A stretch of DNA of 64,000 bases from Patescibacteria group bacterium (lineage in GTDB: Bacteria; Patescibacteriota; Patescibacteriia; Veblenbacterales; UBA10138): NCBI GenBank assembly GCA_018817715.1, contig JAHITT010000006.1, positions 218,804-282,803 of the forward strand. The letters are read 5' to 3'. Positions 1 through 64,000 of the stretch are shown here, piece by piece. The position numbers and the translations under genes are program-made. The notes beneath the pieces were generated by a model. The model saw only the letters and a program-made list of their open reading frames with translations, made no database searches and was not told where the DNA came from. Every line of letters begins with the position of its first letter. Within the stretch, counting starts at the first letter, position 1.

Positions 1-598
1 GAGCCACGATAGTTAACAGAGTGGCATAACTGGCAATATTATAAGGCACACCCAAAGCCATATCGCAGCTTCTTTGATAAAGCTGCATATCCAGTCTGTT
101 ATTTACCACATAAAATTGAAACAAAACATGGCAGGGTAAAAGGGCCATTTTGGGTAAATCCGCCACATTCCAGGCGCTTACTATTAACCTACGGGAATCA
201 GGTTTATTTTTTATTTCTTCAATAACCCAATTTATTTGATCTACGTAACTTTTTTGGTAAGACTTGGCAGATTCATCCCAAGTGAATTTTTCCCATCTGC
301 GCCACTGATAACCATAAATCGGACCCAAATTTCCTTGTTCATCAGCCCAAGCATCCCAAATAGGCGTATGGTCGGTTAAATTATCATCGTGGATATTAGT
401 AGCACCATGCAAAAACCATAAAAGTTCTCTAACTATACTTTCATACTTAACCTTTTTAGTGGTTACCAAAGGAAAACCTTGGCGTAAATCATACTTACGC
501 TGAGCGCCAAATAAAGAAATAGTGCCCGTACCAGTACGATCGGTCTTAGTTTCGCCTTTGTCTAAAACTTCCTGCAGTAAACTTAGATATTGTTGCAT
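1..598 (-). CDS. thyA: Thymidylate synthase ThyA (partial, C-terminus lies beyond the window start)
   Basis: Minus-strand translation from ATG at 598-596 reads [59 protein letters not shown]..., which is the canonical ThyA N-terminus and dUMP/folate-binding core. The ORF has no stop within the window. Confidence 0.85.
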
Positions 599-760
599 TT
601 GATTATTTTAGCCCTAACTAGCCAATTGGCAGATAGGATAACAATAAAAAATAATAACTTTTATTCTTTTATTAATTATACCTTATAGCTTGACTGAGTG
701 ACAATTCAAGGTTAAGGTAGAGGCAAATAAACAAAATGTCCATTAAAAATGGAGTCAAAA

Positions 761-1429
761 ATGAATAATTATAGAGACTATAATAATAAAACTTCTTTAG
801 AGAAATGGTTAAATCTCCCTATAAAAAAATTAAAAACCGTATTAAGGTGGGGTGATTTTAAAAACCATAAACAAAGAGAAAATACTCTAGAACATACCGT
901 AAAACAAACTCTCATAACAATCATAGCCATAATAATAGAGTATGGAGAAAAAGCCACCAAAGATCCTTTCTTCCTTCTGGTGGTCTCAGCCCTAATTCAT
1001 GACTTTGGGGAAAGACCAAAAAGAAAAGCCAATAAAAAATTTGGCTATGACCAATCGGTAGAAGAAAAAAATAACGGTGATAAAGAAGCTATACAAAATA
1101 CTGAAAAAAAAATTATGTATGCTTACTTAGATAGCTTACCGATTTCCAATCCAGAAATTAAAGACCTAATAATAGATTTCTTTATCGAAGCCTATGAACT
1201 TCAATATGAACAGACTGATTTGGGTAAATATTTCAACAGTCTAGAAAAATTGGGTTATATTACCCATGCTATTGACGAATGCTTAGAACAAAATACGGAA
1301 TACAGTAAAGTCCTACGAGATCACTATGTTGATTTATCAGAATATTCTAAAAAATTCAAAAGCATTCATTTTCTTTTCTCAGAAAATAAAGACTTGATTG
1401 ACTCTGCTATCGATTCAATAAACAAATAA
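761..1429 (+). CDS. HD-domain phosphohydrolase, YfbR-like 5'-deoxynucleotidase family
   Basis: The ORF track starts at 749, but GGAG at 751-754 sits 6 nt before the ATG at 761 (MNNYRDY...). Motifs: LEHTVKQTLITI... and ALIHDFGE (the H...HD...D metal-binding pattern of HD hydrolases, similar to E. coli YfbR SEHSLQV...YHDASE). Lys-rich, 222 aa. Confidence 0.55.
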   Translation: MNNYRDYNNKTSLEKWLNLPIKKLKTVLRWGDFKNHKQRENTLEHTVKQTLITIIAIIIEYGEKATKDPFFLLVVSALIHDFGERPKRKANKKFGYDQSVEEKNNGDKEAIQNTEKKIMYAYLDSLPISNPEIKDLIIDFFIEAYELQYEQTDLGKYFNSLEKLGYITHAIDECLEQNTEYSKVLRDHYVDLSEYSKKFKSIHFLFSENKDLIDSAIDSINK

Positions 1430-1433
1430 TTCT

Positions 1434-1470
1434 CAAGGCTTGCTCTTTTATAAAGGCAAGCCTTGATTTA
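1434..1470. terminator. Bidirectional intrinsic terminator between convergent HD gene (+) and dut (-)
   Basis: Perfect 10-bp stem caaggcttgc (1434-1443) / gcaagccttg (1456-1465) with a 12-nt loop, flanked by T-rich runs on both strands. Confidence 0.5.
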
Positions 1471-1893
1471 TTTCCCCGTACTACCCCAACTACCTTGACC
1501 GCGGGAAGTATCGTCTAAGTCCTCCACTTCTTCCACTTCTACGGATAAAACCGGTTGAATTAATATTTGCATAACTTTTTCACCAGCCTTAAAAGTATAA
1601 TCCTGATTGCTGGTATTAAATACGACTAATTTAAGTTCCCCGCGAAAACCACTGTCTATAACCCCGGCCATAACCTTTAAACCAGCTTTGGCCGCTAAGC
1701 CAGATTTATCCCAACACAAACCCACATAGCCTTCCGGTATAACCATAGCAATACCGGTACGAATATCAGTTAAACGTTGGCCTGCTGGAACCACATAGTC
1801 CTCTAAAGCAAACAAATCTAAACCAGCATCATAAGGATGCACATAAGAAGGCACTTTAGCTCTTGCATCCAACTTTTTGACTAATAATTTCAT
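1468..1893 (-). CDS. dut: dUTP diphosphatase (dUTPase)
   Basis: 141 aa. Motifs AGLDLFA, GVIDSGFRGEL and C-terminal RGQGSWGSTG match dUTPase motifs I, III and V. Confidence 0.9.
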   Translation of the reverse strand: MKLLVKKLDARAKVPSYVHPYDAGLDLFALEDYVVPAGQRLTDIRTGIAMVIPEGYVGLCWDKSGLAAKAGLKVMAGVIDSGFRGELKLVVFNTSNQDYTFKAGEKVMQILIQPVLSVEVEEVEDLDDTSRGQGSWGSTGK

Positions 1894-1941
1894 AATAACT
1901 AAATCAAAAATTAAATAGGCCCTACACTGACTTTATAAAAC

Positions 1942-2520
1942 TTACTTCTTTAAATTCTTTTTGCCCATTATCTTTTCATCTATTTGTCGGTACAAACCAA
2001 TTAAATCCTTATCATTAACTAACTTAACATCAGCTTTTTTACCTAAACGACGAATAAATAATTCTGTTGGTAATTTTTCTTCCCGTTTAAAATCGGCCAA
2101 ACTAAATTTACTTTCCCCTACTTTTTCACTTCTTGATTTAGCCCGCTTAAATCTAACCTCTACCGGAGCGGTTAAATAAATTAACTTAAAACCGGCCAAA
2201 GACTTTAAAATTTCATATTCAATAGGGTGTCTTAAACCATCAATAACCACTCGAGCATCTTTTTTTAATTGCAATTTATTCTTAATGGCTTGAGCCAAAA
2301 CCCCACCACCAAATCTTTCTCGTAAAGCGCCCACTAAATTAGCTTCGTTCAGTCTAGTTACGGGCAAATCCAATGTTCTTAAAATATCCACCAATAATTT
2401 GGAAAAACGATAACCTTTAAAACCATATTTTTTAATTAAATAACGAGCCGACATTTCCTTACCAGCCAATTTTTCTCCGACAAAAACCAGTATTATTCTT
2501 TTATTTGATTCTTTTTTCAT
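1942..2520 (-). CDS. P-loop nucleoside-monophosphate kinase family protein (putative dNMP kinase of the thymidylate cluster)
   Basis: 192 aa. N-terminal P-loop ILVFVGEKLAGKE has an atypical Glu after GK. VIDGLRHPIE resembles the DGFPR NMP-binding motif of adenylate/UMP-CMP kinases. Specificity is unknown. Confidence 0.45.
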   Translation of the reverse strand: MKKESNKRIILVFVGEKLAGKEMSARYLIKKYGFKGYRFSKLLVDILRTLDLPVTRLNEANLVGALRERFGGGVLAQAIKNKLQLKKDARVVIDGLRHPIEYEILKSLAGFKLIYLTAPVEVRFKRAKSRSEKVGESKFSLADFKREEKLPTELFIRRLGKKADVKLVNDKDLIGLYRQIDEKIMGKKNLKK

Positions 2521-2531
2521 TTGGTACTTAT

Positions 2532-2573
2532 AAAAAATCCGTTGCTTAGGGCTTTAACCCCTAGCAACGGATT
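2532..2573 (-). terminator. Intrinsic terminator downstream of dcd
   Basis: 15-bp near-perfect stem atccgttgc(t)tagggg / cccctagcaacggat (2537-2573) with loop ctttaa. On the minus strand it is followed by a TTTTTTAT run (plus aaaaaa at 2532-2537). Confidence 0.6.
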
Positions 2574-2580
2574 TGGCAAT

Positions 2581-3138
2581 TTAAGATTTAAAATTTTCGT
2601 GAATCTTACTAGCCTGCGGATCAGACGCTCCATAATACTTATGTGAAGAATCATAAGGATTTTCCGCTGGCGAAGACATGGGCATAAAAGCCACCTGGGC
2701 TATGGCCATATTGGCGTATAATTTAACCGGTAAGTTACCAATATTATGAAGCTCTAAAGTCGGCTTTAAAGAATTACCTGGATCGATAAATCCGGCTGTG
2801 GCATGCACAATAATGCCAATGCGGCCTAAGCTAGATTTACCTTCCAAGCGAGCTACCATATCGTTTCCTAAAGTAATTTTTTCTACCGTAACACCCAAAG
2901 CAAATTCACCGGGATGTATTATAAAAGGTTTATCGTCACTAATTATTATTTCCTCCATTAAATCGGCAATCGGCTCCTTAACATCTATAAAAGCATGTGA
3001 GGTGTGCCGAAAAATTAAAAATTTTTTATCCAAATGCAAATCTACCGAAGCTGGTTGCACCGAACCTTCTAACAAAGGATCAATGCCGATTTTTTTATCC
3101 TGTAAATACTTCTTAATGTCACGATCGGATAATATCAT
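2581..3138 (-). CDS. dcd: dCTP deaminase
   Basis: 185 aa. MILSDRDIKKYL...IDPLLEGSVQPASVDLHLD...PGEFALGVTVEKI...LEGKSSLGRIGI, the canonical Dcd N-terminus and dUTPase-like fold motifs. Confidence 0.85.
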   Translation of the reverse strand: MILSDRDIKKYLQDKKIGIDPLLEGSVQPASVDLHLDKKFLIFRHTSHAFIDVKEPIADLMEEIIISDDKPFIIHPGEFALGVTVEKITLGNDMVARLEGKSSLGRIGIIVHATAGFIDPGNSLKPTLELHNIGNLPVKLYANMAIAQVAFMPMSSPAENPYDSSHKYYGASDPQASKIHENFKS

Positions 3139-3227
3139 AAGCTAATAAATAATTAATAGTCTTGATTTTAATCTAAATTATTTAAATTTACCCACTCACC
3201 AACCTTGGCTTTTATCTTAAAATAGAC

Positions 3228-3998
3228 CTAAACAGAACTCACCTTAATAGCCGGTCCCATAGAAGTACACAAAGTAAAACTACGAATATAAGTACCTTTA
3301 GTGGCCGCTGGCTTGGCGCGCTTAATCGCCTCCAATAAGGTACTAATATTATCTGCTAATTTAGTAGCATCAAAAGAAAGTTTTCCAACCATTTGGTGCA
3401 AATTACCAGTACTGTCTAACTTAAAATTTATTTTACCTTTGCTTAATTCTTTAACCGCCTGAACAACATCTGGCGTAATAGTTTCGGTTTTAGGGTTAGG
3501 CATTAAGCCTTTTTGTCCTAGAATTTTAGCAATCGGAGCTAACTGACGCATAATATCTGGCGTGGCCACAGCAATATCAAAATCACAACGGCCAGTAGTT
3601 TGAATTTCCTTAATCAACTCTTCACCACCCACCAAAACTGCGCCGGCTTCTTTAGCGGCTTTGACTTTATCTTCAGAACAAAAAACTGCCACGCGTTTTT
3701 GTTTGCCTAAACCATGAGGCAAAACAGCTGAACCGCGCACCTGTTGATTAGCTTGTTTTACATCCACACCCAAACCAAAATGAGCTTCTATGGAAGCGTC
3801 AAACTTGGTAGCTGGCATTTTTTTAAGCAAATCTATAGCTTCTGTTAAACTATAAATTTTACTCTTGTCTATTAACTGACTGGCGGCAGCATAACGCCTA
3901 CCACCTTTATTCTTGGCCTTTATACCGACCGATTGTTCTTTGGTCATAAGACTGTCCTTGACGTGGTACAAACCCTCTGCCTTAAGCCGAGGTCCCAC
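3228..3998 (-). CDS. rplA: 50S ribosomal protein L1
   Basis: FDASIEAHFGLGVDVKQANQQVRGSAVLPHGLGK...VGGEELIKEI, typical L1, directly downstream of rplK. Confidence 0.9.
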   Translation of the reverse strand: MGPRLKAEGLYHVKDSLMTKEQSVGIKAKNKGGRRYAAASQLIDKSKIYSLTEAIDLLKKMPATKFDASIEAHFGLGVDVKQANQQVRGSAVLPHGLGKQKRVAVFCSEDKVKAAKEAGAVLVGGEELIKEIQTTGRCDFDIAVATPDIMRQLAPIAKILGQKGLMPNPKTETITPDVVQAVKELSKGKINFKLDSTGNLHQMVGKLSFDATKLADNISTLLEAIKRAKPAATKGTYIRSFTLCTSMGPAIKVSSV

Positions 3999-4015
3999 AT
4001 ATTAATAAATAAATT

Positions 4016-4444
4016 TTAATCCTCTACTGTAACACCCATTTGCCGAGCCGTACCTTCAATAATCTTCATAGCACCCTCTAAATTATTGGCATTTAAATCT
4101 GGCATTTTTTTCTCGGCTATTTCCTTAACCTGTTTCTTGGTTATTTTACCTACCTTAGTCTGCAAGGGTTTACCAGAACCCTTTTCTATGCCAGCTGCTT
4201 TTTTAATAAGTTCAGCGGCCGGCGGTGTTTTGAGTATAAAAGTATAAGTTCTATCTTCAAAAACCGTTATTTCTACTGGAGTTATTTCGTTTCCTTTGTC
4301 TTTGGTAGCGGCATTAAACTTGGTACAAAACTCTTGAATATTAAGACCATGCTGACCCAAAGCTGGACCAACTGGCGGAGCTGGATTAGCTTTACCGGCT
4401 GGAATTTGTAATTTAATTACTGTCTTTATTTTCTTGCTAGCCAT
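4016..4444 (-). CDS. rplK: 50S ribosomal protein L11
   Basis: Start moved to the ATG at 4444 ([44 protein letters not shown]...), the L11 signature. The track ORF carries a 15-codon N-terminal extension. Confidence 0.9.
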
Positions 4445-4510
4445 AAAATTAATGAATAGATAACTATCCGCCAAAGGCGGACCCGCCACTGGCGGGAAAT
4501 TTAAAGTAAA

Positions 4511-5056
4511 TTATAATTTCTGAATTTGCAAAAAATCCAATTCTACTGGAGTTTCTCGACCAAACATAGAAACTAAAGCCTTAACCTTACCGCGCGCCTC
4601 ATCCACTTCAGAAACCTTGCCTTCAAAATCCTTAAAAGGACCATCGACAATTTTAACCGGCGTACCAGGCGTAACATCTATTTGATACTTGGGCTCTTCT
4701 ATACCCATTCTTTTTTGTAAGGCCTTTATTTCGTCCTCGGCAATCGGCGTCGGCGTCGTGCCGGCACCAATAAATCCGGTAACATTGGGGGTATTACGAA
4801 CCACATACCAAGAATCGTCCGTTACCTGCATTTCCACTAACACGTAACCAGGGAAAATTTTTTCTTCCACTATACGACGCTTGCCATTTTTAATACGAAT
4901 TTTCTTTTCTGTAGGAATAAGCACGTTAAAAATCCTATCTCCCATATCCATTGATTCAATACGTTGCTTTAAATTACGAGAAACATTTTCCTCGTAACCG
5001 GAATAAGTATGCAGAGCATACCAACGCCTACCTACGCCACTTGTTTGCCTAGACAT
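4511..5056 (-). CDS. nusG: Transcription antitermination factor NusG
   Basis: RWYALHTYSGYEENV... NGN domain and C-terminal KOW (GTPVKIVDGPFKDFEGKVSEVD). Sits in the secE-nusG-rplK-rplA order. Confidence 0.9.
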   Translation of the reverse strand: MSRQTSGVGRRWYALHTYSGYEENVSRNLKQRIESMDMGDRIFNVLIPTEKKIRIKNGKRRIVEEKIFPGYVLVEMQVTDDSWYVVRNTPNVTGFIGAGTTPTPIAEDEIKALQKRMGIEEPKYQIDVTPGTPVKIVDGPFKDFEGKVSEVDEARGKVKALVSMFGRETPVELDFLQIQKL

Positions 5057-5067
5057 AAATTAAATCT

Positions 5068-5256
5068 TTAAAAACCTAACAATCTTTCCAAACCAAGATT
5101 CAAAAAGTAATCAATCGCACCTAAAAAAACCGCCACAGCTAAAGATATCCCAATAACCAGCAAAGTATGCTGGGTGGTTTCTTTTTTGGTTGGCCAGGCT
5201 ACTTTTTTAAATTCCTGGTAAGAATTTTTTAGATAATCTGTCAATAAATTAGCCAT
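5068..5256 (-). CDS. secE: Preprotein translocase subunit SecE
   Basis: 62 aa with a single C-terminal TM helix (TLLVIGISLAVAVFLGAIDYFL) and the conserved position upstream of nusG. Confidence 0.8.
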   Translation of the reverse strand: MANLLTDYLKNSYQEFKKVAWPTKKETTQHTLLVIGISLAVAVFLGAIDYFLNLGLERLLGF

Positions 5257-5312
5257 AAAATATTCCTTTATTAGCTCCTAGCCTTAGGCTACAAGCTATT
5301 TTAGACTCTTTT

Positions 5313-5339
5313 AAAAGGCCCGTGTCAGGCCTTTTACAA
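5313..5339. terminator. Hairpin terminator between the giant ORF and secE
   Basis: aaaaggcc-cgtgtca-ggcctttt, an 8-bp stem with short T runs on both strands. Presumably ends the pheST-gyrB-giant transcript before the secE promoter. Confidence 0.4.
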
Positions 5340-5393
5340 AACGAATAATATCAACCTTTATTAAATATGTCAAACTGGAACTATTAAGTTAAT

Positions 5394-8300
5394 CTAGCGA
5401 ATAATTGATCCAGAAAACTTCCTTTCACCATGTTCCCTAGACGATCCATTACCAAACTCCACATAATTATCGCTAAACGAAGACTTGGGAATATCAGCTA
5501 CCAAATCCTGAACTGATTCCGAAACCTTGATATCAGGCAAAACTGACTGCAAGCGTTTGTTTAACAGTGCTGCGTCTAAGCCTACACTTGACATAGCCTC
5601 CTGAGAAACCGACACAGATATTTTAGCTTCGGGTATTTCTTTTTTTATGGATTTATATTTTTTAACAATCGATATAATATTACTGATAAGAATATCCGGC
5701 GACTTAGAGCCATAAACTCTATCCATTACAAAAGACATTTCCTGGTTTCCCGCGGTGTCCTTGGTAGGTACAAAAAATACTATCTCATCAGAAATACTAC
5801 CCTTATCTTTCTCGGTCTGGTTTATAATGAAAAATTTATTAGAGTCACCAAAAGCCAAATTAGTGTCATTGTTTATCTCCTTTCTTAGGCAACCCAAACA
5901 TTGACGCATATTTTCTATTATCAAATTCAAATCCTTAGTTAAATGACTAACCACCATAGTATTAGTACTCTCCGAAAAAACAATTTTCTCAATATCAGCC
6001 AAACGTTTTTTCAACAACTCATGATTCTCTAAATGACTACTTTTCTTTATTTTGATAAAATATTCTTTTACTTTATCTAAAGTGATCTCTAAATCTTTCA
6101 TTTTTTCTTTAATAGAAGAAAGATAATTATTAACTTCTTTTTTTTCTTCCAAACTTATCTTATTTTCATCCTTAACTACTAAATTTTCTAAATAAATAAT
6201 ATCTTTACCTAAAGCCAAAGCTCCCGATGTTTGGGTAAAACTTTCACCCAACCTATTAAATATCTCTATAATCTTTTGTGATGGCGTAAGTCTTTCCCCT
6301 AATTCATTGATATTTCTTTCTACTCCTTCTTCCTGCATTTTACTAATCATATTGGAAACTAAACTAAAAGGCTGTAACTTATCTTGCGTCTGCTTTATTT
6401 TTTCTTTAGTCCAACCACCTATCCCTAATATTTCCGCCAATCTCGCCTGCAAAGCTTTTTCCTTGTCATCAAGGGTTATATCTTTACCATCCAAACTACC
6501 ATAGACTTTAGCTAAAACGGCCCCCACTTGCCTCCCTTCTATCTGCAATATCCTCATAATTTCCTTATCTAATTTATCTGGATAAATATCGGGGTCGGCC
6601 AATTCATCAATATTTCTTTTAATATTGCCTAATTTAATATCTACTGTTTCAATACTACCTACTATACTACTCATAACTTCTTCTTGTAATAATTGCTGAA
6701 ACTCTTCAGCTTTATCCAAGCTAATACCAGCTACCTCCAAAGACAAAGAAGCTATCTTAGTTTTATTTTCTAAAATAGGTTTAACTAATTTTATTTGTTT
6801 ATCCGAAAGGTATTCTTCTAATATAATAGCTTTATTCTCGCGAAAATCAGACCATTTACTGTTCAATTCCAAACCTAAAAATAAAGCTACCAAAGCTTCT
6901 TTAGTTTCATTACGGTTATTAATATTTCCTATATAACGGACACAATTATGAACAGATCTTATATGTTCTTTAGTAAAATTTTCCGGAACATTTATAATAC
7001 CAAAACGTTCCTTAAAACTATTCTTAACAACTTCCACTAATCTTACTTTTTCTGCAGACAAACAATCAGCTTTTTCTTTTGGGCTATTTTTTAAATTATT
7101 TACTAACTCACGGATAGTCAATCTAACTCCAACCAAATCCTTAGCCTGATAACTTGGCTCGCCCTCATCATCTATTTTTTGCAAAATTATTAACTGCGCT
7201 TGGTATAAAGGCAAAAGTTCTGTTAAGACAATTTTCATTTCTTTAGCTGATAATTCAGCAAATAATGATTCAAAGGTTGTATATAAACTTGGTGCCGCCT
7301 CTATTATATCATGTGATAAATTATAAAATTCAGCCTTGTCATCTTGTGGCCATCTTTCCCGATTCATTCGATTTTCCTGATTTGTTAACAATTCTTTAAT
7401 TTCCTTAATTGTTCGACTGGCTGTGGATTTACTCCTAGAAACAACATTAAATTGATAGACTAAATTTCCTAAAGACTCAACATATTTTAATGTCCCCGCC
7501 CCACCCATCTGATCTATAAAATTAGTGACTGCTAATAAATTTAAAGGCACTATTTTATTATCGCCCTTCAAAAATTCTATCCATTCTTTATGCATACTAC
7601 CAAAAGCGGCATCTTTATAATCACTGTTAAATAAATTTAAAATCCTGGTTTTATTTTCCGAGGTCAGATTTAATTTATTTTCTTGCTCAGCTACGTCTAT
7701 ATAACTATACAAACCCGCCGGCCACTCATTATCTTGAAAATCAACTTTTTGCTGTCCTTCTAAACCAGGGATTTGCAAAACCTGCTCACATTTTTCCGGC
7801 GAATAATCTATCAAAATTTCGTATAATTCCTGAATTGAATAACTGTTGCCAAAATATTTTATGTGACTTTTTAATTTATTTATTATACCGGTTCGAATTT
7901 CTAACTCCTGCACCGAACACTCTTTTAAAGAATCATATATCCAAAGCCAATTATCCATTAAAATATCCTTATCTATCAGATTAATTATGTCTTTTATAAC
8001 ATTAATTTTTTCCGGATTATTGGCTACAGTTTTTAATATCTGATTATTTCTATATCCATCCCAAATACTTTTTAAATTATTAATAAATTCCACGGGTGTT
8101 TTAACTAAAACATCTTTTTCCTCTTGATCAGTTAATTTACCGTATAAAAAATCATATAAATCTGACGGCACCAATAAACCAGAATTGTCCGCCTGTCTTA
8201 ACCCTGTAACCAATTTATTATATCCTCGGGTGTCTACCGCTTTATCTAACTGACCATTATTCAAAAATACTACTATTTTACTTTCTAAAATTTTTTGTTT

Positions 8301-10643
8301 TACTTCGTCAATATTTATATTTATATCTTTTGAATACTTATCCTTATCCAACAAAGAATCAAAAGCTTTTTCTCTAAACTCTAAAGATAATCCCTCAAAT
8401 AAAGAACTTTTTTCTTTAAATAAACGATAAAGTTTATTAACATCACTGCTAGAATAAACATCTACCAAATTAACAAAATATTCATTTTCTATGTCTGGCC
8501 TCAACTGACCTGATATTTCAATCAAAGTTTCAATAGCATAAATACGTAAGTTAATCGACCTAGCAGTGTCTTTTAAAATCTCTTTATATTTATCTAAATT
8601 GCTATTTATAATCTCAATTGACTGTTGGTGGCCACTCCTTTTTATATCTCTTAATTTGGCCCAATTCTTACTTTCAAAAGCTTGTTCAATAATTTTTTCA
8701 CTATGGTTATCTAAACAAATTTTATTTTCCCCAATTAAATTAAAATTGCTAACAAATTTATTTATATTATTATAACCATCGGCATAGTTTATATAATTAC
8801 CCTCTTCAATTATTTTTGTTATAGAATTAATTACTTTATCTCTGGATAAACCAAAAATTTTTATAACCTCTTCAAAATAATTATCGGGTTTATTTTCATA
8901 ATCATTAGATGATAACACCAAATCTACCAACATTTTTTCTATGGCCGTACAAACTTCTTTATCAGCTGTAATAAAAAACTTATGCGTTTCCGGATAATAA
9001 TCATCTATAAACTTTTTAATGTCTTTGGCCTCTTTAAATGATCTTAACCTACTTTCATTACACAAAGCTTTTTTAACAGCCAAAGCTCTAGCCGACTTAT
9101 CTTCAGGTAACCAATCAAGGCTGAATTTACTGTCCATATGTTCCAAATCATCCAAATCAGCTAATTCTATCTTTGATAAATACAACTTTTTCAATCTTTC
9201 TTGGGTTTCCGAATTATTATCATTAAATTTCTCAATATTAAAATTCTTTAAAATCCTTTCAATTACATACTTATGATAATTATAACCAAGCAATTCAATA
9301 ACCCCTTTAACTAAAGCCTGCTTAAATTCTGCCTCGGTAAAACCAGCTTTAATTTTTAAATTATTTAAATTATCATAATTCACCCCGTTCTTATCCCTTA
9401 ACAAAAATTCCACAGCTACTTCAACGACCTTTTTAATTATATTGTCTGGAACGCCAATTTTTTTTAAAACACCAAAAGTATCATCTACCTTAAAATCAAA
9501 AGATAAACTATAAGCAATACCGTTTATAAAATTCTCGGTCTGGCCATAATTATTTATAATATCTAACCAATCTTCTGGTTTAAGAATATCTTGCGATCTC
9601 TCAATACTGTAAAAAATATACTCGTCAGCGCTTTTATCTTTTATTCTATCAATAAGATATTCTTTTTCCCTTAACCGTCTTTTTTCTCTTAACTCCTTAA
9701 AATCAAATTGATTTTCTTTAAGGGAAAAATAATTCAACAATCTTTCATCTTTATAACCCTCATTATTAATATAAGAATCTTCAAACTTATTAACGGCAGC
9801 TATTTTGGCTTTGTCAGAAGATAAAAAATCGTCAATGAATTTATAATGCTTTCTTAATTTATCACAGTCTTCTTGATTACTTATTTTTTCTCTCACTAAT
9901 TGATTTATAACAGATTGTTCGAATTCTTCTTCGGTAATATTAAAAATCTTCTTGTAATCCCCCAAAACATCTCGCTCATAATCATTATTTCCTCTAAACC
10001 AAAAAACATTATGCACTAATCCTTTTAAAGCCTTAGCTTTTATCTCTGGCAAATCAGCCTTGATACCAGAAGATTTAAAATCTCCAAAATTAATTTCTTC
10101 AATTGATTTTTCTCTACTTAAATTTTTTTCCCTATCCTCTTTTATATAACCATAATCATCTCTATTAATCCTGTCCTTATCATTAATAAGTTCGCCGTAC
10201 TCAATCCTATGCAACCAATTACTCTGCTTAAAGTTATTAAATAAATCGCTTTTAAAAAAAGCGTCGTCTATATCATAATATTTTTTAAAATCTAAAAGAA
10301 TGCCTTTATAACCACTAAGTCCATCTCCCGTCTTTAACATCCTTTCTACCTGTTTAACAACTAAATTCTTAACGTAATCTGATTTTATAACTTCTGGGGG
10401 AAATTTCTCAGCATAATCATTAATAGCATAAAGATTCGGGCGTAAAGAAGCTTTGTCTTCTTCGGTATAATTCAAATATTTAATGTATTTTCTAAGTTCT
10501 AACCTATCAGCTGGGGACAAATCAAAAGAATACAAGAAATCTTTTTCTTTCTTGCATTCTATATCTTTATTAAAATCTAGTTCCTCTTGTAAATCAGAAG
10601 GGTTATTTTTTATTGTTTCTTTACTAACCCCGTCCTTAAACAT
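5394..10643 (-). CDS. Giant hypothetical protein (1749 aa), acidic, K/E/D/N/I-rich, predicted soluble and alpha-helical, no recognizable domain
   Basis: Uninterrupted 5.25-kb ORF. Its ATG (10643-10641) lies 3 nt after the gyrB stop (10649-10647), so it is translationally coupled to gyrB. No Walker, HExxH, Cys-cluster or TM motifs detected by eye. Its GC is clearly lower than flanking gyrB/pheT. Confidence 0.7.
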   Translation of the reverse strand: MFKDGVSKETIKNNPSDLQEELDFNKDIECKKEKDFLYSFDLSPADRLELRKYIKYLNYTEEDKASLRPNLYAINDYAEKFPPEVIKSDYVKNLVVKQVERMLKTGDGLSGYKGILLDFKKYYDIDDAFFKSDLFNNFKQSNWLHRIEYGELINDKDRINRDDYGYIKEDREKNLSREKSIEEINFGDFKSSGIKADLPEIKAKALKGLVHNVFWFRGNNDYERDVLGDYKKIFNITEEEFEQSVINQLVREKISNQEDCDKLRKHYKFIDDFLSSDKAKIAAVNKFEDSYINNEGYKDERLLNYFSLKENQFDFKELREKRRLREKEYLIDRIKDKSADEYIFYSIERSQDILKPEDWLDIINNYGQTENFINGIAYSLSFDFKVDDTFGVLKKIGVPDNIIKKVVEVAVEFLLRDKNGVNYDNLNNLKIKAGFTEAEFKQALVKGVIELLGYNYHKYVIERILKNFNIEKFNDNNSETQERLKKLYLSKIELADLDDLEHMDSKFSLDWLPEDKSARALAVKKALCNESRLRSFKEAKDIKKFIDDYYPETHKFFITADKEVCTAIEKMLVDLVLSSNDYENKPDNYFEEVIKIFGLSRDKVINSITKIIEEGNYINYADGYNNINKFVSNFNLIGENKICLDNHSEKIIEQAFESKNWAKLRDIKRSGHQQSIEIINSNLDKYKEILKDTARSINLRIYAIETLIEISGQLRPDIENEYFVNLVDVYSSSDVNKLYRLFKEKSSLFEGLSLEFREKAFDSLLDKDKYSKDININIDEVKQKILESKIVVFLNNGQLDKAVDTRGYNKLVTGLRQADNSGLLVPSDLYDFLYGKLTDQEEKDVLVKTPVEFINNLKSIWDGYRNNQILKTVANNPEKINVIKDIINLIDKDILMDNWLWIYDSLKECSVQELEIRTGIINKLKSHIKYFGNSYSIQELYEILIDYSPEKCEQVLQIPGLEGQQKVDFQDNEWPAGLYSYIDVAEQENKLNLTSENKTRILNLFNSDYKDAAFGSMHKEWIEFLKGDNKIVPLNLLAVTNFIDQMGGAGTLKYVESLGNLVYQFNVVSRSKSTASRTIKEIKELLTNQENRMNRERWPQDDKAEFYNLSHDIIEAAPSLYTTFESLFAELSAKEMKIVLTELLPLYQAQLIILQKIDDEGEPSYQAKDLVGVRLTIRELVNNLKNSPKEKADCLSAEKVRLVEVVKNSFKERFGIINVPENFTKEHIRSVHNCVRYIGNINNRNETKEALVALFLGLELNSKWSDFRENKAIILEEYLSDKQIKLVKPILENKTKIASLSLEVAGISLDKAEEFQQLLQEEVMSSIVGSIETVDIKLGNIKRNIDELADPDIYPDKLDKEIMRILQIEGRQVGAVLAKVYGSLDGKDITLDDKEKALQARLAEILGIGGWTKEKIKQTQDKLQPFSLVSNMISKMQEEGVERNINELGERLTPSQKIIEIFNRLGESFTQTSGALALGKDIIYLENLVVKDENKISLEEKKEVNNYLSSIKEKMKDLEITLDKVKEYFIKIKKSSHLENHELLKKRLADIEKIVFSESTNTMVVSHLTKDLNLIIENMRQCLGCLRKEINNDTNLAFGDSNKFFIINQTEKDKGSISDEIVFFVPTKDTAGNQEMSFVMDRVYGSKSPDILISNIISIVKKYKSIKKEIPEAKISVSVSQEAMSSVGLDAALLNKRLQSVLPDIKVSESVQDLVADIPKSSFSDNYVEFGNGSSREHGERKFSGSIIR

Positions 10644-10646
10644 AAA

Positions 10647-12674
<2,028 letters not shown>

Positions 12675-12694
12675 TTATCTATCAAAAAATATAA

Positions 12695-15076
12695 TTAAAT
12701 ATCAAATTTAGCTTTAAATTTTTCCTGCAGTAATTTAACAACCTTCTTTTCCACCATGTCTGCTTCGGTCGAAGTTAAGGTTTTAGCCTGACTACGCAAA
12801 ACAAGTCGCAAAGTCAAAGCATTTTTAAGCTGATAATAACCAAGATAATCCACGCTTTCAATTAATTCATCAGCCTTAATAAGCAAATCATAAATTGTTT
12901 GCCAATTAATTTCTGTCGGATACTCTGCCACATTAAAAGTTATATCCCTATCTATAGCTGGATAGGCTGGAATTTTTTTATACAATACAGTTGCTGTCTC
13001 AGCCGGCAATAAATCTAAATCTATTTCACAAAAAGCCATTGTATAACCAGCTTTTTGAATTTTACCACCCTGAACCACTTTTTTATCTGCTAAAAGTACT
13101 TCGAATCCTTCCAATGAATCCATTTGTTTATTGGCCCATTTAACCAACTCACCTAATTCTACCAAATTAAATATTTTTTTAACTGCCCCTTTTAATTCTT
13201 CAAAAATATCTTTATAGGTCTGTTCTGTTGAGCTAATTAAACAAAGAACTAAATGATGGGATTGAATTTTTGTTATGTCATCTGTTTCTATAGTTTTATT
13301 AAAAACTCGACCCATCTCGTACATTTTTATTATTTTATTTTCACCCAATATTTTAAAATTATTAGTCACTTGGTCTAAAACCAACCCGACTAACATCTGT
13401 CTTAAATAAGGTTGTCCAGCATCTACAGGATTAACTAATTCCAACCTAGCTTCTTTAACAGCTCCTAATAAATCTTTTTCCCCCACAAACGAATAAGTCA
13501 TTGTTTCGTGCCAACCTAACGAAGCTAACAAATCTCTTATTTTCCAGCGCAGTTCTTGTTTAGGATCTTTAGGCGGTGGAGTAATGGGAAACTTAGGTAA
13601 AATTTTAGGCAATTTACCATAGCCATAAATTCTAGCCACTTCTTCCACTAAATCTTCAGGAATCGTTATATCGCGCGTGGCCCTAAAACTGGGCGGCGTA
13701 ACAATTAGTTGGTCCCCTTTATCTTCCACTTTAAATTCCAAACGGCTTAAAATTCCTATAACTTCTGGTTTGCCAATATCGGCTCCTAACCTACGCCACA
13801 GCCATGGTAAAGATAATTCAATTGGTTTTATTTTTATGGGTTTAGGATATTCATCCACCACCCGACTTACCACCTTGGCGCTCGGTATTATTTCCATAAT
13901 CAATTTAACCACTCGGCGCAAAGCTATTTCAGATAATTCTGGATCCAAAGATTTTTCAAATCTAACCGAAGCCTCGGTCCTAAGGCCTAGTTTAGCCGAA
14001 GTTTGCCGAATATTTATAGGTTCAAAATTAGCGCTTTCTAAAACTATGGAAATGGTATTATTATCTACTTCACTATTATTGCTGCCCATTACACCGGCAA
14101 TCGCTATAGCCTTTTTTTTATCAGCAATCACCAGCATATCTTCAGTTAATTTTCTCTCCACACCATCTAAAGTAATTATTGTTTCGCCTGACTTAGCCGG
14201 GCGCACTAAAATATCCGGACTGGCTAGTTTGGCTAAATCAAAAGCATGCAAAGGCTGCCCCAATTCCAATAAAACATAATTGGTAATATCCACAATATTA
14301 TTTACAGACCGCACACCTAAACAAGTTAAAATTTGTTTAAGCCATTTGGGTGACGGACCGACTTTTAAACCAGACATTACCACGCCCAAATAACGCTTAG
14401 CTTTGGCTTTATCTTTAAGACTAACCCTTAAAGCTACTTCTTTAACTGTTGACTCTATTGCTGGCGGCTCGGGTAAATTAAAAGGCACCTGCCAAATAGC
14501 GCTAAGTTCTCTAGCTAAGCCAACATGCCCCCACAAATCCGGCCGATGGGTTAAAGATTTATTTTCTATATCTAAAATAACATCATCATAAGCCAAAGCT
14601 TCTGCTAGCGGCGTACCTGGTTTAGCTTCCAAATCTGTTAAATCCATAATACCCTGCTCCACTGCCTGATCATCGGGTAAAGCTAACTCCTCGGCCGCGC
14701 AGGCCATGCCTTGGCTAGTCTGACCCCGAATAACTGCTTCTTCCAATTTTATAAAATCGCCTTGGCCATGCCACTTTACCATGGCACCAGGTTTGGCTAA
14801 GGCCACTTTCATACCTTGACGCAAATTCACCCCGCCGCAAACTATAGTTACGGATTCTTTACCAATATCCACTTGAGCCATTTTTAATTTGTCTGCCTGA
14901 GGGTGGCTATAAACTTCCGTTACCTGCCCCACCACCACGTTTTGCAATCTTTGCGACTGATTAACCACCTCTTCTACTTCCACCACGCTCATAGTTAAAG
15001 CCTCCATTAATTCCTGATCGGATAATGGTTTGGGTGGTTGAACAAATTTTTGCAATAATTGCCAGGAAATTAACAT
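12695..15076 (-). CDS. pheT: Phenylalanine--tRNA ligase beta subunit
   Basis: 793 aa. N-terminal tRNA-binding domain (VVGQVTEVYSHPQADKLKMAQVDIG), B3/4 and B5 regions, C-terminal anticodon-binding-like domain. Directly downstream of pheS. Confidence 0.9.
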   Translation of the reverse strand: MLISWQLLQKFVQPPKPLSDQELMEALTMSVVEVEEVVNQSQRLQNVVVGQVTEVYSHPQADKLKMAQVDIGKESVTIVCGGVNLRQGMKVALAKPGAMVKWHGQGDFIKLEEAVIRGQTSQGMACAAEELALPDDQAVEQGIMDLTDLEAKPGTPLAEALAYDDVILDIENKSLTHRPDLWGHVGLARELSAIWQVPFNLPEPPAIESTVKEVALRVSLKDKAKAKRYLGVVMSGLKVGPSPKWLKQILTCLGVRSVNNIVDITNYVLLELGQPLHAFDLAKLASPDILVRPAKSGETIITLDGVERKLTEDMLVIADKKKAIAIAGVMGSNNSEVDNNTISIVLESANFEPINIRQTSAKLGLRTEASVRFEKSLDPELSEIALRRVVKLIMEIIPSAKVVSRVVDEYPKPIKIKPIELSLPWLWRRLGADIGKPEVIGILSRLEFKVEDKGDQLIVTPPSFRATRDITIPEDLVEEVARIYGYGKLPKILPKFPITPPPKDPKQELRWKIRDLLASLGWHETMTYSFVGEKDLLGAVKEARLELVNPVDAGQPYLRQMLVGLVLDQVTNNFKILGENKIIKMYEMGRVFNKTIETDDITKIQSHHLVLCLISSTEQTYKDIFEELKGAVKKIFNLVELGELVKWANKQMDSLEGFEVLLADKKVVQGGKIQKAGYTMAFCEIDLDLLPAETATVLYKKIPAYPAIDRDITFNVAEYPTEINWQTIYDLLIKADELIESVDYLGYYQLKNALTLRLVLRSQAKTLTSTEADMVEKKVVKLLQEKFKAKFDI

Positions 15077-15091
15077 GTTATAAAAACAAAA

Positions 15092-16132
15092 TTAAAATTG
15101 TTTTAAAAATCTTAAATCACCGCTTAAAAATAATCTAATATCATCTATTTTATAACGCATCATAGCTAAACGAGATAAACCTAAACCAAAGGCCAAACCC
15201 GAATACTTTTTAGGATCAATACCGCCGGCCTTTAAAACATTAGGATGAACCAAACCACAAGGCAAAAGCTCTACCCAACCGCGCTGTTTACACACACTAC
15301 AACCTTGCCCGGCACAAATAAAACATCTGATATCCAATTCAAAGCCGGGCTCCACAAAAGGAAAATAACCCGGCCTAAGCCGAACCTCTACCTGACGTTT
15401 AAAAATACCAGCCAATAATTCAGACATAACAGCCACTAAATTAGCAATGGAAATATCGGTATCTATAACCAAACCTTCCATTTGCCAAAAAGTATGCTCG
15501 TGCGAAGCATCAGTAGCTTCGTACCTAAAAACTCGCCCCGGCACCACGGCTCTAAGTGGTGCTCCGTATTCCTTCATGGCCCGAATTTGCACCGGCGAAG
15601 TATGTGTCCTTAATAACCAACGATTAACTGGCTGACCGCCTTTAACATAAAAAGTATCTTGGGTATCGCGCGCCGGATGCCAAGCAGGAATATTAAGTGC
15701 TTCAAAATTATGATATTCGTCTTCCAACTCCGGACCATCCAATACCCTAAAACCCATAGACCTAAAAATATCTTCCAAGTCCCTTTGCACCTGCATTAGT
15801 GGATGAATTGAACCTACTGGCAATTTTTTACCCGGCACAGTTACATCAATTGCTGATTTATCTAAAGATTCACCAGTTAAGCCCTGAAGTAATCCCTGAT
15901 AAGCTGTTTGCAATTCATTTTTTATCTGATTAGCTAATTGACCTAAAACCGGCTTTTCTTTTTCTATAGTGTCTTGGAGTAATTTTAAAAGATGACTTAA
16001 TTCACCCTTACGACCTAAATATTTTTGTCGCCAAACTTCCACCTCGGCCGAGGATTTTATTTTAGCCACTTCTTGAAGAGCAGTCTCTTTTAATAATAAA
16101 AAATTATCGCGTAAGGACACAATTTTAATCAC
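15092..16132 (-). CDS. pheS: Phenylalanine--tRNA ligase alpha subunit
   Basis: 346 aa, class II core: FRVLDGPELEDEYHNFEALNIPAWHPARDTQDTFY, motif 2/3 (GLAFGLGLSRLAMM). Confidence 0.9.
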   Translation of the reverse strand: MIKIVSLRDNFLLLKETALQEVAKIKSSAEVEVWRQKYLGRKGELSHLLKLLQDTIEKEKPVLGQLANQIKNELQTAYQGLLQGLTGESLDKSAIDVTVPGKKLPVGSIHPLMQVQRDLEDIFRSMGFRVLDGPELEDEYHNFEALNIPAWHPARDTQDTFYVKGGQPVNRWLLRTHTSPVQIRAMKEYGAPLRAVVPGRVFRYEATDASHEHTFWQMEGLVIDTDISIANLVAVMSELLAGIFKRQVEVRLRPGYFPFVEPGFELDIRCFICAGQGCSVCKQRGWVELLPCGLVHPNVLKAGGIDPKKYSGLAFGLGLSRLAMMRYKIDDIRLFLSGDLRFLKQF

Positions 16133-16514
16133 TAACCGTCGAGCGGCGGCCGGTTAAAGCCAAAAATTCCAATAAACTTAAAGTCAAAATCAACAATAAT
16201 AAATTCCACCAAGTAAGCAAACCATTAACTTGCAAAAATAAAGAAATAATAACTATAACCGACAACCACACAGCTTGCCTAAAAGAAACCGAAATCTGTC
16301 TGAATAAAACCTCATCTTGGCGCCTAAAATAACGCCAAGTAAACCCCAACAAGGTTAAACTACCAACTAAACTTAAAAATAAAGCCAAATAAAAGAAAAC
16401 CAATCCCATGGTGCCCGCCACCTCGGGATTAAGATAATTTATGACCAGGAGAAAAGCACCCCAGGAAACAAGGGTGCCTAACGACATCCATATAAGATAA
16501 TACTTAAGCTTCAT
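16125..16514 (-). CDS. Hypothetical 4-TM membrane protein
   Basis: 129 aa with four hydrophobic helices. Overlaps the pheS start by 8 nt (likely co-transcribed). Confidence 0.5.
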   Translation of the reverse strand: MKLKYYLIWMSLGTLVSWGAFLLVINYLNPEVAGTMGLVFFYLALFLSLVGSLTLLGFTWRYFRRQDEVLFRQISVSFRQAVWLSVIVIISLFLQVNGLLTWWNLLLLILTLSLLEFLALTGRRSTVSD

Positions 16515-16629
16515 ATTTGGCTAAAAATGCGAAAAAAGTATCTAAAGAACACTACTTAATTATAGCATGTTTTAGGCTTTGTTACAAGCTATGATTAAGT
16601 AACTAAAATTAGTTGCTTTATGGCTAAAA

Positions 16630-16926
16630 TTAGGCAAAAATCCTTAATCGATAAACCTTACCATTAAGCTTAGATCTTAAACTGTCTATAATATCAATTT
16701 CTAACATTCTTAATTCACTAGCCAAGCCGGGCGAAGACAAAGAAACTTCCAAAGTATCACCCCTTAAAACAGCTCGGCGAACCGCCTCAGCCGCGCTTTT
16801 ACCAAAGCGAGTAGCCACCTCTTGTTTAAAGGCCTCCGCCACCATAGAAGCCTCTACCGCACCAGCCACTCCTTGCTGACGCAGTCTATCGGCTAATAAT
16901 TTCTTAATTTCTTGAAACATAATCAA
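16630..16926 (-). CDS. DUF721/DciA-like small protein
   Basis: 98 aa. ...GDTLEVSLSSPGLASELRMLEIDIIDSLRSKLNGKVYRLRI resembles the conserved core of DUF721 proteins usually found near gyrB/recF. Assignment is by pattern memory only. Confidence 0.4.
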   Translation of the reverse strand: MIMFQEIKKLLADRLRQQGVAGAVEASMVAEAFKQEVATRFGKSAAEAVRRAVLRGDTLEVSLSSPGLASELRMLEIDIIDSLRSKLNGKVYRLRIFA

Positions 16927-16951
16927 TTAAAAAAGACTATCTCTTATCGTT

Positions 16952-19948
16952 TTAAGATAACCCTATTTTACGATAATGACAATCATGATTTATTTTTTCA
17001 TCTAACTGGGCAAAAGAATCATTTTTTATAGTGGCCACAACAGAATCAATCAAAGTTACATATTCTTCTTTAAAAGAACTAAGCTGTTTAGGGCTAGCCA
17101 AAAAGAGTTCAGTTAATTTATCGGGCTCTAAATACCAATACTGCCCACCGACTACTTTTTCCTTTAAAAAACTTTCAGCTGCCAACTGATAAATTATCAA
17201 TTGATCGCGATCTACTTTTTCTAAATTTTTTATAGCGCTACCACCAGTTTTATAATCAATAATCACCACCCCATCGTCCACCCGATCCAAACGATCTATT
17301 TTACCAGTAAATTTATAAGGCCCCATACCCACTTTAAACATTTTTTCTAAATATTTAAGGTGAGGTTTGGTTTTTAAAAAATTTTGATAAAAATTATCCA
17401 ACTGTTTGGGACCGCGCTGATTTCGATATTTTTCTTTATCTGTCTTATTATCATACCAATCATCTATCCAAGATTGCTGGTAATAATCCAATAATTGCTG
17501 CTTGGTTGGCAAAGCCGCTGGGGTAACTTTTCCTTGGGAAAACAAATCGCCCTGCTGTAAACCTTGACTTTGCCTATAAAAACGCAAAAACTTTTCCAAA
17601 GTATTATGAATTGTTATACCAAAACTCATAGCCCCAGAACCTGGCAAAGGTAAATTAAATAAATATTTATATTTGTATTCCAAGGGACACTTTCTAAAGG
17701 TAGACAAAGAACTGAAAGAATGACTTTTGGGCAAACGATAAGTTGCTTTGTTTAAACCAGCTAAATTAACCACCTCTAAGCTTTTATCTAAAGTTTTATT
17801 AATTACTTGTTTAGTCGGTTCAATTAACCCCAATTCATAAAGAAAACAAGAAGGCTTACGAACAATTTTACCAAAGTAATCCTTAGCCTGGGTTAAAAAA
17901 ACTCCCTGCTTGGCCCTGGTTAAAGCTACATAAAATAAACGCCTTTCTTCCTGCAAATGCACATCCCCGTCCGGTAAAGTTTCTTTAATAAATTCCACGG
18001 GCAAAGCAATTGATTCCCGCCGCTGAGTACTGGGAAATCGACGATCAATCAGTTGAACAACAAAAACATACTTCCATTCCAAACCTTTAGCCGAGTGAAC
18101 AGTAATTACTTTAACCGTATCGGGACCTTCTTCATAATCAGCTGGCAATTCGCCTTCTTCCCCGGCTTCTATTTCCAAAGACAAATAATTCAAAAAACCA
18201 ATTAAGGATTTGTCGCTACTAGCTTCTTCAAAATTTTGTAACCGCTTATAAAAAGTGCCCAATAAAGTAGCTTCCCGTTCTGGGGAATCTATTTTAGCTA
18301 AACGGGTATTATAACCTAAATCATTTACTAAATTAACATATAGCTCGGCCACGCTTTTTTGTTTAGCTAAAGAACTGTGTTTGGCTAAAACGTCTAATAA
18401 GTTTTGGCAAATTGTTTCGGCTGCCGAACTTAAAGACAAGGTTTGCCTAACCTCTACAGCTTGGTACAAAGAAATCGTTTTCTTCTTGGTATAGGACAAA
18501 AGTATAGCCAAGTCGGCTGGCGGCAAAGAAAAAAACTGAATAGTTAAAACACGATACAAAGATTCACTGTCTTGATAATTACCTAACAACCTTAAATAAC
18601 TAATAATTTCTAAAATAATCGGCTCTTGATACAAACCCTTGCTGGCCACATAATCAAAAGGCAACTGACTAGCTTTTAATTGTCGTAAAAAAACACCAGC
18701 CGAAGAATTGGCCCTGACTAATATGGCAAAATCACTCCAATTAATCTGCTCCTGCTTTTTTAAGTCTAATATTTTTTTAACCACCCCCTTAGCCTCATCA
18801 TCGGCCGTCATAAAACTTAAATATTCTATATGACCTTTATCCAGACTGACGGATTTTAATTTTTTAGAAAATTTAGTTGTTTTATTACTTAATTTAGCCT
18901 CCAATCGATAAGGGTTATTTAACTGAATAAACTTATAAGCCAAATCCAAAATATTTTGTCGGCTACGATAATTGGTATTTAAAAATACTTCTTTAGATTT
19001 AGGATAATCCTTTTTAAATTCTAAAATATTAGACAAAGAAGCGCCTCGAAATTTATAAATAGACTGATCGTCGTCACCAACCATAGTTATATTCTGATGG
19101 GCGGCTAGTAACTTAATTAATTCATATTGAGAATGATTGGTATCCTGAAACTCATCCACCAAAATATACTTAAACTTTTTTTGAAAATATTCCAAAACTT
19201 TTGGCCGCCTCTTAAATAACTTAAGGGTGTAATTAATTAAATCACCAAAATCCAAATAACCCTTAGCCAATAAAAGTTGCTGATAAGTCTGATAAGCTCG
19301 GGCCACCTCCAAAAGTCGAGCCGCTTCCGCTTCATCGCCGGAATTTTGCTCATTAACAGTTTTTATTTTTTGTTTTTTAATTTTTGTTTTTTTGGCCTTT
19401 TTTAAATACTCTACTGAACCACTGTCTAAAACCCTATTCTGAGCTAAGTCCAAATATTGCTCCGGCCAAATTTCTTCATCCTTGGCCCGAGAAAAATGCT
19501 GCAATAAAGCATGAATAAATCTGGTAGGGTTACCCAAAGGGCGATAATAATCCAAATTAAACTTATCCAAATTATTCCTAACCAAAATCCACTGCTCAGT
19601 CTGATTTAACAATTTAAAATCACTCGGCAAGCCTATTTCCAAAGCGTAATCTTTTAATACTCTCTCAGCAAAAGCATGAAAAGTCATTAACCAAACATCC
19701 ACATAACCCAAAGGCAATAACTTATCTACTCTTTCTTCGGTTTCCAAAGCTGCCTTGTCGGTAAAAGTTAAAGCTAAAATTTCATCTGATTTAGCTAAGC
19801 CCTGCTGAATTAACCAAGCCACTCGCTTAGTAATAACAGTTGTTTTACCCGTACCGGCCCCGGCCACAATTAACAACGGGCCGGACTTATGAGTTACCGC
19901 TTCAATTTGCTGATTATTTAAACCCACTAATAATTGATTATCAGACAT
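16952..19948 (-). CDS. ATP-dependent DNA helicase, UvrD/PcrA (SF1) family, with C-terminal PD-(D/E)XK RecB-like nuclease domain
   Basis: 998 aa. Walker A LIVAGAGTGKTT, motif II VDEFQDT, motif VI-like region. The C-terminal approx. 250 aa carry a Cys-containing Cas4/RecB-like nuclease pattern (CPLEYKYKYL...GKIDRLDRVDDGVVIIDYKTG...QLIIY...CHY). Confidence 0.8.
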   Translation of the reverse strand: MSDNQLLVGLNNQQIEAVTHKSGPLLIVAGAGTGKTTVITKRVAWLIQQGLAKSDEILALTFTDKAALETEERVDKLLPLGYVDVWLMTFHAFAERVLKDYALEIGLPSDFKLLNQTEQWILVRNNLDKFNLDYYRPLGNPTRFIHALLQHFSRAKDEEIWPEQYLDLAQNRVLDSGSVEYLKKAKKTKIKKQKIKTVNEQNSGDEAEAARLLEVARAYQTYQQLLLAKGYLDFGDLINYTLKLFKRRPKVLEYFQKKFKYILVDEFQDTNHSQYELIKLLAAHQNITMVGDDDQSIYKFRGASLSNILEFKKDYPKSKEVFLNTNYRSRQNILDLAYKFIQLNNPYRLEAKLSNKTTKFSKKLKSVSLDKGHIEYLSFMTADDEAKGVVKKILDLKKQEQINWSDFAILVRANSSAGVFLRQLKASQLPFDYVASKGLYQEPIILEIISYLRLLGNYQDSESLYRVLTIQFFSLPPADLAILLSYTKKKTISLYQAVEVRQTLSLSSAAETICQNLLDVLAKHSSLAKQKSVAELYVNLVNDLGYNTRLAKIDSPEREATLLGTFYKRLQNFEEASSDKSLIGFLNYLSLEIEAGEEGELPADYEEGPDTVKVITVHSAKGLEWKYVFVVQLIDRRFPSTQRRESIALPVEFIKETLPDGDVHLQEERRLFYVALTRAKQGVFLTQAKDYFGKIVRKPSCFLYELGLIEPTKQVINKTLDKSLEVVNLAGLNKATYRLPKSHSFSSLSTFRKCPLEYKYKYLFNLPLPGSGAMSFGITIHNTLEKFLRFYRQSQGLQQGDLFSQGKVTPAALPTKQQLLDYYQQSWIDDWYDNKTDKEKYRNQRGPKQLDNFYQNFLKTKPHLKYLEKMFKVGMGPYKFTGKIDRLDRVDDGVVIIDYKTGGSAIKNLEKVDRDQLIIYQLAAESFLKEKVVGGQYWYLEPDKLTELFLASPKQLSSFKEEYVTLIDSVVATIKNDSFAQLDEKINHDCHYRKIGLS

Positions 19949-20014
19949 TATTTATTATAAAAAACTGTGCCACTCCTGTAGTGTAACACAGCCAAAAATA
20001 TATTTTAATGGCAA

Positions 20015-20461
20015 TTATACCCTTTTAACCAACAACTGCCGACTGGTACCTGTTTCTTGCCAAAAAGCGTAATAATTTTCCACGGCTAAACCCAATAACT
20101 CAACCTCTAACACCTCCTGAGCAATTTCTAAATCAATCAAATGAGCTGTTTGTTCGGCTAATTGATCTTTAAAATTATTCTGCTGCCCATAAGCTGAACA
20201 ATCGCTATGATTAATCAACGACACTTTACCGATTTTATCTACCTCCCTAGCCTTAGTAATTTGTTTCAAAACTTCTTCCCTTTGTCCTAAACCTTCTCTA
20301 GCTAATAATTGCCCGCCACCAGGCAAACTAAAACGACGGCTATTAACCAGCCAACCCTGCTCACTTAACCACTTATCTAAACCCGGCTGAATTTCTTCAT
20401 CCGAACAATGAATAATAACTAGCTTCTTATCCACCATTTTGTCTATTGATAAATTATTCAA
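20015..20461 (-). CDS. Hypothetical protein at the 3' end of the atp operon
   Basis: 148 aa. Overlaps the atpC start by 8 nt. Paired motifs LVIIHCSD and LINHSDCSAYG. No confident family assignment. Confidence 0.45.
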   Translation of the reverse strand: MNNLSIDKMVDKKLVIIHCSDEEIQPGLDKWLSEQGWLVNSRRFSLPGGGQLLAREGLGQREEVLKQITKAREVDKIGKVSLINHSDCSAYGQQNNFKDQLAEQTAHLIDLEIAQEVLEVELLGLAVENYYAFWQETGTSRQLLVKRV

Positions 20462-20897
20462 CTTTTATACTCGGTCGCTTAGTATCATGATGACGACGAG
20501 CCACCTTAAGCCTAGCCAACTCTTTTTCCAATTTAGCAGCTAAAGCCGTGTAATCAGTAGCTTCGGCTGTACGAGATTGCTCCATAGTCTGTTTGGCTCT
20601 GTGCCTAGCTTCTTCAGCTCGCTGAATATCTATTTCATCGAATCTTTCGGCTGTATCGGCCAATACCACCACTTCTCCGGGACGAATATTTATAAAACCA
20701 CCCGAAACTGCCAAAAATAATTCCTGATCTTTAATTTTTATCTTAACTTCTCCTGGTTGTAAATTAGCCACCAAAGGTAAATGGTTGGGTAAAATTGTTA
20801 TTTCCCCCATTTGGGTAGGCAAAGTAACCGCTTCCACAGCTGGCGCGTCAAAAACTACTTTTTCTGGAGTGGCTATTTGAAAATGAAAAGTTTTCAT
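20454..20897 (-). CDS. atpC: ATP synthase F1 epsilon subunit
   Basis: 147 aa, FHFQIATPEKVVFDAPAVEAVTLPTQMGEITILPNHLPLVANLQPGEV... typical epsilon beta-sandwich plus helical tail. Confidence 0.85.
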   Translation of the reverse strand: MKTFHFQIATPEKVVFDAPAVEAVTLPTQMGEITILPNHLPLVANLQPGEVKIKIKDQELFLAVSGGFINIRPGEVVVLADTAERFDEIDIQRAEEARHRAKQTMEQSRTAEATDYTALAAKLEKELARLKVARRHHDTKRPSIKVE

Positions 20898-20932
20898 AAA
20901 AATTCCTGATTGATAATTCCTAATACTATTTT

Positions 20933-22327
<1,395 letters not shown>

Positions 22328-22344
22328 TTAAATTAAATTATAAA

Positions 22345-23280
22345 CTAACCAGCAATAGCCACTCGACCGCCGGTAATATCGGCTAATTCAGCTGTAATAG
22401 CCGCTTGCCGAGCTTGATTAAAGATTAAAGTTAAATCATCCATCATATCTTTGGCTGCATCTGAAGCATTACGCATGGCCATCATCCGAGCCGAATGTTC
22501 CGAAGCATCCGATTCTAACAAAGCTTGATAAAGTTGGGTTTCTAACAAACGAGGCATCAATTGATTCAAGACCTGTTCGGGCGACGGTTCAAATAAATAT
22601 TTGTAATTAAAAGTCGCTGGTGTTTTTTTAACAGACGACTGAAGCGATTCTTTGGCTCCCACCTGGCCTAAATATAAATCGTCGGTTTCAATTTCTATGG
22701 GCAAAAGTTGTTTTAATCTAGGTTTTTGATTAATTGGAGAAATAAAATCAGTATAAGCCATAATTATTTTATCATAGCGACCGGATAAAAAATCGCTTAT
22801 TATCATTTGGGCAATCGGTCTTATTTCATCCAACCGAGTGGTTAAATCAGCTTTAACAAATTCAGCCACTATAGTATGTCCGCGACGAAACATTATATCA
22901 CGACCTCTTTTACCAACAGCAATTAAATCAGCTTCCAAATCAACCGACTGTTTTTTATGATTAGCTAAATACTGATGAACTTTATAAGTTAACTGATGGT
23001 TAAAGCCACCACATAATCCACGGTTAGAAGTTATCAAAATCAAACCAACTCGTTTTACCTGGTCAGTCTTTTTTAACAGGGGGTGATGAGACGATTTAGT
23101 GCGCTTAATAAGGTCACCTAACAATTCCCAGCCCAAATTAGCATAAGTTCTGGTAGCCAAAACATTAGCCACCGCACGCCTCATTTTAGAAGCTGACACC
23201 AATTCCATTGCTTTGGTTATTTGCCTAGTGCTTTTGATTGACCTAATTCGTCGTTTTATTTCTCTAGTTGCTTGGGGCAT
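22345..23280 (-). CDS. atpG: ATP synthase F1 gamma subunit
   Basis: 311 aa, N-terminal IKRRIRSIKSTRQITKAMELVSASKMRRA and C-terminal helix ...ITAELADITGG, the gamma signature. Confidence 0.9.
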   Translation of the reverse strand: MPQATREIKRRIRSIKSTRQITKAMELVSASKMRRAVANVLATRTYANLGWELLGDLIKRTKSSHHPLLKKTDQVKRVGLILITSNRGLCGGFNHQLTYKVHQYLANHKKQSVDLEADLIAVGKRGRDIMFRRGHTIVAEFVKADLTTRLDEIRPIAQMIISDFLSGRYDKIIMAYTDFISPINQKPRLKQLLPIEIETDDLYLGQVGAKESLQSSVKKTPATFNYKYLFEPSPEQVLNQLMPRLLETQLYQALLESDASEHSARMMAMRNASDAAKDMMDDLTLIFNQARQAAITAELADITGGRVAIAG

Positions 23281-23320
23281 AAATTTACTACTAATCTATA
23301 GCTAACAGCTATAGATTAAA

Positions 23321-24829
23321 TTACATTTTTTTAACATCAGTAATAACCTGTTTTAATTCGTTTTCTGAATCAGCTGTTAATTCTCCCTGTTCTTTAATCT
23401 TTTTTAAAACTGACTGATCTTTCAAATAATCAAGTAGCTTATTCTCCCAAATCCTAACCTCTTCTACTGGAATATCATCCATATAACCATTAACCAAAGC
23501 GTATAAAACTGCCACCTGGCATTCTACCAGCATAGGTTCATACTGACCTTGTTTTAAAATTTCAATGGTGCGTTTGCCTCGTTCAATTTGTTTTTTAGTA
23601 GCTTCATCTAAATCCGAACCAAATTGAGCAAAAGCGGCTAATTCTCGATACTGGGCCAAATCCAAACGCAAGCGACCAGCCACTTTTTTCATAGCTTTAA
23701 TTTGAGCAGCCGAACCCACACGCGAAACAGACAAACCGGAATTAACAGCTGGTCTAATACCTTGATAAAATAAATCACTTTCCAAATAAATCTGCCCATC
23801 GGTTATGGAAATTACATTGGTTGGAATATAAGCTGAAACATCACCGGATTGAGTTTCGATAATCGGCAAAGCAGTTAAACTGCCACCCCCATTTTCTTTG
23901 GACATTTTAGCGGCCCGCTCTAACAAGCGGGAATGCAAATAAAACACATCACCCGGATAAGCTTCTCGTCCAGGCGGGCGCCTTAACAATAAAGAAATTT
24001 CCCGATAAGCCACGGCATGCTTAGATAAATCATCGTAAACTACCAAAACATCCTGGCCTTTATCCATAAAATACTCACCAATAGCACAACCGCTATAAGG
24101 CGCTAAATAAGACAAGGCCGCTGGATCCGAAGCACCAGCTAACACCACGGTGGTATAAGCCATAGCGCCGGCCTCTTCTAATTTAGCAACCAAACGAGCG
24201 ACTTTAGATTCCTTTTGGCCAATGGCCACATAAATACAAGTTACACCAGCTCCTTTTTGGTTAATAATAGTATCAATGGCCACAGCTGTTTTACCAGTCT
24301 GCCTATCACCAATAATTAACTCCCTTTGACCGCGACCAATGGGAATCATTGAATCAATGGCCTTAATACCGGTTTGCAAAGGCGTATTAACTGACTGTCT
24401 AGTGATAACACGAGGAGCAATTCTTTCTACTGAATAAAAATCCTTAGTGTTAATAGTTCCTTTACCATCCAAAGGCTCACCCAAAGGATTAACTACCCGA
24501 CCGACTAAAGATGGACCAACCGGTAAAGATAAAATTTTGCCAGTTGACTTAACTATATCACCTTGTTCAACAGTTAAATAATCACCCAAAATCATTACAC
24601 CAACCTGATCAGTTTCCAAATTCAAAGCCACACCCATGACACCATTACCAAATTCTAACATTTCCGCAGCCATACAATCACTTAAACCAGCCACCTTGGC
24701 TATACCATCACCCACTTCCAAAACAGTACCAATCTTTTCCACAGTAACAGTTGATTGGAAATTCTTTAACTCCTCTTCTAAGGTCTTTAACAAAGTATCC
24801 TTAGTTGAATTTTTAATCGCATCTTTCAT
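23321..24829 (-). CDS. atpA: ATP synthase F1 alpha subunit
   Basis: P-loop GDRQTGKTA. 502 aa with conserved alpha-subunit blocks. Confidence 0.95.
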
Positions 24830-24866
24830 AAGCTTTTATAACAAATTAATAGAAAATTATTTAAGA

Positions 24867-25277
24867 CTAATTATTACTCTGTCCAGATAAATTAAGGTAC
24901 AATTTGTCTAATTTACCCTTTAAAGAGGCATCAAAACGAGTATCATCTATTTTCAAAATAGCGCCGCCTAACAAATGAGGCTTAATAACCGTTTTTAATT
25001 CCACTTCTTTATCTAGTTTCTTAGATAACTCTTGGCTCAACGATTCCAAAATTTTATCAGTCGTTGGACGACCCAAGGTTAATTCAATCGGTTTAATATT
25101 TTGGTGCTCATTCCATAACCGCTCAACTTCTTTAATAATTCTATCCCGCCAAGTAAAATGCTTATGGCGATAAACCAATTGCCAAAAATTTTTGGTCAAC
25201 TTTATTAAACCAGTTGGCGACTGATTTTTAGACAATTCCAAATAAGTTTCAGCGTAATGACGTGGGGTGTATCTCAT
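24867..25277 (-). CDS. atpH: ATP synthase F1 delta subunit (OSCP), short form
   Basis: 136 aa. C-terminal ...IKPHLLGGAILKIDDTRFDASLKGKLDKL matches the delta/OSCP C-terminal motif. Position between atpF and atpA. Confidence 0.7.
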   Translation of the reverse strand: MRYTPRHYAETYLELSKNQSPTGLIKLTKNFWQLVYRHKHFTWRDRIIKEVERLWNEHQNIKPIELTLGRPTTDKILESLSQELSKKLDKEVELKTVIKPHLLGGAILKIDDTRFDASLKGKLDKLYLNLSGQSNN

Positions 25278-25282
25278 AAAAA

Positions 25283-25786
25283 TTATTTCTTTTTTCCAGC
25301 CTCTTCCACTGCCTCTTTAATTAAATCGGCATCTACCGCCTGAGCCGGCGCCTTGCCCACAATTTTAGCTAAAGCCGAAGTTACTAATTTGGCGGCCTGC
25401 TGCCTTAAAACTTGTATTTGAGTTTGCTGTTCGGTGGCAAAAGCTTGCCTAGCTGATTCAATAGCCAAAGCCGCCTCTTGCTTCACCTTGATCATAACTT
25501 CTCGGCCTTTATCCACAGCTTCTTTTTCCGCTTGACTAATAATTAATTGAGATTGCTTTTTAGCTTCAATAATCATTTCTTCTTTTTTGGCTTCCAATTG
25601 TTTTAAATTTTCTTCCATTTGACGAGTTTGTTCTAAACTTGAACTTATGCGATCTTGACGTTTATTTAAAAAATCCATCAAAGGTTTATAAACAAATTTA
25701 TACAAAACCGCCATGATTACCAAAAAATTCACTATCTGAGCGACAAGTAATTTCCAATCTATACCCAAAGCATTTAATAATTCCAT
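25283..25786 (-). CDS. atpF: ATP synthase Fo subunit b
   Basis: Start trimmed to the ATG at 25786 (MELLNALGIDWKLLVAQIVNFLVIMAVLYKFVYKPL...). One N-terminal TM followed by a long charged coiled-coil. Confidence 0.8.
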   Translation of the reverse strand: MELLNALGIDWKLLVAQIVNFLVIMAVLYKFVYKPLMDFLNKRQDRISSSLEQTRQMEENLKQLEAKKEEMIIEAKKQSQLIISQAEKEAVDKGREVMIKVKQEAALAIESARQAFATEQQTQIQVLRQQAAKLVTSALAKIVGKAPAQAVDADLIKEAVEEAGKKK

Positions 25787-25874
25787 AAAAATTCTTAGAT
25801 TAAATTTATCAGTGTTTAATTCACACTTGTGGTCTACGGTTATAAAACAAAAACCGTAGACCAAAAACTATAAA

Positions 25875-26141
25875 CTAAACAAACTTTATTATCAAAGCCA
25901 TTACCAATGAATAAATAGCAATAGCTTCACAAAAAGCCACAGCCAAAATCATTGGGGTTTGAATTTTAGAAGCTGATTCCGGATTACGACCAATTGATTC
26001 CATGGCTTTAGCAGCCAATTTACCAATAGCTACAGCCGGAAACATACCCCCCAAAACTATGGTCATACCGGCGGCAATACTCTTGATTACTTCCGGTGTC
26101 ATAGCTACAACGGTTTGAACCGCTTCGACTTCTGCTGACAT
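25875..26141 (-). CDS. atpE: ATP synthase Fo subunit c
   Basis: 88 aa, two-TM hairpin with GxGxGxG-like packing motif and a conserved carboxylate helix (AFCEAIAIYSLVMALII). Confidence 0.85.
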   Translation of the reverse strand: MSAEVEAVQTVVAMTPEVIKSIAAGMTIVLGGMFPAVAIGKLAAKAMESIGRNPESASKIQTPMILAVAFCEAIAIYSLVMALIIKFV

Positions 26142-26280
26142 ATGTTTATTCCTTTCTAGTAGATTAAGAACCGCTACGGCTAATTATTTTTTTATTTTGG
26201 CCGTCAGTTAAATCTACCTGAACTAATTATTAAGTACTTAGCCTTTACTTTATTTAAAAAATAAACCAAAGGTCAAATAC

Positions 26281-27051
26281 CTAGTGGCTGTGCTCAGCCG
26301 TAGCAATTGTTAAAAACACCAAAGTTAACAACGAAAACACCAAAGCTTGTACTAAACCAACAAAAATTTCCATAAATAAAAAAGGCAAGGGAGCAAAATA
26401 AGGAACTAAAGCCGAAACAACTATTAATAAAACCTCACCAGCAAAAATATTACCAAATAAACGGAAGGAGAAAGAAACTACTTTAGCCACTTCGGAAATT
26501 AACTCTAAGATGCCCACAAAAAACATTACCACTTTTTCCACACTAAAATGTTTTATTAAACCAACAAAATCCAAATATTTACCAACATGTTTAAAAAACC
26601 CTAAAATAACTATGCCAAAAAATTGGGTCCCCAGAACAGAAATTAAAGCGATCGCCAAGGTACCATTAAGGTCGGCCGAAGCTGATCGCAAAAAAGGTAC
26701 TAATACCCTCTGACCATGATGAACTTCATAAATACCAATACTACCTACGCCGGGCAACAAACCAAACCAATTGGACAATAATACAAAAAAGAAAATAGTC
26801 GCCACCAACGGAAAAAACTTTTGGGAATTTTTTTCGTCACCAGTTACACTAGTCACAAACTTAACACCAAATTCAACTATACTTTCTAATAAATTCTGTA
26901 AACCTGTCGGCACTTCGCTTAATTTTCTAATTCGCAAAGAAATACTTATTACCAACAAAAAAATAGTCACCAAAACAGCCACTATCAACGAATTCGTTAC
27001 TGCGAAGGACCCGATATGAAAAATTGGTTCAGCGGCCAATGAAATGTTCAT
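26281..27051 (-). CDS. atpB: ATP synthase Fo subunit a
   Basis: 256 aa polytopic protein. Essential-Arg helix motif FSFRLFGNIFAGEVLL. Confidence 0.9.
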   Translation of the reverse strand: MNISLAAEPIFHIGSFAVTNSLIVAVLVTIFLLVISISLRIRKLSEVPTGLQNLLESIVEFGVKFVTSVTGDEKNSQKFFPLVATIFFFVLLSNWFGLLPGVGSIGIYEVHHGQRVLVPFLRSASADLNGTLAIALISVLGTQFFGIVILGFFKHVGKYLDFVGLIKHFSVEKVVMFFVGILELISEVAKVVSFSFRLFGNIFAGEVLLIVVSALVPYFAPLPFLFMEIFVGLVQALVFSLLTLVFLTIATAEHSH

Positions 27052-27060
27052 AAACTAGGT

Positions 27061-27357
27061 TTAATTATGACTGCTATCCTGTTTATTATCAACTTTATTT
27101 GCTAGTTCTTCATCTTCTTCATAATGCATCAACTTTACTAATTTCTTATAAATCATCCAGGAAGTTACAAACATGGAAAGTACTACACCAATTAACATAA
27201 AAATCGGCGTTGAATCCAAAGCTTTGTCTAACCAGCGACCGCCTACCGCCAATATTATTAAAGGTAAAGCTATAGCATAACCCAATTCCCAAGCTAAACC
27301 TAAAGCACTGGCAAAAGATTTATCAGCTAAGGGCGCTTTGTTTTTCTGATTTTCCAT
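27061..27357 (-). CDS. AtpI/AtpZ-like small membrane protein (first gene of the atp operon)
   Basis: 98 aa, two TM helices (LGLAWELGYAIALPLIILAVGGRWLDK..., IFMLIGVVLSMFVTSW). Located at the operon head. Confidence 0.5.
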   Translation of the reverse strand: MENQKNKAPLADKSFASALGLAWELGYAIALPLIILAVGGRWLDKALDSTPIFMLIGVVLSMFVTSWMIYKKLVKLMHYEEDEELANKVDNKQDSSHN

Positions 27358-27410
27358 AATTTAATATTTTTTACTGATTAATCGTTATTTAGTCAAACTA
27401 ACGATGAAAC

Positions 27411-27439
27411 ATTATAGGCTTAACTGCGCCCAAAGTCAA
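27411..27439 (-). promoter_or_regulatory. Sigma70-like promoter of the atp operon
   Basis: On the minus strand TTGACT (plus 27434-27439), a 17-nt spacer, then TATAAT (plus 27411-27416), about 55 nt upstream of the atpI-like start. Confidence 0.45.
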
Positions 27440-27526
27440 TGGTTAAACTTTTTATTGGCTAATACTAAACAAAAAAAGGCCTAAGGTAACCCTTAATTCA
27501 AATAAAGACTTTTTAAAAATACTGTA

Positions 27527-28570
27527 TTATTCTTCTGTTTTTGGCTTTTCTAACAAGGTCGACTCTAAACCAACCGCTTGGCCGGAAATTCTTAAAATAT
27601 CTTTATCAATTTTAGCCAGTTCTTTTGAAGCAAAATTATAAGCATTAACCGTGGTGCCCAAGTGTCCGCCCAATTTTTTCATATATTCTTCGTAACTTAA
27701 CAAATGTCGGCCCAAATCTTCCACGTTCTTTCTTATTTGTTTAGCCGACTCTTCTATTTGCAAAGCCTTTAAGCCTTGCAAAACTGTTTGCAAATAAGCC
27801 AAAAAAGAAGTTGGCGAAACTATAATAACGTGCCGATCTTTAAAAGCATACTCAATTAAATCTCTGGTATTAACTTTAACTGTGCCGACTTGAGCTACCA
27901 ATAAATCATAGTAAATCGCTTCGTGCGGTATAAACATAAAAGCGAATTCCATAGTATTCTCGCTGGGCTTTACGTATTTGGAAGTTTCATCAATTCTATT
28001 TTTTAAATCAGATTTAAATAGCTTTTCCAAACGTTCTCTTTCCACAGTATCCCTTTCTTCAGCCAAACGATTATAATTTTCCAAACTAAACTTGGAATCT
28101 ATAGGAATTATTTTATCTTTAACAAAAACAACTGCGTCCACAATCGTCCCGTCTGCAAAAGCATATTGCATTTGATAACTACCTGGCGGCAACACATTTT
28201 TTAGTAAAGTTTCCAAATAATACTCCCCTAAAACCCCCCTTTGCTTGGGATTTTTTAATATATCCTGCAAACTTTTTAATTGATCAGCAAAATTTACCAC
28301 CTGACGATTAGTCTCATCTAATTTAGTAAGTCTTTCCGTAACATCACGGATAATTTTAGCTGATTCACCAAACTGACTTTGGATAGCTCGAGCTGATTCA
28401 CCCAATTTACTATCTAAAGTACGGGTTAATTCATTAAGTTGATTCTGCAACAACAACATACCACCATTATCGATTTTGGCTTCTGCTTTTAAATTATTTT
28501 TTATAAACCAAAATAAGCCAACAAACCCGGCTATTACTATAACTAATAAAACTATAAATTCTAGACTCAT
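27527..28570 (-). CDS. rmuC: DNA recombination protein RmuC
   Basis: 347 aa. N-terminal TM helix, long coiled-coil, C-terminal RmuC nuclease-like core (DAVVFVKDKIIPIDSKFSLENY...). Confidence 0.7.
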   Translation of the reverse strand: MSLEFIVLLVIVIAGFVGLFWFIKNNLKAEAKIDNGGMLLLQNQLNELTRTLDSKLGESARAIQSQFGESAKIIRDVTERLTKLDETNRQVVNFADQLKSLQDILKNPKQRGVLGEYYLETLLKNVLPPGSYQMQYAFADGTIVDAVVFVKDKIIPIDSKFSLENYNRLAEERDTVERERLEKLFKSDLKNRIDETSKYVKPSENTMEFAFMFIPHEAIYYDLLVAQVGTVKVNTRDLIEYAFKDRHVIIVSPTSFLAYLQTVLQGLKALQIEESAKQIRKNVEDLGRHLLSYEEYMKKLGGHLGTTVNAYNFASKELAKIDKDILRISGQAVGLESTLLEKPKTEE

Positions 28571-28611
28571 ATCAATTATTTTAACATAAACTATTAACTA
28601 CCGATAGATGC

Positions 28612-29448
28612 TTATTTAGACAAGTTAAATAAACCTTGAGCATTTTTTGTAGTCATTTTATCCACTTCTGCCAAACTTATTCCTTTAATGTCGGCTATTT
28701 TTTTAGCAACTTCCACCACATAAGACGGCTCATTGCGTTTACCGCGATAAGGCATCGGCGCTAAATAAGGAGCATCCGTTTCCACCATTATTTTATCCAG
28801 CGGCGTTATCTTAACAATTTCTAATAATTCAGTAGCCACATTTTTAAAAGTTATAATACCGGTAAAAGACAATAAATAACCTAAATCTAAAAAAATTTTA
28901 GCCTGCTCTTTATTACCTAAAAAACAATGGGCTACGCCTTTAGGCAAACAACCTTGGCGCTTGGCTTTTTCTAAAATATTAAGCAAATCATTGTAAGCTT
29001 CTCGGCAATGAACTATTAAAGGCAAATTAAGTTCATAGGCTAATTCCAATTGCTGCCAAAATAATTCAGCTTGCTTAACCTTCAATTCTTCTAATAACAC
29101 ACCTTTAGGACAATGATAATAATCTAACCCACACTCCCCTATGGCCACCACTTTAGAATAAGACTTGGCCAAATCAAAATATTTTTGTTTATTAAAAATT
29201 TCGGCTCTAGTAGTAAAATGATCTTCTTCCTCGTCCACCTCCTGCTCGTAAAGATGTATAGGATGAAGACCTACGGCAGCGTAAAAATTATTTTTGTCGT
29301 TTGTCATTTGCGCAGCCCGTAAACTGGTATCCCACTGACTGCCAACATTAATTATTTTGTCTACCCCGGCCTTAAGCGCTCGAATAATAACTTGATTTAA
29401 ATCATCCTTAAAGGCCCGAAAGTTTAAATGACAATGGGTATCAATCAT
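28612..29448 (-). CDS. tatD: TatD-family metal-dependent DNase/hydrolase
   Basis: MIDTHCHLNF..., GECGLDYYH..., HCREAYNDL..., ETDAPYL: the TatD signature motifs. Confidence 0.85.
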   Translation of the reverse strand: MIDTHCHLNFRAFKDDLNQVIIRALKAGVDKIINVGSQWDTSLRAAQMTNDKNNFYAAVGLHPIHLYEQEVDEEEDHFTTRAEIFNKQKYFDLAKSYSKVVAIGECGLDYYHCPKGVLLEELKVKQAELFWQQLELAYELNLPLIVHCREAYNDLLNILEKAKRQGCLPKGVAHCFLGNKEQAKIFLDLGYLLSFTGIITFKNVATELLEIVKITPLDKIMVETDAPYLAPMPYRGKRNEPSYVVEVAKKIADIKGISLAEVDKMTTKNAQGLFNLSK

Positions 29449-29532
29449 AAATAATAAAATTATGAAGCACGAATCAAGGATTAAGAGTGAAGTGCTAACC
29501 CAAACTTCTAATTCTTACTTGTTTATTCTAAT

Positions 29533-30072
29533 TTATTTTGGTATTGGTAAATTTAAACTAGGTACGTAAGGCTGAATTTGTTTAATTATATCCGGCAACA
29601 AAGGCACCAACACGCTAGCAAAAGCAATCAACCTGGCAGCTACACCAGAAGCCGCAATAGAATTTTCCACTAACAAAGGTAAAGGCAAACGACTGGCAAA
29701 ATAAAGAGTTAAACCTAAAACTAAGGCTCCTTCCAAAAACCCCAAAACAGCCCCGGCTAACCGGTTAACAGTCGCCAAGAATGGTATAAAACGCAAAAAA
29801 TTAAAAGTTCGGTCCAACAAATAAAAAATAAAACCCACCAAACGATTAACTACTATAAAAATTATCAAAAAGCTGGCCAAGGTTACCCAACCACCACTAA
29901 TACCCAACCAACTATTAAGCCAGGCGCTAAGCACGTCATAATAATGCCCAGCTAACCAAGCGCCGGCAATAGTGCCAAGTAAAGAACCGGCCATATGAAT
30001 TATACCGAACCAAAAACCAAACCAAATAAACCCAAAGACAGTTAATATTAAAAGTAAGTCAAGAAGGGTCAT
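29533..30072 (-). CDS. cvpA: CvpA-family membrane protein
   Basis: 179 aa, four TM helices, N-terminal LLDLLLILTVFGFIWFGFWFGIIHMAGSLLG typical of the CvpA/colicin V production family. Confidence 0.55.
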   Translation of the reverse strand: MTLLDLLLILTVFGFIWFGFWFGIIHMAGSLLGTIAGAWLAGHYYDVLSAWLNSWLGISGGWVTLASFLIIFIVVNRLVGFIFYLLDRTFNFLRFIPFLATVNRLAGAVLGFLEGALVLGLTLYFASRLPLPLLVENSIAASGVAARLIAFASVLVPLLPDIIKQIQPYVPSLNLPIPK

Positions 30073-30113
30073 AGAAGTAAAAATTAAAAAGTTAAAATAT
30101 GAAATTAAAAAGT

Positions 30114-31568
30114 CTATTTTTTATCTAGCCTCGGAAATAATGGTTCGGACTTAACAATTTTTTCAGCTTTAAATACGTTTATAATTTTTTTGCTAGTTTC
30201 AGGCATAAACGGCTCAAGCAAACCAGAAATCATAATTAAAATACTAACCCAATTAGACAATAATAATTTAACGTCTAATAATTTACTTTCTTTTGCCAAT
30301 TGCCAAGGTTTTCTTTCTTCTATTTCTCTATCTATTCTTCTAGTTTCAGTCATAATATAATCAAGGGCATCGTTAAAACGGAAATTATTTATAGAGTTAA
30401 TTATTTTCTCCTTGGTGAGAGATAAATTTAAATTTTTATTTATAATCTCTTCACTATAGGGTTCAAATTTATAGTCACTAAAATATCTCTCCATCATATT
30501 TGTCACTCTAGAGAAAGTATTACCTAGCCCATTAGCTAAATCAGACTGATAACGTTGCCTGAACCTGCTTAAAGAAACATCTCCATCACTAACAAAAGGA
30601 ACTTCGGCCATTATCAAGTATCTGGCCGCTTCTACGCCAAACTCTTTTACCAAATCGTTAGGGTCTATAACATTACCTAAAGACTTGGACATTTTTTGGC
30701 CGTCAATAGTAAAGAATCCATGGGCGGCAATAGTGCCGGGCAGGGGTAAATCAGCCGCCATTAACAAGGCCGGCCAAATAACCGCGTGAAACCATAAAAT
30801 ATCCTTGGCCATTAAATGCAAATTAGCCGGCCAAAACCCTTTACCTTGATGGGTAAACTTGGTGGCGGAATAATAATTTATTAAAGCGTCCACCCAAACA
30901 TAAATAGTTTGCGATTTATCCCATGGCACGGCCACCCCCCAACTAACACCGACCCTAGAAATAGAAATATCTTGCAAACCCTTTATTATTTTACCAACCA
31001 CTTCATTTTTTCTGGTTTCCGGAACAATAATATAATCTTTGTTATCCAAAGCCTGTAGTAATTTATCGCTAAAAGCGGATAATTTAAAAAAATAATTAGT
31101 TTCTTTTTGTTGAATAGGTTCGGCATTAGGATGTAAGGGACACTTTCCATTAACCAAATCATCTTCTTGCAAAAACTTTTCACAACCCACGCAATATAAA
31201 CCCTCGTACTTATCTTGGTAAATGTAACCATTATCAAAAATCTTCTGCAATAACTCTTTAACAACTGACTCATGGTTAGAATCAGACGTTCTTATAAAAT
31301 AATCGTAAGAGATATTCAAATTGGACCAAGCGTTTTTAAATTGCTCGGCATTTTGATTAGCAAATACCAAAGGCTCTAAATCGGCTTGAATAGCTGATTC
31401 CTGAACTTTAGCACCATGCTCATCTGTACCAGTTAAAAAGAAAACCTCTTCTTCTTTTTGCTTATGCCAACGCGCCAAGACATCAGCACATAAAGTCGTA
31501 TAAGCGTGACCTAAATGTGGTTTATCATTAACGTAATAAATTGGCGTGGTAACAAAATATTTAGTCAT
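30114..31568 (-). CDS. metG: Methionine--tRNA ligase (short form)
   Basis: HIGH motif (PHLGHAYTTL), KMSKS (QKMSKSLGN). 484 aa, no C-terminal tRNA-binding extension. Confidence 0.9.
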   Translation of the reverse strand: MTKYFVTTPIYYVNDKPHLGHAYTTLCADVLARWHKQKEEEVFFLTGTDEHGAKVQESAIQADLEPLVFANQNAEQFKNAWSNLNISYDYFIRTSDSNHESVVKELLQKIFDNGYIYQDKYEGLYCVGCEKFLQEDDLVNGKCPLHPNAEPIQQKETNYFFKLSAFSDKLLQALDNKDYIIVPETRKNEVVGKIIKGLQDISISRVGVSWGVAVPWDKSQTIYVWVDALINYYSATKFTHQGKGFWPANLHLMAKDILWFHAVIWPALLMAADLPLPGTIAAHGFFTIDGQKMSKSLGNVIDPNDLVKEFGVEAARYLIMAEVPFVSDGDVSLSRFRQRYQSDLANGLGNTFSRVTNMMERYFSDYKFEPYSEEIINKNLNLSLTKEKIINSINNFRFNDALDYIMTETRRIDREIEERKPWQLAKESKLLDVKLLLSNWVSILIMISGLLEPFMPETSKKIINVFKAEKIVKSEPLFPRLDKK

Positions 31569-31572
31569 AAAA

Positions 31573-32250
31573 TTAATGGTTTCCTTCTATAACAATAACA
31601 AATTCTCCCTTAGTCGACGAATTTTTTAACTGCTCTATTATTGCAGCGGCTGAACCGCGATAAATAGTTTCAAACATTTTGGTTAATTCACGGCCGACCA
31701 CCAACTGCCTATCCGGCATTATTTCCTGCAAAGCTGTTAAAGCTTTGATAATACGATGAGTGGATTCAAAAAAAACAATTACTGACGAATAATTTTTTAA
31801 TTCTTTAAAAAAAGTCTGCCGACCTTTTTTGTGAGGTGGCCAACCCAAAAAAATATAAGATTGAGTGTTAAAACCGCAAACTGACAAAATAGTTGTAACA
31901 GCCGAAGGTCCGGGAATCGGTATTACTTTTAATCCTTGGGCGGTGGCAGCGGCCACTAGCTGTCCACCTGGATCCGCTATCCCCGGCGTACCCGCATCGC
32001 TGGCATAAGATAAAATATCGCCCGCTTGCAAACGCTTAATTATTTCCTCTGTTTTACCAGCAGATGAATGATGGTGCCAACTCAACAACGGTTTGTTTAT
32101 TCCGTAATGATTTAATAATTTCTTAGTTACTCGAGTATCCTCACAAATAACAGCGGACGAAGCGGTTAATAACTTAAGAGCCCGAGCCGATATATCATCT
32201 AAATTACCTATAGGAGTGGCTACCAAATAAAGTGTACCAGCCATAACCAT
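31573..32250 (-). CDS. rsmI: 16S rRNA (cytidine1402-2'-O)-methyltransferase RsmI
   Basis: LYLVATPIGNLDDISARALKLL...VICEDTRVTKKLL, tetrapyrrole-methylase fold, RsmI N-terminus. Confidence 0.8.
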   Translation of the reverse strand: MVMAGTLYLVATPIGNLDDISARALKLLTASSAVICEDTRVTKKLLNHYGINKPLLSWHHHSSAGKTEEIIKRLQAGDILSYASDAGTPGIADPGGQLVAAATAQGLKVIPIPGPSAVTTILSVCGFNTQSYIFLGWPPHKKGRQTFFKELKNYSSVIVFFESTHRIIKALTALQEIMPDRQLVVGRELTKMFETIYRGSAAAIIEQLKNSSTKGEFVIVIEGNH

Positions 32251-32258
32251 AGTAAATT

Positions 32259-33344
32259 TTAAACCTGCCCCTCAGCTTCAACTTTTTTGGCGGCCGCCCG
32301 CTTATCAAAAACATCAGAAAATATTAAAGCGCCAATCGTAGCCAAAGGAATGGAAATTATAGCACCCATTACACCACCTAAATTAAAACCAACCATAATA
32401 ACCAGAATTGATACTATGGGGTTAAGACCAACCGACCGCTTCATTATCGTAGGCACAATAATATTATTTTCTAATTGTTGAACTATGATATAAAGAACCA
32501 AAACCATTAAAGCTTGAATAGGTGACACAGCCAAAGCAATAAAAACAGCCGGAATACCGCCTAAAATAGGCCCTAAATATGGAACAATCTCGGTTAAACC
32601 AGCCCAAAAGGCCAACACCAAAGCATATTGCATTACTGAACTAGACAAACCAATAAAATTCAAAATCCAAAATCCAAAATAAGTCATTAAACCGATTATT
32701 AACATTAGTAGTAATTGTCCGCGCAACCAGGCGCTCACCTTTACCCTAATGCGATTTATTAAATCAGCTGCGTAAGCTTGTTTAGCTTGAGGTGTAACAG
32801 AATAGATAAAACGTCGTAAACCCTGCTCATCAACTATTAAATAAAAAGTTATTACCAAAGCTATAATAAATTGAGCTAAACCGCCGAATAAACCAGCTAC
32901 AGAAGATAACACTGAATTAGTGCCGCTAGCCAAAGTTGAACCTAATGATTGCAAAGCTTGCTGCAGAGCAGCAGCCACTTCGTCATGACTATTAGTTTGC
33001 AAAGCCGCCAAACCAGAAGCAATTTTATTATAGTAATAAGGAAAACTGCCAGCTAATTGAGTAAGTTGAGTAACTAAGGCTGGTACCAATAATAAAACTC
33101 CCAAAGAAATTATGGATAATAAAGCAATATAAATTATTACCACGCCTAAAGACCGAGGTACGCGATAACGATTCATCCAATCAACCCAAGGATCCAGAGC
33201 TGTTGACAAAACAATCGACAAAAGAATAATGCCTAAAATATCCAATACTTGATAAAAAACGTAAATCAAAAAAACTACCAAAACTATCCGCCATAAGGAC
33301 ATAAAAGATATATCTATAGTTCTTCCTTCGTTGATTGCTGTCAT
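32259..33344 (-). CDS. AI-2E family transporter (UPF0118 permease)
   Basis: 361 aa, about 8 TM helices with the characteristic N-terminal ...LDPWVDWMNRYRVPRSLGVVII block. Confidence 0.65.
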   Translation of the reverse strand: MTAINEGRTIDISFMSLWRIVLVVFLIYVFYQVLDILGIILLSIVLSTALDPWVDWMNRYRVPRSLGVVIIYIALLSIISLGVLLLVPALVTQLTQLAGSFPYYYNKIASGLAALQTNSHDEVAAALQQALQSLGSTLASGTNSVLSSVAGLFGGLAQFIIALVITFYLIVDEQGLRRFIYSVTPQAKQAYAADLINRIRVKVSAWLRGQLLLMLIIGLMTYFGFWILNFIGLSSSVMQYALVLAFWAGLTEIVPYLGPILGGIPAVFIALAVSPIQALMVLVLYIIVQQLENNIIVPTIMKRSVGLNPIVSILVIMVGFNLGGVMGAIISIPLATIGALIFSDVFDKRAAAKKVEAEGQV

Positions 33345-33361
33345 AAAATTATCGGTTAAAT

Positions 33362-34630
33362 TTAAACAAAATATTTTAACATTTTTTGGCTTGATTTAAA
33401 CGGCCCAATCAAAGCCAAAGTTAAACGCTTAAAATCAATTATTTTAAAGGCTGCTCTCTTAATATCCATAGTAGTCACTGCGTCGAATTCACGCAAATAA
33501 TCCGGCCAAGTTTTTAAACTGTTTTCTAACAAATATTGGTGAGCCGACCACTCAGCCTGACGAGCCGAGTTTTCCATTAATAAAGTAATACTGCCCTTAC
33601 CATACTCTTTAGCCTTGTTTAATTCTGCTTGGCTAACACCTTTTTTTAAAACTAACTCTAATTCTTCTTTTATTAAAGTTAGAGCTTTAGATAAACGACT
33701 TTTATCCAAACCGGCCATAATAGCAAATACCCCAGTATTATGATAGCGTTCCAGGTCCGTCCTAATGGAATAACACAAACCTTCTTGTTCCCGTAAACGC
33801 ATAAATAACCGAGAACTCATGTTACCGCCCATAATAACCGATAACAGCTTAACAGCTGGTAATAATTTGTGACCAGCGCCCACGGAAGGAAAGCCCAAAG
33901 CCAGCTGGACCTGGGCTGTTTCTTTGTAATTAACCGACCAACGTGGCGAGCTATAATTAGGCTTAAAATTATTATAAACCACTTTTTTCCCTTGGGCCGA
34001 TAAATGATTCAAATTGTCAGCCAACATTTTTTTTAAATTAGATGGCAAACGACCAGCTACTACTACCACCATGTTTCTAGGATTATAATTAGTCTGCCAA
34101 TAATTCACCAACTGCCGACGATTCAGATCATTCACTGATTCTTTACTACCACTTACCAAAGGCGCCAAACTAGAACCCTTAAATAATTCCTGCTCTAATA
34201 CGTCACCTATAAACATAATGGGATTATCTTGGTACATGTTTATTTCTTCAGCCACCACTTTTTTTTCTTTAACCAATTCCGCTGATTCAAAAATAGGACG
34301 AGTTATCATATCAGCCTGTACTTTCAAAGCCAAGGGTAAATGTTGGGCAGCAGTTTTAATATAATAACCAGTATATTCCTTACCAGTAAAAGCATTATAT
34401 TCCGCGCCCACACTGTCCAAAACCTGAGTTAAATCTCGCGCCGTTGGATAATTTTTAGAACCCTTAAATAACATATGCTCCAACAAATGCGACAAACCCT
34501 GCTGATTTTTAGTTTCCAAACGGGAACCGGCTTTTACCATTGTCAAAACAGTGGTGGTGGCTGTACCCGACATCGGTGCCAACAAAATAGGTAAACCGTT
34601 TTTTAAACGGCTGTATTTTAATAAAGCCAT
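33362..34630 (-). CDS. M16-family zinc peptidase (insulinase-like)
   Basis: Inverted zinc motif HLLEHMLFKGS (HxxEH) plus downstream Glu block. 422 aa. Confidence 0.8.
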   Translation of the reverse strand: MALLKYSRLKNGLPILLAPMSGTATTTVLTMVKAGSRLETKNQQGLSHLLEHMLFKGSKNYPTARDLTQVLDSVGAEYNAFTGKEYTGYYIKTAAQHLPLALKVQADMITRPIFESAELVKEKKVVAEEINMYQDNPIMFIGDVLEQELFKGSSLAPLVSGSKESVNDLNRRQLVNYWQTNYNPRNMVVVVAGRLPSNLKKMLADNLNHLSAQGKKVVYNNFKPNYSSPRWSVNYKETAQVQLALGFPSVGAGHKLLPAVKLLSVIMGGNMSSRLFMRLREQEGLCYSIRTDLERYHNTGVFAIMAGLDKSRLSKALTLIKEELELVLKKGVSQAELNKAKEYGKGSITLLMENSARQAEWSAHQYLLENSLKTWPDYLREFDAVTTMDIKRAAFKIIDFKRLTLALIGPFKSSQKMLKYFV

Positions 34631-34633
34631 AAA

Positions 34634-36043
34634 TTAACTAACCAATTTGGCTTTTAAATAATCAACTAATTTTTCCAAAGTAATTCTCTCCTGCTTCATA
34701 TTGTCCCTTTCTCTAACAGTTACCGCCCGATCTTGCAAAGATTCAAAATCAATAGTAACACAATAAGGCGTACCTATTTCATCTTGCCGGCGGTAACGTT
34801 TGCCAATGGATTGTGTTTCATCGTACTCTACCCGAAAATTAGGCCTTAATAAGTTTTCAATTTCCTGACTCAAAGGAGCCAGCTCCGTATTTTTAGAAAG
34901 AGGTAAAATAGCCACCTCAATCGGAGCTAAAGACACTGGTAATTTAAGAACAATTCTGGTTTCTGTAACGCCTTCTTTAGTTGTAGGCACTTCCTCTTCA
35001 CAATAAGCTTCTAATAAAGTCACTAAAACAGTTCTCTCTAAACCCATAGAAGGCTCAACCACATGCGGCATTAAACTTACCTTAGTCACCGGATCGGTAT
35101 AAGTTAAATCTTGATTGGCATGTTTAGCATGCTGGGATAAATCATAATCCGTCCGGTAAGCTAGCCCATAAAGCTCCTTTAAACCAAAAGGATAATGATA
35201 TTCAATATCTACCGTACGTTTGGAATAATGTGCTCTTTCACCATCTTCTATTTCATGAAAAACCAACTTATCAGACCGAACGCCTAAAAACTTTAACCAA
35301 TCTTTCATAACCTCAAGCCATCTGTCAAAAGCTTCGGCCCAATCTTGAGGATTCACAAAATATTCTAATTCCATTATTTCAAACTCCCGGGTTCTAAAAA
35401 TCCAATTACCGGGCGTTATTTCATTACGAAAAGCCTTACCTTGTTGAGCTATACCAAAAGGTAATTTTTTTCTTAAAGTCTGCTGAATAATTTTAAAATC
35501 AGTAAACATACCAGCCGCTAATTCCGGGCGCAAATAAACTTCCGTACCTTCTTCGGCTACCGGACCCATATTGGTTTTAAACATTAAATTAAACTGCCGA
35601 ACTGCTGTTAAATCGCCATTGCACTCCGGGCACTTAATATCCGACCATTCCACTGGCTTTTCTTTACTATAACCTGGCTCCAAACTTTTACCTTCTAACA
35701 AATTATCAGCCCTAAAACGCTTTCGGCATTTTTTACAATCCACTAAAGGATCCGTAAAATTCTGCAAATGTCCCGAAGCTTCCCAAACTTGGCTATTCAT
35801 TATGATACTACTCTCTAAAAAAACCATATCGGCCTGTGAATAAACAAAATGTTTAAGCCAGGCCTGACGAATGTTATTTTTTAAAATCGCGCCGTAATGT
35901 CCCCAATCCCAACTATTAGCCAGTCCACCGTAAAGCTCGCTACCGGCAAAAATAATGCTCCGCTGTTTACAAAGCTGCATTACTTTATCTAACAAATTAC
36001 TATCCTTTACCTTTTGATTATTAACCATAAAAATATCCGCCAA
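34634..36043 (-). CDS. glyQS: Glycine--tRNA ligase (alpha2 dimeric type)
   Basis: 469 aa, class II motifs (FAGSELYGGLANSWDWGHYG..., RPELAAGMFTDFK, GLERTVLVTLLEAY). Single-chain eukaryote/archaeal-type GlyRS. Confidence 0.9.
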   Translation of the reverse strand: MADIFMVNNQKVKDSNLLDKVMQLCKQRSIIFAGSELYGGLANSWDWGHYGAILKNNIRQAWLKHFVYSQADMVFLESSIIMNSQVWEASGHLQNFTDPLVDCKKCRKRFRADNLLEGKSLEPGYSKEKPVEWSDIKCPECNGDLTAVRQFNLMFKTNMGPVAEEGTEVYLRPELAAGMFTDFKIIQQTLRKKLPFGIAQQGKAFRNEITPGNWIFRTREFEIMELEYFVNPQDWAEAFDRWLEVMKDWLKFLGVRSDKLVFHEIEDGERAHYSKRTVDIEYHYPFGLKELYGLAYRTDYDLSQHAKHANQDLTYTDPVTKVSLMPHVVEPSMGLERTVLVTLLEAYCEEEVPTTKEGVTETRIVLKLPVSLAPIEVAILPLSKNTELAPLSQEIENLLRPNFRVEYDETQSIGKRYRRQDEIGTPYCVTIDFESLQDRAVTVRERDNMKQERITLEKLVDYLKAKLVS

Positions 36044-36368
36044 CTAATGTGAATTATGGCTATACTGTAATAGATTTTCAGCCTTTTGGCAAGTTAATAA
36101 ATTTTCAAATCACTTTTTTAAAACTCTCGTTTTAATCAAAATTTAAACCCAATTTAAAAATCAAAATATTAGTCAAAATAAACAAATAATATATACACCA
36201 ATAACGTAATTATTATAAAAAGTACCTATTAAGAATCTGCTCTTAAAGGATACTTTTTGTGTATGCCAATCTGTTTATTTAGCCATAATTCATAAATTAC
36301 GGTCAATATTTTGCCACATGGAATAAACTGCCTTAGTTTATAATTCTTAATTAAAAATTTTACTTCCC

Positions 36369-39002
36369 TTACAACTCCACGCCTTTTTCCACTCGGACTA
36401 CGCCGCCCGGCTCCAGTACCACCACATCACGACGACGTAATTTACCAGTTAATAGATATTTAGCCAACGCACTATCCACATTATCTTGAATAGCCCGCTT
36501 TAAAGGACGAGCACCATATAACGGATCAAAACCTTTCTTGGCTAATTCTTTAATTGCTTCGGGTGTAGCCTTAAGACGAATATTTTTAACCTCTAACTGT
36601 TTGGCTAATTTATTAAGAAGTAAAACAGTAACTTTCTCAATCTCCTCTAGACTTAAAGGTTTAAAAACGACTATAGCATCAAAACGATTCAAAAATTCCG
36701 GCCTAAAATAATCTTTTAACTTTTGGCGCACCAACTGCTCCCGAATTTCTGCCAAAGATTGTCCAGCGCCCAAGCTATCTTGTATAAATTCCGTACCAGC
36801 ATTAGAAGTGGCAATAATTATAGCATTACTAAAATCCACTAAACGACCATTAGCATCTTTAACCCGACCTTCGTCCAAAATCTGTAAAAAAATATTAAGC
36901 ACATCGGGATGAGCTTTTTCTAATTCATCCAACAACAACAAACAATAAGGATTCCGCCTAATACTTTCCGTAAGATACCCTTCACCTTTCTTACCCTGCG
37001 GAGCGCCTAATAACAAATGAATACTATCCGAAGCTTGATACTCCGACATATCTAATCTAACCATTTCTTTATCACTACCAAAGTATTCACCAGTAACTAC
37101 CTTGGCCAATTCAGTTTTTCCCACACCAGTCGGCCCCAAAAATAAGAAAGAGGCTACCGGTTTTTTATCGTCCCGCAGATTAACCCTGGCCCGACGCAAA
37201 GCTTCGGCTACCAAACGCACCGCCTCGTCTTGACCAATAATTTTACGATGCAATATTTCTTCCAAATTAATTAATTTGGCGCTTTCTTGTTCTGTTACCT
37301 GAGTTAAGGGCACATGAATCTTACCGGCTAATAAACTGGCAATATCCTCACCTTTAATGATTGATTTTTTACCACGTTGCTCCCTAATAAAAACCGCTGT
37401 TTCATCACATAAACTCATAGCCTTTTCTGGTAAGCGCCGGTCGGGCAAATAACGCTTGGTCAACTTAACAGCCGTTTCCAAAGCGCCATAACTAAAATAA
37501 ACTTGGTGTTTATTTTCTAAACGAGGCACATATGATTCCAAAACCTGTATAGCCTCATCATCCTCTTGTTCATTAACTTCTATTTTTTGCAAGACTTGTC
37601 CTAAGGCACTATCTTCAAAATTATTATTCCAATCAGTCTGACCAATGGTCGCCACCACCAGTAAACCATATTTAGTAATAGCGTTAGCCATCATATCAGC
37701 CAAACTAACCGCTTCCGACCCTTGGCTAGTAGACCCCAACAACTGCCCAATATTTTCCACCACTAAAACAATATTACCAGCATGAACTGCCTCCATTAAA
37801 GCCTGCCATAAACGTTGAGCCGCTTGATCAGCTGAAGTATTGCCCAAAAGTTGTGGTAAAGATAAGGTAACCAACCTTTTATCTCGCAAAATAGGTGGCA
37901 CCTCATCCGCCGCCATAGCTTGAGCCAAACCTTCCAACAAAGAAGTTTTGCCAACTCCAGGATCACCAGTTAAAACAACGCTATGCGACCCGCCTTCTAT
38001 TAAACGGTATATTTCCTCCACTTCTTTTTCCCGACCAACACAAGGGGCTAAATAACCTTGAGCGGCTAAATAGGTTAAATCCCTACCTAAATAATTCAAC
38101 AAGGGCGTAGCCACAGCCAAATAAGCCCTGTCCAAAGATTTTTTAGGTCTTAAACCAGCTAACTTCAACTGCCTTTGTCTTAATAATCTTAAGCGGCGCC
38201 GTAAGCTAAACCAAGCTGTAATATTAATAATTGATTGAGTAGTTACTGACATTTCTTCCCAAACATCACGGATATTACTTTCGCTTTGCGATAAAGCCAC
38301 TAACAATTCCGTAACCTCTATTCGCCGACTGTGTCTAGTCAGGGCTAAAGTAGTGGCGGCCTGCCAAACTTTTAAACTATCAGCTGACAAACCAACCGCC
38401 TTGGAACCAGCAGTCGGACAATCATTTAAAACTTTTTTTAAAACAGATACAAATTTTACATTATCTAAACCTAAACGTCCTAACACCCGACCAGTCGTTG
38501 AATCCTCCAGCGCCCCAGCTAAAAAATGAATCGGCTCTACTTGCGAATGTTTTAATTTACCAGCATAGCGATAGGCTTTTTCCATAACACGCCAACAACC
38601 TTCACTTAAATATTTATCAACTTCTATTAAACTGGCCGAGGCTGGCAAAACTGGATACCAAGTATTTTCTCTGTCTATCCTGTACCAAACGTAACAAAAT
38701 AACAAAATAGCCGCCCAAAAAAACTTAGCGCCAGTAGCCGGTGGCAATATAATTTGCCAACTAATATAACCAACAACAGCAATAATCGATTGTAAAAAAA
38801 ATCCCAAACAAACTAAAGCGGCTAATAAAATTAATAAAACAACCAGACGATAAATTAAAATCTTCCAACGCCGGACTGTTAAAGCGTTCAAGTTATAATT
38901 TTTTTGCCAGATTATTTCTAAAACAGACATAATTAAATTAACAACCAATAAAAGGAAACGGGTAACAGTAAAAGCCAAAGTAATATCAATAACAAATACC
39001 AA
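36369..39002 (-). CDS. Clp/Hsp100-family double AAA+ ATPase with N-terminal transmembrane extension (start uncertain)
   Basis: Clp-N-like repeat region (MEKAYRYAGKLKHSQVEPIHFLAGAL...), NBD1 Walker A VLTGDPGVGKTS, NBD2 Walker A FLGPTGVGKTELAK, Walker B LLLLDELEKAH, sensor-2 GARPLKRAIQ. No IGF/L ClpP-docking loop seen. The first approx. 120 codons of the track ORF are hydrophobic (3-4 predicted TM helices). Confidence 0.8.
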   Translation of the reverse strand: MVFVIDITLAFTVTRFLLLVVNLIMSVLEIIWQKNYNLNALTVRRWKILIYRLVVLLILLAALVCLGFFLQSIIAVVGYISWQIILPPATGAKFFWAAILLFCYVWYRIDRENTWYPVLPASASLIEVDKYLSEGCWRVMEKAYRYAGKLKHSQVEPIHFLAGALEDSTTGRVLGRLGLDNVKFVSVLKKVLNDCPTAGSKAVGLSADSLKVWQAATTLALTRHSRRIEVTELLVALSQSESNIRDVWEEMSVTTQSIINITAWFSLRRRLRLLRQRQLKLAGLRPKKSLDRAYLAVATPLLNYLGRDLTYLAAQGYLAPCVGREKEVEEIYRLIEGGSHSVVLTGDPGVGKTSLLEGLAQAMAADEVPPILRDKRLVTLSLPQLLGNTSADQAAQRLWQALMEAVHAGNIVLVVENIGQLLGSTSQGSEAVSLADMMANAITKYGLLVVATIGQTDWNNNFEDSALGQVLQKIEVNEQEDDEAIQVLESYVPRLENKHQVYFSYGALETAVKLTKRYLPDRRLPEKAMSLCDETAVFIREQRGKKSIIKGEDIASLLAGKIHVPLTQVTEQESAKLINLEEILHRKIIGQDEAVRLVAEALRRARVNLRDDKKPVASFLFLGPTGVGKTELAKVVTGEYFGSDKEMVRLDMSEYQASDSIHLLLGAPQGKKGEGYLTESIRRNPYCLLLLDELEKAHPDVLNIFLQILDEGRVKDANGRLVDFSNAIIIATSNAGTEFIQDSLGAGQSLAEIREQLVRQKLKDYFRPEFLNRFDAIVVFKPLSLEEIEKVTVLLLNKLAKQLEVKNIRLKATPEAIKELAKKGFDPLYGARPLKRAIQDNVDSALAKYLLTGKLRRRDVVVLEPGGVVRVEKGVEL

Positions 39003-39289
39003 ACCACTATAACAACCAAGCGGATAATCTTAACCAACAAAATTAAAAAACGAGCCAATAAACTGATTAATCGACCCTGCCAGGAATAATCTTGATACAT
39101 TGGCTTAAAAAAACTACGAACAAAAAGACCAAGGGCTAATTTTTGTCGATTAATCCTAAAAGATCTCCAACACCAAACTGCCACCTTAACCAAACCTTTT
39201 GAATACCACCAGACGGGAAAACGAATAACATCCAACAAAAATTCCAGCGGGATACTCATAAGTTGTCTAGCGGCCATATAATCTGCCAT
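38933..39289 (-). CDS. Hypothetical membrane protein overlapping the Clp-like gene start (possible upstream portion of the same gene via frameshift)
   Basis: 118 aa, strongly hydrophobic C-terminus (LLILLWLLLLPVSFYWLLI). Overlaps the next ORF by 70 nt in a different frame. T-rich DNA makes hydrophobic ORFs likely in all frames, so confidence is low. Confidence 0.3.
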   Translation of the reverse strand: MADYMAARQLMSIPLEFLLDVIRFPVWWYSKGLVKVAVWCWRSFRINRQKLALGLFVRSFFKPMYQDYSWQGRLISLLARFLILLVKIIRLVVIVVWYLLLILLWLLLLPVSFYWLLI

Positions 39290-39361
39290 ATGTTTCAGTG
39301 TAACTAGTTTTATACCTCAAACTAATAAATTTTATTATTTCTTTAATCTTGATTTTTAATT

Positions 39362-41263
39362 TTATCTAACTACTACCCCCTTACCTTGAGCAGCCAAATC
39401 ATCTTCTAAATCAGTTGTAACTAATTTACTAGTGGCTATAACATCGGCTCCAGAAAAAGAATCCCGCCCGCTAGCTGTGCTAGTTTTAATAAGTACTAAT
39501 ATTTTATCAGCATCATACTCAGCCGGTGTCACAGCCACCTCAAACGAAGCCTCTGGCGCTGGTGATATATTTCCCGCCCAAGCTACTACCTTATCCAATC
39601 GCCAACTTACTTCTCGAGTATTCGGATTATAAGCCACATTACCTAAACTAGCCGTTGTTTGGCCGGTCCAACTAACACCTAAAGGTAAGGTAGCGGTTAT
39701 TTCCGCTTTTTCTAAATCATTAAGGCTGTTGTTTAAACGCCAAAATAAAACATAAGTGGTCGTTTGATTCACCTGAGGTGGTAAGGGTCCCGAACCTAAT
39801 TTAATAAGCTGGTCAGTATAATACCGCCCCTCAGCCGATAATTTTAAAACCGTATTAATTTTAGTGGTAATTACATTAGACTCAGATAAAACCGGCTGTA
39901 AATCTTTATCCCTTAACTGTTGTCCGGAAGCTTTAGCCTGGGTATTAAAACTAGCAGCTGTTCTTATGCCTGCTGGTAAAACCGATTTCAATTTTATACT
40001 CCATTTCAGAATAGCCCGACCGCCTGGCTGTAAAGCTTGTAAACTGGCTAATTCCCGTCCGGTCCAAACTATGGTTCCCTCGGCTCCCTCTGGCCGACCA
40101 CCGCCTTCATCCTTCAAAGTAAGCCAATCCAAATAATTACCATCTATTTTTATTTCTACATTAAGATCGGTTACCGGCTTATCACTTTCGTTGGCTAATA
40201 ATAATTGATAAGACATTTCCTGGCCTAAATCAGCCGAGCTTTTTAAAACTACATCGTTAACCGTTAGACTCACCTTAAGTTGCGGTTTAATAACGTTAAC
40301 TTCTAAAATTTTTTCTTCTTGAACTATAAACTCAGACTGTTGACCATTTACACCCACTGCCAAAGCAAAAGGTTGTTCGCCAGGTACAGCGCTTAAGGTA
40401 AAACGTCCTTTAAATTCCACAATTGATTCTTGATTAGGCTCTAAATCGGGTAACAACCAAACATTATTACTGTAATCAGTTTTAATTAATTCTGGAATAG
40501 TTAATTCAAAACCACCAGGCGAAACAAACCTAATTAATAAACCACCAATCTCTTCTGAAGAACTATTACGATAAGTGGCTTTAAACAAAGCTTCTTGATC
40601 CAAAACCAACTCTTTAGGACCGGTTACTTCTAAATTTATAACTGAAGCTATTAACTCCGTGCCAAAACTTAAACTTTTAGAATATTGCGCCCGAACATTA
40701 TCCGGCTCATAAGACAACAAAACTCCAAAATTTTTAGTTTCACCAACCTGACCAACTAATTGACCTTTTATAATTATTTCGCCTTTAGTTTTACCAGCAA
40801 TCGTTGGTAAAATAAAATTAGTTCCTCCTTCGTTAACCGCCATAGGTTCAGACGCCATAAAAGTAAAACCATCCGGATAGCGTAAGTTAATATCAATAGC
40901 TTTAAGACCAACTGTTTGGTTATTATTATAAGTTAAACGATATTCCACTGTTTGCCCGGAAGGCACAGCCGAAGGACCAATTAATGCAAAATCTATCGCT
41001 TCTTCACCAAATTTATCAGCCCCACTAAAAACAAAAAAACCCGCCACAGCTAAAACTAAAGCGGTTGTTAACAAACCAATTAAATACCACCAAAAACGAC
41101 GGCGCTTAGCTTCTTTTAAAGCCTCCGGCAAATCAACTTCTCCTGAGCGATTATAAAAATTACCTAAAGCCTGTTCAGCTTGTTTTAGGTCTTTAGCTTT
41201 GCTAATAGCCGACTGATTATCAGCTGGCGAGATGGTAAAATCGTTTACTCTACTAGGTTTCAT
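39362..41263 (-). CDS. Membrane-anchored surface protein with DUF11/CARDB-like repeat domains
   Basis: 633 aa. About 55-aa cytoplasmic N-terminus, a single TM anchor (WWYLIGLLTTALVLAVAGFFVF), then repeated approx. 100-aa beta-rich modules (e.g. ...VEYRLTYNNNQTVGLKAIDINLRYPDGF..., ...MSYQLLLANESDKPVTDLNVEIKIDG...) typical of DUF11 conserved-repeat cell-surface proteins. Confidence 0.6.
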   Translation of the reverse strand: MKPSRVNDFTISPADNQSAISKAKDLKQAEQALGNFYNRSGEVDLPEALKEAKRRRFWWYLIGLLTTALVLAVAGFFVFSGADKFGEEAIDFALIGPSAVPSGQTVEYRLTYNNNQTVGLKAIDINLRYPDGFTFMASEPMAVNEGGTNFILPTIAGKTKGEIIIKGQLVGQVGETKNFGVLLSYEPDNVRAQYSKSLSFGTELIASVINLEVTGPKELVLDQEALFKATYRNSSSEEIGGLLIRFVSPGGFELTIPELIKTDYSNNVWLLPDLEPNQESIVEFKGRFTLSAVPGEQPFALAVGVNGQQSEFIVQEEKILEVNVIKPQLKVSLTVNDVVLKSSADLGQEMSYQLLLANESDKPVTDLNVEIKIDGNYLDWLTLKDEGGGRPEGAEGTIVWTGRELASLQALQPGGRAILKWSIKLKSVLPAGIRTAASFNTQAKASGQQLRDKDLQPVLSESNVITTKINTVLKLSAEGRYYTDQLIKLGSGPLPPQVNQTTTYVLFWRLNNSLNDLEKAEITATLPLGVSWTGQTTASLGNVAYNPNTREVSWRLDKVVAWAGNISPAPEASFEVAVTPAEYDADKILVLIKTSTASGRDSFSGADVIATSKLVTTDLEDDLAAQGKGVVVR

Positions 41264-42005
41264 AGCGTAATAAATTACGTAACACTTTTAGTGTAGCAAT
41301 TTCTCGACCAACTTGGCCAGAAATATAATTAACTAAAAAAGGCAAAATGCCCGCCGCCGCCTTATCCTCAAAATTGGAATTATTACGACTAACCAGACCT
41401 TGTAAACCACTAACTGATAATAAAACATTTTTTTCTCCTTTACTTAAACAACTTTGATGATAAAAACCGTGCTGGACCCAGTTGTAAACTACTGGATTAA
41501 CCAATTCTTTTTTACATTTATCACAACGGCTTAAGGCCACAGCTAAACCTTGGTGCTTTAACAAATGTAAAATATAACCAGCTAAAAGTTCTTTAGCTGC
41601 CGGACGCCAAAGCTTAACTTGTTTAGGTAAATAACTAATTAATTTAAAATATTTTTCCAATAACTCCAAAAGATAAGGATCACTTTGTCCCGGCTCGGTA
41701 AAAATATCCACTAATTCTAAAAGAGTCTGGCTCAAAATTAAACTAGGTAAATAATAAGGTGGCTTTAAATAAATTTCTTCCAAGCGCACCGAAGCTAAAT
41801 GGTCGAATTGTTTACCATGCGCCCCCATTAAATAAATCTTATGACCCGGCCACAAATGTCCAGCCATTTTAGAAATAATTTTTTGGCTACCAGTGGCTAA
41901 TAAATTTATTTTTCCCTGCTTTTCGGTTAAAATCGTATAAAGCCTATCCCTTTCTTTAAAGGGTCGCATTTTAATAACAAAAGCAGAAGTTAAGTAAGTG
42001 GACAT
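41253..42005 (-). CDS. recO: DNA repair protein RecO
   Basis: 250 aa. N-terminal OB-fold region (AFVIKMRPFKERDRLYTILTEKQGKINLLATG), C-terminal Zn-finger-like CDKCKK...H..C. Confidence 0.65.
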   Translation of the reverse strand: MSTYLTSAFVIKMRPFKERDRLYTILTEKQGKINLLATGSQKIISKMAGHLWPGHKIYLMGAHGKQFDHLASVRLEEIYLKPPYYLPSLILSQTLLELVDIFTEPGQSDPYLLELLEKYFKLISYLPKQVKLWRPAAKELLAGYILHLLKHQGLAVALSRCDKCKKELVNPVVYNWVQHGFYHQSCLSKGEKNVLLSVSGLQGLVSRNNSNFEDKAAAGILPFLVNYISGQVGREIATLKVLRNLLRYET

Positions 42006-42006
42006 T

Positions 42007-43218
42007 TTATTTAAAAAATATTTTAGGCAACTTCCGACTTAATAACCAAACTAAACGAGGCACCTTTAACATTAACTCATATTGATAATTAAAAAATATA
42101 TCAAAAGCATCTGCTGGAGATAGTTTACCCAAACCCTCTATTAAACTATCCCAATCATCGTCAGTAAACTTATGATAAACTAATTTTGAAATTAAATAAG
42201 ATTGATACCAACGTCTAGCAAAAATTTCTTGCCATTTAGTTTGATAAATATTCTTTAAAAAATTATTATCTTGCTTATTTTTAATAACTTCATTAATACT
42301 TTGAGCCGCTAAACGACCGGCTTTCATGGCATGACGAATTCCCTCATAAGCCAAAGCATTAGCTGTAAAAGCGGCATCACCTATTAAAATAATATTTTTC
42401 TGCCCATGATTTTTAACACCCGAATTCACATATCCACCACCACCATGTATTTCAATTGGCTCTAATTTTTTGGTATGCTCAAACTTCCTTAAAAAATTTT
42501 TTAATACTTCCTTGGTATTGTATTGCTTATCTAACTGCCCAATGGAACCAATCCCTATTTTAGAAGCTTTATTATCTTCCATAGGAAATACCCAACCATA
42601 ACCCTGAGGCGCTTGGCTACCAACAAAAAAAGCCAACGTCTTTATAAAATTTTTCGGAATAGCAGTCACTTGGAGCTCAATTCCGCTAACTATATCATCG
42701 GCCAACCGATTATTAATATTTAATTTACTGTTTACAAAACCCCAATGACCGGTCGCATCCACAATAAACTTGGCTCGAACTTCTCCTTCTCCCAAAACAC
42801 CTTTGTATTTAATCCCCACATAATTATCTTCCTCCTTTATAATTTCCATAGCAGCTGTTCCAACCATAACATCCGCCCCAAAATTAACTGCCTCGTTAAC
42901 TAAAAATCTCTTCAAATCCGCAAAATTAAAAACATAACCTCTCGGATCATCATATTCCCAAATCGCTTTTTTATTTTTTGATTCAAAATAAATTTTATTC
43001 CAACTAGCCGATAAAACCGACTGCGGCAATTCAAACTCTGAAATAGTTTCTTTAGTGGTCCCTGCTGTAGAATAATTAGGTTCACCAATTTCTTGAGAAT
43101 GTTCCAATAATAAAACTTTATAACCCATTTTGGCTAATTCTCTAGCGCATTGACCACCAGCCGGACCGGCACCAATTACTATAACGTCTATATTTTTTTG
43201 ATCAACAGCTTCAGACAT
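42007..43218 (-). CDS. FAD-dependent oxidoreductase, geranylgeranyl reductase family
   Basis: N-terminal Rossmann DVIVIGAGPAGGQCARELAKMGYKVLLLE. 403 aa, with the overall block structure of GGR/ChlP-type reductases. Confidence 0.65.
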   Translation of the reverse strand: MSEAVDQKNIDVIVIGAGPAGGQCARELAKMGYKVLLLEHSQEIGEPNYSTAGTTKETISEFELPQSVLSASWNKIYFESKNKKAIWEYDDPRGYVFNFADLKRFLVNEAVNFGADVMVGTAAMEIIKEEDNYVGIKYKGVLGEGEVRAKFIVDATGHWGFVNSKLNINNRLADDIVSGIELQVTAIPKNFIKTLAFFVGSQAPQGYGWVFPMEDNKASKIGIGSIGQLDKQYNTKEVLKNFLRKFEHTKKLEPIEIHGGGGYVNSGVKNHGQKNIILIGDAAFTANALAYEGIRHAMKAGRLAAQSINEVIKNKQDNNFLKNIYQTKWQEIFARRWYQSYLISKLVYHKFTDDDWDSLIEGLGKLSPADAFDIFFNYQYELMLKVPRLVWLLSRKLPKIFFK

Positions 43219-43258
43219 TTTAATAAAATTAAATAAATAACTGTTACAATACTACATT

Positions 43259-43732
43259 CTAAGAATTATTTTTTCTTTTTTCTAATATTTCCTTGAGCGC
43301 TGCCCGCAACATTTGCTCACTATTTCTGCTTTCTAATTTATTACTTAATTCATGAATTTCGGCAAAAGCCCCAGGCCTTTTTCTATCAAAATTTTCCAAA
43401 TCTTCTATTTCTTGTTTAATAAACTCGTCAGACGCATTAGCGTACCTGGCTTCCATCTTACTAACATAGTCTTCCCACTCCTGTTTAATTTTTTTAATTT
43501 GTTCAGCTGTTGGCTCTACTCCAACACTACCATTTTCCTGAAAAACCAAACCAGCTCCTTCTTTTAACATTTTTCTCTTGTTAACTTCTCTGTCAATTTC
43601 CATCATCTGCTCCTCAGTATACGGCGCCGACCAGGCCTTTTCTTTTCTAACCTGTTTAAGTAAAACTAAATCCTCAGATTCTTCCTCCTTTTTTATTTCT
43701 GGTTGATTGATTGTTGGTTTTTCAAAATCCAT
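43259..43732 (-). CDS. Hypothetical acidic coiled-coil protein
   Basis: Start trimmed to MDFEKPT... (43732) to avoid overlap with the ileS 3' end. Glu/Lys-rich. No motif recognized. Confidence 0.4.
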   Translation of the reverse strand: MDFEKPTINQPEIKKEEESEDLVLLKQVRKEKAWSAPYTEEQMMEIDREVNKRKMLKEGAGLVFQENGSVGVEPTAEQIKKIKQEWEDYVSKMEARYANASDEFIKQEIEDLENFDRKRPGAFAEIHELSNKLESRNSEQMLRAALKEILEKRKNNS

Positions 43733-43757
43733 AAAACTAATAACTAATGATAAAAAA

Positions 43758-46679
43758 TTATTTTTTAATTTCCACGGTAATAATCTGTCCCTCAACTTCC
43801 ACTTGCTCTGACAAAGGTTGGTCAGTAAAAAACACGGCTTTAGCCAAAATAGAACGTTTTAACCATTCTTGATCAGCCTTACTAACAACTTCTTTTAATT
43901 CTATTGAACAACTAATTTTAATTTCTACCAGATCATTTATGGTTAATTTCAGTTTCTTTCGCAAAGCATTAATCTGCCTAATAAATTCCCTTTGCAACCC
44001 TTCTGCTTTAAGTTCAGGGGTAATATTGGTATCTAGATTGACTGATAATTCCCCAACTGAAGTAAGGTCCACTTCTTTAACATTTATTTCGTCTTCTATT
44101 ATATAATAATATTCTGATGATAAATCAAAACCAGTGATAGTAAGTTTATTTAGGGGCTGACGAATTTTTATTTTAGCCTCAGCTCGTTCGGCCAAAGCCA
44201 ATTCTACTATTTTCCTTAAACCCGACATTTTGGTTAACATTTCATTATCAAACTTGGACAACTCATTACTTTGAGGCCAAACCGCCAAATGAACAGACTC
44301 TAAATCACCCTTTATTTTTTGATAAATATTTTCCGACAAAAACGGCGTAAACGGCGCTATAAGCAAAGTAAGCTGGTACAAAACATAACCCAAAGTACTA
44401 ACAGCCGCTTGTTTATCCGGGCTTTCTTGCTTAAACCGATCGCGACTTCTACGCACATACCAAGTAGACAACTCGTTGATAAACAAGGACAAACTGCGAC
44501 CAGCTTCGGTAACCTCGTATTTTTCCAAATTATCCGTGACTTTATTTACCAACTGCTGTAATAAGGCCAAAATCCATTTATCCAAAATATTATCAGTTGT
44601 TGGTTTAACTTTGGACAAAACCGCCTCAGCCGAGTACAACTGATAAAAAGACACTACGTTAAGCAAAATTAAAAAATTCTTTTTTATCACTTCCGCCACG
44701 GCCAGCGGGTCAAAATTCTTGGGTTCACCCGGCTGGTTCATAGTGTAAAAATGCCAACGCACCGCATCAACTCCGAATTTTTCTATCATTTCCCAAGGAT
44801 CCACAATATTGCCTTTGGATTTAGACATCTTTTGCCCGCGCTTATCGTTGATATGGCCTAAACAAATAACATTTTTATAAGGCGGAGTTAAATTATCTTC
44901 CTTTAATTCTTTTATGGCACCGGATTTTTTAAGCAAAGTAGCCACCGCCAGCAAAGTGTAAAACCAACCTCGGGTTTGATCAATCGCTTCGGCAATAAAA
45001 TCAGCCGGGTAATGGTTCTGTAAAGCCTCAGCACTTTTAGGTTTATGCGGATAACCCCACTGAGCAAAAGGCATACTACCGGAATCAAACCAACAATCAG
45101 CCACTTCTGGCACCCGTTTCATAATTCCGCTACCGCATTTTTTACAAGCCCAAGACACCTCGTCTATAAACGGCCGATGAACATCAAAATCAGCTGCTAA
45201 AGATCGACTGGATTTTTCGCTTAATTCCGCCAAACTACCTATTACTATTTTATTTTTACAATTCAAATTATCGCACAACCAAATAGGTAGTGGCGTACCC
45301 CAATAACGTTCGCGCGAAATAGCCCAATCCTTTATACCTTCTAGCCATTCACCAAAACGACCGGATTTAATATGCTCGGGTTGCCAATTTATTTTGGCAT
45401 TGGCTTGTTTTAAATCTTCCCGCAAAGCCGACATCTTAATAAACCAAGACGGCTTAGCATAATAAAGTAAAGGCGTAGAACAACGCCAACAAGAAGGATA
45501 ATCATGTTTGTATAATTCCTGTTTAAACAATAATCCTTTATCTGACAAAAAATTGATAATACTTTCTTCAGTTTTATTATCTTTAACAAATTGCCCGCCT
45601 AACCCAGGTACTTCTTCAGTAAATAAACCATTATCATCTACGGTATGATGTTTAGGTAACCCTACTTGATTGCCCAAGTTAAAATCGTCCTCACCGTACA
45701 TAACAGCTGTGTGCACTACACCAGTACCATCGGTCGTGGTAACAAAATCAGCTGCGTAAACCTGATGCGACTTATCATTTTGCAAAGCTTTAACATTAAA
45801 CAATGGTTCATATTTTAAATTAATCAATTCATTACCTTTGTATTCATGCACTTTTTCAATGGCTTGGCCAACTAAAACTTTATCTACCAAATCCGCAGCC
45901 AAAATTAAAAGCTCTGGCTGGTTATTTATTCTTACTCCCACATATTTTATATCTTCCCCCACCGCCAAAGCTACATTTCCTGGCAAAGTCCAAGGCGTAG
46001 TGGTCCAAGATAAAATATAAGTATTATCATCAGCTGTAAAATTGCCTATTTTTTGCCCAGACTCAACTTTAAATTTAACATAAACCGATTTGTCCTCAAC
46101 TAACTTATAACCCTGGGCCACTTCGTGGCTAGACAAACTAGTACCGCATCTGGGACAATGGGGCACCACTTTATAATCCTGATATAAATAACCAGCCTTA
46201 TCCACCTGCTGTAAAATCCACCACAAACTTTCTATATAACTGTTATCGTAAGTAATGTAAGGATTGTCTAAATCCAACCAAAAACCCATGCGAGTGGTTA
46301 ACTTTTCCCATTCGCTTTGATATTTCCAAACATCTTCCTTACATTTAGCATTAAATTCTTTAACGCCGTATTTTTCTATATCCGGTTTGCCCTTAAAACC
46401 CAATTCCTTTTCCACTTGCAATTCCACTGGCAAACCTTGTGTATCCCAACCAGCCTTACGCTCCACCAAATAACCTTGCATGGTCTTAAATCTGGGTATT
46501 AAATCCTTAAATGACCGGGCCAATACATGATGAAGCCCAGGCTTACCATTGGCCGTAGGTGGACCTTCAAAAAAAACAAAACTGCCTTGAGGGCTGTCTT
46601 TTTGCAGGGTTTTTTGAAAAATTTTATTAGCCTGCCAAAACTTTAAGATTTCTTGTTCAACTTGGGAAAAATTTAACAT
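43758..46679 (-). CDS. ileS: Isoleucine--tRNA ligase
   Basis: Start set at the ATG at 46679 (MLNFSQVEQEILKFW...). HIGH-region PPTANGKPGLHHV, KMSKS (QKMSKSKGN), zinc knuckles CPRCGTS / CWRCSTP. Editing domain present. Confidence 0.9.
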   Translation of the reverse strand: MLNFSQVEQEILKFWQANKIFQKTLQKDSPQGSFVFFEGPPTANGKPGLHHVLARSFKDLIPRFKTMQGYLVERKAGWDTQGLPVELQVEKELGFKGKPDIEKYGVKEFNAKCKEDVWKYQSEWEKLTTRMGFWLDLDNPYITYDNSYIESLWWILQQVDKAGYLYQDYKVVPHCPRCGTSLSSHEVAQGYKLVEDKSVYVKFKVESGQKIGNFTADDNTYILSWTTTPWTLPGNVALAVGEDIKYVGVRINNQPELLILAADLVDKVLVGQAIEKVHEYKGNELINLKYEPLFNVKALQNDKSHQVYAADFVTTTDGTGVVHTAVMYGEDDFNLGNQVGLPKHHTVDDNGLFTEEVPGLGGQFVKDNKTEESIINFLSDKGLLFKQELYKHDYPSCWRCSTPLLYYAKPSWFIKMSALREDLKQANAKINWQPEHIKSGRFGEWLEGIKDWAISRERYWGTPLPIWLCDNLNCKNKIVIGSLAELSEKSSRSLAADFDVHRPFIDEVSWACKKCGSGIMKRVPEVADCWFDSGSMPFAQWGYPHKPKSAEALQNHYPADFIAEAIDQTRGWFYTLLAVATLLKKSGAIKELKEDNLTPPYKNVICLGHINDKRGQKMSKSKGNIVDPWEMIEKFGVDAVRWHFYTMNQPGEPKNFDPLAVAEVIKKNFLILLNVVSFYQLYSAEAVLSKVKPTTDNILDKWILALLQQLVNKVTDNLEKYEVTEAGRSLSLFINELSTWYVRRSRDRFKQESPDKQAAVSTLGYVLYQLTLLIAPFTPFLSENIYQKIKGDLESVHLAVWPQSNELSKFDNEMLTKMSGLRKIVELALAERAEAKIKIRQPLNKLTITGFDLSSEYYYIIEDEINVKEVDLTSVGELSVNLDTNITPELKAEGLQREFIRQINALRKKLKLTINDLVEIKISCSIELKEVVSKADQEWLKRSILAKAVFFTDQPLSEQVEVEGQIITVEIKK

Positions 46680-46721
46680 AATTAAAGATATTATACTTAT
46701 TTTTGCTAATATTAGCAAACT

Positions 46722-46754
46722 AAAAAACCTTAACCCATTTAAAATGGCTTAAGG
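46722..46754 (-). terminator. Intrinsic terminator after argS
   Basis: Hairpin ccttaaccc-atttaaaat-gggttaagg (plus 46728-46754), followed on the minus strand by TTTTTT (plus aaaaaa at 46722-46727). Confidence 0.5.
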
Positions 46755-46790
46755 CCTAATAACCAACCTTTTTCTTTATTTTAAATTCTG

Positions 46791-48503
46791 CTACATTTTT
46801 TCCACTACATTAATACCCAACAAAGACAAACCTTGCTTTATAATATCAGCCGACGTCTTAACTAACTTTAATCGGCTCTTTTTTAAACCAGCTGGCGCCT
46901 GTAAAACTGGCGCTTGTTGATAATAAGAATTTACAGCTGCTGATAATTCATATAAATACAAAGCCAGCAAATGCGGGCCCTGCTCTTTGGCAGCCCGAAC
47001 AATCGCTTCGGGATATTGTGCCAGCTTACGTAATAATTTTTTATCCAACTCGTCAGTATAAACCAATGTTTTTTGACTAATTTTAGTGGCTGAACCAGCT
47101 TTACGTAAAATACTTTTTAAACGAACATAAGTATATTGCAAATAAGGTCCACTATTACCTTCCAAACTTAACATTTTTTTCCAATTAAAAGTAATATCGG
47201 TTTGCCTATTCTGCGATAAATCATTGTACTTAACCGCCCCCAAACCAACCACTTGAGCAATTTTAGTTTTAGCCTGCTTGGTCAATTTAGGGTTCTTTTT
47301 TTCCACAACTTCTTTAGCCAAAACAACCGCTTTGTTCAAAACTTCTTCTAATTTTATTATCTTACCTTCCCGAGTAGCTAATTTTTGTCCATCCTCCCCC
47401 AGCACTAAACCAAATTTAACATGTCTAAGATCAGTTTTGTCGGCATAACCTATTTTTTTAGCCAAGGCAAAAACTTGTTCAAAATGTAAGGATTGTTCAT
47501 TACCAACCGCGTAAACTATTAAATTGGGTTTAAAGGTTTTAACTCGGTAACGAATGGCTGCTAAATCACGAGTAGCATACAACGAAGCGCCATCGCCTTT
47601 TTGCACCAAACAAGGAGGTAAACCTTCTTTGGTTAAATGAACAACAATAGACTCATCGGCATTTTTAATAGCCAACTTCTTTTTTAATAAATCTTTTACC
47701 ACTCCTTGCAACATTGGCTCATAAAAACTCTCGCCTGTTAAATAATCAAACTTAACGCCTAATTGACGATAAATTTTGTTAAACTCTTTTAATGATTCCC
47801 TTTTAAACCAATTCCACACACGAACATTGGCTTTATCACCTTTTTCTAATTTTAAAAATTCAATTTGACCCTGCTTAACAAGCTCTGGGTCTAATTTCAT
47901 AGCTTCATGAAAACGAATATACAATTTAAGTAGTTCCGCTATCGGATCAGCTTGAATGGTTTTTTTGTCGCCCCACATTTTATAAGCAGCCAATAATTTG
48001 CCAAATTGTGTTCCCCAATCCCCCAAATGATTCAAACGAACAACCCGAGCGCCCAAAGCTTCGTAAATATTAGCTAAAGCCTGCCCAATAAAAGTAGACC
48101 TAATATGCCCAATGTGCATCGGTTTAGCTATGTTGGGCGAAGAATATTCCACTATTATTTTTTGTTTTTTAAGTAAGGCCCGACTTTGACTTTTAGTAAG
48201 GGTTGATAATTGTTCAGCCAAAACTTTTTCTTTTATCCAAAAATTAATAAAACCCGACCCGGCAACTTGTATTTTAGTGACTATTTTATTTAAAATGGCC
48301 GAAGATTCTAATTCCTCCACTAATTGTTCAGCTGTTTGTCTAGGTGGCACACCCCAATGGCTAGCAATTTTTAAAGCCACGGTGGTCGTATAATCACCAT
48401 TGGTTAAATCCTTAGTTGGTGTAACCTCAGCCACCAAAGGATTTAGTTGCCAATGCTTTTGCAAGACTTTAGCTAACTCTTTTTGAATTATTTCACTTAA
48501 CAT
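46791..48503 (-). CDS. argS: Arginine--tRNA ligase
   Basis: 570 aa. HIGH-region SSPNIAKPMHIGHIRST, class I core, C-terminal anticodon-binding DALR-type domain. Confidence 0.9.
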   Translation of the reverse strand: MLSEIIQKELAKVLQKHWQLNPLVAEVTPTKDLTNGDYTTTVALKIASHWGVPPRQTAEQLVEELESSAILNKIVTKIQVAGSGFINFWIKEKVLAEQLSTLTKSQSRALLKKQKIIVEYSSPNIAKPMHIGHIRSTFIGQALANIYEALGARVVRLNHLGDWGTQFGKLLAAYKMWGDKKTIQADPIAELLKLYIRFHEAMKLDPELVKQGQIEFLKLEKGDKANVRVWNWFKRESLKEFNKIYRQLGVKFDYLTGESFYEPMLQGVVKDLLKKKLAIKNADESIVVHLTKEGLPPCLVQKGDGASLYATRDLAAIRYRVKTFKPNLIVYAVGNEQSLHFEQVFALAKKIGYADKTDLRHVKFGLVLGEDGQKLATREGKIIKLEEVLNKAVVLAKEVVEKKNPKLTKQAKTKIAQVVGLGAVKYNDLSQNRQTDITFNWKKMLSLEGNSGPYLQYTYVRLKSILRKAGSATKISQKTLVYTDELDKKLLRKLAQYPEAIVRAAKEQGPHLLALYLYELSAAVNSYYQQAPVLQAPAGLKKSRLKLVKTSADIIKQGLSLLGINVVEKM

Positions 48504-48650
48504 AATGGGGTTATTATACTACGAAAAGTAAAAAGCCAAAAGTAATCCCTCCAACCTAGCACCTTTAAAATTTTAATTCTTAAACTTTAAATAATTTATT
48601 GATTTAAATTACTAATTAATGAATTGATTCATATTTTATTTTCTATATTA

Positions 48651-48677
48651 CAAAAACCCTCTATATTACTATAGAGG
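48651..48677 (-). terminator. Intrinsic terminator after rplT
   Basis: Stem ccctctata / tatagagg (48657-48677) with loop ttac. The minus-strand T-run corresponds to plus caaaaa at 48651-48656. Confidence 0.5.
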
Positions 48678-48696
48678 ATTTAGATAATAACTAATC

Positions 48697-49050
48697 TTAT
48701 TTACTCTCAGTCAAACTTTCAACCAATTTCTTAAACACTTCCGGATATTTTTGAGCCAACTGCGACAAAACTTTACGGTCTAAATCTATCTTGGATTTTT
48801 TAAGCAAATCAATAAACCGACTATAACTTATACCGTATTCGCGCACCGCCGCGTTTAATTGAACCTGCCACAAACGACGTTGAACTCCTTTTTTATCCCG
48901 ACGATGGGCAAAAGCATAAGCTCCAGCCTTACGCACAGCTGGTTTAGCTAATTTTATTTTACTTTTTCTGCCCCAGCGGTAACCTTTAGTTTTTTTAAGA
49001 AGATTGGTTCGCCGCTTTAAATGCATGACACCCCGTTTTACTCTGGCCAT
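48697..49050 (-). CDS. rplT: 50S ribosomal protein L20
   Basis: MARVKRGVMHLKRRTNLLKKTKGYRWGRKS..., canonical L20. Confidence 0.95.
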   Translation of the reverse strand: MARVKRGVMHLKRRTNLLKKTKGYRWGRKSKIKLAKPAVRKAGAYAFAHRRDKKGVQRRLWQVQLNAAVREYGISYSRFIDLLKKSKIDLDRKVLSQLAQKYPEVFKKLVESLTESK

Positions 49051-49079
49051 AGATGTTGTTTAATTTAAAAAAATAAATA

Positions 49080-49274
49080 TTAGGCGCCCTTAATAAGTTT
49101 GCGTACGGCTGGCACGTTGACTTTAGCCAACTCTGTGTCGCGTCGTTTACGCCTAGTCACGGTAGAAGTTTCCCGAGCATTAAAATGGCTCTGACCAGCC
49201 GTTCTTTTTAATAGCTTTTTTCTACCAGTAATCTTAAAACGTTTGGCTGTCGCCTTATGTGTTTTTACTTTCAT
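49080..49274 (-). CDS. rpmI: 50S ribosomal protein L35
   Basis: MKVKTHKATAKRFKITGRKKLLKR..., canonical L35, 64 aa. Confidence 0.9.
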   Translation of the reverse strand: MKVKTHKATAKRFKITGRKKLLKRTAGQSHFNARETSTVTRRKRRDTELAKVNVPAVRKLIKGA

Positions 49275-49299
49275 ATAGTTTTATAAACAATTTTACTAA

Positions 49300-49884
49300 T
49301 TATTCTGCTTCTTCTGTTTTAGTCTTAACCGCCGACTTGCTTTTACCAATCTGCATATTCAACCGGCCACCCATTTTGGAAAGTGGCACTTCTACCACCG
49401 CATCGTCACCTATTTCCCTAACAAATTTCATCATATTTTCCCTAGCTAAATCCATATGAGCTCGTTCGCGCCCTCGTAAACCCATTTCTAATTTTACTTT
49501 GTGTCCTTCATCTAAAAATTTTCTAGCCTGCTTTAAACGCATATCTTTATCGTGTTGACCTATTTTAAAAGATAGTCTAATACCTTTTACTTCAATTTTT
49601 TTAACTTTAGCCTTTTGGGCTTGAACAATCTTACTTTGCTTATATTGAAACTGGCCAAAATCCATTATTTTAACAATGGACGGCCGAACTGTCGGATTTA
49701 CTTCCACCAAATCCAAACCTTGTTCTTGTGCCAAAGCCAAAGCTTTAAAAGTCGGCATAACCCCTAATACCTTACTGTCGTCGTCTATAACTTGTACTTC
49801 GGGAATACGAATATACTGATTAATCCGATAACGCGGTCTAATTCTTTGGGGTTTGGCCCGGTTTGATCTACGTCTTAAAATAAT
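49300..49884 (-). CDS. infC: Translation initiation factor IF-3 (non-AUG, probably AUU start)
   Basis: The track ORF starts at an internal Met (49758). The in-frame upstream sequence ...IILRRRSNRAKPQRIRPRYRINQYIRIPEVQVIDDDSKVLGV aligns with the IF3 N-terminus (RPNRINGEIRAQEVRLI...). It is open back to tandem ATT codons at 49884-49879, matching the AUU start that infC classically uses. Start is approximate. Confidence 0.7.
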   Translation of the reverse strand: MILRRRSNRAKPQRIRPRYRINQYIRIPEVQVIDDDSKVLGVMPTFKALALAQEQGLDLVEVNPTVRPSIVKIMDFGQFQYKQSKIVQAQKAKVKKIEVKGIRLSFKIGQHDKDMRLKQARKFLDEGHKVKLEMGLRGRERAHMDLARENMMKFVREIGDDAVVEVPLSKMGGRLNMQIGKSKSAVKTKTEEAE

Positions 49885-49977
49885 GGTGGAGATTAATAAT
49901 AAAATGATTAAACTAAAAAATTAAACCAATTAAAGTTAAATTTCTTTGTTTAATTTCTAATTCATAATTCTACTTTA

Positions 49978-50363
49978 TGGTGGAGGTGACGGGGATTTGC
50001 ACCCCATGTCTAGCTACTAAGACAATATATTGGCTCCAGGTTCAGTACCGCTAAGTACCAAAAACGAATCAAGCGGTACCAAAGTTCGTTTTTGGATTGC
50101 CTTGAATTATCAAATCATTAAACGCAAGACAAACGCTTAACAATCGGCCCGATAAATGACATTCCCTTAGATTATCAGACATGTGTCCAAAGGAACGGCT
50201 AAAGCTTAATTAAGCTAAAGCTGGCGCAAAATTCAAAGAAGCAAAAGCTCCCTTAAACTTGCTGACAAATGACTTGGCATTTGTAAGAGTGCGATTTTTT
50301 ACGAGACCCGCCACTCGACCTGCTAACATATCACTTAATAACTATCGAATTGTAAACACCCCC
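49978..50363 (-). ncRNA. ssrA: tmRNA (SsrA)
   Basis: Minus strand 5' GGGGGUGUUUACAAUUCGAUAG... and 3' ...GGGGUGCAAAUCCCCGUCACCUCCACCA. A 7-bp acceptor stem pairs GGGGGUG with CACCUCC (one G-U), with T-arm and encoded CCA. Internal tag ORF GCC AAG UCA UUU GUC AGC AAG UUU AAG GGA GCU UUU GCU UCU UUG AAU UUU GCG CCA GCU UUA GCU UAA encodes (A)KSFVSKFKGAFASLNFAPALA*. CUCGUAAAAA precedes the tag region as in E. coli tmRNA. smpB is adjacent. Confidence 0.8.
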
Positions 50364-50418
50364 CACTATTAGCCATTAGCTATTGGCTAATAGTGCCGAG
50401 TGTTTACTTTAAAATAGT

Positions 50419-50865
50419 TTACTTTTTTAATGAACGACTTAACTCGCGCTTGGTTTCACGTTTTCTTAAAGCGTCCCTTTTATCATAACGCGTTTTTCCC
50501 CGCGCTACAGCTATTTCAAGTTTGATAAACCCGTGCCTAGTATAAACAGAAACGGGTACCACTGTCAAGCCTTTTTCCCTTTGTTTACCCAACAAATAAC
50601 CAAGCTCTTTGGCTTTAAGTAGTAGCTTGCGATCGCGAATCGGATCATAAGCCACTTGCCATCCCTTAGCGGGCGGATAAGCTGCAATATTAAGCCCGGT
50701 TATCCATAATTCGCCCTGTTTAGGTATTACATAAGCCCCATGCAAATTAATCCGACCGCCTTTAGCCGATTTTACTTCCGCACCTTCCAATACCAAACCG
50801 GCCTCGAATTTATCCAGGATTTGATAATCGTGTCGGACTTTTTTATTATCAGCTAAAATAGGCAT
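50419..50865 (-). CDS. smpB: SsrA-binding protein SmpB
   Basis: 148 aa. ...NKKVRHDYQILDKFEAGLVLEGAEVKSAKGGRINL... with a basic C-terminal tail, canonical SmpB. Immediately upstream of ssrA. Confidence 0.9.
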   Translation of the reverse strand: MPILADNKKVRHDYQILDKFEAGLVLEGAEVKSAKGGRINLHGAYVIPKQGELWITGLNIAAYPPAKGWQVAYDPIRDRKLLLKAKELGYLLGKQREKGLTVVPVSVYTRHGFIKLEIAVARGKTRYDKRDALRKRETKRELSRSLKK

Positions 50866-51414
50866 AATTCTATTTTAAATTGTTTTACTTAAATAGGCTA
50901 ACATTAAACCACAGCTCTCTAAACTTGACAATAAATTATATTTATTTAAAGATAGGCCTACTAAAACAAACTTAGGTAAAAAAATGGATTCTAAAACATT
51001 AATTGATTTACTCTTTATAGATATAACAATAGTAATAATAGTATTACTTGTGTATCTATACATAGAAAGACGCCGTAAAAAAATATTTTTATACGGCAAA
51101 CAAAATGGTTTTTTAACAAAATATTGGGGCAATTTAAAAAATTACCGCTTTAATTTTTCTCTGTCTCTATCTCTGTCTAAATTTAAAAAATTTAGACTTC
51201 CCAAAATAGAACCCCTTAAAATACTTAATCTATTTAATCTTAATTTAAAAAAATTAAAACCTAAATTATTAATTAACAAAAAAAATACTGAAGAAATTAT
51301 TAAAAAAGACTTACCTCCTCCAAATGACAAAAAATTACTAATAATAAGCTTATACTTAATAAGTATAGGAATAATGAGTTTAATTTATTTAATAATTTAA
51401 ATGAGGGTTAATAA

Positions 51415-51555
51415 AATGGGACTTAAAGATCTTTGGGAACCAATAACTTATATTGCCGGGGCTGGAATATTAGTAATATTCTGTTTTTTTATAAAAGATA
51501 AAATCAAAAAAATAAAAAACAACAAATTGCCACGGTTCTATCGCCCAGAAAAATA
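51415..51555 (+). CDS. Possible small membrane peptide (46 aa)
   Basis: ATG at 51415 (MGLKDLWEPITYIAGAGILVIFCFFIKDKIKKIKNNKLPRFYRPEK*). One hydrophobic helix. Followed 20 nt later by a strong terminator. Below the ORF-track length cut-off, so low confidence. Confidence 0.25.
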
Positions 51556-51576
51556 ACATTGAATTGTTTAAACTAG

Positions 51577-51615
51577 ACTCCGCACTTCCTTTGGTTGTGC
51601 GGAGTATTTTTTTAT
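51577..51615 (+). terminator. Intrinsic terminator
   Basis: 9-bp stem actccgcac (51577-51585) / gtgcggagt (51597-51605), 11-nt loop, then aTTTTTTTat (51606-51615). Confidence 0.55.
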
Positions 51616-51842
51616 GGAACCACACAACTTAACAACTGTGATATCTCTCCATACCCATCCAGTCTGCCATGCGACATCCGCCGAAGCTAACTTACGTTTA
51701 TAGCTGGCAACTAATCCACACCACCTTCACCCACTTCCTTAACTAAAGAGCGTTTTTAGACGGAGGCGGATAAATATTCAACATTTTAAGATATCCTAAC
51801 CTCATAGCCACCTTATCGCCAAAGCTCTTAAAAACTTGCTTG

Positions 51843-51878
51843 CGGGGATTTATGTCCACGTGGACATAAATCCCCGCA
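51843..51878. repeat. 36-bp perfect palindrome (18-bp arms, CACGTG centre)
   Basis: gcggggatttatgtccac|gtggacataaatccccgc. T-runs occur on both strands just outside it (aaaggcttttta on plus; aagcaagttttt on minus), so it could act as a bidirectional terminator or a dimeric-protein binding site. Confidence 0.7.
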
Positions 51879-51910
51879 AAGGCTTTTTACCATATAACAA
51901 GTGTTCTTTT

Positions 51911-51990
51911 GTCATTGCGAGGGAGCACAACGACCGAAGCAATCTTAAATCAGATTGCCACGTCGGCTTTACAATCTCCTCGCAATGACA
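51911..51990. repeat. Hairpin repeat, family member A (12-bp perfect inverted arms around a 55-nt loop)
   Basis: gtcattgcgagg (51911-51922) ... cctcgcaatgac (51978-51989). The loop contains a second stem, gcaatct-taaatc-agattgc. The arm core GTCATT-GNGAG resembles the 26-mer family below. Confidence 0.6.
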
Positions 51991-52027
51991 GGCTAATTAA
52001 TTTATAAATTTTTTTGACAAAATAAAT

Positions 52028-52066
52028 AAGCCGTACAATTAATAATTATAATTAATGTACGGCTCT
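52028..52066. terminator. Bidirectional hairpin terminator after membrane-protein gene 52076-52546
   Basis: agccgtaca-attaataattataattaat-tgtacggct, with T-rich runs on both strands. Confidence 0.45.
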
Positions 52067-52075
52067 TTTAATATT

Positions 52076-52546
52076 TTAGAGAAACGTTTTCAGGCTGTTA
52101 ATAAATGCTGGAGAAAAACGTTTTTTATCCTCCTGGATTAATTTTGCTTTTTTCGCCAGCAAATCATTAAAATTAGAAATTGCTTTGCTTAAGCCTCCTA
52201 CCACAACAGCCAAACCGATAACCAAATACGCCAAACCTTTAAAAAACAAATATATAAGGGTAAAGAGATTATAAAAACCTCTGGCATAATTGGCACGGAC
52301 ATTTAGATATTTAATACAGATAATTACCGACAAAAACAGAAACAATAACAAGAACATATTCAGAAAATCTGTACCTAGTAAAACGCCTGCGTTAAATGGT
52401 TTGGTAATATTAAACCTTGGATCCTGACCAACCTCATAAAGCACCATTAATATAAGATTAATAAATGCTACAAAGGTTATAATAGCGAATAACAGGAGAA
52501 AAAAATCAATAATTGTTTTTTTAATAAACAACATTGCCTTTTTCAT
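52076..52546 (-). CDS. Hypothetical 4-TM membrane protein
   Basis: 156 aa, hydrophobic helices (FFLLLFAIITFVAFINLILMVLY, FLNMFLLLFLFLSVIICI, LFTLIYLFFKGLAYLVIGLAVVVGG). No motif recognized. Confidence 0.55.
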   Translation of the reverse strand: MKKAMLFIKKTIIDFFLLLFAIITFVAFINLILMVLYEVGQDPRFNITKPFNAGVLLGTDFLNMFLLLFLFLSVIICIKYLNVRANYARGFYNLFTLIYLFFKGLAYLVIGLAVVVGGLSKAISNFNDLLAKKAKLIQEDKKRFSPAFINSLKTFL

Positions 52547-52601
52547 TTTTTTGCCTTTTGGTTGTTAAAGTTATTTTTTTATTTTAATTTTTTAACTATC
52601 T

Positions 52602-52630
52602 ATCATACACCCAAAACCGCCTTTTGTCAA
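52602..52630 (-). promoter_or_regulatory. Sigma70-like promoter for gene 52076-52546
   Basis: Minus strand TTGACA (plus tgtcaa 52625-52630), 17-nt spacer, TATGAT (plus atcata 52602-52607), about 55 nt upstream of the ATG at 52546. Confidence 0.45.
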
Positions 52631-52765
52631 TACTTAAAGAACAAAAAGGCTAATACTAAACAAATATAGGTAAAACCAAATGTTCTACAATCTATTATAA
52701 ACTATTTTTAATAAAAACATTAATAAATACAACCAAATGTAAATAAAATGTCTTGGGTCCAGCTA

Positions 52766-52793
52766 TTGACAAAATCAACAGTTATGCTATGAT
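52766..52793 (+). promoter_or_regulatory. Strong sigma70-like promoter with extended -10 (divergent from the previous one)
   Basis: TTGACA (52766-52771), 16-nt spacer, tgcTATGAT (TG at 52785-86, -10 at 52788-52793). Drives transcription toward the hairpin repeats and the signal-peptide protein gene. Confidence 0.5.
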
Positions 52794-52839
52794 ATAACGT
52801 TACAGTTTTTTACTCTAGAACCTTAAAAAATAGTTGCTT

Positions 52840-52926
52840 GTCATTCTGAACAAAGTGAAGAATCTTATATTTGTTATTTTTGTATATTGCTTAAATTTAG
52901 AGATCCTTCGCTACGCTCAGGATGAC
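52840..52926. repeat. Hairpin repeat, family member B (26-nt inverted arms, 34-nt loop)
   Basis: gtcattctgaacaaagtgaagaatct (52840-52865) and its inverted partner agatccttcgctacgctcaggatgac (52901-52926). 20/26 complementary plus G-U pairs. Confidence 0.65.
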
Positions 52927-52950
52927 AAATACTAATAAACAATAATAAAG

Positions 52951-53055
52951 CCCGGTGTTGGCAGGTTTAACTACCCCGTCGACGGGTAGTGTTTTTATGA
53001 ACCTGCCAGGCGTCGCCGGGTATAAAATTCAAAAGCAGACTGCGCCGTCTGCAAC
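52951..53055 (+). promoter_or_regulatory. GC-rich structured leader / attenuator-like element upstream of the beta-barrel-like gene
   Basis: Nested stems ggcaggtt...aacctgcc enclosing the palindrome ctaccccgtcgacgggtag followed by tgttttta (terminator-like), then a second stem gcagac-tgcgcc-gtctgc (53036-53053), directly before RBS AAGGAG (53058-53063). Confidence 0.4.
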
Positions 53056-53069
53056 ATAAGGAGTACAAA

Positions 53070-53600
53070 TTGAAAAATCTACTAACAACCATCGTCGTCA
53101 TCTTTTTGATGACTGTATCCGTTTTTGCTCAAACAAAAACGGATAAGGCTATCCGATTTTATCCCAGCTACATATTTGTGGCTGGTGTACGCGCACATAA
53201 CGGACCCGGCTTGGTAATTTCCTTGCCAGGAGAAACCGGCAAATTCCGCGTAATGTTTTTTGCCAAATCTCTAGCTTGGGGCGTTTATGAAGAACGAGGG
53301 CTAGGTCTTGAATATTCTAAGTTATTAAACCAACCCACTGACAACCCTCGGTACCGTATTACTGGTGGTACAATCTACAGCGTCGAAAATCTATATGGTG
53401 ACGCTAGGTTGCCGGAAAAAATGTTAACCCTATATTGCGGCGGAAGCATGGTGTACGATATAACTTCATTCTTAACAACTGAGGTCGTACTGGCACCAGC
53501 ATTTACCACTCTGGTGAGTTTACCATCGGATTATTGGTTCCGTACGGATGGCTCACAATTTGGTTTATCCGGACGTATCGCTTTCAGGTTTAAAATGTAA
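53070..53600 (+). CDS. Secreted beta-barrel-like protein (OmpX/OmpW-like small outer-membrane-protein architecture), TTG start
   Basis: TTG at 53070, 6 nt after AAGGAG. Signal peptide MKNLLTTIVVIFLMTVSVFAQ-TK. Alternating hydrophobic/aromatic beta-strand pattern throughout, C-terminal ...GRIAFRFKM. GC markedly higher than the genome background. Confidence 0.55.
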   Translation: MKNLLTTIVVIFLMTVSVFAQTKTDKAIRFYPSYIFVAGVRAHNGPGLVISLPGETGKFRVMFFAKSLAWGVYEERGLGLEYSKLLNQPTDNPRYRITGGTIYSVENLYGDARLPEKMLTLYCGGSMVYDITSFLTTEVVLAPAFTTLVSLPSDYWFRTDGSQFGLSGRIAFRFKM

Positions 53601-53657
53601 AAAGGAAAAACAGTAAAAATAATTAAATAATTAAAAACCAATTAAAAAGGTGACAAA

Positions 53658-54437
53658 ATGACTAACCTTGAAATAATATTAATCGTAATTGCAAGTTCTT
53701 TGGTAATGTCTGGTTTAATCGGCCTAGCAATTTATCTTACACGCCGACAAAACCAAGACGATCTTAATAACACCAATCCTTGCCACGGACCATTACCAGT
53801 ACCCAACTCAAATATACACATACCGGAACAAAATATTCCATTAACAGCCTGGCTAAATATGTGCAACAGAAGACGTATGCCAGTTTGGGGATGGTTCATG
53901 ATTGGATTATTATTTGTTCTAACCGTTGTATTTTTATCATTATTTACTTTGGGCAACCAAACATCAGCCACTAACACTGAAAAACCTGAAGCTGTCACTA
54001 CTATCAATACTCCAGTTCCGGCACCATTACCTGTTCCACAATTTCCAAATGATTATGCAAAAAAAGCCGACGTTGATTCTGCAACAGCAAAAATAACCGG
54101 TGCGATATCGCAACATGATAAAAACTTAACTGACCACCGTCAATCTTCCGGCCGCGGATACGCCGCTGCCAAAAAACAACGCGAAGAAATTCTCACTGTT
54201 GTTAATGCAAATGGCGGTAAATTAGACAACATCTCAAAACAAGTCGCTGACCTTGACGCCAGTATCACCTTACTTAGGGGCGAACTCATCATAATGGTAG
54301 ATGAATTAAAAACCGCACTAGCCGATTCATCTACTACCCAAAAAATCAATTCCTTAACGGACGAAATTAACCAGCTCCGTTTACGAATTGAAACTTTGGA
54401 AAAACAAAAAAATAATCTAGTCGGCGACCCCGATTAA
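53658..54437 (+). CDS. Hypothetical membrane protein with Pro-rich linker and C-terminal coiled-coil
   Basis: 259 aa, two TM helices (IILIVIASSLVMSGLIGLAIYL; VWGWFMIGLLFVLTVVFLSLFTL), a PxP-rich segment (TPVPAPLPVPQFP), then heptad-like ...LDASITLLRGELIIMVDELKTALADS...INQLRLRIETLEKQKNNL. Confidence 0.5.
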   Translation: MTNLEIILIVIASSLVMSGLIGLAIYLTRRQNQDDLNNTNPCHGPLPVPNSNIHIPEQNIPLTAWLNMCNRRRMPVWGWFMIGLLFVLTVVFLSLFTLGNQTSATNTEKPEAVTTINTPVPAPLPVPQFPNDYAKKADVDSATAKITGAISQHDKNLTDHRQSSGRGYAAAKKQREEILTVVNANGGKLDNISKQVADLDASITLLRGELIIMVDELKTALADSSTTQKINSLTDEINQLRLRIETLEKQKNNLVGDPD

Positions 54438-54459
54438 TCTACAAAAATATAATATTGAC

Positions 54460-54493
54460 AGAGACTGCTCACAAGGCAGTCTCTATTTATTTA
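54460..54493 (+). terminator. Intrinsic terminator of the 53070-54437 transcription unit
   Basis: 9-bp stem agagactgc / gcagtctct with loop tcacaag, then atttattta. Confidence 0.5.
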
Positions 54494-54511
54494 CTTAAAT
54501 AACTGTATTAG

Positions 54512-54582
54512 AGATTCTTCGCTACGCTCAGAATGACGTTAGACAGTCATCCTGAACGAAGCGCTAGTGAAGTGAAGGATCT
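54512..54582. repeat. Hairpin repeat, family member C (26-mer plus inverted partner, 8-nt loop)
   Basis: agattcttcgctacgctcagaatgac (54512-54537), identical to the copy at 54908-54933 and 24/26 to the copy at 52901-52926. Partner gtcatcctgaacgaagcgctagtgaagtgaaggatct (54546-54582). Confidence 0.7.
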
Positions 54583-54584
54583 CG

Positions 54585-54866
54585 CTATTCAATTAAATCT
54601 CTAAATTCCGGATTAATCGTTTTAATTAAATCTATTTTTCTTTGCCTAGTCCAACCTTTTATTTTCTTTTCTACAGTAATAGCCTGCTGTGGCGAACTAA
54701 ACTCTTCAAAAAAGACTAATTTATTTACTTTATATTTATTGGTAAATCCAGGCACTAACTTATTCTTATGTTCATGCATCCGCCTATCTAAATTATTAGT
54801 CACTCCGGTATACAAAACCGTATTGCTTTTATTAGTAACAATATACACATAACAACGTTTAATCAT
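54585..54866 (-). CDS. GIY-YIG nuclease-superfamily small protein (YhbQ/UPF0213-like)
   Basis: 93 aa. CYVYIVTN...VLYTGVTNNLDRRMHEHKN contains the GIY, YIG, conserved Arg and Glu positions of the GIY-YIG fold. Flanked on both sides by identical 26-bp direct repeats. Confidence 0.8.
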   Translation of the reverse strand: MIKRCYVYIVTNKSNTVLYTGVTNNLDRRMHEHKNKLVPGFTNKYKVNKLVFFEEFSSPQQAITVEKKIKGWTRQRKIDLIKTINPEFRDLIE

Positions 54867-54907
54867 ACCCTCCTATGATTAATTATTAGACTGTTTTTTT
54901 AAAATTA

Positions 54908-55044
54908 AGATTCTTCGCTACGCTCAGAATGACAATGAAAATAAACGCAACGAAGAATAATAATAAAAATATAATACAGCTTAAAATGACAACAAAAAAA
55001 CCTGGCTCAGAATGACGACACAAATAAACGTGACTAAGAATGAC
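54908..55044. repeat. Hairpin repeat, family member D plus degenerate partial copies
   Basis: agattcttcgctacgctcagaatgac (54908-54933), degenerate partner ...cgcaacgaagaata (54945-54958), then partial cores aaaatgac (54984-90), gctcagaatgacg (55005-17), actaagaatgac (55033-44). Confidence 0.6.
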
Positions 55045-55069
55045 ATCAAGACAAACTAAGGAGGTAAAA

Positions 55070-58000
55070 TTACTTTTCCTTTAATAATTTTTCGGCTTTT
55101 TCTATAGCATCTTGGGCTTTAAGCCTAGCTTCCAATTCCTCAGCCTGGCGAATAGCCTCCTGAGCGGCGATTTTAGATTTTTCTAAATCCGAATTAAGCT
55201 TAACAGATTCAACATTATTAATTTTATCATCTACAACAGCTGGCTTATCCACAATCTCAACCTGACTAACTGTTTGCTGAGGAGTTATTGACTGTTCCAC
55301 TGCCTGAACATTATCACCTTTAAAATGCCAACTAGCTAAAACGCCCTTTTTATCTACAAAATACTGATGCAAGTTCTCCCCAACCGTGCCACTATTAGCT
55401 CCTTGTAATTTAGGCTCCATATCATGAAACCAATTTTCTATGGTGGAATTATTATTAAACATTAAAAAACCTTTACCAAAATGATTTTCCAAACTAGAAA
55501 GTTTAAAATCTTTTACATCCATAGACATTATTTGTCTGGCTTCCTCGTTACTAAAATCCGCGCCTAATTTACTTAAAACAACCTGCTCATTCAAAGCTAT
55601 GCGATTGGCTATTTGTTTATTATCTAAATAAAAACTTTCATTAAAATGAGATTTATCTGCTATAGGCAATTCCACCGCCTTATTTAACAAAGGTGTTTTA
55701 ACATCAGCAATAAATTTATCTCCCTCAACAGTCCAGCCCAAATTTTTATCTGAACTATAAAACATTTTATCCACAAACCTGTAATCCACCGACTTAAAAC
55801 CATTACCTTTTATAGTTTGGCCTATTTCCCATAACTTATTAGCTTTGGTTGGTGATAAATCCGCTAAATTTGTTTTAGTTGACAAATAACTACCAAAATC
55901 CGTATCCCGCAAATACTGCGGCGCTTTACTACCCACGTGTTCGGCCAATTCAGTTATACGGCCGCTCTTAGCGCTTTGTAGGGTGGTTATTATATCGGCC
56001 TTATCTAATCCAGTATGACCAGCTGACCACTCAGCCACCAACAACTTATCGGCCGCTCCCCAATTTTGACCAGCTTCGCCTATAGCCTTGTCTACCTTAT
56101 CGATTGTTTGGTTAAAAATTTCATAAGATGATTGAACTTGGTTAGCATAATCATCACCATAATCAGCCGCATCTACTGAATAAAGTATTTCGTGACTTTG
56201 ACTGTCCACCAATAAACTACCTTTAGTGCCATCTTGACCCAAAAACTCATAAGCTGTTAAACCGCTATTACCGCCAGCTGGCATAGCCGTTTCCACTAAA
56301 CTTCCTTGTTTATATTCGCTGTTCCACCAATCTAGGTTTTCAGTTTTTATAGGCTCAACCTCAATAGTTTTAGGAATCGGCGCCTGCTGATACACATCTT
56401 GACTATCTAAACCCTGGCCAAATTCGTAATGGGCCTTGCCATCAGCCCCTATAACAAAACGAATTTGCTCGCCTTGAGCTGAACTTTTTAATCTTAATTC
56501 CCCTTGTTCAGTAACATAACCTTCATCTATAGCTGTTTGATGCGCTAACCTATTGGCAAATTCTCTAACAGCTTTGCTATTAGTTAAATCACCGTCAAAA
56601 CCGAATTTTTTAGGATTATCTAAAATCTGCTCAATAGCTTTGTGTTCTATACCCTCGCCCGAACCAACAGTTGCTATGTCTATATCTTTCTGCCAACGGA
56701 CAGTTATTTCTTCAGCTGTTGGCACCTTATTACCAGCAAACATTTCCGGATGGTTGGCTTTAAAATTCTGTAATAATTCCGGTGTCATTGATTGGCCATT
56801 AATTTTGGTATTTGATATTGCTTCATCCAAGGCGCGCAAATAATCAGCCTGGGTTTTTATAGTAGTCGCATCCGCTGTTTGTAAATCAGGAATCTTAAAA
56901 CCATATTTATGAGACAAAGCATCTATAACCGCACCGTCCTGCAAAGTACTTTCTGAAAATTGAGGCGAACTAGATTGATTTATTATTTCCGAAACATCTT
57001 GCGTTTTTGAACCACTGCTAAATAAATGCCCAGCGCCTTCTTTAACTAAACCACCCAAATAGGCAAACCCAGCACCTAAGGCAGCACCTTTGGTTATCTG
57101 CCATAATAATTTAGAGGCTTTGCGACTACCTACTATATCTTCATGTGTTTTAATAAAACTTTTTAGTCTTTGCTCAATAGTTAAACCATCCACATCCACC
57201 AATAATTTACTATCGCCAGCTACAACCGTCGTTTCCGCCAAACTTAAATATTTTAATAGTTCATATTTATTAAACAAATTTTTATCATTGGCGCCAAAAT
57301 CTATCAAACCCTTATCCAGTTTATCTTTGGTATAAAAAATTCTAGTTTTTAACAAACCTCTTAATTCCTGTTTCTTTTCCTCGTCAGCCGACTCGTAATC
57401 ATTTAATAATTTTTCTATTTTCCCCTTAGCCTGTTCAGCTGTGACAAAAGCCTTATCAGCTTTTTTTAAACCAGCTTCATATAATTGAGCATTTAAACGG
57501 CTACTTTCTTCTATGGCTTGCAAAATATTTCCATGTAATTCTCTTACTTCCTGGGGTATTTCGTGAGTGGGATCGTCTATATCGACCACATTACTAACCA
57601 ATTGTTTAACTTCCAGTAATTCTCGAGCCCTTACTAATCTTTCTTTATTAGCTTTAATTTTTTCCTTTAAATTTTTTTCGTCTTTAGAGGTAAAATCCAC
57701 ACCGCGTCGACGAGCTGATTCTGTTTCCGCCATATCCTGCTTAAACCTGCGCCAAGCCAAAGTAGCGCCTGAAGCAGCCGCTACCACTGGCGCTGCCCAA
57801 ACGCCTAAAGCACCCGCTACTAAGGCCCGACTACCCAAACCACCTAAAAAGTAAGTACCTCTTTCTGTGGCCACATTACCTAAAGCTTTAACCCAAAATT
57901 TATTCGAATCAACCTGCTTTAAAGCTTTCTCTATATTAGGGTTAGCTTTAAATAATCTTTCCATTTGTACCTGATAATCAATATCCTTGGTTGCCAAAGC

Positions 58001-59128
58001 GGCTTCTTTGTCATTACCCAACTTATCTTTTTTTAACTGCAACAAATCAGCTAAAGCCTGTTTGTAATCTTTCTTGGCTTGGCTGAATTCTTTTTGCTCT
58101 GTGCGACTAGCGGCTGGCAAAGACCATTCATAGGGTATTTTACTAAAAATCGTGGCTGCTTTATTAAAATTGGCTAATTTGGCCTGGTCAGTTGAATTTA
58201 ATTCTTGACGGCTACCACCAACCGCAACTTTAACATAGTCCTCAGCTCGACCCCCGTAAGATACTTCTATTTGCCCTAAACTATTAATTGTTGCATCCAA
58301 TCCACTATCCTTTATTATTGTTATTAAAGCTTCCATATCAGCCCGCTGCTCGGCCAAACCACCCTGTTTGGACTTGGTATATTTAACCTTGGTTTCCTTG
58401 GCTACATAATATTTTTTAAGCAGGTTTCTTTTAATTTTAGTAAAAAATTTAGATTCACCTGTTTCCTTCTTATAATCATCTAAAGCTTCACTTTTTATTC
58501 TGGATAAAGTCGTTTGCTTTAAATTTTCCAATAACAAAGCTTGCTGACCAACAGTTAAATCAACAAAACCGGGAACACTATTTAATTCTTCTGGTTTTAT
58601 GTTAAAAAATTTGGCAAACTCAACTGCTAACTTATCTGCTCTAACAACCTCTGGCGCCATTACCGGCTGAACCGGTTCGGCCTCCACAACCGACTGATCC
58701 ATTACTACTGGCTCCACCTGAGAAGAATTGTCCGTTTTTTTATCTACTGACGGCAAACCAACTTGATTTTTATATTCTTCCATAAAACCTTTTAAGGCTT
58801 TTCTAATCTCACTATTGGTAGTTCGCTTAATTTTATTCTTATCCAACCAATCTAAATCGTCTTTATTTAATTTACTTAACCCACCTTTTTTTAATATAGA
58901 AAAAGATTGATTATAATTTTCCTCGGTTAAAGGAATAATATTTATAACCCCTTTTAATTTCTCTGGCTCTTTCTCTTGACTAATTTTGGTAATATTATCA
59001 GCGGCCTGAACAAAAGCCTCATCAAAATCAGCCGGATTTACTTTGTCCACAGAACCACTGTTGGCAGAATCTTCCTTACCTTGATTAAGCAATTTGTTTA
59101 TCTCGTCTTGTGATAATATCTCAACCAT
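55070..59128 (-). CDS. Large hypothetical membrane-associated protein (1352 aa)
   Basis: Continuous 4.06-kb ORF. Two Gly/Ala-rich hydrophobic segments (GTYFLGGLGSRALVAGALGVWAAPVVAAASGATLAW at about aa 430; GAALGAGFAYLGGLVKEGAGHLF at about aa 690). C-terminal Ala/Glu/Lys coiled-coil (AAQEAIRQAEELEARLKAQDAIEKAEKLLKEK). No catalytic motif recognized. Confidence 0.65.
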   Translation of the reverse strand: MVEILSQDEINKLLNQGKEDSANSGSVDKVNPADFDEAFVQAADNITKISQEKEPEKLKGVINIIPLTEENYNQSFSILKKGGLSKLNKDDLDWLDKNKIKRTTNSEIRKALKGFMEEYKNQVGLPSVDKKTDNSSQVEPVVMDQSVVEAEPVQPVMAPEVVRADKLAVEFAKFFNIKPEELNSVPGFVDLTVGQQALLLENLKQTTLSRIKSEALDDYKKETGESKFFTKIKRNLLKKYYVAKETKVKYTKSKQGGLAEQRADMEALITIIKDSGLDATINSLGQIEVSYGGRAEDYVKVAVGGSRQELNSTDQAKLANFNKAATIFSKIPYEWSLPAASRTEQKEFSQAKKDYKQALADLLQLKKDKLGNDKEAALATKDIDYQVQMERLFKANPNIEKALKQVDSNKFWVKALGNVATERGTYFLGGLGSRALVAGALGVWAAPVVAAASGATLAWRRFKQDMAETESARRRGVDFTSKDEKNLKEKIKANKERLVRARELLEVKQLVSNVVDIDDPTHEIPQEVRELHGNILQAIEESSRLNAQLYEAGLKKADKAFVTAEQAKGKIEKLLNDYESADEEKKQELRGLLKTRIFYTKDKLDKGLIDFGANDKNLFNKYELLKYLSLAETTVVAGDSKLLVDVDGLTIEQRLKSFIKTHEDIVGSRKASKLLWQITKGAALGAGFAYLGGLVKEGAGHLFSSGSKTQDVSEIINQSSSPQFSESTLQDGAVIDALSHKYGFKIPDLQTADATTIKTQADYLRALDEAISNTKINGQSMTPELLQNFKANHPEMFAGNKVPTAEEITVRWQKDIDIATVGSGEGIEHKAIEQILDNPKKFGFDGDLTNSKAVREFANRLAHQTAIDEGYVTEQGELRLKSSAQGEQIRFVIGADGKAHYEFGQGLDSQDVYQQAPIPKTIEVEPIKTENLDWWNSEYKQGSLVETAMPAGGNSGLTAYEFLGQDGTKGSLLVDSQSHEILYSVDAADYGDDYANQVQSSYEIFNQTIDKVDKAIGEAGQNWGAADKLLVAEWSAGHTGLDKADIITTLQSAKSGRITELAEHVGSKAPQYLRDTDFGSYLSTKTNLADLSPTKANKLWEIGQTIKGNGFKSVDYRFVDKMFYSSDKNLGWTVEGDKFIADVKTPLLNKAVELPIADKSHFNESFYLDNKQIANRIALNEQVVLSKLGADFSNEEARQIMSMDVKDFKLSSLENHFGKGFLMFNNNSTIENWFHDMEPKLQGANSGTVGENLHQYFVDKKGVLASWHFKGDNVQAVEQSITPQQTVSQVEIVDKPAVVDDKINNVESVKLNSDLEKSKIAAQEAIRQAEELEARLKAQDAIEKAEKLLKEK

Positions 59129-59177
59129 ATTATTTATTACTTAATTATCTTAACAGATAATACTACAACTAAAATAA

Positions 59178-61040
59178 CTATTTGTCAATAATTAAAGGTA
59201 AGTTAACGGCCAAACACTTGCTTTTTTTCTGTTCCAAAATCTTTGGATGACTCATACCGTTAGCTATCTGATCTTTTAATAAAACAGACTGTTCAACTGG
59301 ATTTAAATGACTGTACTTTTGTTTAATAACCTGGCTAACCGATTCGGTAATGTATTCCTTAACTTCGGCGTCCAATATGTTTAAATGGGTTAATTCCTCT
59401 TCGTTTAAAGCCCGACTAAACCGCAAACCGTTATATTCAAATTTCTCTTGGGTAGATTCAACTTCTTTAGATTTAACCTGATTTTCGCCTGATAATTGGT
59501 AATCTGGTACTACAGCTTTAAGTAATTGTTCTAAACTAACTTTTTCTCCACCATTACCCGGACGCATAACCATTTGTTTATTTACTTTAAGGGCCCCGGG
59601 TAAATCAATATTAGCCAATAAATCGCTATTAGGTTTAAAACTGGTTACCAAATAACCACCTCGCTCAATATCATAATTTATAAAACCATCAAAACCATAG
59701 GCCCGGGCGGCCACAGCGCCACCAAACGATTTATCGCCTCTTTTATGTTGATTTAAAAATAATCTCCCCCAATCAGCCGCTACAATTAACTGCTTATTTT
59801 TAATAAGCTCCTCGTCTGATTTGTTTAAAACCTGATCAGCTTGTTTAATTATACTAACTTGTTCTTGACCTACTTTATCTAACTTTAACAATACTTCTTC
59901 TTTTTTATCGTTATTAATAATTTTTTCCAATAACGTTTTATCTAGCGGTTCGTTTAACAATTCACCATCCAGCTCCACTTGCTGTTTTTTGTTTAAAGGT
60001 AATCGCCATTTTTTTAATTCTAAAAACCTGTTTATTCTCTCCTTAACATAAAGATACTCCTGCTGTTGATTAAGCGCCCGGTGCAACCCACGCAAACTTA
60101 AATTACTACTGCGCCAATCTTCCTTGGTTTTTATTAAGTCATAATGCATGGACTTAGTGGCCAAATCCACTATGACCCGCAAAGCCTCATCTTTATTTTT
60201 TAAAATACCTTGCTCCTGTAAAACCTTATATAATACTTCAGCCGAAGAAGTTTCTTGAGCCGCTTTAACTAAACCATTATTTAATTCATTTAGCTCTTCA
60301 TTATCACTAGTTAATTCCGGTTTAGTCCAATTATTAAGTAAAGCATTTTCTAAACCAGTTTTTTTTATCAGCAATAAAACCGCTTTGGCATTACTATCAG
60401 ACGTATCTTTAAGATAAACAATTGGCTGATTATTTCTTTTTTTATCAACTGTTTTTTGCCAGCGGCCACTATCAACAAAATAACACCACAAACTCTCGGT
60501 GGCTCTAACAGTTTTGTCCAACAATTCCGGTTTTTCTTTAAAGGCCGCTTGATTAAATTCTTGGCCCAACCAAGCCGACATTTTTTTATTTAGATTAACC
60601 AAAGAAAAATCTGCTTCCGGCTTAATGGCTGGCGATTCTTTTTCCCTGATTGTATTCATAAGCTCCTGCCGTCTAGCCTCCCAAGGTAATTCTTTTGCAG
60701 TTGGCTCAGACCGAAGATTTTCGTAATAAGCTGCTTCCTCAAACAAAGCCGCAGCTTGATCACCTAAAACATTCCTACCTTGTCTTAATTCTTCGATCTT
60801 AGTTTGATAATCCGTATAAAATTGTTGTTTAACTTCTACGGGAATGGTTTGGGCTTTATCAGGCCCAAAAACCGTTTCTATAAATTTATCAACTGATTCA
60901 TTATTAACGCTTAAACCAGTCCAAAGGTTATCATTAAAGGATGTATCTAAAGAATCAACCAACCAAGCATATTCCGAACTTTGTCTAATTTGTTCAGTGG
61001 TTTTATAAACTTCCTGATTGTCTAAATTTTCTTTTTTCAT
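59178..61040 (-). CDS. Large hypothetical protein (620 aa), soluble, no recognizable domain
   Basis: ORF immediately upstream of, and co-oriented with, the 1352-aa gene (49-nt gap). No signal peptide or TM. Acidic and helical. Confidence 0.6.
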   Translation of the reverse strand: MKKENLDNQEVYKTTEQIRQSSEYAWLVDSLDTSFNDNLWTGLSVNNESVDKFIETVFGPDKAQTIPVEVKQQFYTDYQTKIEELRQGRNVLGDQAAALFEEAAYYENLRSEPTAKELPWEARRQELMNTIREKESPAIKPEADFSLVNLNKKMSAWLGQEFNQAAFKEKPELLDKTVRATESLWCYFVDSGRWQKTVDKKRNNQPIVYLKDTSDSNAKAVLLLIKKTGLENALLNNWTKPELTSDNEELNELNNGLVKAAQETSSAEVLYKVLQEQGILKNKDEALRVIVDLATKSMHYDLIKTKEDWRSSNLSLRGLHRALNQQQEYLYVKERINRFLELKKWRLPLNKKQQVELDGELLNEPLDKTLLEKIINNDKKEEVLLKLDKVGQEQVSIIKQADQVLNKSDEELIKNKQLIVAADWGRLFLNQHKRGDKSFGGAVAARAYGFDGFINYDIERGGYLVTSFKPNSDLLANIDLPGALKVNKQMVMRPGNGGEKVSLEQLLKAVVPDYQLSGENQVKSKEVESTQEKFEYNGLRFSRALNEEELTHLNILDAEVKEYITESVSQVIKQKYSHLNPVEQSVLLKDQIANGMSHPKILEQKKSKCLAVNLPLIIDK

Positions 61041-61126
61041 TAAAGGAATTTTAAACCTATTATCTTCTCTAATTTTAGCCTATTACCATAAGACAGGCAA
61101 TTATTTTACACGCTTTTCCAAAAGGC

Positions 61127-61155
61127 TTGAAAGGTTTAAAAACCTATGCTATATT
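61127..61155 (+). promoter_or_regulatory. Candidate sigma70-like promoter for tRNA-Asp
   Basis: TTGAAA (61127-61132), 17-nt spacer, TATATT (61150-61155), about 95 nt upstream of the tRNA. Confidence 0.35.
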
Positions 61156-61251
61156 GGCAAAGCTTATTTAGTTTTTGCCCCATTTTTAAAACTAGATAAA
61201 TTCCATACTAAACGGGATTGAATTTAAAAAATAAATACTTACGTACTAAGC

Positions 61252-61326
61252 GGGCTCGTGGTGTAGCCCGGTTAACACGTCTCCCTGTCACGGAGAAGAT
61301 CGCCGGTTCGAATCCGGTCGGGCCCG
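61252..61326 (+). tRNA. tRNA-Asp (anticodon GUC)
   Basis: Manual cloverleaf: acceptor GGGCTCG/CGGGCCC (one T-G), U8, D-stem GTGT/ACAC, anticodon stem TCTCC/GGAGA with loop CTGTCAC (GTC), T-arm GCCGG-TTCGAAT-CCGGT, discriminator G. CCA is not encoded. Confidence 0.85.
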
Positions 61327-61353
61327 CTTAGTACGTAAAACCAAAAAAAGGTT

Positions 61354-62160
61354 CTAATTAACCTCTTTTTTATTTAAAAATTTAAACCAAGTCAATTTAA
61401 GCAACCACAATAAACCAATAACCGTTGTTAACCCGGCCAACCACCAGCCGGCTCTTAAGCCTAACCAAAGTGACTGCTCATCTAGTCTGATAGTTTCCAA
61501 AATTATTCTCAATAAACCACTTAATAATAAATACCAAGCTATTAACCAACCAGCTGTTTTTTTACTCTTAAAACATCTTAATAAAAATAAACCAATAATT
61601 AACAAGCCAATAAACTCATAAAAAAATACTGGGTGAAAATAGCTAAAAGACTGGTAAATTTCCGGCCGCAATTGTTGAACAATTGGGATACCCCAAGGCC
61701 AATTAGTTGGTTGGCCAAATAATTCCTGATTAAAATAATTTCCCCAACGCCCAATAGCTTGGCCAATAGCCAAGCTAGGCGCTAGTAAATCAGCCACCAC
61801 CACAAATTTAATTTTTTTAATTCGGCTATAAAGCCAAGCAGCCGCTATTCCGCCAATTAAACCGCCCTGCCAAGCCAGACCGCCCTGCCAAAAAAACGGT
61901 ATCGCCGACCAGTGATCTTTAAAATACCACCACTCAAAATAAAAAACATCCACTAATCGAGCACCAATTAAACCAACTAATAAAAGCCAAAAAAATAAAT
62001 TATCCAAATCTAAAAAAACAATTGGCCGTTTTTTAAGCCTCAGTCTAGCTATAAAATAAGCCACCGCCACAGCTAAACCAAACAACAAACCATACCAATG
62101 AAAAATCAACGGTCCGATAGTAAAAATTATTGGCGAAGGAATAAAATCGTGAAAAAACAT
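61354..62160 (-). CDS. lgt: Prolipoprotein diacylglyceryl transferase
   Basis: 268 aa polytopic protein. HWYGLLFGLAVAVAYF... and the Lgt signature GRWGNYFNQELFG. Confidence 0.85.
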   Translation of the reverse strand: MFFHDFIPSPIIFTIGPLIFHWYGLLFGLAVAVAYFIARLRLKKRPIVFLDLDNLFFWLLLVGLIGARLVDVFYFEWWYFKDHWSAIPFFWQGGLAWQGGLIGGIAAAWLYSRIKKIKFVVVADLLAPSLAIGQAIGRWGNYFNQELFGQPTNWPWGIPIVQQLRPEIYQSFSYFHPVFFYEFIGLLIIGLFLLRCFKSKKTAGWLIAWYLLLSGLLRIILETIRLDEQSLWLGLRAGWWLAGLTTVIGLLWLLKLTWFKFLNKKEVN

Positions 62161-62245
62161 AATAACTGGAATATAGAATTAAGAATCCAGAATCATGGAT
62201 AAATCCACTAGTTATATCTACCGTCTAATATCAAAGGTAAACTAA

Positions 62246-62842
62246 CTATCCGCCGATCAATTTGCTTTGTATAATTTCTTTTAATTTGGTCCAATCGACC
62301 ACTGGCTCACCATTTAACAAAAAAGTCGGCGTAGCATTAACCTGGCGCCCGTCACCCTCTTTTATATCCTGCCTAACTTCATTAGTTTTAGCCTTACTAA
62401 GTAAACAGGCAGAAAATTTTTCTTTATCTAAATTAAGCTCACCCGCGTAATTTATTAATTCTTCTTCGGAAAAATTAGGTTGGTTATCAAATAATTTATC
62501 ATGGTACTGCCAAAACTGTTCCTGATCATTGGCACATTCAACTGCCAAGGCCGCCCGGAAGGCTTGAGTGTGAATCGATATCAAAGGGTAATGCTTAAAT
62601 TCCAAACGTAATCGGTCGCCAAAAGTAGCCATTAAATCTTTTAATAAAGGCTGAGCAGCCTTGCAAGCCGGACACTGAAAATCAGAAAATTCTGTTAAAA
62701 CCAAACTAGCTTGCTCATTACCCGCAATAGGCCGAGGTGACTGAATATCTGGATAATTAGGCACCGACAGTTTAAGCCACCAAACTACCAATAACAAAAC
62801 TACCACCCCGACCACAATAAACAATATTTTCTTTACTGACAT
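62246..62842 (-). CDS. Membrane-anchored DsbA-like thiol:disulfide oxidoreductase
   Basis: N-terminal TM anchor, thioredoxin-fold active site FSDFQCPACKAA (CPAC). Confidence 0.75.
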   Translation of the reverse strand: MSVKKILFIVVGVVVLLLVVWWLKLSVPNYPDIQSPRPIAGNEQASLVLTEFSDFQCPACKAAQPLLKDLMATFGDRLRLEFKHYPLISIHTQAFRAALAVECANDQEQFWQYHDKLFDNQPNFSEEELINYAGELNLDKEKFSACLLSKAKTNEVRQDIKEGDGRQVNATPTFLLNGEPVVDWTKLKEIIQSKLIGG

Positions 62843-62846
62843 TATT

Positions 62847-63602
62847 TTACTTATTTAAAATTTGATCAACTACCGACTTTACCTGCTCATAAGGCAAAGC
62901 GCCTTCCAAAGGCTGGCCGTTAACAAAAGTGGTCGGCGTACCGCCTACGCCATAAGCTGAACCTTCTTGTAAATCAGTTTGAACTTTCTGAGCCATTTCA
63001 CCACTATCCAAACAAGTTTTAAACTTAGCTTCGTTAACCCCCACTTCTTTGGCCAAAGCCGGTAACTTATCTAAAGCAAAGCCCGTGCCAGTAGCTGTAG
63101 TACGTTCAAAAATCTTATCAATAAACTGCCAATATTTATCGGCTCCGCCCAATTTACCCACACATTCAGCTCCTTCAGCTTCTTTTTGAGCGTTAGCATG
63201 GAAAGATAAAGGGAAATGCCGATAAATCCAAGCGATTTGCCCAGGATAATCCGCCATTATTTTTTTCATACTGTCATGAAATTTTTGACAAAAAGGACAT
63301 TCCAAATCAGAATATTCGATCATAACAATAGGTGCGTCCTTACTACCTCTTAGATAATCACTATCCTTAACAGCAATATCAACCGGCCCTAAAGATGGTT
63401 GCTGAGATGGATTATTATCAACCGGTAAATTAGCTGACGGATTACTGGTAGCTGTTTTTTTGCTAAAACTTCCACCAGAAAAGGAAAAAGCTACTGCCAC
63501 GATAAAACCAATTAAACTTATAGCGGCTACCCCCACCACTAAACCCATAATAAAGCTTAGTTTAGGAGAAACACCATTAAAAATACTAGGTCGATCTGTC
63601 AT
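62847..63602 (-). CDS. Membrane-anchored DsbA-like thiol:disulfide oxidoreductase (paralog)
   Basis: TM anchor (LVVGVAAISLIGFIVAVAF), active site YSDLECPFCQKF (CPFC), DsbA-like helical insertion. Confidence 0.75.
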   Translation of the reverse strand: MTDRPSIFNGVSPKLSFIMGLVVGVAAISLIGFIVAVAFSFSGGSFSKKTATSNPSANLPVDNNPSQQPSLGPVDIAVKDSDYLRGSKDAPIVMIEYSDLECPFCQKFHDSMKKIMADYPGQIAWIYRHFPLSFHANAQKEAEGAECVGKLGGADKYWQFIDKIFERTTATGTGFALDKLPALAKEVGVNEAKFKTCLDSGEMAQKVQTDLQEGSAYGVGGTPTTFVNGQPLEGALPYEQVKSVVDQILNK

Positions 63603-63728
63603 AAACTTAATTAATAAATAATTATACGATTAAAGTTGTTTAATTGTAGCATAATACTAACCAGTCAGTCTAAAATAACACTATAACTACTGTTTACTAT
63701 TAACTGGCTTATCTTTGCTAAAAAATTT

Positions 63729-64000
63729 TTATTTTTTTAGATCCTCTTTCAAAATCGCTGTAATTAATTTTTCCCAAACTTCTAAAGGCAAAACTCCTTC
63801 TACTTTACGACCATTAACAAACCAAGCTGGCGTGCCTTGAACCCCAGCCTTTAAACCAACTGCCAAATCCTCTTCTATTTCTTTAACTATTTTCGGATCA
63901 TTCAAGCAGGCCTTAAAATTGTTCATATTCAAATTTAAATCAGTCGCCAAATTAAGATATAAAGAATTTCCTAATTCATTCTGCCGATCAAATAACTTGT
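63729..64000 (-). CDS. DsbA-like thioredoxin-fold protein, C-terminal part (5' end beyond the window)
   Basis: The track ORF begins at an alternative start (63950), but the frame stays open to the window end. The C-terminal block ...GVQGTPAWFVNGRKVEGVLPLEVWEKL matches the cis-Pro/C-terminal region of DsbA-like proteins. Third tandem paralog. Confidence 0.5.
   Translation of the reverse strand, partial: KLFDRQNELGNSLYLNLATDLNLNMNNFKACLNDPKIVKEIEEDLAVGLKAGVQGTPAWFVNGRKVEGVLPLEVWEKLITAILKEDLKK

Follow-up and report, generated by a model that had tools for sequence, protein, structure and literature searches.

A giant gene next to gyrB in a Patescibacteria genome belongs to an unnamed CPR-wide protein family with a GNAT-like predicted terminal domain

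A large part of bacterial diversity belongs to the Patescibacteria, and many of their conserved genes are without assigned function. The described systems which are closest to the protein presented here are the acyltransferases of the GNAT superfamily, in which the motif Q/R-x-x-G-x-G/A is responsible for binding of the acetyl-CoA pyrophosphate. In the eukaryotic NatA complex a large helical subunit, Naa15, holds the GNAT subunit Naa10, and the enzymes Pat/PatZ/YfiQ and TmcA/NAT10 act on macromolecules. In the Tn-seq study of Southlakia epibionticum, which used the families of Meheust et al., 73 of 116 Patescibacteria-enriched genes were found to be essential (PMC10633639). Here we surveyed and analyzed a giant gene in a window of 64,000 nucleotides (the whole stretch of DNA that was analysed) from a Patescibacteria group bacterium. 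The interesting feature of this locus is the conserved C-terminal module of the encoded protein, whose last part is predicted to have the fold of a highly divergent GNAT acyltransferase.

The giant gene and its surroundings

The features of the locus are collected in Table 1. The first-pass annotation had described a single unbroken reading frame, which was recovered exactly, and its product is identical to the NCBI entry [quoted passage not shown]. The probability of finding 1749 stop-free codons by chance is about 1e-76, 200 shuffles gave open runs of at most 153 codons, and the dN/dS values calculated against the 55%-identical orthologue in the locus L001 lie between 0.05 and 0.35. The giant ORF is a genuine, conserved protein-coding gene under purifying selection.

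Table 1. Coordinates of the giant gene, of its regions and of the neighbouring features in the window
Feature	Position	Strand	Details
secE	5068..5256	-	62 aa; first gene downstream, then nusG, rplK, rplA; read from sequence
GC-rich hairpin (AAAAGGCC...GGGCCUUUU)	5312..5336	-	4-T tail; dG -15.5 kcal/mol, z -3.5
Sigma-70-like promoter match	5345..5373	-	TTGACA-17-TATTAT with TG (TGnTATTAT), 11/12; between giant ORF stop and hairpin
Giant ORF	5394..10643	-	1749 aa + stop, about 202 kDa, pI 5.3; from ORF list and translation
Terminal alpha/beta domain, aa 1549-1749	5397..5999	-	GNAT-like predicted fold, 18 invariant positions
Signature motif E-N-x-R-x-C-L-x-C-x5-N-N-D-T, aa 1577-1594	5862..5915	-	End of helix a1 and next loop
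Conserved helical part of module, aa 990-1548	6000..7676	-	
N-terminal region, aa 1-989	7677..10643	-	Lineage-specific, no recognisable domain (no Pfam match)
gyrB	10647..12668	-	Directly upstream; Pfam DNA_gyraseB, Toprim, HATPase_c, GyrB_C

The acidic character of the protein and its richness in K, E, D, N and I (and also L) stand as first described, and so does its lack of transmembrane segments; a search for internal repeats, transmembrane segments and signal peptides found none of them. It had also been called all-helical, which holds for aa 990-1548 in the models covering aa 990-1749, but the last 200 or so residues are predicted as alpha/beta. The searches of the domain libraries were done with the whole protein and with six pieces of it. 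Neither Pfam nor NCBIfam gave a match at family threshold, PHROGs and PADLOC returned marginal, sub-threshold matches alone, Pfam gave no acetyltransferase match with the whole protein, nor at E<=10 with the six pieces (250-300 aa), and a phmmer search of the PDB sequences with the full-length protein yielded two matches, both at chance level. The giant gene is not recognised by the standard domain libraries, and these profile searches found no known family that would make its product a routine surface or repeat protein, the sole resemblance being a remote, fold-level one to GNAT. The earlier label "domain-less" is thus right in respect of the sequence libraries, but it overlooks a conserved 760-aa module and the GNAT-like predicted fold.

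The placement of the gene directly downstream of pheS-pheT-gyrB (all three identified by Pfam) and co-directional with them had been correctly noted, as had the 3-nt spacer, which is seen in the junction sequence between the gyrB TAA (10649-10647) and the ATG of the giant ORF (10643-10641). The short stop-start spacer and the strand shared with gyrB, together with a GC content about 2 sd under the window mean and the gyrB-giant-secE synteny which is also present in L001 and in a second relative, L009, would fit a lineage-restricted or horizontally acquired outlier functionally tied to pheST-gyrB, for example a gyrase accessory protein which takes the gyrA position and is translationally coupled. 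In L001, however, the spacer measures 18 nt, and in L009 it measures 58 nt and the start codon is GTG. The 3-nt spacing is peculiar to the present genome, and these differences speak against a conserved coupling. The gyrB-secE placement is confined to the three closest relatives (the window, L001 and L009), and 79 of 80 GTDB loci lie outside this context; among the other relatives, the gene comes after recO, HAD/HIT genes or a UvrD-type helicase in some and ahead of peptidase U32-ruvA or PhoH in others. The idea of a gyrA slot is likewise not supported, since the protein belongs to a vertically conserved, CPR-wide family and no Pfam match was found to the DNA_topoisoIV catalytic domain or to the GyrA C-terminal beta-pinwheel repeats, either with the whole protein or with the six pieces of 250-300 aa. 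A functional tie to pheST-gyrB is largely refuted and we regard it as very improbable. The operon position of the giant ORF is incidental, and it may be best seen as a lineage-specific accident of the tight packing of CPR genes which would have no part in the mechanism proposed below.

The same holds for the base composition. The gene had been presented as a compositional outlier, with about 27% GC against about 42-47% in its neighbours; it is indeed AT-richer than they are, but the size of the contrast was overstated and the real deficit is modest. The GC content is 30.1% for the giant gene, 41.3% for gyrB, 38.2% for pheT and 37.2% (sd 3.1) as the mean of the 40 ORFs of the window, and GC3 is 25.1% against 30.8% (sd 3.2), which is about 2 sd low. 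The deficit arises mainly from amino-acid composition (GC1 and GC2), with a slightly lower GC3 in addition, and is therefore an inherited property of the gene. As the orthologue in L001 is equally AT-rich (30.4%, against 37-39% in its flanks), the low GC is ancestral; a recent foreign origin is not borne out, the low GC is incidental, and this again stands against the tie to gyrB. An ORF of the window at 749-1429 has a GC content equal to that of the giant gene.

On the downstream side, the L001 orthologue of secE (62 aa) carries PF00584 SecE, and NusG, L11 and L1 are identified by Pfam. The promoter-like site in front of secE is the best such match in the region 4400-17200 and its -35 and -10 elements are partly conserved in L001 and L009; judged from sequence, it is probably the promoter of secE-nusG. 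The hairpin had been called a terminator at 5313-5339. It is real, with its stem at 5312-5336, but its T tail is short and it was not called by the terminator scan. In L001 and L009 the stem is conserved and the loop is variable. Because a strong conserved -35/-10-like pair stands immediately upstream of the hairpin, the hairpin may belong to the 5′ leader or 5′ end of the secE-nusG transcript instead of, or besides, being a weak terminator candidate.

A CPR-wide family and its C-terminal module

The first description implied an isolated oddity, a view which did not survive the homology search. A word-indexed search with the full protein returned itself and one relative, being swamped by low-complexity words, and aa 1300-1749 as the query yielded 18 short fragments. 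The family was revealed by an exhaustive HMMER search with a profile built from the giant protein, to which the closest full-length relatives (P0002 and P0004-P0007) align end to end. At least 262 cluster representatives across the whole CPR were found (262 at E<=1e-3, 213 at E<=1e-30), mostly of 1500-2800 aa. All 262 match the profile positions of about 390-1172, nearly all of them at the extreme C-terminus, and the family is defined here by this C-terminal module of about 760 aa (aa 990-1749), which consists of about 560 aa of helices followed by a 200-aa alpha/beta domain. The giant protein itself fits the family, having a full-length module match which ends at or near the C-terminus.

For the distribution, GTDB loci were retrieved via the signature motifs of the terminal domain and then confirmed by tblastn, which gave 93 loci; at least 93 GTDB species genomes from more than 15 CPR lineages thus encode the family. 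All members with an informative source taxon are Patescibacteria/CPR, and the named ones (Patescibacteria or Parcubacteria) are all "hypothetical protein" without a Pfam domain. Some family-related MAGs carry the labels "Gammaproteobacteria" or "Bacillota". A scan of IMG/VR viral contigs found no relatives, and a search of the literature for an earlier description of the family found nothing specific. A TM-like segment is lacking in 121 of 123 full-length members, so the proteins are probably cytoplasmic. The giant protein belongs to a large, unnamed family of giant, probably cytoplasmic proteins which is spread over the CPR.

The N-terminal regions of the members are about 700-2000 aa long and differ between lineages. 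That of the giant protein (aa 1-989) is homologous in about 16 of 166 family sequences by local phmmer and jackhmmer, with a dN/dS of 0.21-0.35. Pfam was run on 22 of the longest members in search of N-terminal domains and gave nothing beyond one marginal match; occasional fusions with domains of protein signalling or modification are present in the family, namely 2x FHA, an ABC1 kinase and a weak calpain-like match below the Pfam threshold. Selection in the giant gene is strongest on the C-terminal module, where dN/dS falls to 0.07 for aa 1251-1548 and to 0.05, the lowest value in the gene, for aa 1549-1749. The near-invariant residues of the helical part are N1240, W1264, R1268, T1333, D1335, D1350, D1352, Q1420, E1467, S1473-G1474, D1481, K1491 and Y1507. 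In 37 diverse members the 200-aa terminal domain has 17 near-invariant positions besides the invariant ones. Within its signature motif E1577, N1578, R1580, C1582, L1583, N1591, N1592, D1593 and T1594 are invariant or at least 95% conserved, and the patterns IEN[MI]R.CL and NNDT[ND]L.F, both present in the giant protein at aa 1575-1598, are invariant in the A7 alignment.

The terminal domain and its proposed function

The structures were modelled with AF2 for the 760-aa module (pLDDT 86.6, pTM 0.74) and for the terminal domain alone (pTM 0.83). In both models the secondary structure matches the GNAT order b1-a1-a2-b2-b3-b4-a3-b5-a4-b6(-b7), with helix a2 present in the 760-aa model (H603-610) and appearing as a low-confidence loop in the domain-only model; the loop of the signature motif is modelled at low pLDDT (57-63). 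According to these models, the C-terminal 200 aa would adopt the fold of a GNAT acyltransferase in a very divergent form. The sequence comparisons gave no corresponding signal. No Pfam acetyltransferase family (PF00583, PF13508, PF13673 and others) matched at E<=10 in the 37 domain sequences, and the PDB profile searches returned nothing at E<=1 with profile A5 or at E<=10 with profile A7. HHalign against an alignment of RimI gave a probability of 0.1%, the same as the reversed control, with a RimI profile that is shallow (Neff 1.4); GNAT genes for profile building were sought in about 1 Mb of CPR DNA and none were found. The motif A Q/R-x-x-G-x-G/A is not conserved in the b4-a3 loop of the family, whose consensus at this site reads D-x-x-Y-G-x-[KN]-[ST]-x-D and shares with the motif just the Gly in its centre (G1645, 98%). 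The 199-aa tail of one relative (L075) had given the impression of a canonical GNAT, which was not supported by Pfam.

The invariant polar residues are placed on helix a1 and the a1-b2 loop (the signature motif), at the end of b4 (D1641, Y1644, G1645), just after b5, and in the b6-b7 loop (S1721, D1725, Y1727, E1729). In characterised GNATs the elements which match these sites make up the catalytic centre and the pocket for the acceptor, and for this reason the terminal domain is probably a working transferase, as far as the models go. Our preferred reading, to which we give a probability of about 0.4, is that the giant protein is an acyl-transfer enzyme with its own scaffold, and that its target is intracellular and conserved. 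The terminal domain would pass an acyl group, most simply acetyl, from a thioester donor to this target, which would be a macromolecule or a metabolite. Holding or choosing the substrate would fall to the conserved helical module, in the manner in which Naa15 holds Naa10 in NatA, and the variable N-terminus would provide lineage-specific docking. A conserved gene neighbour which could indicate the substrate was sought among the loci of the relatives and none was found.

It is also conceivable, although we consider it somewhat unlikely, that the 200-kDa protein has no catalytic role and serves CPR cells as a structural or organising factor, for instance as a scaffold in the cytoplasm or as a platform for assembly or chaperoning. 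The GNAT-like domain would then be a pseudo-enzyme or a module for binding, and its invariant residues would form an interface with proteins or nucleic acids. However, the terminal domain has so many invariant polar and charged residues (E,N,R,C,N,N,D,T,S,D,D,Y,S,D,Y,E,R in 200 aa, across lineages that carry the labels of different CPR candidate phyla) that it is more like an active site than an interface, these residues fall on the elements which form the GNAT active centre, and the terminal domain has the lowest dN/dS of the gene. A GNAT fold with other chemistry is a less probable choice still and, in our judgement, improbable: the donor would not be acetyl-CoA but aminoacyl-tRNA (Fem/L,F-transferase/ATE1-type) or acyl-ACP plus SAM (as in AHL synthases), and Cys1582 might be a covalent nucleophile.

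An anti-phage defence or toxin protein is suggested by a weak match to the PADLOC profile PD-T4-5 (E=8e-4, 16.7 bits) and by a likeness in structure to TacT, AtaT and GmvT, which are GNAT toxins; to this reading we attach hardly any weight. The PD-T4-5 match spans 61 of 309 profile positions and falls in the non-conserved N-terminal region (aa 859-919), housekeeping GNATs rank at least as high as these toxins in the structural comparison, and the family is near-ubiquitous, usually single-copy and located among housekeeping genes, not in variable islands, with no conserved antitoxin-like partner.

The reading as an acyl-transfer enzyme can be carried further, to an enzyme of about 200 kDa that would define the CPR and be nearly universal there. 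Its extremely divergent GNAT-fold domain, with the invariant Cys/NNDT insertion, would carry out a modification which is not known from other bacteria, and its gene would be essential in the cultivable Saccharibacteria. We do not think this full version likely; if it were true, the modification might, for example, add an acyl group to a target in the ribosome, in translation or among the precursors of the cell envelope, and it would be particular to the host-dependent, reduced way of life of Patescibacteria. In any case a gene of about 5 kb is kept in a likely small genome (the contig has 531 kb) and is under purifying selection in many CPR lineages that bear the labels of separate candidate phyla, where it is annotated as "hypothetical protein". 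The predicted GNAT-fold-like domain with its sharp invariant motif may offer a concrete handle for experiments in genetically tractable Saccharibacteria.

Comparison with known systems

The family resembles the Patescibacteria-enriched families of PMC10633639 in being CPR-restricted, widely conserved and without assigned function. Compared with the GNAT superfamily (RimI, Naa40/NatD, AANAT, AAC(6'), TacT/AtaT, LasI), the terminal domain has an identity of 3-14%, lacks any Pfam, HMMER or HHalign signal as well as the Q/R-x-x-G-x-G/A motif, and carries a unique invariant E-N-x-R-x-C-L-x-C...N-N-D-T insertion in place of the normal a1-a2 segment. It also forms the C-terminus of a protein of 1500-2800 aa, whereas a GNAT is a free-standing enzyme of about 160 aa. 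Like Pat/PatZ/YfiQ and TmcA/NAT10, the giant protein would be large, cytoplasmic and multidomain, with a GNAT domain at its C-terminal end or close to it, but those enzymes have recognisable N-terminal domains (acyl-CoA-synthetase-like in the former, helicase in the latter) and canonical GNAT motifs, neither of which was found here. In architecture it may be compared with NatA (Naa15 + Naa10), NatB and NatC, in which a very large helical part is combined with a small GNAT-fold unit, and Naa20, 40, 50, 60 and 80 are among the structural matches of the terminal domain. Unlike in NatA, no TPR or Naa15-like repeats were detected and both parts are present in one polypeptide; the likeness is an analogy of architecture only.

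Gene order, composition and flanking signals

The ORF list and the translation of the window both gave one uninterrupted frame of 1749 aa plus stop directly behind gyrB, and its ATG (10643-10641) follows the gyrB TAA (10649-10647) after a spacer of 3 nt, as the first-pass annotation had described. At the composition of this giant ORF any one codon is a stop with probability 0.095, so that 1749 stop-free codons would arise by chance at about 1e-76, and the longest open run among 200 shuffles was 153 codons. The product (202 kDa, pI 5.3) is abundant in K, L, E, I, D and N and was searched for internal repeats and TM-like segments, neither of which was seen; the earlier picture of an acidic, K/E/D/N/I-rich and TM-free protein was therefore borne out.

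The gene had also been described as a GC outlier. It is indeed AT-richer than its neighbours (GC 30.1%, gyrB 41.3%, pheT 38.2%), but the contrast of 27% versus 42-47% was exaggerated; the mean over the 40 window ORFs that reach 150 aa is 37.2% (sd 3.1). GC3 was 25.1% against 30.8% (sd 3.2) for the window ORFs, and most of the GC deficit is carried by codon positions 1 and 2 and hence stems from amino-acid composition. In a close relative (L001) the orthologue, 55% identical, has 30.4% GC against flanks of 37-39%, so the low GC is an inherited trait of the gene and does not indicate recent transfer.

Placement between gyrB and secE is seen only in the window and its two closest relatives (L001 and L009), and gyrB, secE, nusG, L11 and L1 lie nearby in one of 80 GTDB loci (L009); a comparable ORF at related gyrB loci is thus not a family trait. 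One relative carries the giant gene after ruvX-recO and before asnS/aspS, and further settings are after HIT and HAD genes, before peptidase U32-ruvA, after a UvrD-type helicase and before PhoH. The proposed translational coupling to pheS-pheT-gyrB agrees with the short spacer and adjoining genes here, but in L001 the spacer measures 18 nt, and in L009, where the giant gene starts with GTG, it measures 58 nt. In this genome the giant ORF may plausibly share a transcript with gyrB; tight coupling is not conserved, and the gyrB position tells nothing about function at the family level.

A terminator hairpin had been placed after the ORF. The hairpin does fold, and in L001 and L009 its stem is kept while the loop varies, but only four T follow the stem, it was not among the calls of the terminator scan, and the region's best sigma-70-like site, partly conserved in both relatives, lies directly upstream, between the giant ORF stop and the hairpin. 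Both signals fall within the 137-nt gap preceding secE. The hairpin may end the upstream unit, start the secE-nusG transcript, or both, and together the two may form a secE-nusG leader or regulatory element and not a simple terminator.

Elsewhere in the window, a small ORF overlaps the pheS start by 8 nt, and two adjacent large ORFs (1352 and 620 aa), on which Pfam at E<=1e-5 gave no domain, may be further uncharacterised proteins of Patescibacteria (CPR). An ORF with a DUF11 repeat, likely a surface protein, is conspicuous amid a long minus-strand housekeeping run (aminoacyl-tRNA synthetases, ClpB, ATP synthase, AddA-like helicase-nuclease).

Features of the window and of relatives' loci (window positions unless a locus is named)
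Feature	Position	Strand	Remarks
129-aa ORF	16125-16514	-	No Pfam match; GC3 41.5%, unusually high for the window
pheS	15092-16132		Upstream of giant ORF; Pfam
pheT	12695-15076		Upstream of giant ORF; Pfam
gyrB	10647-12668	-	Directly upstream of giant ORF; Pfam
Giant ORF	5394-10643	-	1749 aa
Promoter-like site	5373-5345	-	TTGACA-17-TGnTATTAT, near-consensus
Hairpin	5312-5336	-	GC-rich; -15.5 kcal/mol, z -3.5
secE	5068-5256		62 aa, downstream of giant ORF
nusG, rplK, rplA			Downstream of giant ORF; Pfam
DUF11 ORF	39362-41263	-	633 aa
Large ORF	55070-59128	-	1352 aa
Large ORF	59178-61040	-	620 aa
Split relative	L002:5719-10484		382+520+690 aa
Split relative	L003:2767-7893		478+594+615 aa
C-terminal extension	L088:6505-8640		Two FHA domains (Pfam, E=3.5e-13); weak calpain-like match (E=3.9e-4, under Pfam gathering threshold)
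C-terminal extension	L074:6595-11904		ABC1 atypical kinase domain (Pfam, E=1.3e-10)

Family architecture and distribution

The word-indexed search found a sole relative, P0002 (1762 aa, 55% identity), whose locus has the same gyrB, giant gene, secE, nusG order, and in the alignment with it the last ~750 aa are much better conserved than the remainder. Against the L001 orthologue, with dS close to saturation, dN/dS was 0.21-0.35 over aa 1-990 and 0.22 over aa 991-1250, and fell to 0.07 over aa 1251-1548 and to 0.05 over aa 1549-1749. A profile of aa 600-1749, run exhaustively with HMMER against 1.84 billion representatives, matched 262 proteins at E<=1e-3, of which 213 reached E<=1e-30. Almost all members have 1500-2800 aa and match profile positions ~390-1172 at their extreme C-terminus; the proteins of the family therefore consist of 700-2000 variable N-terminal aa followed by a conserved module of ~760 aa (query aa 990-1749). 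Query aa 1-989 were recognisably homologous in only ~16 of the 166 collected sequences. The named members are all 'hypothetical protein' from Patescibacteria or Parcubacteria MAGs, and none bears a precomputed Pfam domain. The giant ORF is thus a real gene of a large unnamed family, apparently restricted to CPR, which domain annotation has missed.

The GTDB scan (one genome per species, motif-seeded, tblastn-confirmed) confirmed 93 loci, a lower bound because exact motifs were used as seeds, and 80 were kept. These are distributed over Nomura-, Falkow-, Kerfeld-, Harrison-, Levy-, Berkel-, Magasanik-, Davies-, Shapiro-, Woese- and Dojkabacteria, Paceibacterota, Minisyncoccia, Gracilibacteria and Peregrini-/Peribacteria, with many Saccharibacteria, including Nanosyncoccus and rumen lineages. 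Some Saccharibacteria hold two copies, for instance L073 and L081 (~8.5 kb apart on contig CAMYZS010000001.1) and L049 and L075 (assembly CAMJKD01). Twenty loci are titled 'uncultured Gammaproteobacteria' or 'Bacillota' (L010, L011, L014, L018, L021, L024, L025, L036, L047, L048, L050, L054, L055, L058-L060, L068, L074, L076, L084); by domain sequence they are scattered among diverse CPR lineages, and the best CPR-labelled neighbour mostly has 50-73% identity (only 39-41% for L068 and L074), which suggests that these are CPR MAGs whose labels are wrong or placeholders. The IMG/VR viral contigs yielded no relative.

In most GTDB loci the ORF ends with the terminal domain (the last ~200 aa), and in some Peregrini-/Gracilibacteria and unlabelled loci (L088, L074, L047, L068, L076, L077, L080) it runs on for 570 to >2000 aa. 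Pfam gave matches on the first two of these extensions and none on the others; such extensions occasionally bear signalling or protein-modification domains. Two relatives appear split into three consecutive ORFs in differing frames, one of them (L002) flanked by rve-type transposases; pseudogenes, frameshifts from assembly or true gene splitting could account for this.

Predicted fold and proposed function

Operon coupling and compositional oddity are largely incidental, and the interesting content is the conserved module with its divergent GNAT-like domain. The AF2 model of aa 990-1749, from an alignment of 58 sequences, had mean pLDDT 86.6 and pTM 0.74. The all-helical prediction made earlier holds almost fully for aa 990 to ~1555, but the last ~190 residues were modelled as an alpha/beta domain of order b1-a1-a2-b2-b3-b4-a3-b5-a4-b6-b7. 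Foldseek gave no significant match (best E 0.14), and its list was dominated by GNATs (NatD, TacT/AtaT/GmvT, AAC(2'), Ard1); the predicted fold assignment is of one kind throughout, with modest scores. The protein had been called domain-less, which is right for Pfam, but the conserved module exists and its terminal part does have this GNAT-like predicted fold.

Pfam gave no acetyltransferase family on the whole protein and its pieces, nor on 37 diverse domain sequences even at E<=10, and profile searches of PDB sequences with the family alignments were empty. HHalign against a 104-sequence RimI alignment gave a probability of 0.1%, equal to the reversed control; the RimI profile had little depth (Neff 1.4), since nearly all sequences retrieved for it were enterobacterial. 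The Q/R-x-x-G-x-G/A acetyl-CoA motif is absent and D-x-x-Y-G-x-[KN]-[ST] stands in its place. Since all sequence-level tests failed, the domain is called GNAT-like in fold and not a demonstrated superfamily member.

Among 37 diverse members, 18 positions of the terminal domain, which bears the signature E-N-x-R-x-C-L-x-C...N-N-D-T, are invariant and 17 nearly so. Mapped on the model, these include T1569 (b1 end), E1577, N1578, R1580, C1582, L1583, C1585 and N1591-N1592-D1593-T1594 (a1 and the following loop), K1603-F1604 (b2), S1616 and D1619 (b3 start), D1641, Y1644 and G1645 (b4 end), K1661 and K1662 (a3), A1683 (just after b5) and S1721, D1725, Y1727, E1729 and R1736 (b6-b7 loop). In characterised GNATs the acceptor site is built by the a1-a2 and b6-b7 loops, and the catalytic residues and cofactor lie at the b4/b5 region. 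The conservation sits on these active-site elements, and the pattern is therefore as expected of an active GNAT-type centre. In the helical module N1240, R1268, D1335, D1350, D1352, Q1420, E1467, D1481 and K1491 are invariant polar residues, and S1473-G1474, in a low-confidence loop of the model, are invariant too.

Conservation this strict in so many CPR lineages suggests that the substrate is itself conserved and probably macromolecular, and the protein is probably cytoplasmic, since 121 of 123 full-length members are without TM-like segments. Acyl transfer onto a conserved intracellular target is the reading we tentatively prefer, at a probability of roughly 0.4. A non-catalytic scaffold is rather unlikely but is to be weighed beside it, and a different chemistry on the same GNAT-like fold appears improbable. 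The architecture recalls NatA, with its Naa15 scaffold and Naa10, and is similar to that of the Pat/TmcA-type multidomain acetyltransferases, in both cases as an analogy only.

Follow-up and report, generated by a model that had tools for sequence, protein, structure and literature searches.

A putative membrane-anchored Clp/Hsp100-like ATPase and a small membrane protein encoded by adjoining genes in Patescibacteria

The locus and the boundaries of its genes

Within the window, by which we mean the whole 64,000-nt stretch of DNA that was analysed, a gene for a Clp/Hsp100-like ATPase adjoins a gene for a small membrane protein, and a gene for a protein with DUF11 repeats lies further upstream (Table 1). 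An earlier sequence-only reading had described a double-AAA+ gene of the Clp/Hsp100 type; it is on the minus strand, with its end at 36369, and was borne out by Pfam, where the Clp_N, AAA, AAA_lid_9, AAA_2 and ClpB_D2-small domains all scored above cutoff. In the databases the ATPase is named 'ATP-dependent Clp protease ATP-binding subunit' and the small protein 'hypothetical protein'. The NCBI record P0001 (853 aa) is 100% identical to the ATPase translated from the ATG at 38930.

Table 1. Coordinates of the genes, domains and motifs discussed in the text (positions are those of the window).
Feature	Coordinates	Strand	Basis or remark
Membrane-anchored Hsp100/Clp-like ATPase (predicted anchor), 853 aa	36369..38930	minus	ATG 38930; stop codon 36369-36371
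Two-helix membrane hairpin of the ATPase (predicted), aa 14-91	38658..38891	minus	Kyte-Doolittle, AF2, conservation
Clp_N-type N-domain, aa ~104-259	38154..38621	minus	PF02861, 37.9 bits vs cutoff 20.7
D1 AAA+ module, degenerate	37371..38084	minus	Alignment with ClpB and ClpC; family statistics
D1 Walker A GDPGVGKT, kept	37941-37967	minus	
D1 pore loop LGNTSADQ in place of AGxKYRGE	37821-37853	minus	
D1 Walker B VVEN in place of hhDE	37743-37772	minus	
D2 AAA+ module and D2-small domain	36372..37292	minus	Catalytically complete by motifs
D2 pore loop, shortened, GAPQGKKGEGYLTE	36966-37007	minus	GYVG tyrosine missing
ClpP-docking loop, absent	site 36696-36821	minus	Alignment
Apparent 5' extension of the ATPase ORF (TTG 39002)	38931..39002	minus	Substitution pattern vs L008; orthologue starts
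Small partner gene, 118 aa, helical-hairpin membrane protein (predicted)	38933..39289	minus	AF2, family clusters, pairing
Protein with DUF11/CLIPPER repeats, 633 aa	39362..41263	minus	PF01345, 37 bits vs cutoff 24.6; TIGR01451

The TAA stop codon of the 118-aa ORF (38935-38933) is followed by 2 nt and then by the ATG of the ATPase. The 118-aa ORF had been recognised in the sequence-only reading and does exist, but the 70-nt overlap with the ATPase reported there arises only when the longest ORF, opening at TTG 39002, is taken. An alignment of orthologues, which that reading had suggested for locating the starts and judging the N-terminal extension, showed that M1 and W8 align among the ATPases, and this supports ATG 38930. 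The junction, TAATTATG, is unchanged in an 80%-identical homologue (L008). Over the 72 nt immediately 5' of the ATG the window and L008 differ by 19 substitutions, which are distributed 9/1/9 over the codon positions of the small ORF; read in the ATPase frame, the same 72 nt have 9 substitutions at second positions and a poorly conserved translation. This stretch is open in the ATPase frame by chance and is not coding there; in the other frame it encodes the predicted C-terminal transmembrane helix of the small protein. TTG 39002 was considered as a start of the ATPase and was ruled out by the alignment of orthologue methionines together with the 9/1/9 pattern. The first methionine after M1 is M116, which lies within the first Clp_N helix (RVMEKAY), as the sequence-only reading had pointed out.

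A promoter and terminator scan of positions 35900-42100 gave counts not above those in shuffled sequence and nothing convincing between the genes. Rfam and tRNA scans produced no match inside or beside the module, the AT-rich 325-nt spacer at 36044-36368 included. The small gene and the ATPase gene are probably co-transcribed. We are highly confident of the gene structure and of the architecture of the two-gene unit as described here.

The DUF11 domain is an extracellular Ig-like stalk domain (PMC12617251), and the 633-aa protein has a membrane anchor on its N-terminal side, with a hydrophobic segment at about aa 55-80 as read from the translation. A full-length DUF11 orthologue lies upstream of the pair in 20 of 80 loci, at a distance of 0.2-5 kb and with variable genes in between. 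The domain assignment made in the sequence-only reading thus stands, whereas the link that it drew to the ATPase is weak. The DUF11 gene is no more than a loosely syntenic neighbour of the pair, rather than a demonstrated part of the module.

Membrane hairpin, AAA+ modules and lost elements of the ATPase

The 112 residues that precede Clp_N in the ATPase comprise a conserved two-helix membrane hairpin, in which TM1 (about aa 24-46) and TM2 (about aa 68-84) are joined by a loop on the outside (about aa 52-67) and a conserved WYR motif comes after TM2. A hydrophobic open frame ahead of Clp_N had been noticed before, but the proposed multi-helix anchor of about 120 codons gives way to this shorter hairpin. 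The topology is based on hydrophobicity, charge distribution and the AF2 model only. Kyte-Doolittle peaks over 19 residues were 2.99 and 1.65, the TM2 value of 1.65 being borderline, and the AF2 model contains helices at aa 14-51 and 68-91 with a pLDDT of about 82-94; both agree with the N-terminal membrane anchor suggested earlier. The extension is conserved as protein at 38% to 81% identity, with M1, W8, Y83 and R84 near-invariant; in 32 orthologues R84 is invariant and Y83 nearly so. At least one hydrophobic segment precedes Clp_N in 72 of 75 family members, while ClpB and ClpC have only about 10 residues there. Taken together, these comparisons make a conserved N-terminal membrane anchor a well supported prediction. 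The N-domain that follows aligns with the ClpC N-domain and is all-helical in the AF2 model. An N-terminal double-CxxC zinc ribbon is also present in most family members, where it probably recognises clients or adaptors; it has disappeared from the window's lineage.

The ATPase aligns lengthwise with the structures of ClpC, ClpB and ClpA and has the features of a class I double-ring Clp/Hsp100 protein. Its best PDB sequence match is ClpC (1.4e-132), and in BLASTP local alignments the D2 region is about 45% identical to canonical ClpB-type matches. Among NCBIfam models the best match was ClpB, at 528.8 versus a cutoff of 1232.1 (TIGR03346) and 444.1 versus 1417 (NF008118), followed by ClpA, at 468.9 versus 993 (TIGR02639) and 348.1 versus 1350 (NF008263), and ClpV, at 411.2 versus 885. 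Every NCBIfam equivalog cutoff is therefore above the score of the ATPase, which is less than half of each. Neither the gene tables of seven annotated homologue loci nor the ORFs on either side of the pair in the window contained genes of a type VI secretion system (T6SS), and no further Clp-like gene, mraZ, rsmH or mraY was found within the window. Peptidase_M41 was not among the best 25 of 34 Pfam matches to the ATPase, and residues 547-853, up to the C-terminus, are all D2 and D2-small, which leaves no space for a protease domain. The ATPase is a relative of the Clp/Hsp100 unfolding machines that has lost most of the elements by which these hold and thread their substrates, and it therefore probably works differently from its known relatives.

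We compiled family statistics on the motifs of 75 members, aligned with ClpB and ClpC sequences. In D1 the Walker A lysine is present in 67 of the 75, the Walker B glutamate in a single member (missing from 74) and the pore-loop aromatic in none. The D1 Arg fingers are missing across the 75 members; in the window's protein their motif ERRFQ has become GQVLQ. Because the P-loop is kept and the Walker B glutamate, the Arg fingers and the pore-loop tyrosine are lost, D1 should bind nucleotide without hydrolysing it. The D2 module presents the opposite picture, with Walker A, Walker B, sensor 1, the Arg finger (E[FL][LI]NRFD) and sensor 2 conserved in 75/75; since every catalytic motif is present there, D2 would be the only motor of the ATPase. 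The D2 pore-loop region reads GAPQGKKGEG in the alignment of the window's protein. Its tyrosine has been removed by a deletion of 3-5 residues in about 60 of the 75 members (~80%), the window included, and about 13 keep GY. The losses of both pore-loop tyrosines, the D1 Walker B glutamate and the D1 Arg fingers had been overlooked in the sequence-only reading.

That reading had been correct on two further absences, those of the ClpP-docking tripeptide, in which the protein is ClpB-like, and of a long M-domain. In the alignment the (I/V/L/M)GF docking insertion occurs in five ClpC-type sequences only and in no family member, and with this loop missing the ATPase is not expected to feed the ClpP protease. 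The database name wrongly implies ClpP-dependent proteolysis. In ClpB the M-domain is a long coiled coil that interrupts the D1 small domain and couples the protein to DnaK. None of the 20 family sequences that we aligned to a ClpB has this insertion, and the phmmer alignment skips ClpC residues 403 to 462 at residue 516 of the ATPase. Coupling to DnaK as in ClpB should therefore be impossible for this protein.

The small protein and its pairing with the ATPase

The 118-aa ORF is a separate, conserved and unannotated family, for which clustering at 90% identity gave at least 1812 clusters and clustering at 50% gave 624; almost all of the latter are stand-alone proteins of 105-160 aa. It gave no match in Pfam, NCBIfam or PADLOC, and a PDB fold search with its model returned nothing at E <= 0.001, a plain helical hairpin being an uninformative query. 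The AF2 model consists of two long helices (pLDDT 91.6). Conserved motifs are E16, D20, FPxWWY..G, PM(Y/F)G and GR.IS..R, together with W105 and P109 in the C-terminal transmembrane helix. In the modelled arrangement the protein would have short ends, a conserved basic cytoplasmic tip with the motif PMYGxY.WQGR.IS..R, and the acidic pair E16/D20 in the first helix. A Rosetta-stone search with the small protein found one fusion of 414 aa (P0272), besides a few database calls extended at the N-terminus, which is not enough to build on.

When the search started from the small protein, the ATPase lay directly downstream of it in 75 of the 79 genomes that could be assessed, all of them apparently Patescibacteria; the four genomes that have the small gene and no adjoining ATPase are L020, L023, L037 and L081. 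Searching from the ATPase, the small gene was paired in 7/7 loci (6 homologues). Roughly 220 genomes carry both genes as a pair. The first ATG of the ATPase lies between -17 and +18 nt from the stop of the small ORF in 63 of the 80 loci measured, most often at 1-3 nt, and the gap is usually 1-6 nt. The unusual overlap of two genes that the sequence-only reading had considered does not hold up. A well supported proposal from these sequence comparisons is a family, apparently of Patescibacteria, that would combine a membrane-anchored, D1-dead Hsp100 with a small hairpin partner. The window has the TM hairpin, the lost D1 glutamate, the intact D2 and the upstream FPxWWY/PMYG gene by which we define it, and the features of the ATPase hold in 72-75 of 75 relatives, the pairing in 75 of 79 loci.

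The pair stays together across 80 loci while its surroundings vary. In 50 loci the setting is a dcw cluster (mraZ-rsmH-ftsL-like ... mraY), with the pair between the ftsL-like gene and mraY; 20 have DUF11/RecO/GlyRS surroundings, and 3 loci were counted in both groups. The dcw placement belongs to the clades with the zinc ribbon and not to the window's own clade. A gene of 114-120 aa upstream of the pair is weakly FtsL/DivIC-like. In compact, co-directional genomes such as these, gene neighbourhood is weak evidence of function. That the two proteins are partners, physically or in function, we consider somewhat probable.

Possible mechanism, alternatives and known relatives

The explanation that we find best as a whole is a ClpP-independent, membrane-bound, single-motor Hsp100 derivative that acts, together with a small membrane partner, on clients of the envelope or of cell division, and we give it an even chance of being right. 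The N-in/C-in two-helix hairpin would tether the double ring of the ATPase to the membrane on its cytoplasmic side. As a hexamer on the membrane the ATPase would be paired with the small protein, which may act as a membrane cofactor, an adaptor or a client gate. ATP hydrolysis in D2 would then drive non-processive remodelling or disassembly of membrane-associated complexes, with no threading of whole polypeptides. The likeliest clients would be the cell-envelope or division machinery, given that the pair lies between the ftsL-like gene and mraY in most lineages; a role in envelope or division remodelling is, on its own, only a tentative suggestion. A still more specific version, which we regard as unlikely, is that the pair is a convergent bacterial counterpart of the Torsin-cofactor principle, an ATP-driven assembly or disassembly factor for the division and cell-wall machinery of ultra-small Patescibacteria in which the single active ring of a membrane-bound Hsp100 derivative that lacks pore loops for gripping substrates is controlled by, or acts through, a small transmembrane partner. 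Such a function would explain the ftsL-mraY position.

The main competitor is that the ATPase is a membrane-tethered classical unfoldase or extractase that threads membrane or envelope proteins through its pore, in the way of a protease-less FtsH or of Msp1; it takes up the role in extraction or quality control of envelope proteins that the sequence-only reading had suggested. The membrane anchor, the Clp_N domain and the fully intact D2 all fit this, as do the D2 GYxG loop kept by about 13 of 75 relatives and the membrane-anchored DUF11 surface protein found beside the pair both in the window and in 20 of the 80 loci. However, the DUF11 linkage is loose, D1 is predicted to be unable to hydrolyse ATP, and the aromatic residue is missing from both pore loops in the window's protein and in about 80% of the family. 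Clp/Hsp100 proteins require these aromatic loops for processive unfolding (PMC5425593). That they do is also established AAA+ knowledge. The loss of both these aromatic loops and of D1 catalysis makes classical threading less likely, and we hold it to be rather improbable. Since some relatives keep the D2 GY loop, threading may have been the ancestral mode and might still operate through different residues of the loops.

Other readings are far less probable. Very unlikely is an ordinary soluble chaperone of the ClpB/ClpC type with a mis-called start, an untranslated leader and an unrelated small ORF: the database name and the best PDB matches, ClpC and ClpB, speak for it, but the extension is conserved at the protein level, a start at M116 would remove part of the first Clp_N helix, the protein has no M-domain, ClpP loop, pore-loop tyrosines, D1 Walker B or D1 Arg fingers, and no equivalog cutoff is approached to within half. 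It is even harder to believe that a frameshift or sequencing error has divided a single gene into the small ORF and the ATPase, as had also been proposed, since they are two ORFs in 75 of 79 genomes with a conserved stop of the small protein and the 624 clusters stand alone. The longest ATPase ORF does overlap the small ORF in the window and P0272 continues past the small-protein domain into an N-terminus of the ATPase type, but the same junction in the 80%-identical homologue, substitutions that fit two abutting frames and an independent NCBI record with the same two proteins all tell against a split. Hardly any weight falls on a decaying, non-functional Clp relic of a reduced genome, which would account for the many canonical motifs lost; the reading frame is intact across hundreds of species, the D2 catalytic motifs persist in 75/75, the hairpin and the partner gene are kept, and an identical pattern of degeneration across deep clades points to a selected, altered function. 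Membership of an anti-phage defence system with a ClpB-like ATPase was raised by two PADLOC models, DolB and PDC-M37B, which matched the D2 region at E = 1e-36 to 1e-38. Both match nothing beyond the general AAA fold of D2, and PADLOC gave no match to the small protein or the DUF11 protein. The gene was found as a single copy per locus, and in many species it lies in conserved synteny with housekeeping genes (tRNA synthetases, RecO, dcw genes) and not in variable islands, so that a defence role is extremely improbable.

Hsp100/Clp machines are soluble, pore-threading unfoldases. The widespread bacterial branch described here departs from that pattern in being apparently membrane-anchored, with one live ring, grip tyrosines mostly lost and a tiny co-encoded membrane protein; if this is true, it represents a different use of the Hsp100 scaffold. 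In the literature open without subscription, no membrane-anchored Clp/Hsp100 was found described for Patescibacteria/CPR or for the dcw cluster. Patescibacteria are ultra-small, uncultured bacteria whose cell biology is almost unknown. From their conserved placement in the division and cell-wall cluster, these two families, one unannotated and one mis-annotated, are candidate lineage-specific envelope or division factors.

Compared with known systems, the ATPase shares with ClpB/Hsp104 the Clp_N domain, two AAA+ modules, D2-small and the missing ClpP-docking loop, but differs in having no M-domain coiled coil, a catalytically dead D1, no pore-loop tyrosines and a membrane hairpin. ClpC is its best PDB match, and an M-domain is missing as in ClpA; unlike ClpC, ClpA and ClpE, the ATPase has no (I/V/L)GF loop, active D1 or aromatic pore loops, and it is membrane-anchored. 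The N-terminal Cys4 zinc ribbon of most relatives of the ATPase has counterparts in ClpE and ClpX. FtsH and Msp1/ATAD1 likewise place an AAA+ ring at the membrane surface by an N-terminal TM anchor, but they are of the classical AAA clade, with a single ring and aromatic pore loops, and FtsH adds an M41 protease; the ATPase shows none of these traits. In NSF D2, p97 D1 and PEX1/PEX6 D1 one ring binds nucleotide for assembly without hydrolysing it and the other ring is the motor, a likeness that we infer from the D1 P-loop kept and the Walker B lost; these proteins, of another AAA+ clade, have aromatic pore loops in their active rings.

Torsins provide a precedent for the proposed combination, being Clp/Hsp100-related proteins without aromatic pore loops that are membrane-associated and act with transmembrane cofactors (PMC5425593). 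The ATPase resembles Torsins with LAP1/LULL1, of the eukaryotic ER and nuclear envelope, in its N-terminal hydrophobic region for the membrane and in the missing aromatic pore loops. Torsins, however, have a single AAA module, an Arg finger supplied by the cofactor and a place in the ER lumen, whereas the ATPase has two modules, its own D2 Arg finger (75/75), a motor predicted to be cytoplasmic and a partner without an AAA-like fold. The resemblance is best taken as analogy and not as membership. If the proposed family is as we describe it, it would offer a sequence-rich prokaryotic system for asking what Clp relatives without pore loops, such as Torsins, do.

Gene boundaries at the ATPase locus

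The genome is low in GC (about 0.37), and the ATPase lies in a long minus-strand gene run with the order IleRS, 178-aa ORF, geranylgeranyl-reductase-like flavoprotein, RecO, DUF11 protein, 118-aa ORF, Clp-like ATPase, spacer, GlyRS, M16 peptidase and AI-2E-type transporter. The longest ORF possible for the ATPase opens at a TTG, encodes 877 aa and shares 70 nt with the 118-aa ORF, in which the sequence-only reading had seen either an unusual overlap or a frameshifted, split gene. The coding strand reads ...TTG TTA ATT TAA tt ATG TCT GTT... at the junction, where TAA ends the small ORF and the ATG is at 38930. The NCBI record (P0001, 'ATP-dependent Clp protease ATP-binding subunit [Patescibacteria group bacterium]', from a 531-kb contig) is exactly the 853-aa protein from this ATG, with 100% identity and coverage, and the 118-aa protein has a separate record, 'hypothetical protein KKC17_04345'. 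Thirty-one homologues (38-81% identity) align from this same methionine, M1 and W8 being nearly invariant. In the closest genome (L008, ATPase 80% identical) the junction TAATTATG is identical to that of the window. The 72 nt upstream differ at 19 positions between the two genomes, distributed 9/1/9 over the codon positions of the small-ORF frame, so that in the ATPase frame nine differences hit second codon positions. Read in the small frame, the peptides are still similar (VVWYLLLILLWLLLLPVSFYWLLI versus TVWYVFLILIWLFLLPVTIYWLVI), and the ATPase-frame peptides of the same stretch diverge radically. Together, the record, the shared methionine, the junction and the substitution pattern indicate that the ATPase starts at ATG 38930 and that a gap of 2 nt separates it from the small gene. 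There is therefore neither an unusual overlap nor a frameshift.

The overlap of the RecO stop with the DUF11 gene start is typical of tight packing, and these genes are probably co-transcribed. For so tightly packed an array, the spacer that separates the ATPase stop codon from GlyRS is unusually long. At the homologous locus L001 its place is taken by two genes, one of the sigma-70 family and one with DUF5667, so a deletion may have left the spacer behind. Elsewhere in the window, the 1749-aa ORF could encode a giant surface protein specific to the lineage, or could have been acquired horizontally.

Coordinates of features in the window
Feature	Position	Strand	Remarks
1749-aa ORF	5394-10643	-	no Pfam family at E <= 1e-5; lowest-GC stretch of the window (0.28-0.31 vs about 0.36 elsewhere), strong negative GC skew
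Spacer	36044-36368		325 nt, AT-rich; no match in Rfam and tRNA scans
ATPase	36369..38930	-	853 aa
Longest possible ATPase ORF	36369..39002	-
Small-ORF stop (TAA)	38935-38933	-
Small ORF	38933..39289	-	118 aa
DUF11 protein	39362..41263	-	633 aa
RecO/DUF11 overlap	41253-41263		11 nt
RecO	41253..42005
tmRNA	49978-50363	-	Rfam RF00023, 90.6 bits; not reported by ARAGORN
1352-aa ORF	55070-59128	-	no Pfam family at E <= 1e-5
620-aa ORF, adjacent	59178-61040	-	no Pfam family at E <= 1e-5
tRNA-Asp	61252-61327	+	reported by ARAGORN

Architecture and motif losses of the ATPase

The ATPase contains the Pfam domains Clp_N, AAA, AAA_lid_9, AAA_2 and ClpB_D2-small. Among solved structures, ClpC (1.4e-132) and ClpB match it best, and ClpA gives a single unbroken alignment. 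It scores far under every NCBIfam equivalog cutoff: ClpB (529 vs 1232), ClpA (469 vs 993), ClpV (411 vs 885), and ClpK and ClpG (about 410 vs 1900). Motifs were compared by aligning 20 family members with one ClpB and five ClpC-type proteins, and motif statistics were taken from 75 family sequences gathered from genomes. In the alignment the family has no (I/V/L/M)GF ClpP-docking insertion, resembling ClpB in this, and the 20 members have no M-domain insertion (about 120 alignment columns in ClpB, about 55 in ClpC), both as proposed from sequence alone. The current name of the protein implies a ClpP partner, which its sequence contradicts.

In the first AAA+ module (D1), the Walker A lysine is kept in 67/75 members and the next Thr/Ser is often lost. 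The Walker B motif hhhhDE is VVEN in the window, and only one of the 75 retains the catalytic glutamate. In the window the pore loop AGxKYRGE has become LGNTSADQ, and none of the 75 members has an aromatic residue there; the arginine-finger motif ERRFQ has become GQVLQ in the window, the two arginines being kept in none of the variants listed. The second module (D2) retains Walker A, Walker B (LLLDE), sensor 1 (TSN), the arginine finger (NRFD) and sensor 2 (GARP) in 75/75. The D2 pore loop GAPPGYVGYEEGG is 3-5 residues shorter and has lost its tyrosine in about 60/75, and reads GAPQGKKGEG in the window. About 13 members have GAPPGY; all of these carry a zinc ribbon, most are outside the dcw (division/cell-wall cluster) arrangement, and they often have window-like DUF11/IleRS/RecO/GlyRS surroundings. 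The tyrosine is missing both in the window clade and in the large dcw-embedded clade, a distribution consistent with the residue having been lost, perhaps repeatedly, from an ancestor that had it.

Clp_N is preceded by 112 residues, against about 10 in ClpB and ClpC, with two hydrophobic segments (Kyte-Doolittle 19-residue peaks 2.99 and 1.65), and at least one such segment is present in 72/75 members. The membrane anchor suggested earlier was thus borne out, its extent of about 120 codons being revised to 112 residues and two helices. An AF2 model from 32 sequences places helices at 14-51 and 68-91 (block pLDDT about 82-94), joined by a short loop and followed by the helical N-domain. The hairpin has basic flanks, RRWK before TM1 and a conserved WYR(I)DRE after TM2, with Y83 nearly invariant and R84 invariant among orthologues. 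Since an ATPase in the cytoplasm needs an even number of helices, we predict an N-in/C-in two-helix hairpin.

Two CxxC pairs (a zinc ribbon) lie within the first 70 residues in 64/75 members, often spelling the CxxCxGxG motif familiar from DnaJ. They precede the membrane hairpin in most relatives (L002-L087; for example P0025-P0028 and L004:7001-9748), and the Pfam matches listed for two CxxC-bearing relatives leave them uncovered. The window clade (about 11/75) is without the ribbon and appears to have lost it.

The small protein and its pairing with the ATPase

The ORFs directly upstream of six ATPase homologues, found via the ATPase, align with the 118-aa protein, with F24, P25, W27, W28, Y29 and G32, and also P63, M64, G72, R73, S76 and R80, invariant. 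A profile search gave at least 1812 clusters at 90% identity (112-143 aa); among the matches listed, all with a source name are called 'hypothetical' and none has a Pfam domain. The protein itself matches no Pfam or NCBIfam model. An exhaustive HMMER scan of 1.84 billion representatives gave 624 clusters (E <= 0.001), nearly all 105-160 aa and stand-alone. One 414-aa protein of the representatives library, P0272, for which there is no locus, joins the small-protein domain (160-258) to an ATPase-like N-terminal hairpin; it either is a lone or rare natural fusion or comes from a gene call with a frameshift.

AF2 gave two long antiparallel helices (2-51 and 70-117, pLDDT 91.6), and a PDB fold search with this model returned nothing significant. 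By column statistics, the C-terminal segment 91-117 is fully hydrophobic with W105 and P109 conserved, the N-terminal segment is mostly hydrophobic with an acidic pair (position 16 E/D 98%, position 20 D 84%), and the middle is basic with a conserved PM(Y/F)G..(W)QGR.IS..R motif. The helices, hydrophobic ends and basic middle suggest a membrane hairpin with its conserved tip toward the cytoplasm.

One genome per GTDB species was scanned with the small-protein pattern, and the best 80 of 222 loci were kept. A full family ATPase follows the small gene on the same strand in 73; in another two the contig breaks off in the N-terminal part of the ATPase, one locus is not long enough for a call, and four (L020, L023, L037, L081) have other genes downstream. 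The genes are therefore paired in 75 of 79 assessable loci. The first ATG of the ATPase lies -17 to +18 nt from the small-gene stop in 63/80, most often 1-3 nt, a spacing that would be compatible with co-transcription and translational coupling.

Most loci are titled Patescibacteria/CPR (Magasanik-, Kerfeld-, Falkow-, Komeili-, Buchanan-, Jackson-, Veblenbacteria, Parcubacteria). Some are titled only 'bacterium', and one automated TPA series 'uncultured Gammaproteobacteria' (TPA_asm) (L011, L013, L014, L024 and others; L013 is the same contig as L001). The proteins P0090, P0102 and P0163 are named Eisenbacteria, Binatia and Udaeobacter, with Patescibacteria-typical content and synteny. Because such contigs share the same surroundings, we judged these titles unreliable, and they probably mark mislabelled or mis-binned assemblies. 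Among the loci examined, the pair appears restricted to Patescibacteria.

In 50/80 loci, mraZ/rsmH lie upstream and/or mraY downstream of the pair, the typical dcw order being mraZ, rsmH, a 114-120-aa single-TM coiled-coil gene (FtsL_2/DivIC similarity, sub-threshold only), the small gene, the ATPase, mraY, DUF192 and L21. That position is usually held by ftsI, murE and murF; none of them lies between the ftsL-like gene and mraY in loci of the L004:2863-11738 type (L004, L005, L006 and about 47 others). A full-length DUF11-protein orthologue lies upstream in 20/80 loci, among them all the loci closest to the window, 0.2-5 kb from the pair with variable genes between (in L001 an opposite-strand CDP-alcohol phosphatidyltransferase); three loci have both DUF11 and mraY. 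Since these surroundings vary around it, the pair moves as a unit. DUF11 (now CLIPPER) is an extracellular Ig-like stalk domain, often with an isopeptide bond (PMC12617251). In the window's DUF11 protein the translation shows a hydrophobic anchor close to the N-terminus (about residues 55-80), and we found nothing that ties this protein specifically to the ATPase.

Candidate roles of the pair

From established AAA+ knowledge, an ATPase without the ClpP loop could not dock ClpP, and one without the M-domain would not be regulated by DnaK as ClpB is. With its P-loop kept and the Walker B glutamate and arginine fingers lost, D1 would bind nucleotide at most and, by analogy with the inactive rings of NSF, p97 and PEX1/6, probably serves assembly, while D2 would be the sole motor. 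Alongside the observed gene structure, architecture, motif losses, conserved pairing and phyletic restriction, we propose that a membrane-bound, ClpP-independent remodelling ATPase and the small hairpin protein may act together on membrane-associated clients. The dcw placement makes envelope or division complexes the likeliest candidates.

The classical threading extractase of the sequence-only reading would draw on the minority of relatives that keep the D2 tyrosine, but the aromatic pore loops are lost in D1 and, mostly, in D2, which argues against processive threading and leaves this role as a less likely but serious rival. A relic is scarcely credible with the D2 motifs conserved in 75/75, and we give a defence system hardly any weight. 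Likewise, a split gene is rejected as highly improbable given two abutting frames and a stand-alone small-protein family, and a mis-called start is very hard to sustain with homologues aligned from M1 and conserved N-terminal residues.

We found neither a membrane-anchored bacterial Hsp100, nor this D1-dead, pore-loop-less branch, nor the small-protein family described in the full-text literature (mostly without subscription journals). For the proposed remodelling ATPase, the closest functional analogy is the Torsins, membrane-associated Clp relatives that are devoid of aromatic pore loops and need transmembrane cofactors (PMC5425593). This is analogy and not membership, as the ATPase family differs in having two modules, its own D2 arginine finger and a predicted cytoplasmic face.

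Follow-up and report, generated by a model that had tools for sequence, protein, structure and literature searches.

A probable Ssn-type nuclease gene among hairpin repeats of a variant class in a Patescibacteria genome

The closest described counterpart of the locus analysed here is the Ssn/SRM system, in which a small single-domain GIY-YIG endonuclease of single-stranded DNA (ssDNA), SsnA, is flanked by hairpin repeats made of GTC, a palindrome and a C (PMC11893778). In Neisseria meningitidis (Chenal et al., Nat Commun 2025, PMC11893778), this is a protein of about 94 aa, its gene lies between inverted hairpin repeats (NTS) with GTC, a palindrome beginning ATYC and a final C, and such repeats also stand beside neighbouring envelope-protein genes. 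With this repeat-gene-repeat layout in Neisseria, the homology of imported ssDNA is shortened by cutting, and recombinational replacement is reduced (PMC11893778). The window, the 64-kb stretch of Patescibacteria DNA analysed here, contains a 93-aa ORF that keeps the catalytic Y, Y and E, has 41% identity to the N. gonorrhoeae homolog, lies between inverted repeats of the same plan and has neighbouring envelope-protein genes that are likewise accompanied by repeats. The locus differs from its Neisseria counterpart in having a palindrome of 5 bp where NTS has a 9-bp CCCGCG stem, in following it with a conserved internal loop, GAG...GA, and an apical part that varies and is often GCGWAGC, in forming one small cluster in 64 kb as opposed to hundreds of copies, and in its host, the Patescibacteria being a group unmentioned in the main text of PMC11893778. 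Judging from sequence comparison, we consider it likely, with a probability of about 0.78, that the ORF encodes an SsnA-family single-domain GIY-YIG endonuclease and that the surrounding repeats are its cognate Ssn-related motifs, the whole representing an Ssn/SRM system. The locus is not a new cassette system; it would be a further member of the already published Ssn/SRM kind (PMC11893778), here in a Patescibacteria genome and with repeats of a variant missed by the published pattern.

Other known systems resemble the locus in part. REP/RAYT (REPIN) and IS200/IS605 elements also combine a lone nuclease gene between inverted hairpin repeats with many scattered short gene-less two-arm copies, and recognise hairpins in ssDNA with a conserved unpaired 5' tag beside the stem; however, their enzyme is a Y1 HUH transposase and not a GIY-YIG protein, their tag is GTAG or CGTC rather than GTC, and no strand-transfer activity is known for the GIY-YIG enzyme. 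GIY-YIG homing endonucleases (I-TevI, I-BmoI, Seg proteins) share the catalytic domain, a selfish-element-like placement and presence/absence polymorphism. That said, the window protein has 93 aa in total and no C-terminal DNA-binding domain, scores 20.5 bits against TIGR01453, where the cut-off is 56, and its locus has no intron or phage context, and characterised relatives cut ssDNA only. Finally, the small UPF0213/YhbQ-YazA GIY-YIG proteins (PDB 1ZG2, 1YWL) agree in size and fold and are the best solved-structure matches, but the similarity is distant (E=1.7e-4 and 2.6e-3), and repeat association is unreported for that family.

The features of the locus, with the repeats given arm by arm, are the following:

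51911..51944, plus strand: left arm of unit A, SRM-like, ATTGC/GCAAT class (GTCATTGCGAGG...GAAGCAATC); generic arm search
51953..51989, minus strand: inverted partner arm of unit A, ATTGC class; generic arm search
52766..52793, plus strand: sigma-70-like promoter of the two-gene operon (TTGACA, 16 nt, TG-TATGAT), 11/12 consensus match
52840..52864, plus strand: left arm of unit B, SRM-like, in the operon 5' leader; generic arm search
52902..52926, minus strand: right arm of unit B, SRM-like, stem ATCCT/AGGAT, the 24/26 copy of the sequence-only reading; 26-mer and generic arm searches
53070..53600, plus strand: 176-aa protein with an N-terminal signal-peptide-like segment; ORF
53658..54437, plus strand: 259-aa membrane/coiled-coil protein, second gene of the operon; ORF
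54460-54484: terminator-like site after the 259-aa gene
54513..54537, minus strand: solo SRM-like arm, 3' of the operon terminator; 26-mer and generic arm searches
54546..54581, plus strand: downstream (inverted) arm of the ssnA unit, SRM-like, longer loop; generic arm search
54585..54866, minus strand: ssnA homolog, putative 93-aa single-domain GIY-YIG nuclease; Pfam and N. gonorrhoeae similarity
54909..54933, minus strand: upstream arm of the ssnA unit, SRM-like, in ssnA orientation; 26-mer and generic arm searches
54980..55044, minus strand: degenerate tandem array of three 5' half-arms (GTCATTYTRAG plus 15-17 nt); repeat families D2, D7 and D12

That the 93-aa ORF is a GIY-YIG protein, as had been read from the letters alone, is confirmed by its match to Pfam GIY-YIG PF01541 (E=3.7e-19). 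In a tblastn search the protein hit N. gonorrhoeae at E=4e-16, and the pairwise alignment with the SsnA homolog of that species runs ungapped over 87 residues (E=1e-25); 11 NTS copies lie around the gene of this homolog within 3.2 kb. Conserved in the window protein are Y8, Y19, R29, H33 and E66, in addition to a W72 of the AYYCT-class type. In particular, Y8, Y19 and E66 are invariant across 33 homologs and align with Y6, Y17 and E64, the residues mutated in Chenal et al. 2025 (PMC11893778). This is the single SsnA-family ORF of the 64-kb window, and the GC content of its gene is 0.29, compared with a window mean of 0.36.

The hairpin repeats suspected at this locus are real. Namely, the 26-mer AGATTCTTCGCTACGCTCAGAATGAC has two exact copies, at 54512-54537 and 54908-54933, and a third at 52901-52926 that carries 2 mismatches, where chance predicts 0 (100 shuffles), and its 11-mer tail CTCAGAATGAC, allowing at most 1 mismatch, occurs six times, always inside 52840-55044, against 0.28 expected. 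If an arm is defined generically as GTC, A[TC]NNN, 3-60 nt, the reverse complement and C, the 64 kb contain 12 arms, as compared with 1.3 +/- 1.0 expected, and 7/12 fall within 51911-54933, in the single small repeat cluster of the window. Their architecture is that of NTS (CGTC, then ATTCCCGCG..CGCGGGAAT, then C), with GTC followed by a palindrome beginning ATYC and by C. The published degenerate SRM pattern has 0 matches in the window and 0 in 80 homolog loci, and the arms are therefore a variant class (TGTCATYCTGAG…GAAGRATCTC) outside the sequence space that has been tested. The 25-mer core of this class occurs in more than 15 phyla, and the motif is present in 77 stretches of viral contig DNA. 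Unit A (51911-51989) was thought, as 51911-51990, to share the core of the same family; it belongs instead to a different arm class, with the stem ATTGC/GCAAT, and is an orphan unit, since its cognate G72-type SsnA is absent from the window. On the minus strand, the half-arm array comes before the full arm; in the fetched loci such head arrays precede 33/719 full arms, compared with 2 in the downstream control.

Each arm, T-GTC-ATYCT-GAG...GA-AGRAT-C-TC, is an independent hairpin of 25-45 nt. It is true that long two-arm units fold better than shuffles as ssDNA (z=-7.1 for 51908-51992, at -22.8 kcal/mol; z=-2.9 for 52837-52929; z=-2.7 for 54510-54584), and that single arms, with nearest-neighbour DNA parameters, reach -0.8 to -3.4 kcal/mol, no better than shuffles. 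However, covariation points to the single arm as the functional unit and not to the 60-90-nt two-arm hairpin that had been proposed. Namely, an arm head is followed by the complement of its own stem in 132/193 cases, compared with 4.0 +/- 1.9 for foreign stems, and at Y6/R22, the positions left free in the scan pattern, 141 cases comprise 80 T-A, 60 C-G, 1 C-A and 0 T-G. In unit B the stems are ATTCT/AGAAT on the left and ATCCT/AGGAT on the right, with internal pairing intact in both arms, and in 22/45 loci the arms on either side of a gene have different stems. Since the base pairs covary inside each arm, each arm is its own hairpin. What is more, the supposed unit 54512-54582 is the junction of the solo minus-strand arm 54513-54537 and the plus-strand arm 54546-54581, and it is across the GIY-YIG gene, with the minus-strand arm 54909-54933, that the latter pairs.

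Like most of its homologs, the window gene sits between two inverted arms, here with one ending 3 nt from the stop codon and the other 42 nt upstream of the ATG. In 80 metagenome homolog loci, a same-orientation arm lies at most 150 nt upstream of the gene in 54/75 (72%; median gap 25 nt), an inverted arm just downstream in 53/74 (72%; median gap 22 nt, counted from where the protein match ends) and both in 40/69 (58%), a placement that the downstream arm of the window matches. Arms number 4.2 per kb up to 250 nt from the gene, as opposed to 0.1-0.6 per kb beyond 500 nt, and C- and N-terminal extensions of called homologs are translated arms (DPSLRSG*, EILRYAQDD, DCFASLAMT). Conversely, wherever an SsnA-family ORF occurs among 197 motif-selected loci, a motif is 0-113 nt away, and the gene is present in 1-2% of motif loci; two-arm units with 10-80-nt spacers are numerous across phyla. 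The repeat family is specifically tied to the GIY-YIG gene, one of the three options of the sequence-only reading ("GIY-YIG-associated selfish element" or REP-like), and homologs elsewhere are indeed flanked by a matching repeat family. Arm class travels with the ssnA gene: the ATTGC class flanks 15/45 SsnA homologs having both arms, same-class pairs surround one gene in 23 + 15 loci, the two main classes are combined in 0, and one protein column tracks arm class (W72 vs G).

Two close relatives, L204 and L206, carry both operon genes at the matching place, with 80-83% protein identity and with the promoter and unit B conserved. The promoter 52766-52793, with its extended TG the best candidate for the operon, lies upstream of the unit 52840-52926, and unit B is therefore located in the operon 5' leader. 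Its left arm is perfectly conserved at the orthologous position in both relatives, and the spacer between its conserved arms varies (about 16, about 37 and >100 nt). In L204 the arm order is (-)(+)(-), about 10 nt replace ssnA, and that spot contains no SsnA-like ORF; this check, suggested by the sequence-only reading, came out positive, and ssnA between arms is a presence/absence polymorphism. The position of the solo arm is kept in L204 (arm 1928-1962) with a different sequence, the pairing of the repeated L204 arms with window arms in MAFFT being ambiguous.

By analogy with the Neisseria and Wolbachia enzymes characterised in PMC11893778, from which we infer the mechanism, an arm would fold once its DNA becomes single-stranded, be it imported transforming DNA, replication or repair intermediates, or conjugative or phage ssDNA. 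SsnA would then bind the palindrome plus the following C and cut the arm strand a few nucleotides 5' of GTC, and would be inactive on dsDNA, RNA and the reverse strand. Extrapolating from one species, a Neisseria-like role in limiting transformation is plausible for the window locus, because Patescibacteria can be naturally competent, as Saccharibacteria are (PMC10187176 / PMC10633639). An IS-like or RAYT-like origin, in which the ORF was gained or lost, agrees with finding ssnA within a repeat pair here and missing from that pair in a relative.

Could the locus instead be an active IS-like or homing element? SRM-ssnA-SRM would then be an autonomous selfish unit, its ORF moved by the GIY-YIG protein through cut-and-paste of ssDNA or through homing into repeat pairs that lack it, and short two-arm units would be non-autonomous (MITE/REPIN-like) derivatives of that unit. 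The ORF between inverted arms in most homologs, the abundance of two-arm units, the L204 site with its arms and no ssnA, the variable spacer of unit B, the low GC of ssnA and the viral occurrences of the motif all speak for this, and the IS analogy was raised by the authors of the Ssn paper themselves (PMC11893778). Nevertheless, we regard it as rather unlikely. A 93-aa GIY-YIG domain is not known to have joining (transposase) activity, ssnA was not seen in several identical copies, and arms around one gene are often unlike each other, contrary to fresh terminal inverted repeats. Moreover, the L204 site, with arms and without ssnA, is explained equally by deletion between arms, and the rarity of the gene among motif loci is what a domesticated REP/RAYT-like relation predicts. 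This alternative shares its biochemistry with the Ssn/SRM reading and differs from it on the purpose of the system.

We find it improbable that the hairpins are RNA-level elements, that is, terminators, attenuators or mRNA-stabilising stem-loops of the ordinary REP type with an incidental nuclease link. REP-like elements often influence mRNA stability, unit B is placed in a 5' leader and two-arm units fold significantly as single strands; however, no Rfam family is at or near threshold, the strictly Watson-Crick Y6/R22 pairing is atypical for RNA helices, the repeats associate strongly, and in a specific orientation, with SsnA genes, and the conserved unpaired GTC and C beside the stem are what SsnA requires on ssDNA, N. 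meningitidis SsnA showing no RNA binding (PMC11893778). Still less credible, and indeed very improbable, are integron attC-like recombination sites delimiting exchangeable cassettes (the two envelope genes; the GIY-YIG gene), the modular arrangement originally proposed. Three direct 26-mer copies do bracket both segments, and the operon strand is opposite to nearly all other window genes, but gene pair, promoter and repeat unit are identically placed in both relatives, the promoter lies outside the 26-mer bracket and not inside as had been assumed, and across dozens of unrelated contexts the repeat family accompanies SsnA genes rather than variable cargo. In addition, no recombinase was seen beside the locus, and the neighbourhood is housekeeping (IF3, ArgRS, IleRS, RecO, Lgt, smpB/tmRNA). 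The GC of 52927-54511, once called clearly higher, is 0.399 at a window mean of 0.362, which places it at the 91.5th percentile, in favour of a cassette yet not exceptional (window maximum 0.422), with a contrast owed mainly to AT-rich neighbours (0.30 and 0.29).

As for the operon itself, the 176-aa protein has no Pfam, NCBIfam or PADLOC match and only 2 relatives among 5.8 billion proteins, and the 259-aa protein has weak, sub-threshold matches only, to coiled-coil and SMC-like families. The 176-aa gene is bracketed by repeats and stands outside the repeat system proper, and arms in both orientations flank the operon with its secreted and membrane proteins.

The odd-looking repeat cluster around the GIY-YIG gene can now be assigned to the Ssn/SRM system described in 2025 by Chenal et al. 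(PMC11893778): it is a known kind of system, found here in a new host group and with a variant of the repeat that the published pattern misses. The SsnA protein of N. meningitidis is a 94-aa single-domain GIY-YIG protein (CDD cd10448), which binds the hairpin repeat NTS (CGTCATTCCCGCGMAVGCGGGAATCYRG) as single-stranded DNA only, cuts a few nucleotides upstream of it, and does not act on double-stranded DNA, RNA or the reverse strand; cutting depends most on the three nucleotides 5' of the palindrome, and binding depends most on the C directly after it (PMC11893778). The window protein, 93 aa long and encoded by the ORF at 54585-54866(-), matches PF01541 over residues 5-77 (E=3.7e-19) and carries no second domain. 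In the published work, the criterion applied was homology to Neisseria SsnA at E < 1e-10 (PMC11893778), and in a tblastn search of PLSDB (7.3 Gb) the window protein matched N. gonorrhoeae with E=4e-16. Using this N. gonorrhoeae chromosomal homolog, taken from the PLSDB record, as a stand-in for N. meningitidis SsnA, we obtained a gapless pairwise alignment of 87 residues with 41% identity (E=1e-25); the comparator gene is surrounded by 11 canonical NTS copies within 3.2 kb. What is more, the residues essential in N. meningitidis, Y6, Y17 and E64, align with Y8, Y19 and E66 of the window protein, and these three, together with R29 and H33, are invariant across 33 aligned homologs. Homologs at E<=1e-5 number 964, and among those that carry a name the closest bear mainly Patescibacteria annotations. 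NCBIfam holds no specific model for the 93-aa nuclease, PADLOC gave no defence-family match for it, and its PDB matches are distant UPF0213 structures only. As to the N. gonorrhoeae records, NZ_CP119142.1 (comparison locus L202) and NZ_CP119140.1 are listed in PLSDB as plasmids, are 2.17 Mb long and are evidently chromosomes; the expected start of their ssnA homolog is without an in-frame ATG, an out-of-frame ATG lies at 1500-1502, and the largest ORF listed is 71 aa.

The gene in the window, ssnA, lies in the Ssn-type manner between two oriented arms, 54909-54933(-) and 54546-54581(+), where an arm is a single hairpin repeat of 25-45 nt. The locus is laid out as follows.

Features of the repeat locus, in window positions
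51911-51944(+) and 51953-51989(-): arms of unit A, ATTGC/GCAAT class
52766-52793: operon promoter
52840-52864(+) and 52902-52926(-): arms of unit B, in the 5' leader of the operon
54460-54484: terminator, after the genes for the 176-aa and 259-aa proteins
54513-54537(-): solo arm
54546-54581(+) and 54909-54933(-): arms of unit C, with ssnA between them on the minus strand
54980-55044(-): three degenerate 5' half-arms
Next after the half-arms: stop codon of the 1352-aa gene

Seven full arms and three half-arms are packed into 3.1 kb of the window. The sequence-only reading had started from a 26-mer, AGATTCTTCGCTACGCTCAGAATGAC, and from the GIY-YIG gene, and both are real: the 26-mer has exact copies at 54512 and 54908 and one with two mismatches at 52901, where chance would give none, and its 11-nt tail occurs six times within 52840-55044 as compared with 0.28 expected. 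The single unit that had been drawn at 54512-54582 has to be divided, being the junction of the solo arm and the (+) arm of unit C. A generic arm pattern (GTC, A[TC]NNN, 3-60 nt, the reverse complement and C) finds five further matches elsewhere in the window, with the GAG/GA signature absent from both of those examined; its count in the window exceeds the chance level of 1.3 +/- 1.0 (maximum 4). Core genes surround the locus, in particular smpB/tmRNA and those for IF3, ArgRS, IleRS, RecO, Lgt and a DsbA-like protein. An Rfam gathering search of the window returned tmRNA (49978-50363) and tRNA-Asp and nothing else, and an E-value search of 51500-55200 returned only chance-level miRNA and snoRNA matches; since neither search gave anything credible at the locus, no known RNA family is involved.

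Do the arms form hairpins? Nearest-neighbour energies of single arms as ssDNA are weak and not significant, and the argument therefore rests on covariation. Namely, at positions 6 (Y) and 22 (R), which were not fixed in the scan, the 141 distinct hits combine as T-A in 80 cases, C-G in 60, C-A in 1 and T-G in 0 (Fisher P ~1e-39). In the regions that flank the gene, a GTCAY head has the complement of its own 5-nt stem, and then C, within the next 3-60 nt in 132 of 193 cases, as against 4.0 +/- 1.9 when the stems are borrowed from other heads. The pairing is within an arm and not between arms, because the two arms of a pair often carry different stems: this is so for the two arms of one gene in 22/45 loci, and for unit B, with ATTCT/AGAAT at 52840 and ATCCT/AGGAT at 52926. 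Conserved as well, even if not imposed by the search, are T before GTC (78%), GAG after the 5' stem (95/96/79%), A before the 3' stem (85%) and TC after the C (84/68%). Immediately upstream of some full arms one also finds tandem arrays of the 5' head only (GTCATYCTGAG plus 6-17 nt, period 19-28 nt), as in the window at 54980-55044(-), in the comparison loci L028, L057 and L071, and at L203:1198-1268 and 1839-1909, L203 being a stretch of a Planktothrix agardhii plasmid (NZ_LR882964.1, 17347-20613). An upstream head copy accompanies 33 of 719 arms, versus 2 in the downstream control. Slippage or repair close to the predicted cut site could have left such arrays; the word 'tandem' is absent from the main text of PMC11893778.

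The link between repeat and nuclease looked weak at first when approached from the side of the motif. Namely, a breadth scan for GTCATYCTGARCGWAGCGAAGRATC, with one genome per species and at least 120 loci, had a GIY-YIG homolog (phmmer) in 2 of 120 motif loci among the matches listed, both within 113 nt of the motif. This reading was reversed from the side of the gene, in a sample of 80 metagenomic loci encoding homologs of 53-65% identity, with the gene set on the + strand. By inspection, most of these loci have GTCAT...ATC right before the start codon and GAT...ATGAC right after the stop. An arm in the same orientation lies at most 150 nt upstream in 54/75 loci (72%; median gap 25 nt), an inverted arm lies downstream in 53/74 (72%; median gap 22 nt), and both are present in 40/69 (58%), while arms number 4.2 per kb up to 250 nt from the gene as compared with 0.1-0.6 per kb beyond 500 nt. 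In the published survey, Ssn-related motifs (SRM) lie near 71% of homolog genes and on both sides in 42% (PMC11893778). The earlier suggestion of a GIY-YIG-associated, REP-like element is in this sense supported, as is the prediction that homologs elsewhere would be flanked by the same repeat family. Moreover, about 12 of the called proteins among the 33 aligned homologs have N- or C-terminal extensions that are translated repeat arms (DPSLRSG*, DSSLRSE, EILRYAQDD, DPSQAQDDS, DCFASLAMT). The SsnA homolog of the Planktothrix plasmid (60% identity) has arm pairs and head arrays to its left and right; its neighbours are a type IIL MmeI restriction-modification gene on one side and DISARM drmA on the other, which places it within a defence island, although no PADLOC model fits the nuclease.

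The arms fall into classes named after the 5-nt stem, and the two main ones do not mix around one gene: AYYCT/AYYCT pairs occur at 23 loci, ATTGC/ATTGC pairs at 15, and mixtures of the two at none. One protein column tracks the class: with AYYCT arms it is W (96%), as in KIKGW, with ATTGC arms it is G (87%), as in KIKAG, and the window protein has W72 and AYYCT-class arms on its flanks. The link between protein and arm class is a correlation, and shared descent may account for part of it. A second SsnA gene was not found in the window, and since unit A (51911-51989) is of the ATTGC class and the window holds only a W72-type gene, unit A looks like an orphan or a relic; elsewhere, ATTGC arms accompany a G72-type SsnA.

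Could the repeats instead mark the ends of exchangeable cassettes, as the sequence-only reading had proposed for the segment with the 176-aa and 259-aa genes? The 176-aa protein has two relatives only (83% and 80% identity), and the contigs that encode these, L204 and L206, have the same promoter, a sequence-identical left arm of unit B, the right arm in the same position, and the same two genes after it. Because the same genes follow the same promoter and arms, exchangeable cassettes are argued against, and an integron-like cassette array is rejected too, the gene content between sites being constant in both relatives. A high-GC foreign cassette fares no better: the GC of the bracketed segment, described earlier as clearly higher, is 0.399; stretches of equal length reach 0.422, the segment stands at their 91.5th percentile, and the contrast comes mainly from AT-rich neighbours. 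What does change is the unit B spacer, which is about 16 nt in L206 (unit at 105-172), about 37 nt in the window (unit at 52840-52926) and more than 100 nt in L204 (unit at 87-233), differing completely in both length and sequence; since the arms are kept and the spacer is not, the interior of a repeat pair turns over much faster than its flanks.

The same comparison bears on readings in which the unit is itself a mobile element. Since the arms are repeats, a MAFFT alignment of the window with L204 is ambiguous across the arm cluster as to which arm is orthologous to which, and for this reason arm order and orientation were used. Downstream of the operon, L204 has arms in the order (-)(+)(-), several of the L204 arms being degenerate, the last two being some 10 nt apart and followed directly by the large gene; the gene for SsnA is unambiguously absent from L204, which has no SsnA-like ORF (best tblastn E=3.4). 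In the window, ssnA lies between the (+) and (-) arms corresponding to the last two. Presence of ssnA is polymorphic between the window and L204, as would result either if the ORF had been inserted between two paired repeats or if it had been deleted; the polymorphism bears on whether the units are or once were mobile. With regard to a MITE or insertion sequence, inverted arms and a presence/absence polymorphism are seen at the locus, and a transposase fold is not; the NTS-ssnA-NTS layout has been likened to IS elements and REP/RAYT (PMC11893778). REP/RAYT proper is rejected, the flanked gene being GIY-YIG and not an IS200/IS605-type Y1 (HUH) transposase. An I-TevI-type homing endonuclease is rejected as well, given a total of 93 aa without a C-terminal DNA-binding domain; the group I intron endonuclease model TIGR01453, whose cut-off is 56.05 bits, gives 20.5 bits, over residues 7-37 only.

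The window arms share with NTS the architecture of GTC, ATYCT...AGRAT and C. The published degenerate SRM sequence, HGTCWYN(0-2)YYVSBRHN(0-5)WNVSBRGN(0-2)RNCYNB, was drawn from 29 genomes as an aid to searching and does not define the family; it matches neither strand of the window and 0/80 homolog loci, and the window repeat is therefore a variant class. In its arm the stem is short (5 bp), the internal loop is GAG...GA, and the apex varies but is often GCGWAGC. Among the matches listed for GTCATYCTGARCGWAGCGAAGRATC, hosts include Acidobacteriota, Chloroflexota, Nitrospirota, Bacteroidota, Bacillota, Planctomycetota, Verrucomicrobiota, Gemmatimonadota, Fibrobacter, Omnitrophica, Synergistota, several Proteobacteria, Gracilibacteria, Saccharimonadales and other Patescibacteria. 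The 25-mer core of the GAG...GA arms is near-identical in more than 15 phyla, CPR/Patescibacteria and viral contigs included, and the motif scanned for is present in 77 stretches of DNA from viral contigs, in one of which the gene for a GIY-YIG homolog overlaps it. The typical context is an arm, a variable spacer of 10-80 nt and an inverted arm, with tandem copies of the first 11-12 nt only lying upstream at some loci. A large class of Ssn-associated hairpins that spans phyla escapes the published pattern, and therefore Ssn/SRM pairs are probably far commoner than reported, CPR bacteria included.

Beyond what is directly observed here (SsnA homology, conserved catalytic residues, hairpin covariation, oriented flanking, class co-variation and the polymorphism), SsnA would, to judge from the characterised enzymes, bind the folded arm on ssDNA and cleave a few nucleotides 5' of GTC, on that strand only. 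In Neisseria, the system makes DNA that contains NTS less effective in transformation, and membrane-protein genes there have NTS clusters around them (PMC11893778); natural competence is known in Saccharibacteria (PMC10187176, PMC10633639). By this analogy, and more weakly than the steps just given, one may suggest that recombination of imported ssDNA would be limited around the bracketed envelope-protein operon. A more ambitious picture, which we regard as rather unlikely in its entirety, is that the GAG...GA arms form a separate, very widespread Ssn specificity group, that ssnA is a still-mobile passenger entering and leaving pre-existing repeat pairs, that W72 versus G helps to set arm-class specificity, and that the half-arm arrays are the marks left where the DNA upstream of the hairpin was cut and repaired again and again. 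For enzyme engineering, ATTGC arms with G72-type and AYYCT arms with W72-type proteins are candidate specificities for ssDNA-cutting tools.

Several smaller observations concern the setting of the repeats. In L012, L034, L043, L081, L097 and L116 (Acidobacteriota and others), two-arm units are nested in a larger palindrome, e.g. GGCTGCTGAAAAA...TTTTTCAGCAGCC, and are in this sense composite, BIME/NIME-like mosaic repeats. In a Fibrobacter sp. MAG (L039, ~7195-7219), the 25-mer is in frame at the start of an ORF resembling a lipoprotein signal peptide (MKNSFPSVILSVAKNLAMLSIAAVMFVACGG...), and arms can therefore be embedded in coding sequence. In the window, a perfect 20+20-nt palindrome, TTGCGGGGATTTATGTCCAC/GTGGACATAAATCCCCGCAA, with flanking T-runs on both strands, forms a bidirectional terminator-like site at 51840-51879, directly upstream of unit A, and the stretch before it, 51616-51830, is without any ORF of at least 40 aa. 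Past unit B and ahead of the ribosome-binding site, the operon leader (52950-53030) has an extra stem, cccggtgttggcagg...cctgccaggcgtcgccggg, which encloses a terminator-like hairpin at 52970-52990, followed by GTTTTTAT; it may be an attenuator, and L204 and L206 have a different stem in its place. Finally, nearly all window ORFs of at least 150 aa lie on the minus strand, and across 1-64000 the GC skew stays negative; the 176/259-aa operon is among the few + strand units, 749-1429 is another, and 13677-14279 lies inside a larger minus-strand ORF.

Follow-up and report, generated by a model that had tools for sequence, protein, structure and literature searches.

What occupies the ORF-free stretch of roughly 400 nt that separates two converging transcription units beside smpB in a Patescibacteria (CPR) bacterium, and what maintains the long perfect palindrome found within it? 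To our knowledge, how genes are regulated and where transcription units end is scarcely understood in uncultured members of this group. The locus lies in a window of 64 kb, which is the whole stretch of DNA analysed here and part of a 531-kb contig. The palindrome was found to belong to a family marked by synteny, covarying arms and a frozen core.

Genomic context of the junction

Genes argS, rplT, rpmI and infC are found to the left of the stretch. The tmRNA (49978-50363, Rfam match) and smpB (50419-50865) are both encoded on the minus strand, and the smpB-ssrA region adjoins the convergent intergenic zone holding the palindrome. Two small membrane-protein genes (50984-51400 and 51401/51416-51556) read rightwards from smpB, and a gene coding a 156-aa membrane protein (52076-52546, minus strand) converges on them. 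The flanking 156-aa and 138-aa proteins have no homologues besides themselves among 5.8 billion proteins searched. The contig of the closest GTDB relative ends before this region. GC skew ranges from -0.12 to -0.37 across the whole window without ever changing sign, and gene orientation is equal on both sides of the stretch. This uniform negative skew and common gene direction place the locus at neither an origin nor a terminus of replication.

The first-pass annotation described the stretch as free of ORFs of 60 aa or more and as GC-elevated. No such ORF is present between 51556 and 52076, the longest having 50-51 aa. The GC content of the stretch (0.39-0.445) does exceed that of its immediate flanks (0.18-0.27), but the mean of the window is ~0.36 and the contrast is therefore owed mostly to the unusually AT-rich neighbouring genes.

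Organization of the intergenic stretch

The stretch is the gap between two convergent transcription units and a patchwork, not a single element. On its left side the upstream small membrane-protein gene ends with an intrinsic terminator (51570-51612, plus strand), an inverted repeat GACTCCGCAC...GTGCGGAGT followed by a run of seven T, which forms a hairpin in both whole-region folds. On its right side the converging 156-aa protein gene has a terminator hairpin of its own (52030-52063, minus strand), T-rich on both sides and also present in the folds. Between these two signals are found a 227-nt spacer (51613-51839), a perfect 40-bp palindrome identified by inverted-repeat search (51840-51879) and an 84-nt hairpin repeat identified by a profile HMM (51908-51991). 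The palindrome is accompanied by an A5 tract 5 nt to its left (51830-51834), which on the minus strand is a T5 run after the hairpin, and by a T5 tract 4 nt to its right (51884-51888), which provides a U-run after the hairpin on the plus strand.

The spacer has a GC content of ~0.41, contains no ORF and shows no excess structure when its folding is compared to shuffles (z = -0.29 on the plus and -0.22 on the minus strand). As a candidate pseudogene or small-protein gene it yielded six-frame translations filled with stops and no Pfam match, and tblastn with the neighbour proteins of the relatives found nothing in it. Searches by blastn, nhmmer and Smith-Waterman alignment revealed neither a paralogue in the window nor a homologue in related loci. 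The spacer may be decayed DNA. A 21-nt direct repeat with 76% identity hinted at a decayed copy of the hairpin repeat, but the HMM of that family gives no support to this assignment. A motif common to the spacer and to locus L038, one of the related loci described below, was likewise rejected (CGACATCCGCC...GGCGGATAAA; local alignment score no better than shuffles).

The segment 51908-51991 belongs to a hairpin-repeat family that is very widespread, and this copy represents a lineage-specific insertion. Its layout is GTCATTGCGAG...GAAGCAATC-loop-GATTGC...CTCGCAATGAC. The 12-bp inverted pair reported earlier at 51911/51978 is real and encloses an inner stem, although its perfect arms are 13 nt long and are located at 51910-51922 and 51978-51990. 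An HMM built from 107 viral-contig copies (92 IMG/VR loci) has its sole match in the window here (nhmmer, E = 3.6e-11), and the fold of the repeat has z = -6.5 and -6.8. The repeat pattern is found in at least 92 IMG/VR contigs and occurs six times in one Helicobacter prophage record, while it is absent from the syntenic sites of the related loci L029 and L037. When the whole stretch was compared to phages and plasmids only this repeat was matched, the palindrome giving nothing meaningful. Rfam has no family for the repeat, and a literature search on its pseudo-peptides and sequence returned nothing relevant. A link of the repeat with GIY-YIG genes was considered and abandoned, such genes being seen in only 1 of the 92 viral loci.

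The palindrome

A perfect palindrome of 36 bp had been reported in the first-pass annotation. It is real and perfect, with its core at 51842-51877, one base away from the position first assigned, and complementarity extends over 20+20 nt at 51840-51879 (TTGCGGGGATTTATGTCCAC|GTGGACATAAATCCCCGCAA). The claim that it is very unlikely to arise by chance in 64 kb is borne out by 200 block shuffles, in which the longest arms had 7-12 nt. The next-longest perfect palindrome without spacer in the window has arms of 9 nt, and no second occurrence of the half-site exists in the 64 kb with up to 3 mismatches allowed. The apex (51853-51866) has CG at its centre and an AT-rich shoulder, ATTTA. In RNA the palindrome folds into a hairpin whose stem measures 18-20 bp, with -34 to -35 kcal/mol and z about -8 for both strands.

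Run SRR6514274 was assembled separately, though possibly from the same sample as the ENA contig, and two of its Logan contigs match exactly the flank on each side. Both end inside the palindrome, as expected of a k=31 graph, while a k=141 contig passes through it, its two flanks being unique. The palindrome is no artefact of assembly: the Logan flanks match exactly, and orthologous palindromes are found in other genomes.

A family of related palindromes

Relatives were searched by blastn, by a metagenome pattern scan and then by an inverted-repeat survey. Scanning the entire JGI collection with GGGATTTNTGTNCAN{0,8}TGNACANAAATCCC identified four contigs, and contigs of 121 kb and 140 kb each contain one match to the strict pattern. 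The inverted-repeat survey added two further sites. Blastn of the whole stretch against the loci of the relatives gave the palindrome as sole match. The members are the copy in the window; L037 and L036/L033, which are two strain variants; L029/L030; L035; and two copies in L038. No more than five sites, in four organisms, are independent. When a covariance model built from the members was run over 290 kb of sequence, it detected no others. The possibility raised earlier that the palindrome is a common genome-wide terminator motif does not hold, the motif being rare. Perfect palindromes longer than the assembler k-mer break contigs, so that they are systematically under-counted in metagenomes and the copy counts given here are lower bounds. 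A similar palindrome, revealed by a less strict scan of viral sequences in a contig with a divergent family B DNA polymerase, repeats the outer arm and not the core, and was considered coincidental. Literature searches on the core motif and on LexA motifs of Patescibacteria found nothing relevant.

The palindromes of L037/L033 and L029 are located at the syntenic convergent junction, where the small membrane-protein gene or genes on the smpB side face a converging membrane-protein gene. SmpB of these relatives shares 70% (L037/L033) and 72% (L029) identity with that encoded in the window. The converging membrane proteins of the window and L033 are only 24% identical, and no alignment is possible for the intergenic DNA around the palindrome. 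The palindromes of the window and L037 are identical in 34 of 40 bases. In L029 the outer arm is wholly replaced (CATATGTAAAAAA for TTGCGGGGATTTA) and the segment TGTCCA-GA-TGGACA is retained. L035 features a near-identical palindrome in another context. It follows closely on the terminator of a lipoprotein-like gene, and 96 nt separate it from the start of a gene whose translation suggests a relA/spoT product. In L029, L037 and L035 alike the palindrome sits beyond a gene's own terminator-like hairpin. In L038 a gene coding a 178-aa protein with PaaX_M (Cas2-like) and winged-helix domains has a perfect copy on either side, one of 22+22 nt and the other of 17+17 nt. None of the members interrupts a gene, and none is clearly placed between genes that diverge.

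Conservation of the apex and of arm pairing

The 14-bp apex TGTCCA-NN-TGGACA (core TGTCCANNTGGACA) is invariant in seven of eight aligned sequences; the strain variant L036 carries the single substitution that affects its 12 specified positions. Its two central bases differ between members (CG, GC, CC or GA), which fits the uncontacted centre of a dimer site. Outside the apex the arms change together: 11 of the 18 stem pairs have changes on both sides among the eight sequences. Paired cells amount to 97.9%; shifting the partner by 1-3 columns lowers this to 36.8-51.4%, and the observed values were never attained in shuffles. The eight-sequence alignment includes one doubtful phage sequence; the result is similar when this sequence, L029 and L038b are left out, with 7 covarying pairs in five sequences. 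Two constraints thus act jointly on the palindrome: 18-20 bp stay self-complementary, and the apex is kept in sequence.

A putative protein-recognised site that may act as a transcription stop

The explanation that we favour, tentatively and as somewhat less than an even prospect, is that the palindrome, inherited vertically at this locus, belongs to a rare class of conserved cis-acting elements, is bound by a sequence-specific dimeric factor and works here as a bidirectional transcription stop. The apex with its AT-rich shoulder would be the part contacted by the factor. Dimeric DNA-binding proteins read sites of this kind, in which AT-rich shoulders surround a 6-2-6 core whose centre is free. 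The remainder of each arm is maintained in self-complementary form, as the covariation shows, so that an 18-20-bp hairpin can also form in RNA or in extruded DNA. At the locus in the window, where A5 and T5 tracts flank the palindrome, its most likely role would be that of a fail-safe bidirectional stop or insulator between the converging units, achieved by the RNA hairpin, by a protein roadblock or by both. The first-pass annotation had proposed a bidirectional terminator or a dimeric-repressor operator. Both stay leading candidates and they are not fully separable: the A5/T5 tracts and the terminator scan, which calls the palindrome on both strands in the window, point to the former, while the frozen 6-2-6 core points to the latter.

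At other sites the element overlaps the -35 box of putative promoters, which suggests an operator-type function there. In both copies of L038 the sequence TGGACA provides a -35 box, with TAnnnT 16-18 nt downstream, and the distances from the copies to the start codons that follow are 51 and 53 nt; one start codon belongs to the bracketed PaaX_M/winged-helix gene and the other to the next ORF. The PaaX_M/winged-helix family is thereby a candidate reader of the element. Neither the 64-kb window nor the surroundings of the other copies yielded a PaaX_M homologue. In L035 the palindrome lies ~30-40 nt upstream of TTGCTT-17-TATAGT, a motif read by eye for which the scanner made no call. In the window, L029 and L037 the palindrome is not the start of any promoter-like site, and in these three syntenic genomes neither a promoter nor a gene lies downstream of it. 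In L037/L033 a Trp_repressor-family gene is bracketed by palindromes of a second family, unrelated to the first, whose edge forms TTGAAT-17-TATAAT for that gene (read by eye); regulator-specific palindromes therefore recur in these genomes. Covarying outer arms are not needed by an operator acting purely as double-stranded DNA, which leaves the outer 4-8 bp of each arm unexplained by this function.

A broader proposal can be made, although we regard it as rather unlikely. The TGTCCA-NN-TGGACA palindromes might be one half of an undescribed cis-element/reader pair of Patescibacteria, in which a hairpin-capable operator would be bound by a PaaX_M (wHTH-Cas2-like) or other CPR-specific reader. 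The pair would autoregulate bracketed small regulator genes, possibly mobile cassettes, and set protein-dependent barriers at convergent junctions. Other sequence-conserved perfect-palindrome families of these genomes may work likewise.

Convergent junctions with hairpin palindromes are already familiar, and so are operators of palindromic form. What is unusual is that a frozen apex is combined with arms that covary freely, and that this combination persists at one syntenic site in diverged CPR genomes and reappears elsewhere next to a regulator gene. An invariant 14-bp core found at the same junction in three genomes, next to a protein with only 24% identity, offers a handle on a trans-acting factor of the CPR.

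Alternative explanations

A plain bidirectional Rho-independent terminator, whose conserved apex would reflect common descent and slow evolution of a paired stem, is the main rival, a possible but doubtful explanation. It would account for the terminator calls on both strands, the very stable hairpin and the covariation that preserves stem pairing, as well as for the presence of the palindrome where genes converge in three genomes and, in L035, beyond the 3' end of the upstream gene (the contexts in L038 are less certain). T-runs are found near the stem on both strands in the window, on the minus strand in L035 and on the plus strand in L038a. The orthologous sites of L029 and L037, however, have no T-run within reach, so that canonical termination does not appear to be a conserved property, and the 4-5 nt that separate stem and T-run in the window are suboptimal. 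In L035 two mismatches in the lower stem yield C.A on the strand with the T-run and G.U on the other. The neighbouring genes each have their own canonical terminator, so that an extra stop is not obviously needed, and those terminators show no sequence conservation among the same genomes. The apex is identical in L029 despite the replaced stem, and also in non-orthologous sites, a constraint that termination does not impose. If the palindrome were merely a terminator the finding would be an ordinary one.

The palindrome could also be a REP-like, mobile or recombinogenic element, either a low-copy selfish hairpin or the site at which a site-specific recombinase would insert small gene cassettes, comparable to REP/RAYT, pdif modules or IMEX elements; the window would then hold an empty or solo site. 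We consider this improbable, and the recombination site suggested in the first pass is retained within it at the same level, no feature that directly supports recombination having been found. The same palindrome does occur in unrelated gene contexts; the two copies of L038 surround a single gene, with a 56-nt direct repeat outside them; and an inserted regulator gene in L037 is bracketed by two copies of another palindrome. The window and L035 have ~15 nt of flank in common on one side, the site belongs to a variable region by smpB-ssrA with allelic replacement between strains, and these genomes carry several families of sequence-conserved hairpins. Against mobility speak the single copy in 64 kb and the one strict match per 121-kb or 140-kb contig, together with a position that has stayed the same in three diverged genomes. 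Among the annotated ORFs neighbouring the copies none was noticed to code a transposase or recombinase, no target-site duplication was seen by eye at the palindrome ends, and the copy of the window has no GTAG. The tips, where a transposase would cut, are variable while the centre is conserved. L033 and L037 differ by a strain-level recombination breakpoint, and this lies away from the palindrome. Genes are bracketed by two palindrome families of different sequence, as would be expected of two regulators rather than of a single recombinase.

A role in chromosome maintenance, as a dif (Xer), parS (ParB) or protelomerase target site, is very improbable and can be taken as largely refuted. It was suggested by a conserved and apparently single-copy palindrome whose CACGTG centre recalls parS and whose perfect symmetry recalls telomere-resolvase sites. 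The parS consensus bound by ParB is TGTTNCACGTGAAACA, also with a CACGTG centre; only 4 of 8 positions per half-site match it (compared by eye), and the centres of the relatives are CAGCTG, CACCTG or CAGATG instead of CACGTG. The 6-2-6 core does not fit the 11-6-11 layout of dif, the continuity of the k=141 contig through the site excludes a hairpin telomere, the skew and gene direction described above place the site at neither origin nor terminus, and no genes of dif, parS or protelomerase type are found nearby.

That the whole stretch is one structured non-coding RNA gene, another suggestion of the first pass, is just as remote a prospect: the stretch is ORF-free, moderately GC-rich and folds with z about -8 compared to shuffles, but this signal is traced wholly to four separate hairpins, the 227-nt remainder having z about -0.3 on both strands; no promoter-like driving site was found, there is no conservation beyond the hairpins, and the syntenic gaps of the relatives (221-280 nt) have neither the spacer sequence nor the hairpin repeat. 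At gathering thresholds the only Rfam matches in the window are the tmRNA and a tRNA-Asp, both outside the stretch, and with E up to 10 the interval 51400-52200 gave only spurious sub-threshold miRNA-type matches to hairpins.

Comparison with known systems

The palindrome has in common with bidirectional intrinsic terminators a long GC-containing hairpin with A-tract and T-tract flanks, positioned between converging genes. It differs from them in an apex that is conserved across diverged genomes and unrelated loci, and in orthologues that have no T-tract.

REP/BIME elements and their RAYT proteins offer another parallel. REPs are also extragenic, sequence-conserved hairpins found after the 3' ends of genes, and the bracketed gene of L038 recalls a REP-flanked RAYT. 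The palindrome is in contrast very low-copy, while REPs number tens to hundreds per genome, and it is perfect where they are imperfect and conserved in position. No RAYT or IS200-like protein is present among the annotated ORFs near the sites. Like dif sites, pdif modules and IMEX that depend on Xer, the palindrome is short and conserved, single or paired around a small cassette, and found in varied contexts. Unlike these, it is not at a GC-skew switch, shows no likeness to the dif consensus and has no linked Xer gene.

The remaining comparison is with the operators of autoregulated dimeric HTH and wHTH proteins. Known examples include the 14-bp LacI/CcpA-type operator TGNAANCGNTTNCA, the 6-2-6 PrfA box TTAACANNTGTTAA and the GntR/PaaX-type TGT...ACA; we know of no operator consensus that the palindrome core matches. 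The family differs from such operators in spanning 34-44 bp with covarying outer arms, and in having no promoter at the three syntenic sites. It shares with them an invariant 6-2-6 core, a free central dinucleotide and AT-rich shoulders, and in L038 this core is placed on the -35 box of a wHTH gene.

Regulator genes flanked by palindromes

In the two closely related strains L037 and L033, a gene of the Trp_repressor family is flanked by two perfect palindromes (L037 1138-1179 and 1769-1806; L033 3698-3739 and 3071-3108). They share a common core, CTGCTTCGCTGCTCG followed by CGAGCAGCGAAGCAG, while their outer arms differ with compensating changes. The TTGAAT-17-TATAAT of this gene is formed by the edge of the upstream palindrome. 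The gene is absent at the corresponding position in the window and in the related genome L029. In locus L038 a PaaX_M/wHTH gene has a palindrome of the window's family on each side (954-997 and 1609-1642) and, outside those, a 56-nt direct repeat with 80% identity (818-873 and 1675-1730). None of the six reading frames is open across the 460 nt to the right (1643-2104).

Two k=31 Logan contigs that match the DNA beside the window's palindrome, L003 at its start and L027 at its end, stop within this palindrome from opposite sides (approximately window 51850-51870). Perfect palindromes that exceed the assembler k-mer length break contigs, and such elements are therefore systematically under-represented in metagenome collections.

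The secreted-protein gene and its upstream hairpin

The window gene coding a 176-aa secreted protein (53070-53600) is preceded by a hairpin, GTCATTCTGAAC...GCTCAGGATGAC (52840-52928), of a subfamily related to the widespread hairpin repeat. Counterparts by position are found in all three related genomes (L029 1467-1538, L033 1191-1258 and L037 3625-3693), so that this may be a regulatory or leader hairpin that has been conserved rather than a repeat inserted at random. L033 and L037 are 97% identical across 3.9 kb and unrelated beyond, their similarity ending within the secreted-protein gene (177/179 aa). This abrupt divergence inside the gene, and the 79% identity of the L033 allele to the window protein, against just 70% for SmpB, suggest that the gene underwent allelic replacement or lateral exchange.

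Other hairpins and inverted repeats

A perfect hairpin with a 17-bp stem, made up of the GTCATCCTGA repeat motif, is located shortly downstream of the tmRNA gene in L037 (137-176) and L033 (4701-4740). The two strains differ in its 6-nt loop, TGTCCA versus TGGACA, a hexamer identical to that of the palindrome core; this match may be a coincidence. In the window, the tmRNA gene 5' end pairs with its own upstream leader in an imperfect 40-nt inverted repeat (78%; 50340-50419) immediately 3' of the smpB stop codon. The tRNA-Asp gene (61252-61326) is enclosed by a 20-nt inverted repeat, 95% complementary (61239-61258 and 61319-61338), which lengthens the acceptor stem by ~13 bp and may be a precursor-processing helix.

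A further family of sequence-conserved hairpins, (CTCC)ACTTTCTTT(G)-loop-(C)AAAGAAAGT(GGAG), has three members within 10 kb of the Patescibacteria locus L005 (499-532, 7442-7477 and 7807-7842). Similar stems are present in the window's closest relative (L004 4680-4705) and in a MAG labelled Deltaproteobacteria (L018 1187-1216).

The GIY-YIG gene

All eight half-sites of the GATTCTTCGCTACGCTCAGAATGAC repeat superfamily in the window fall inside 51.9-55.0 kb. Association of a GIY-YIG gene with the GTCATTGCGAG hairpin is not general, because only 1 of the 92 viral loci carrying this hairpin encodes a GIY-YIG relative. The window's 93-aa GIY-YIG gene (54585-54866, - strand) has direct copies of GATTCTTCGCTACGCTCAGAATGAC on both sides and further half-sites close by (54513-54537, 54546, 54909-54933 and 55016). 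Judged by this arrangement, the gene and its repeats look like a small mobile unit.
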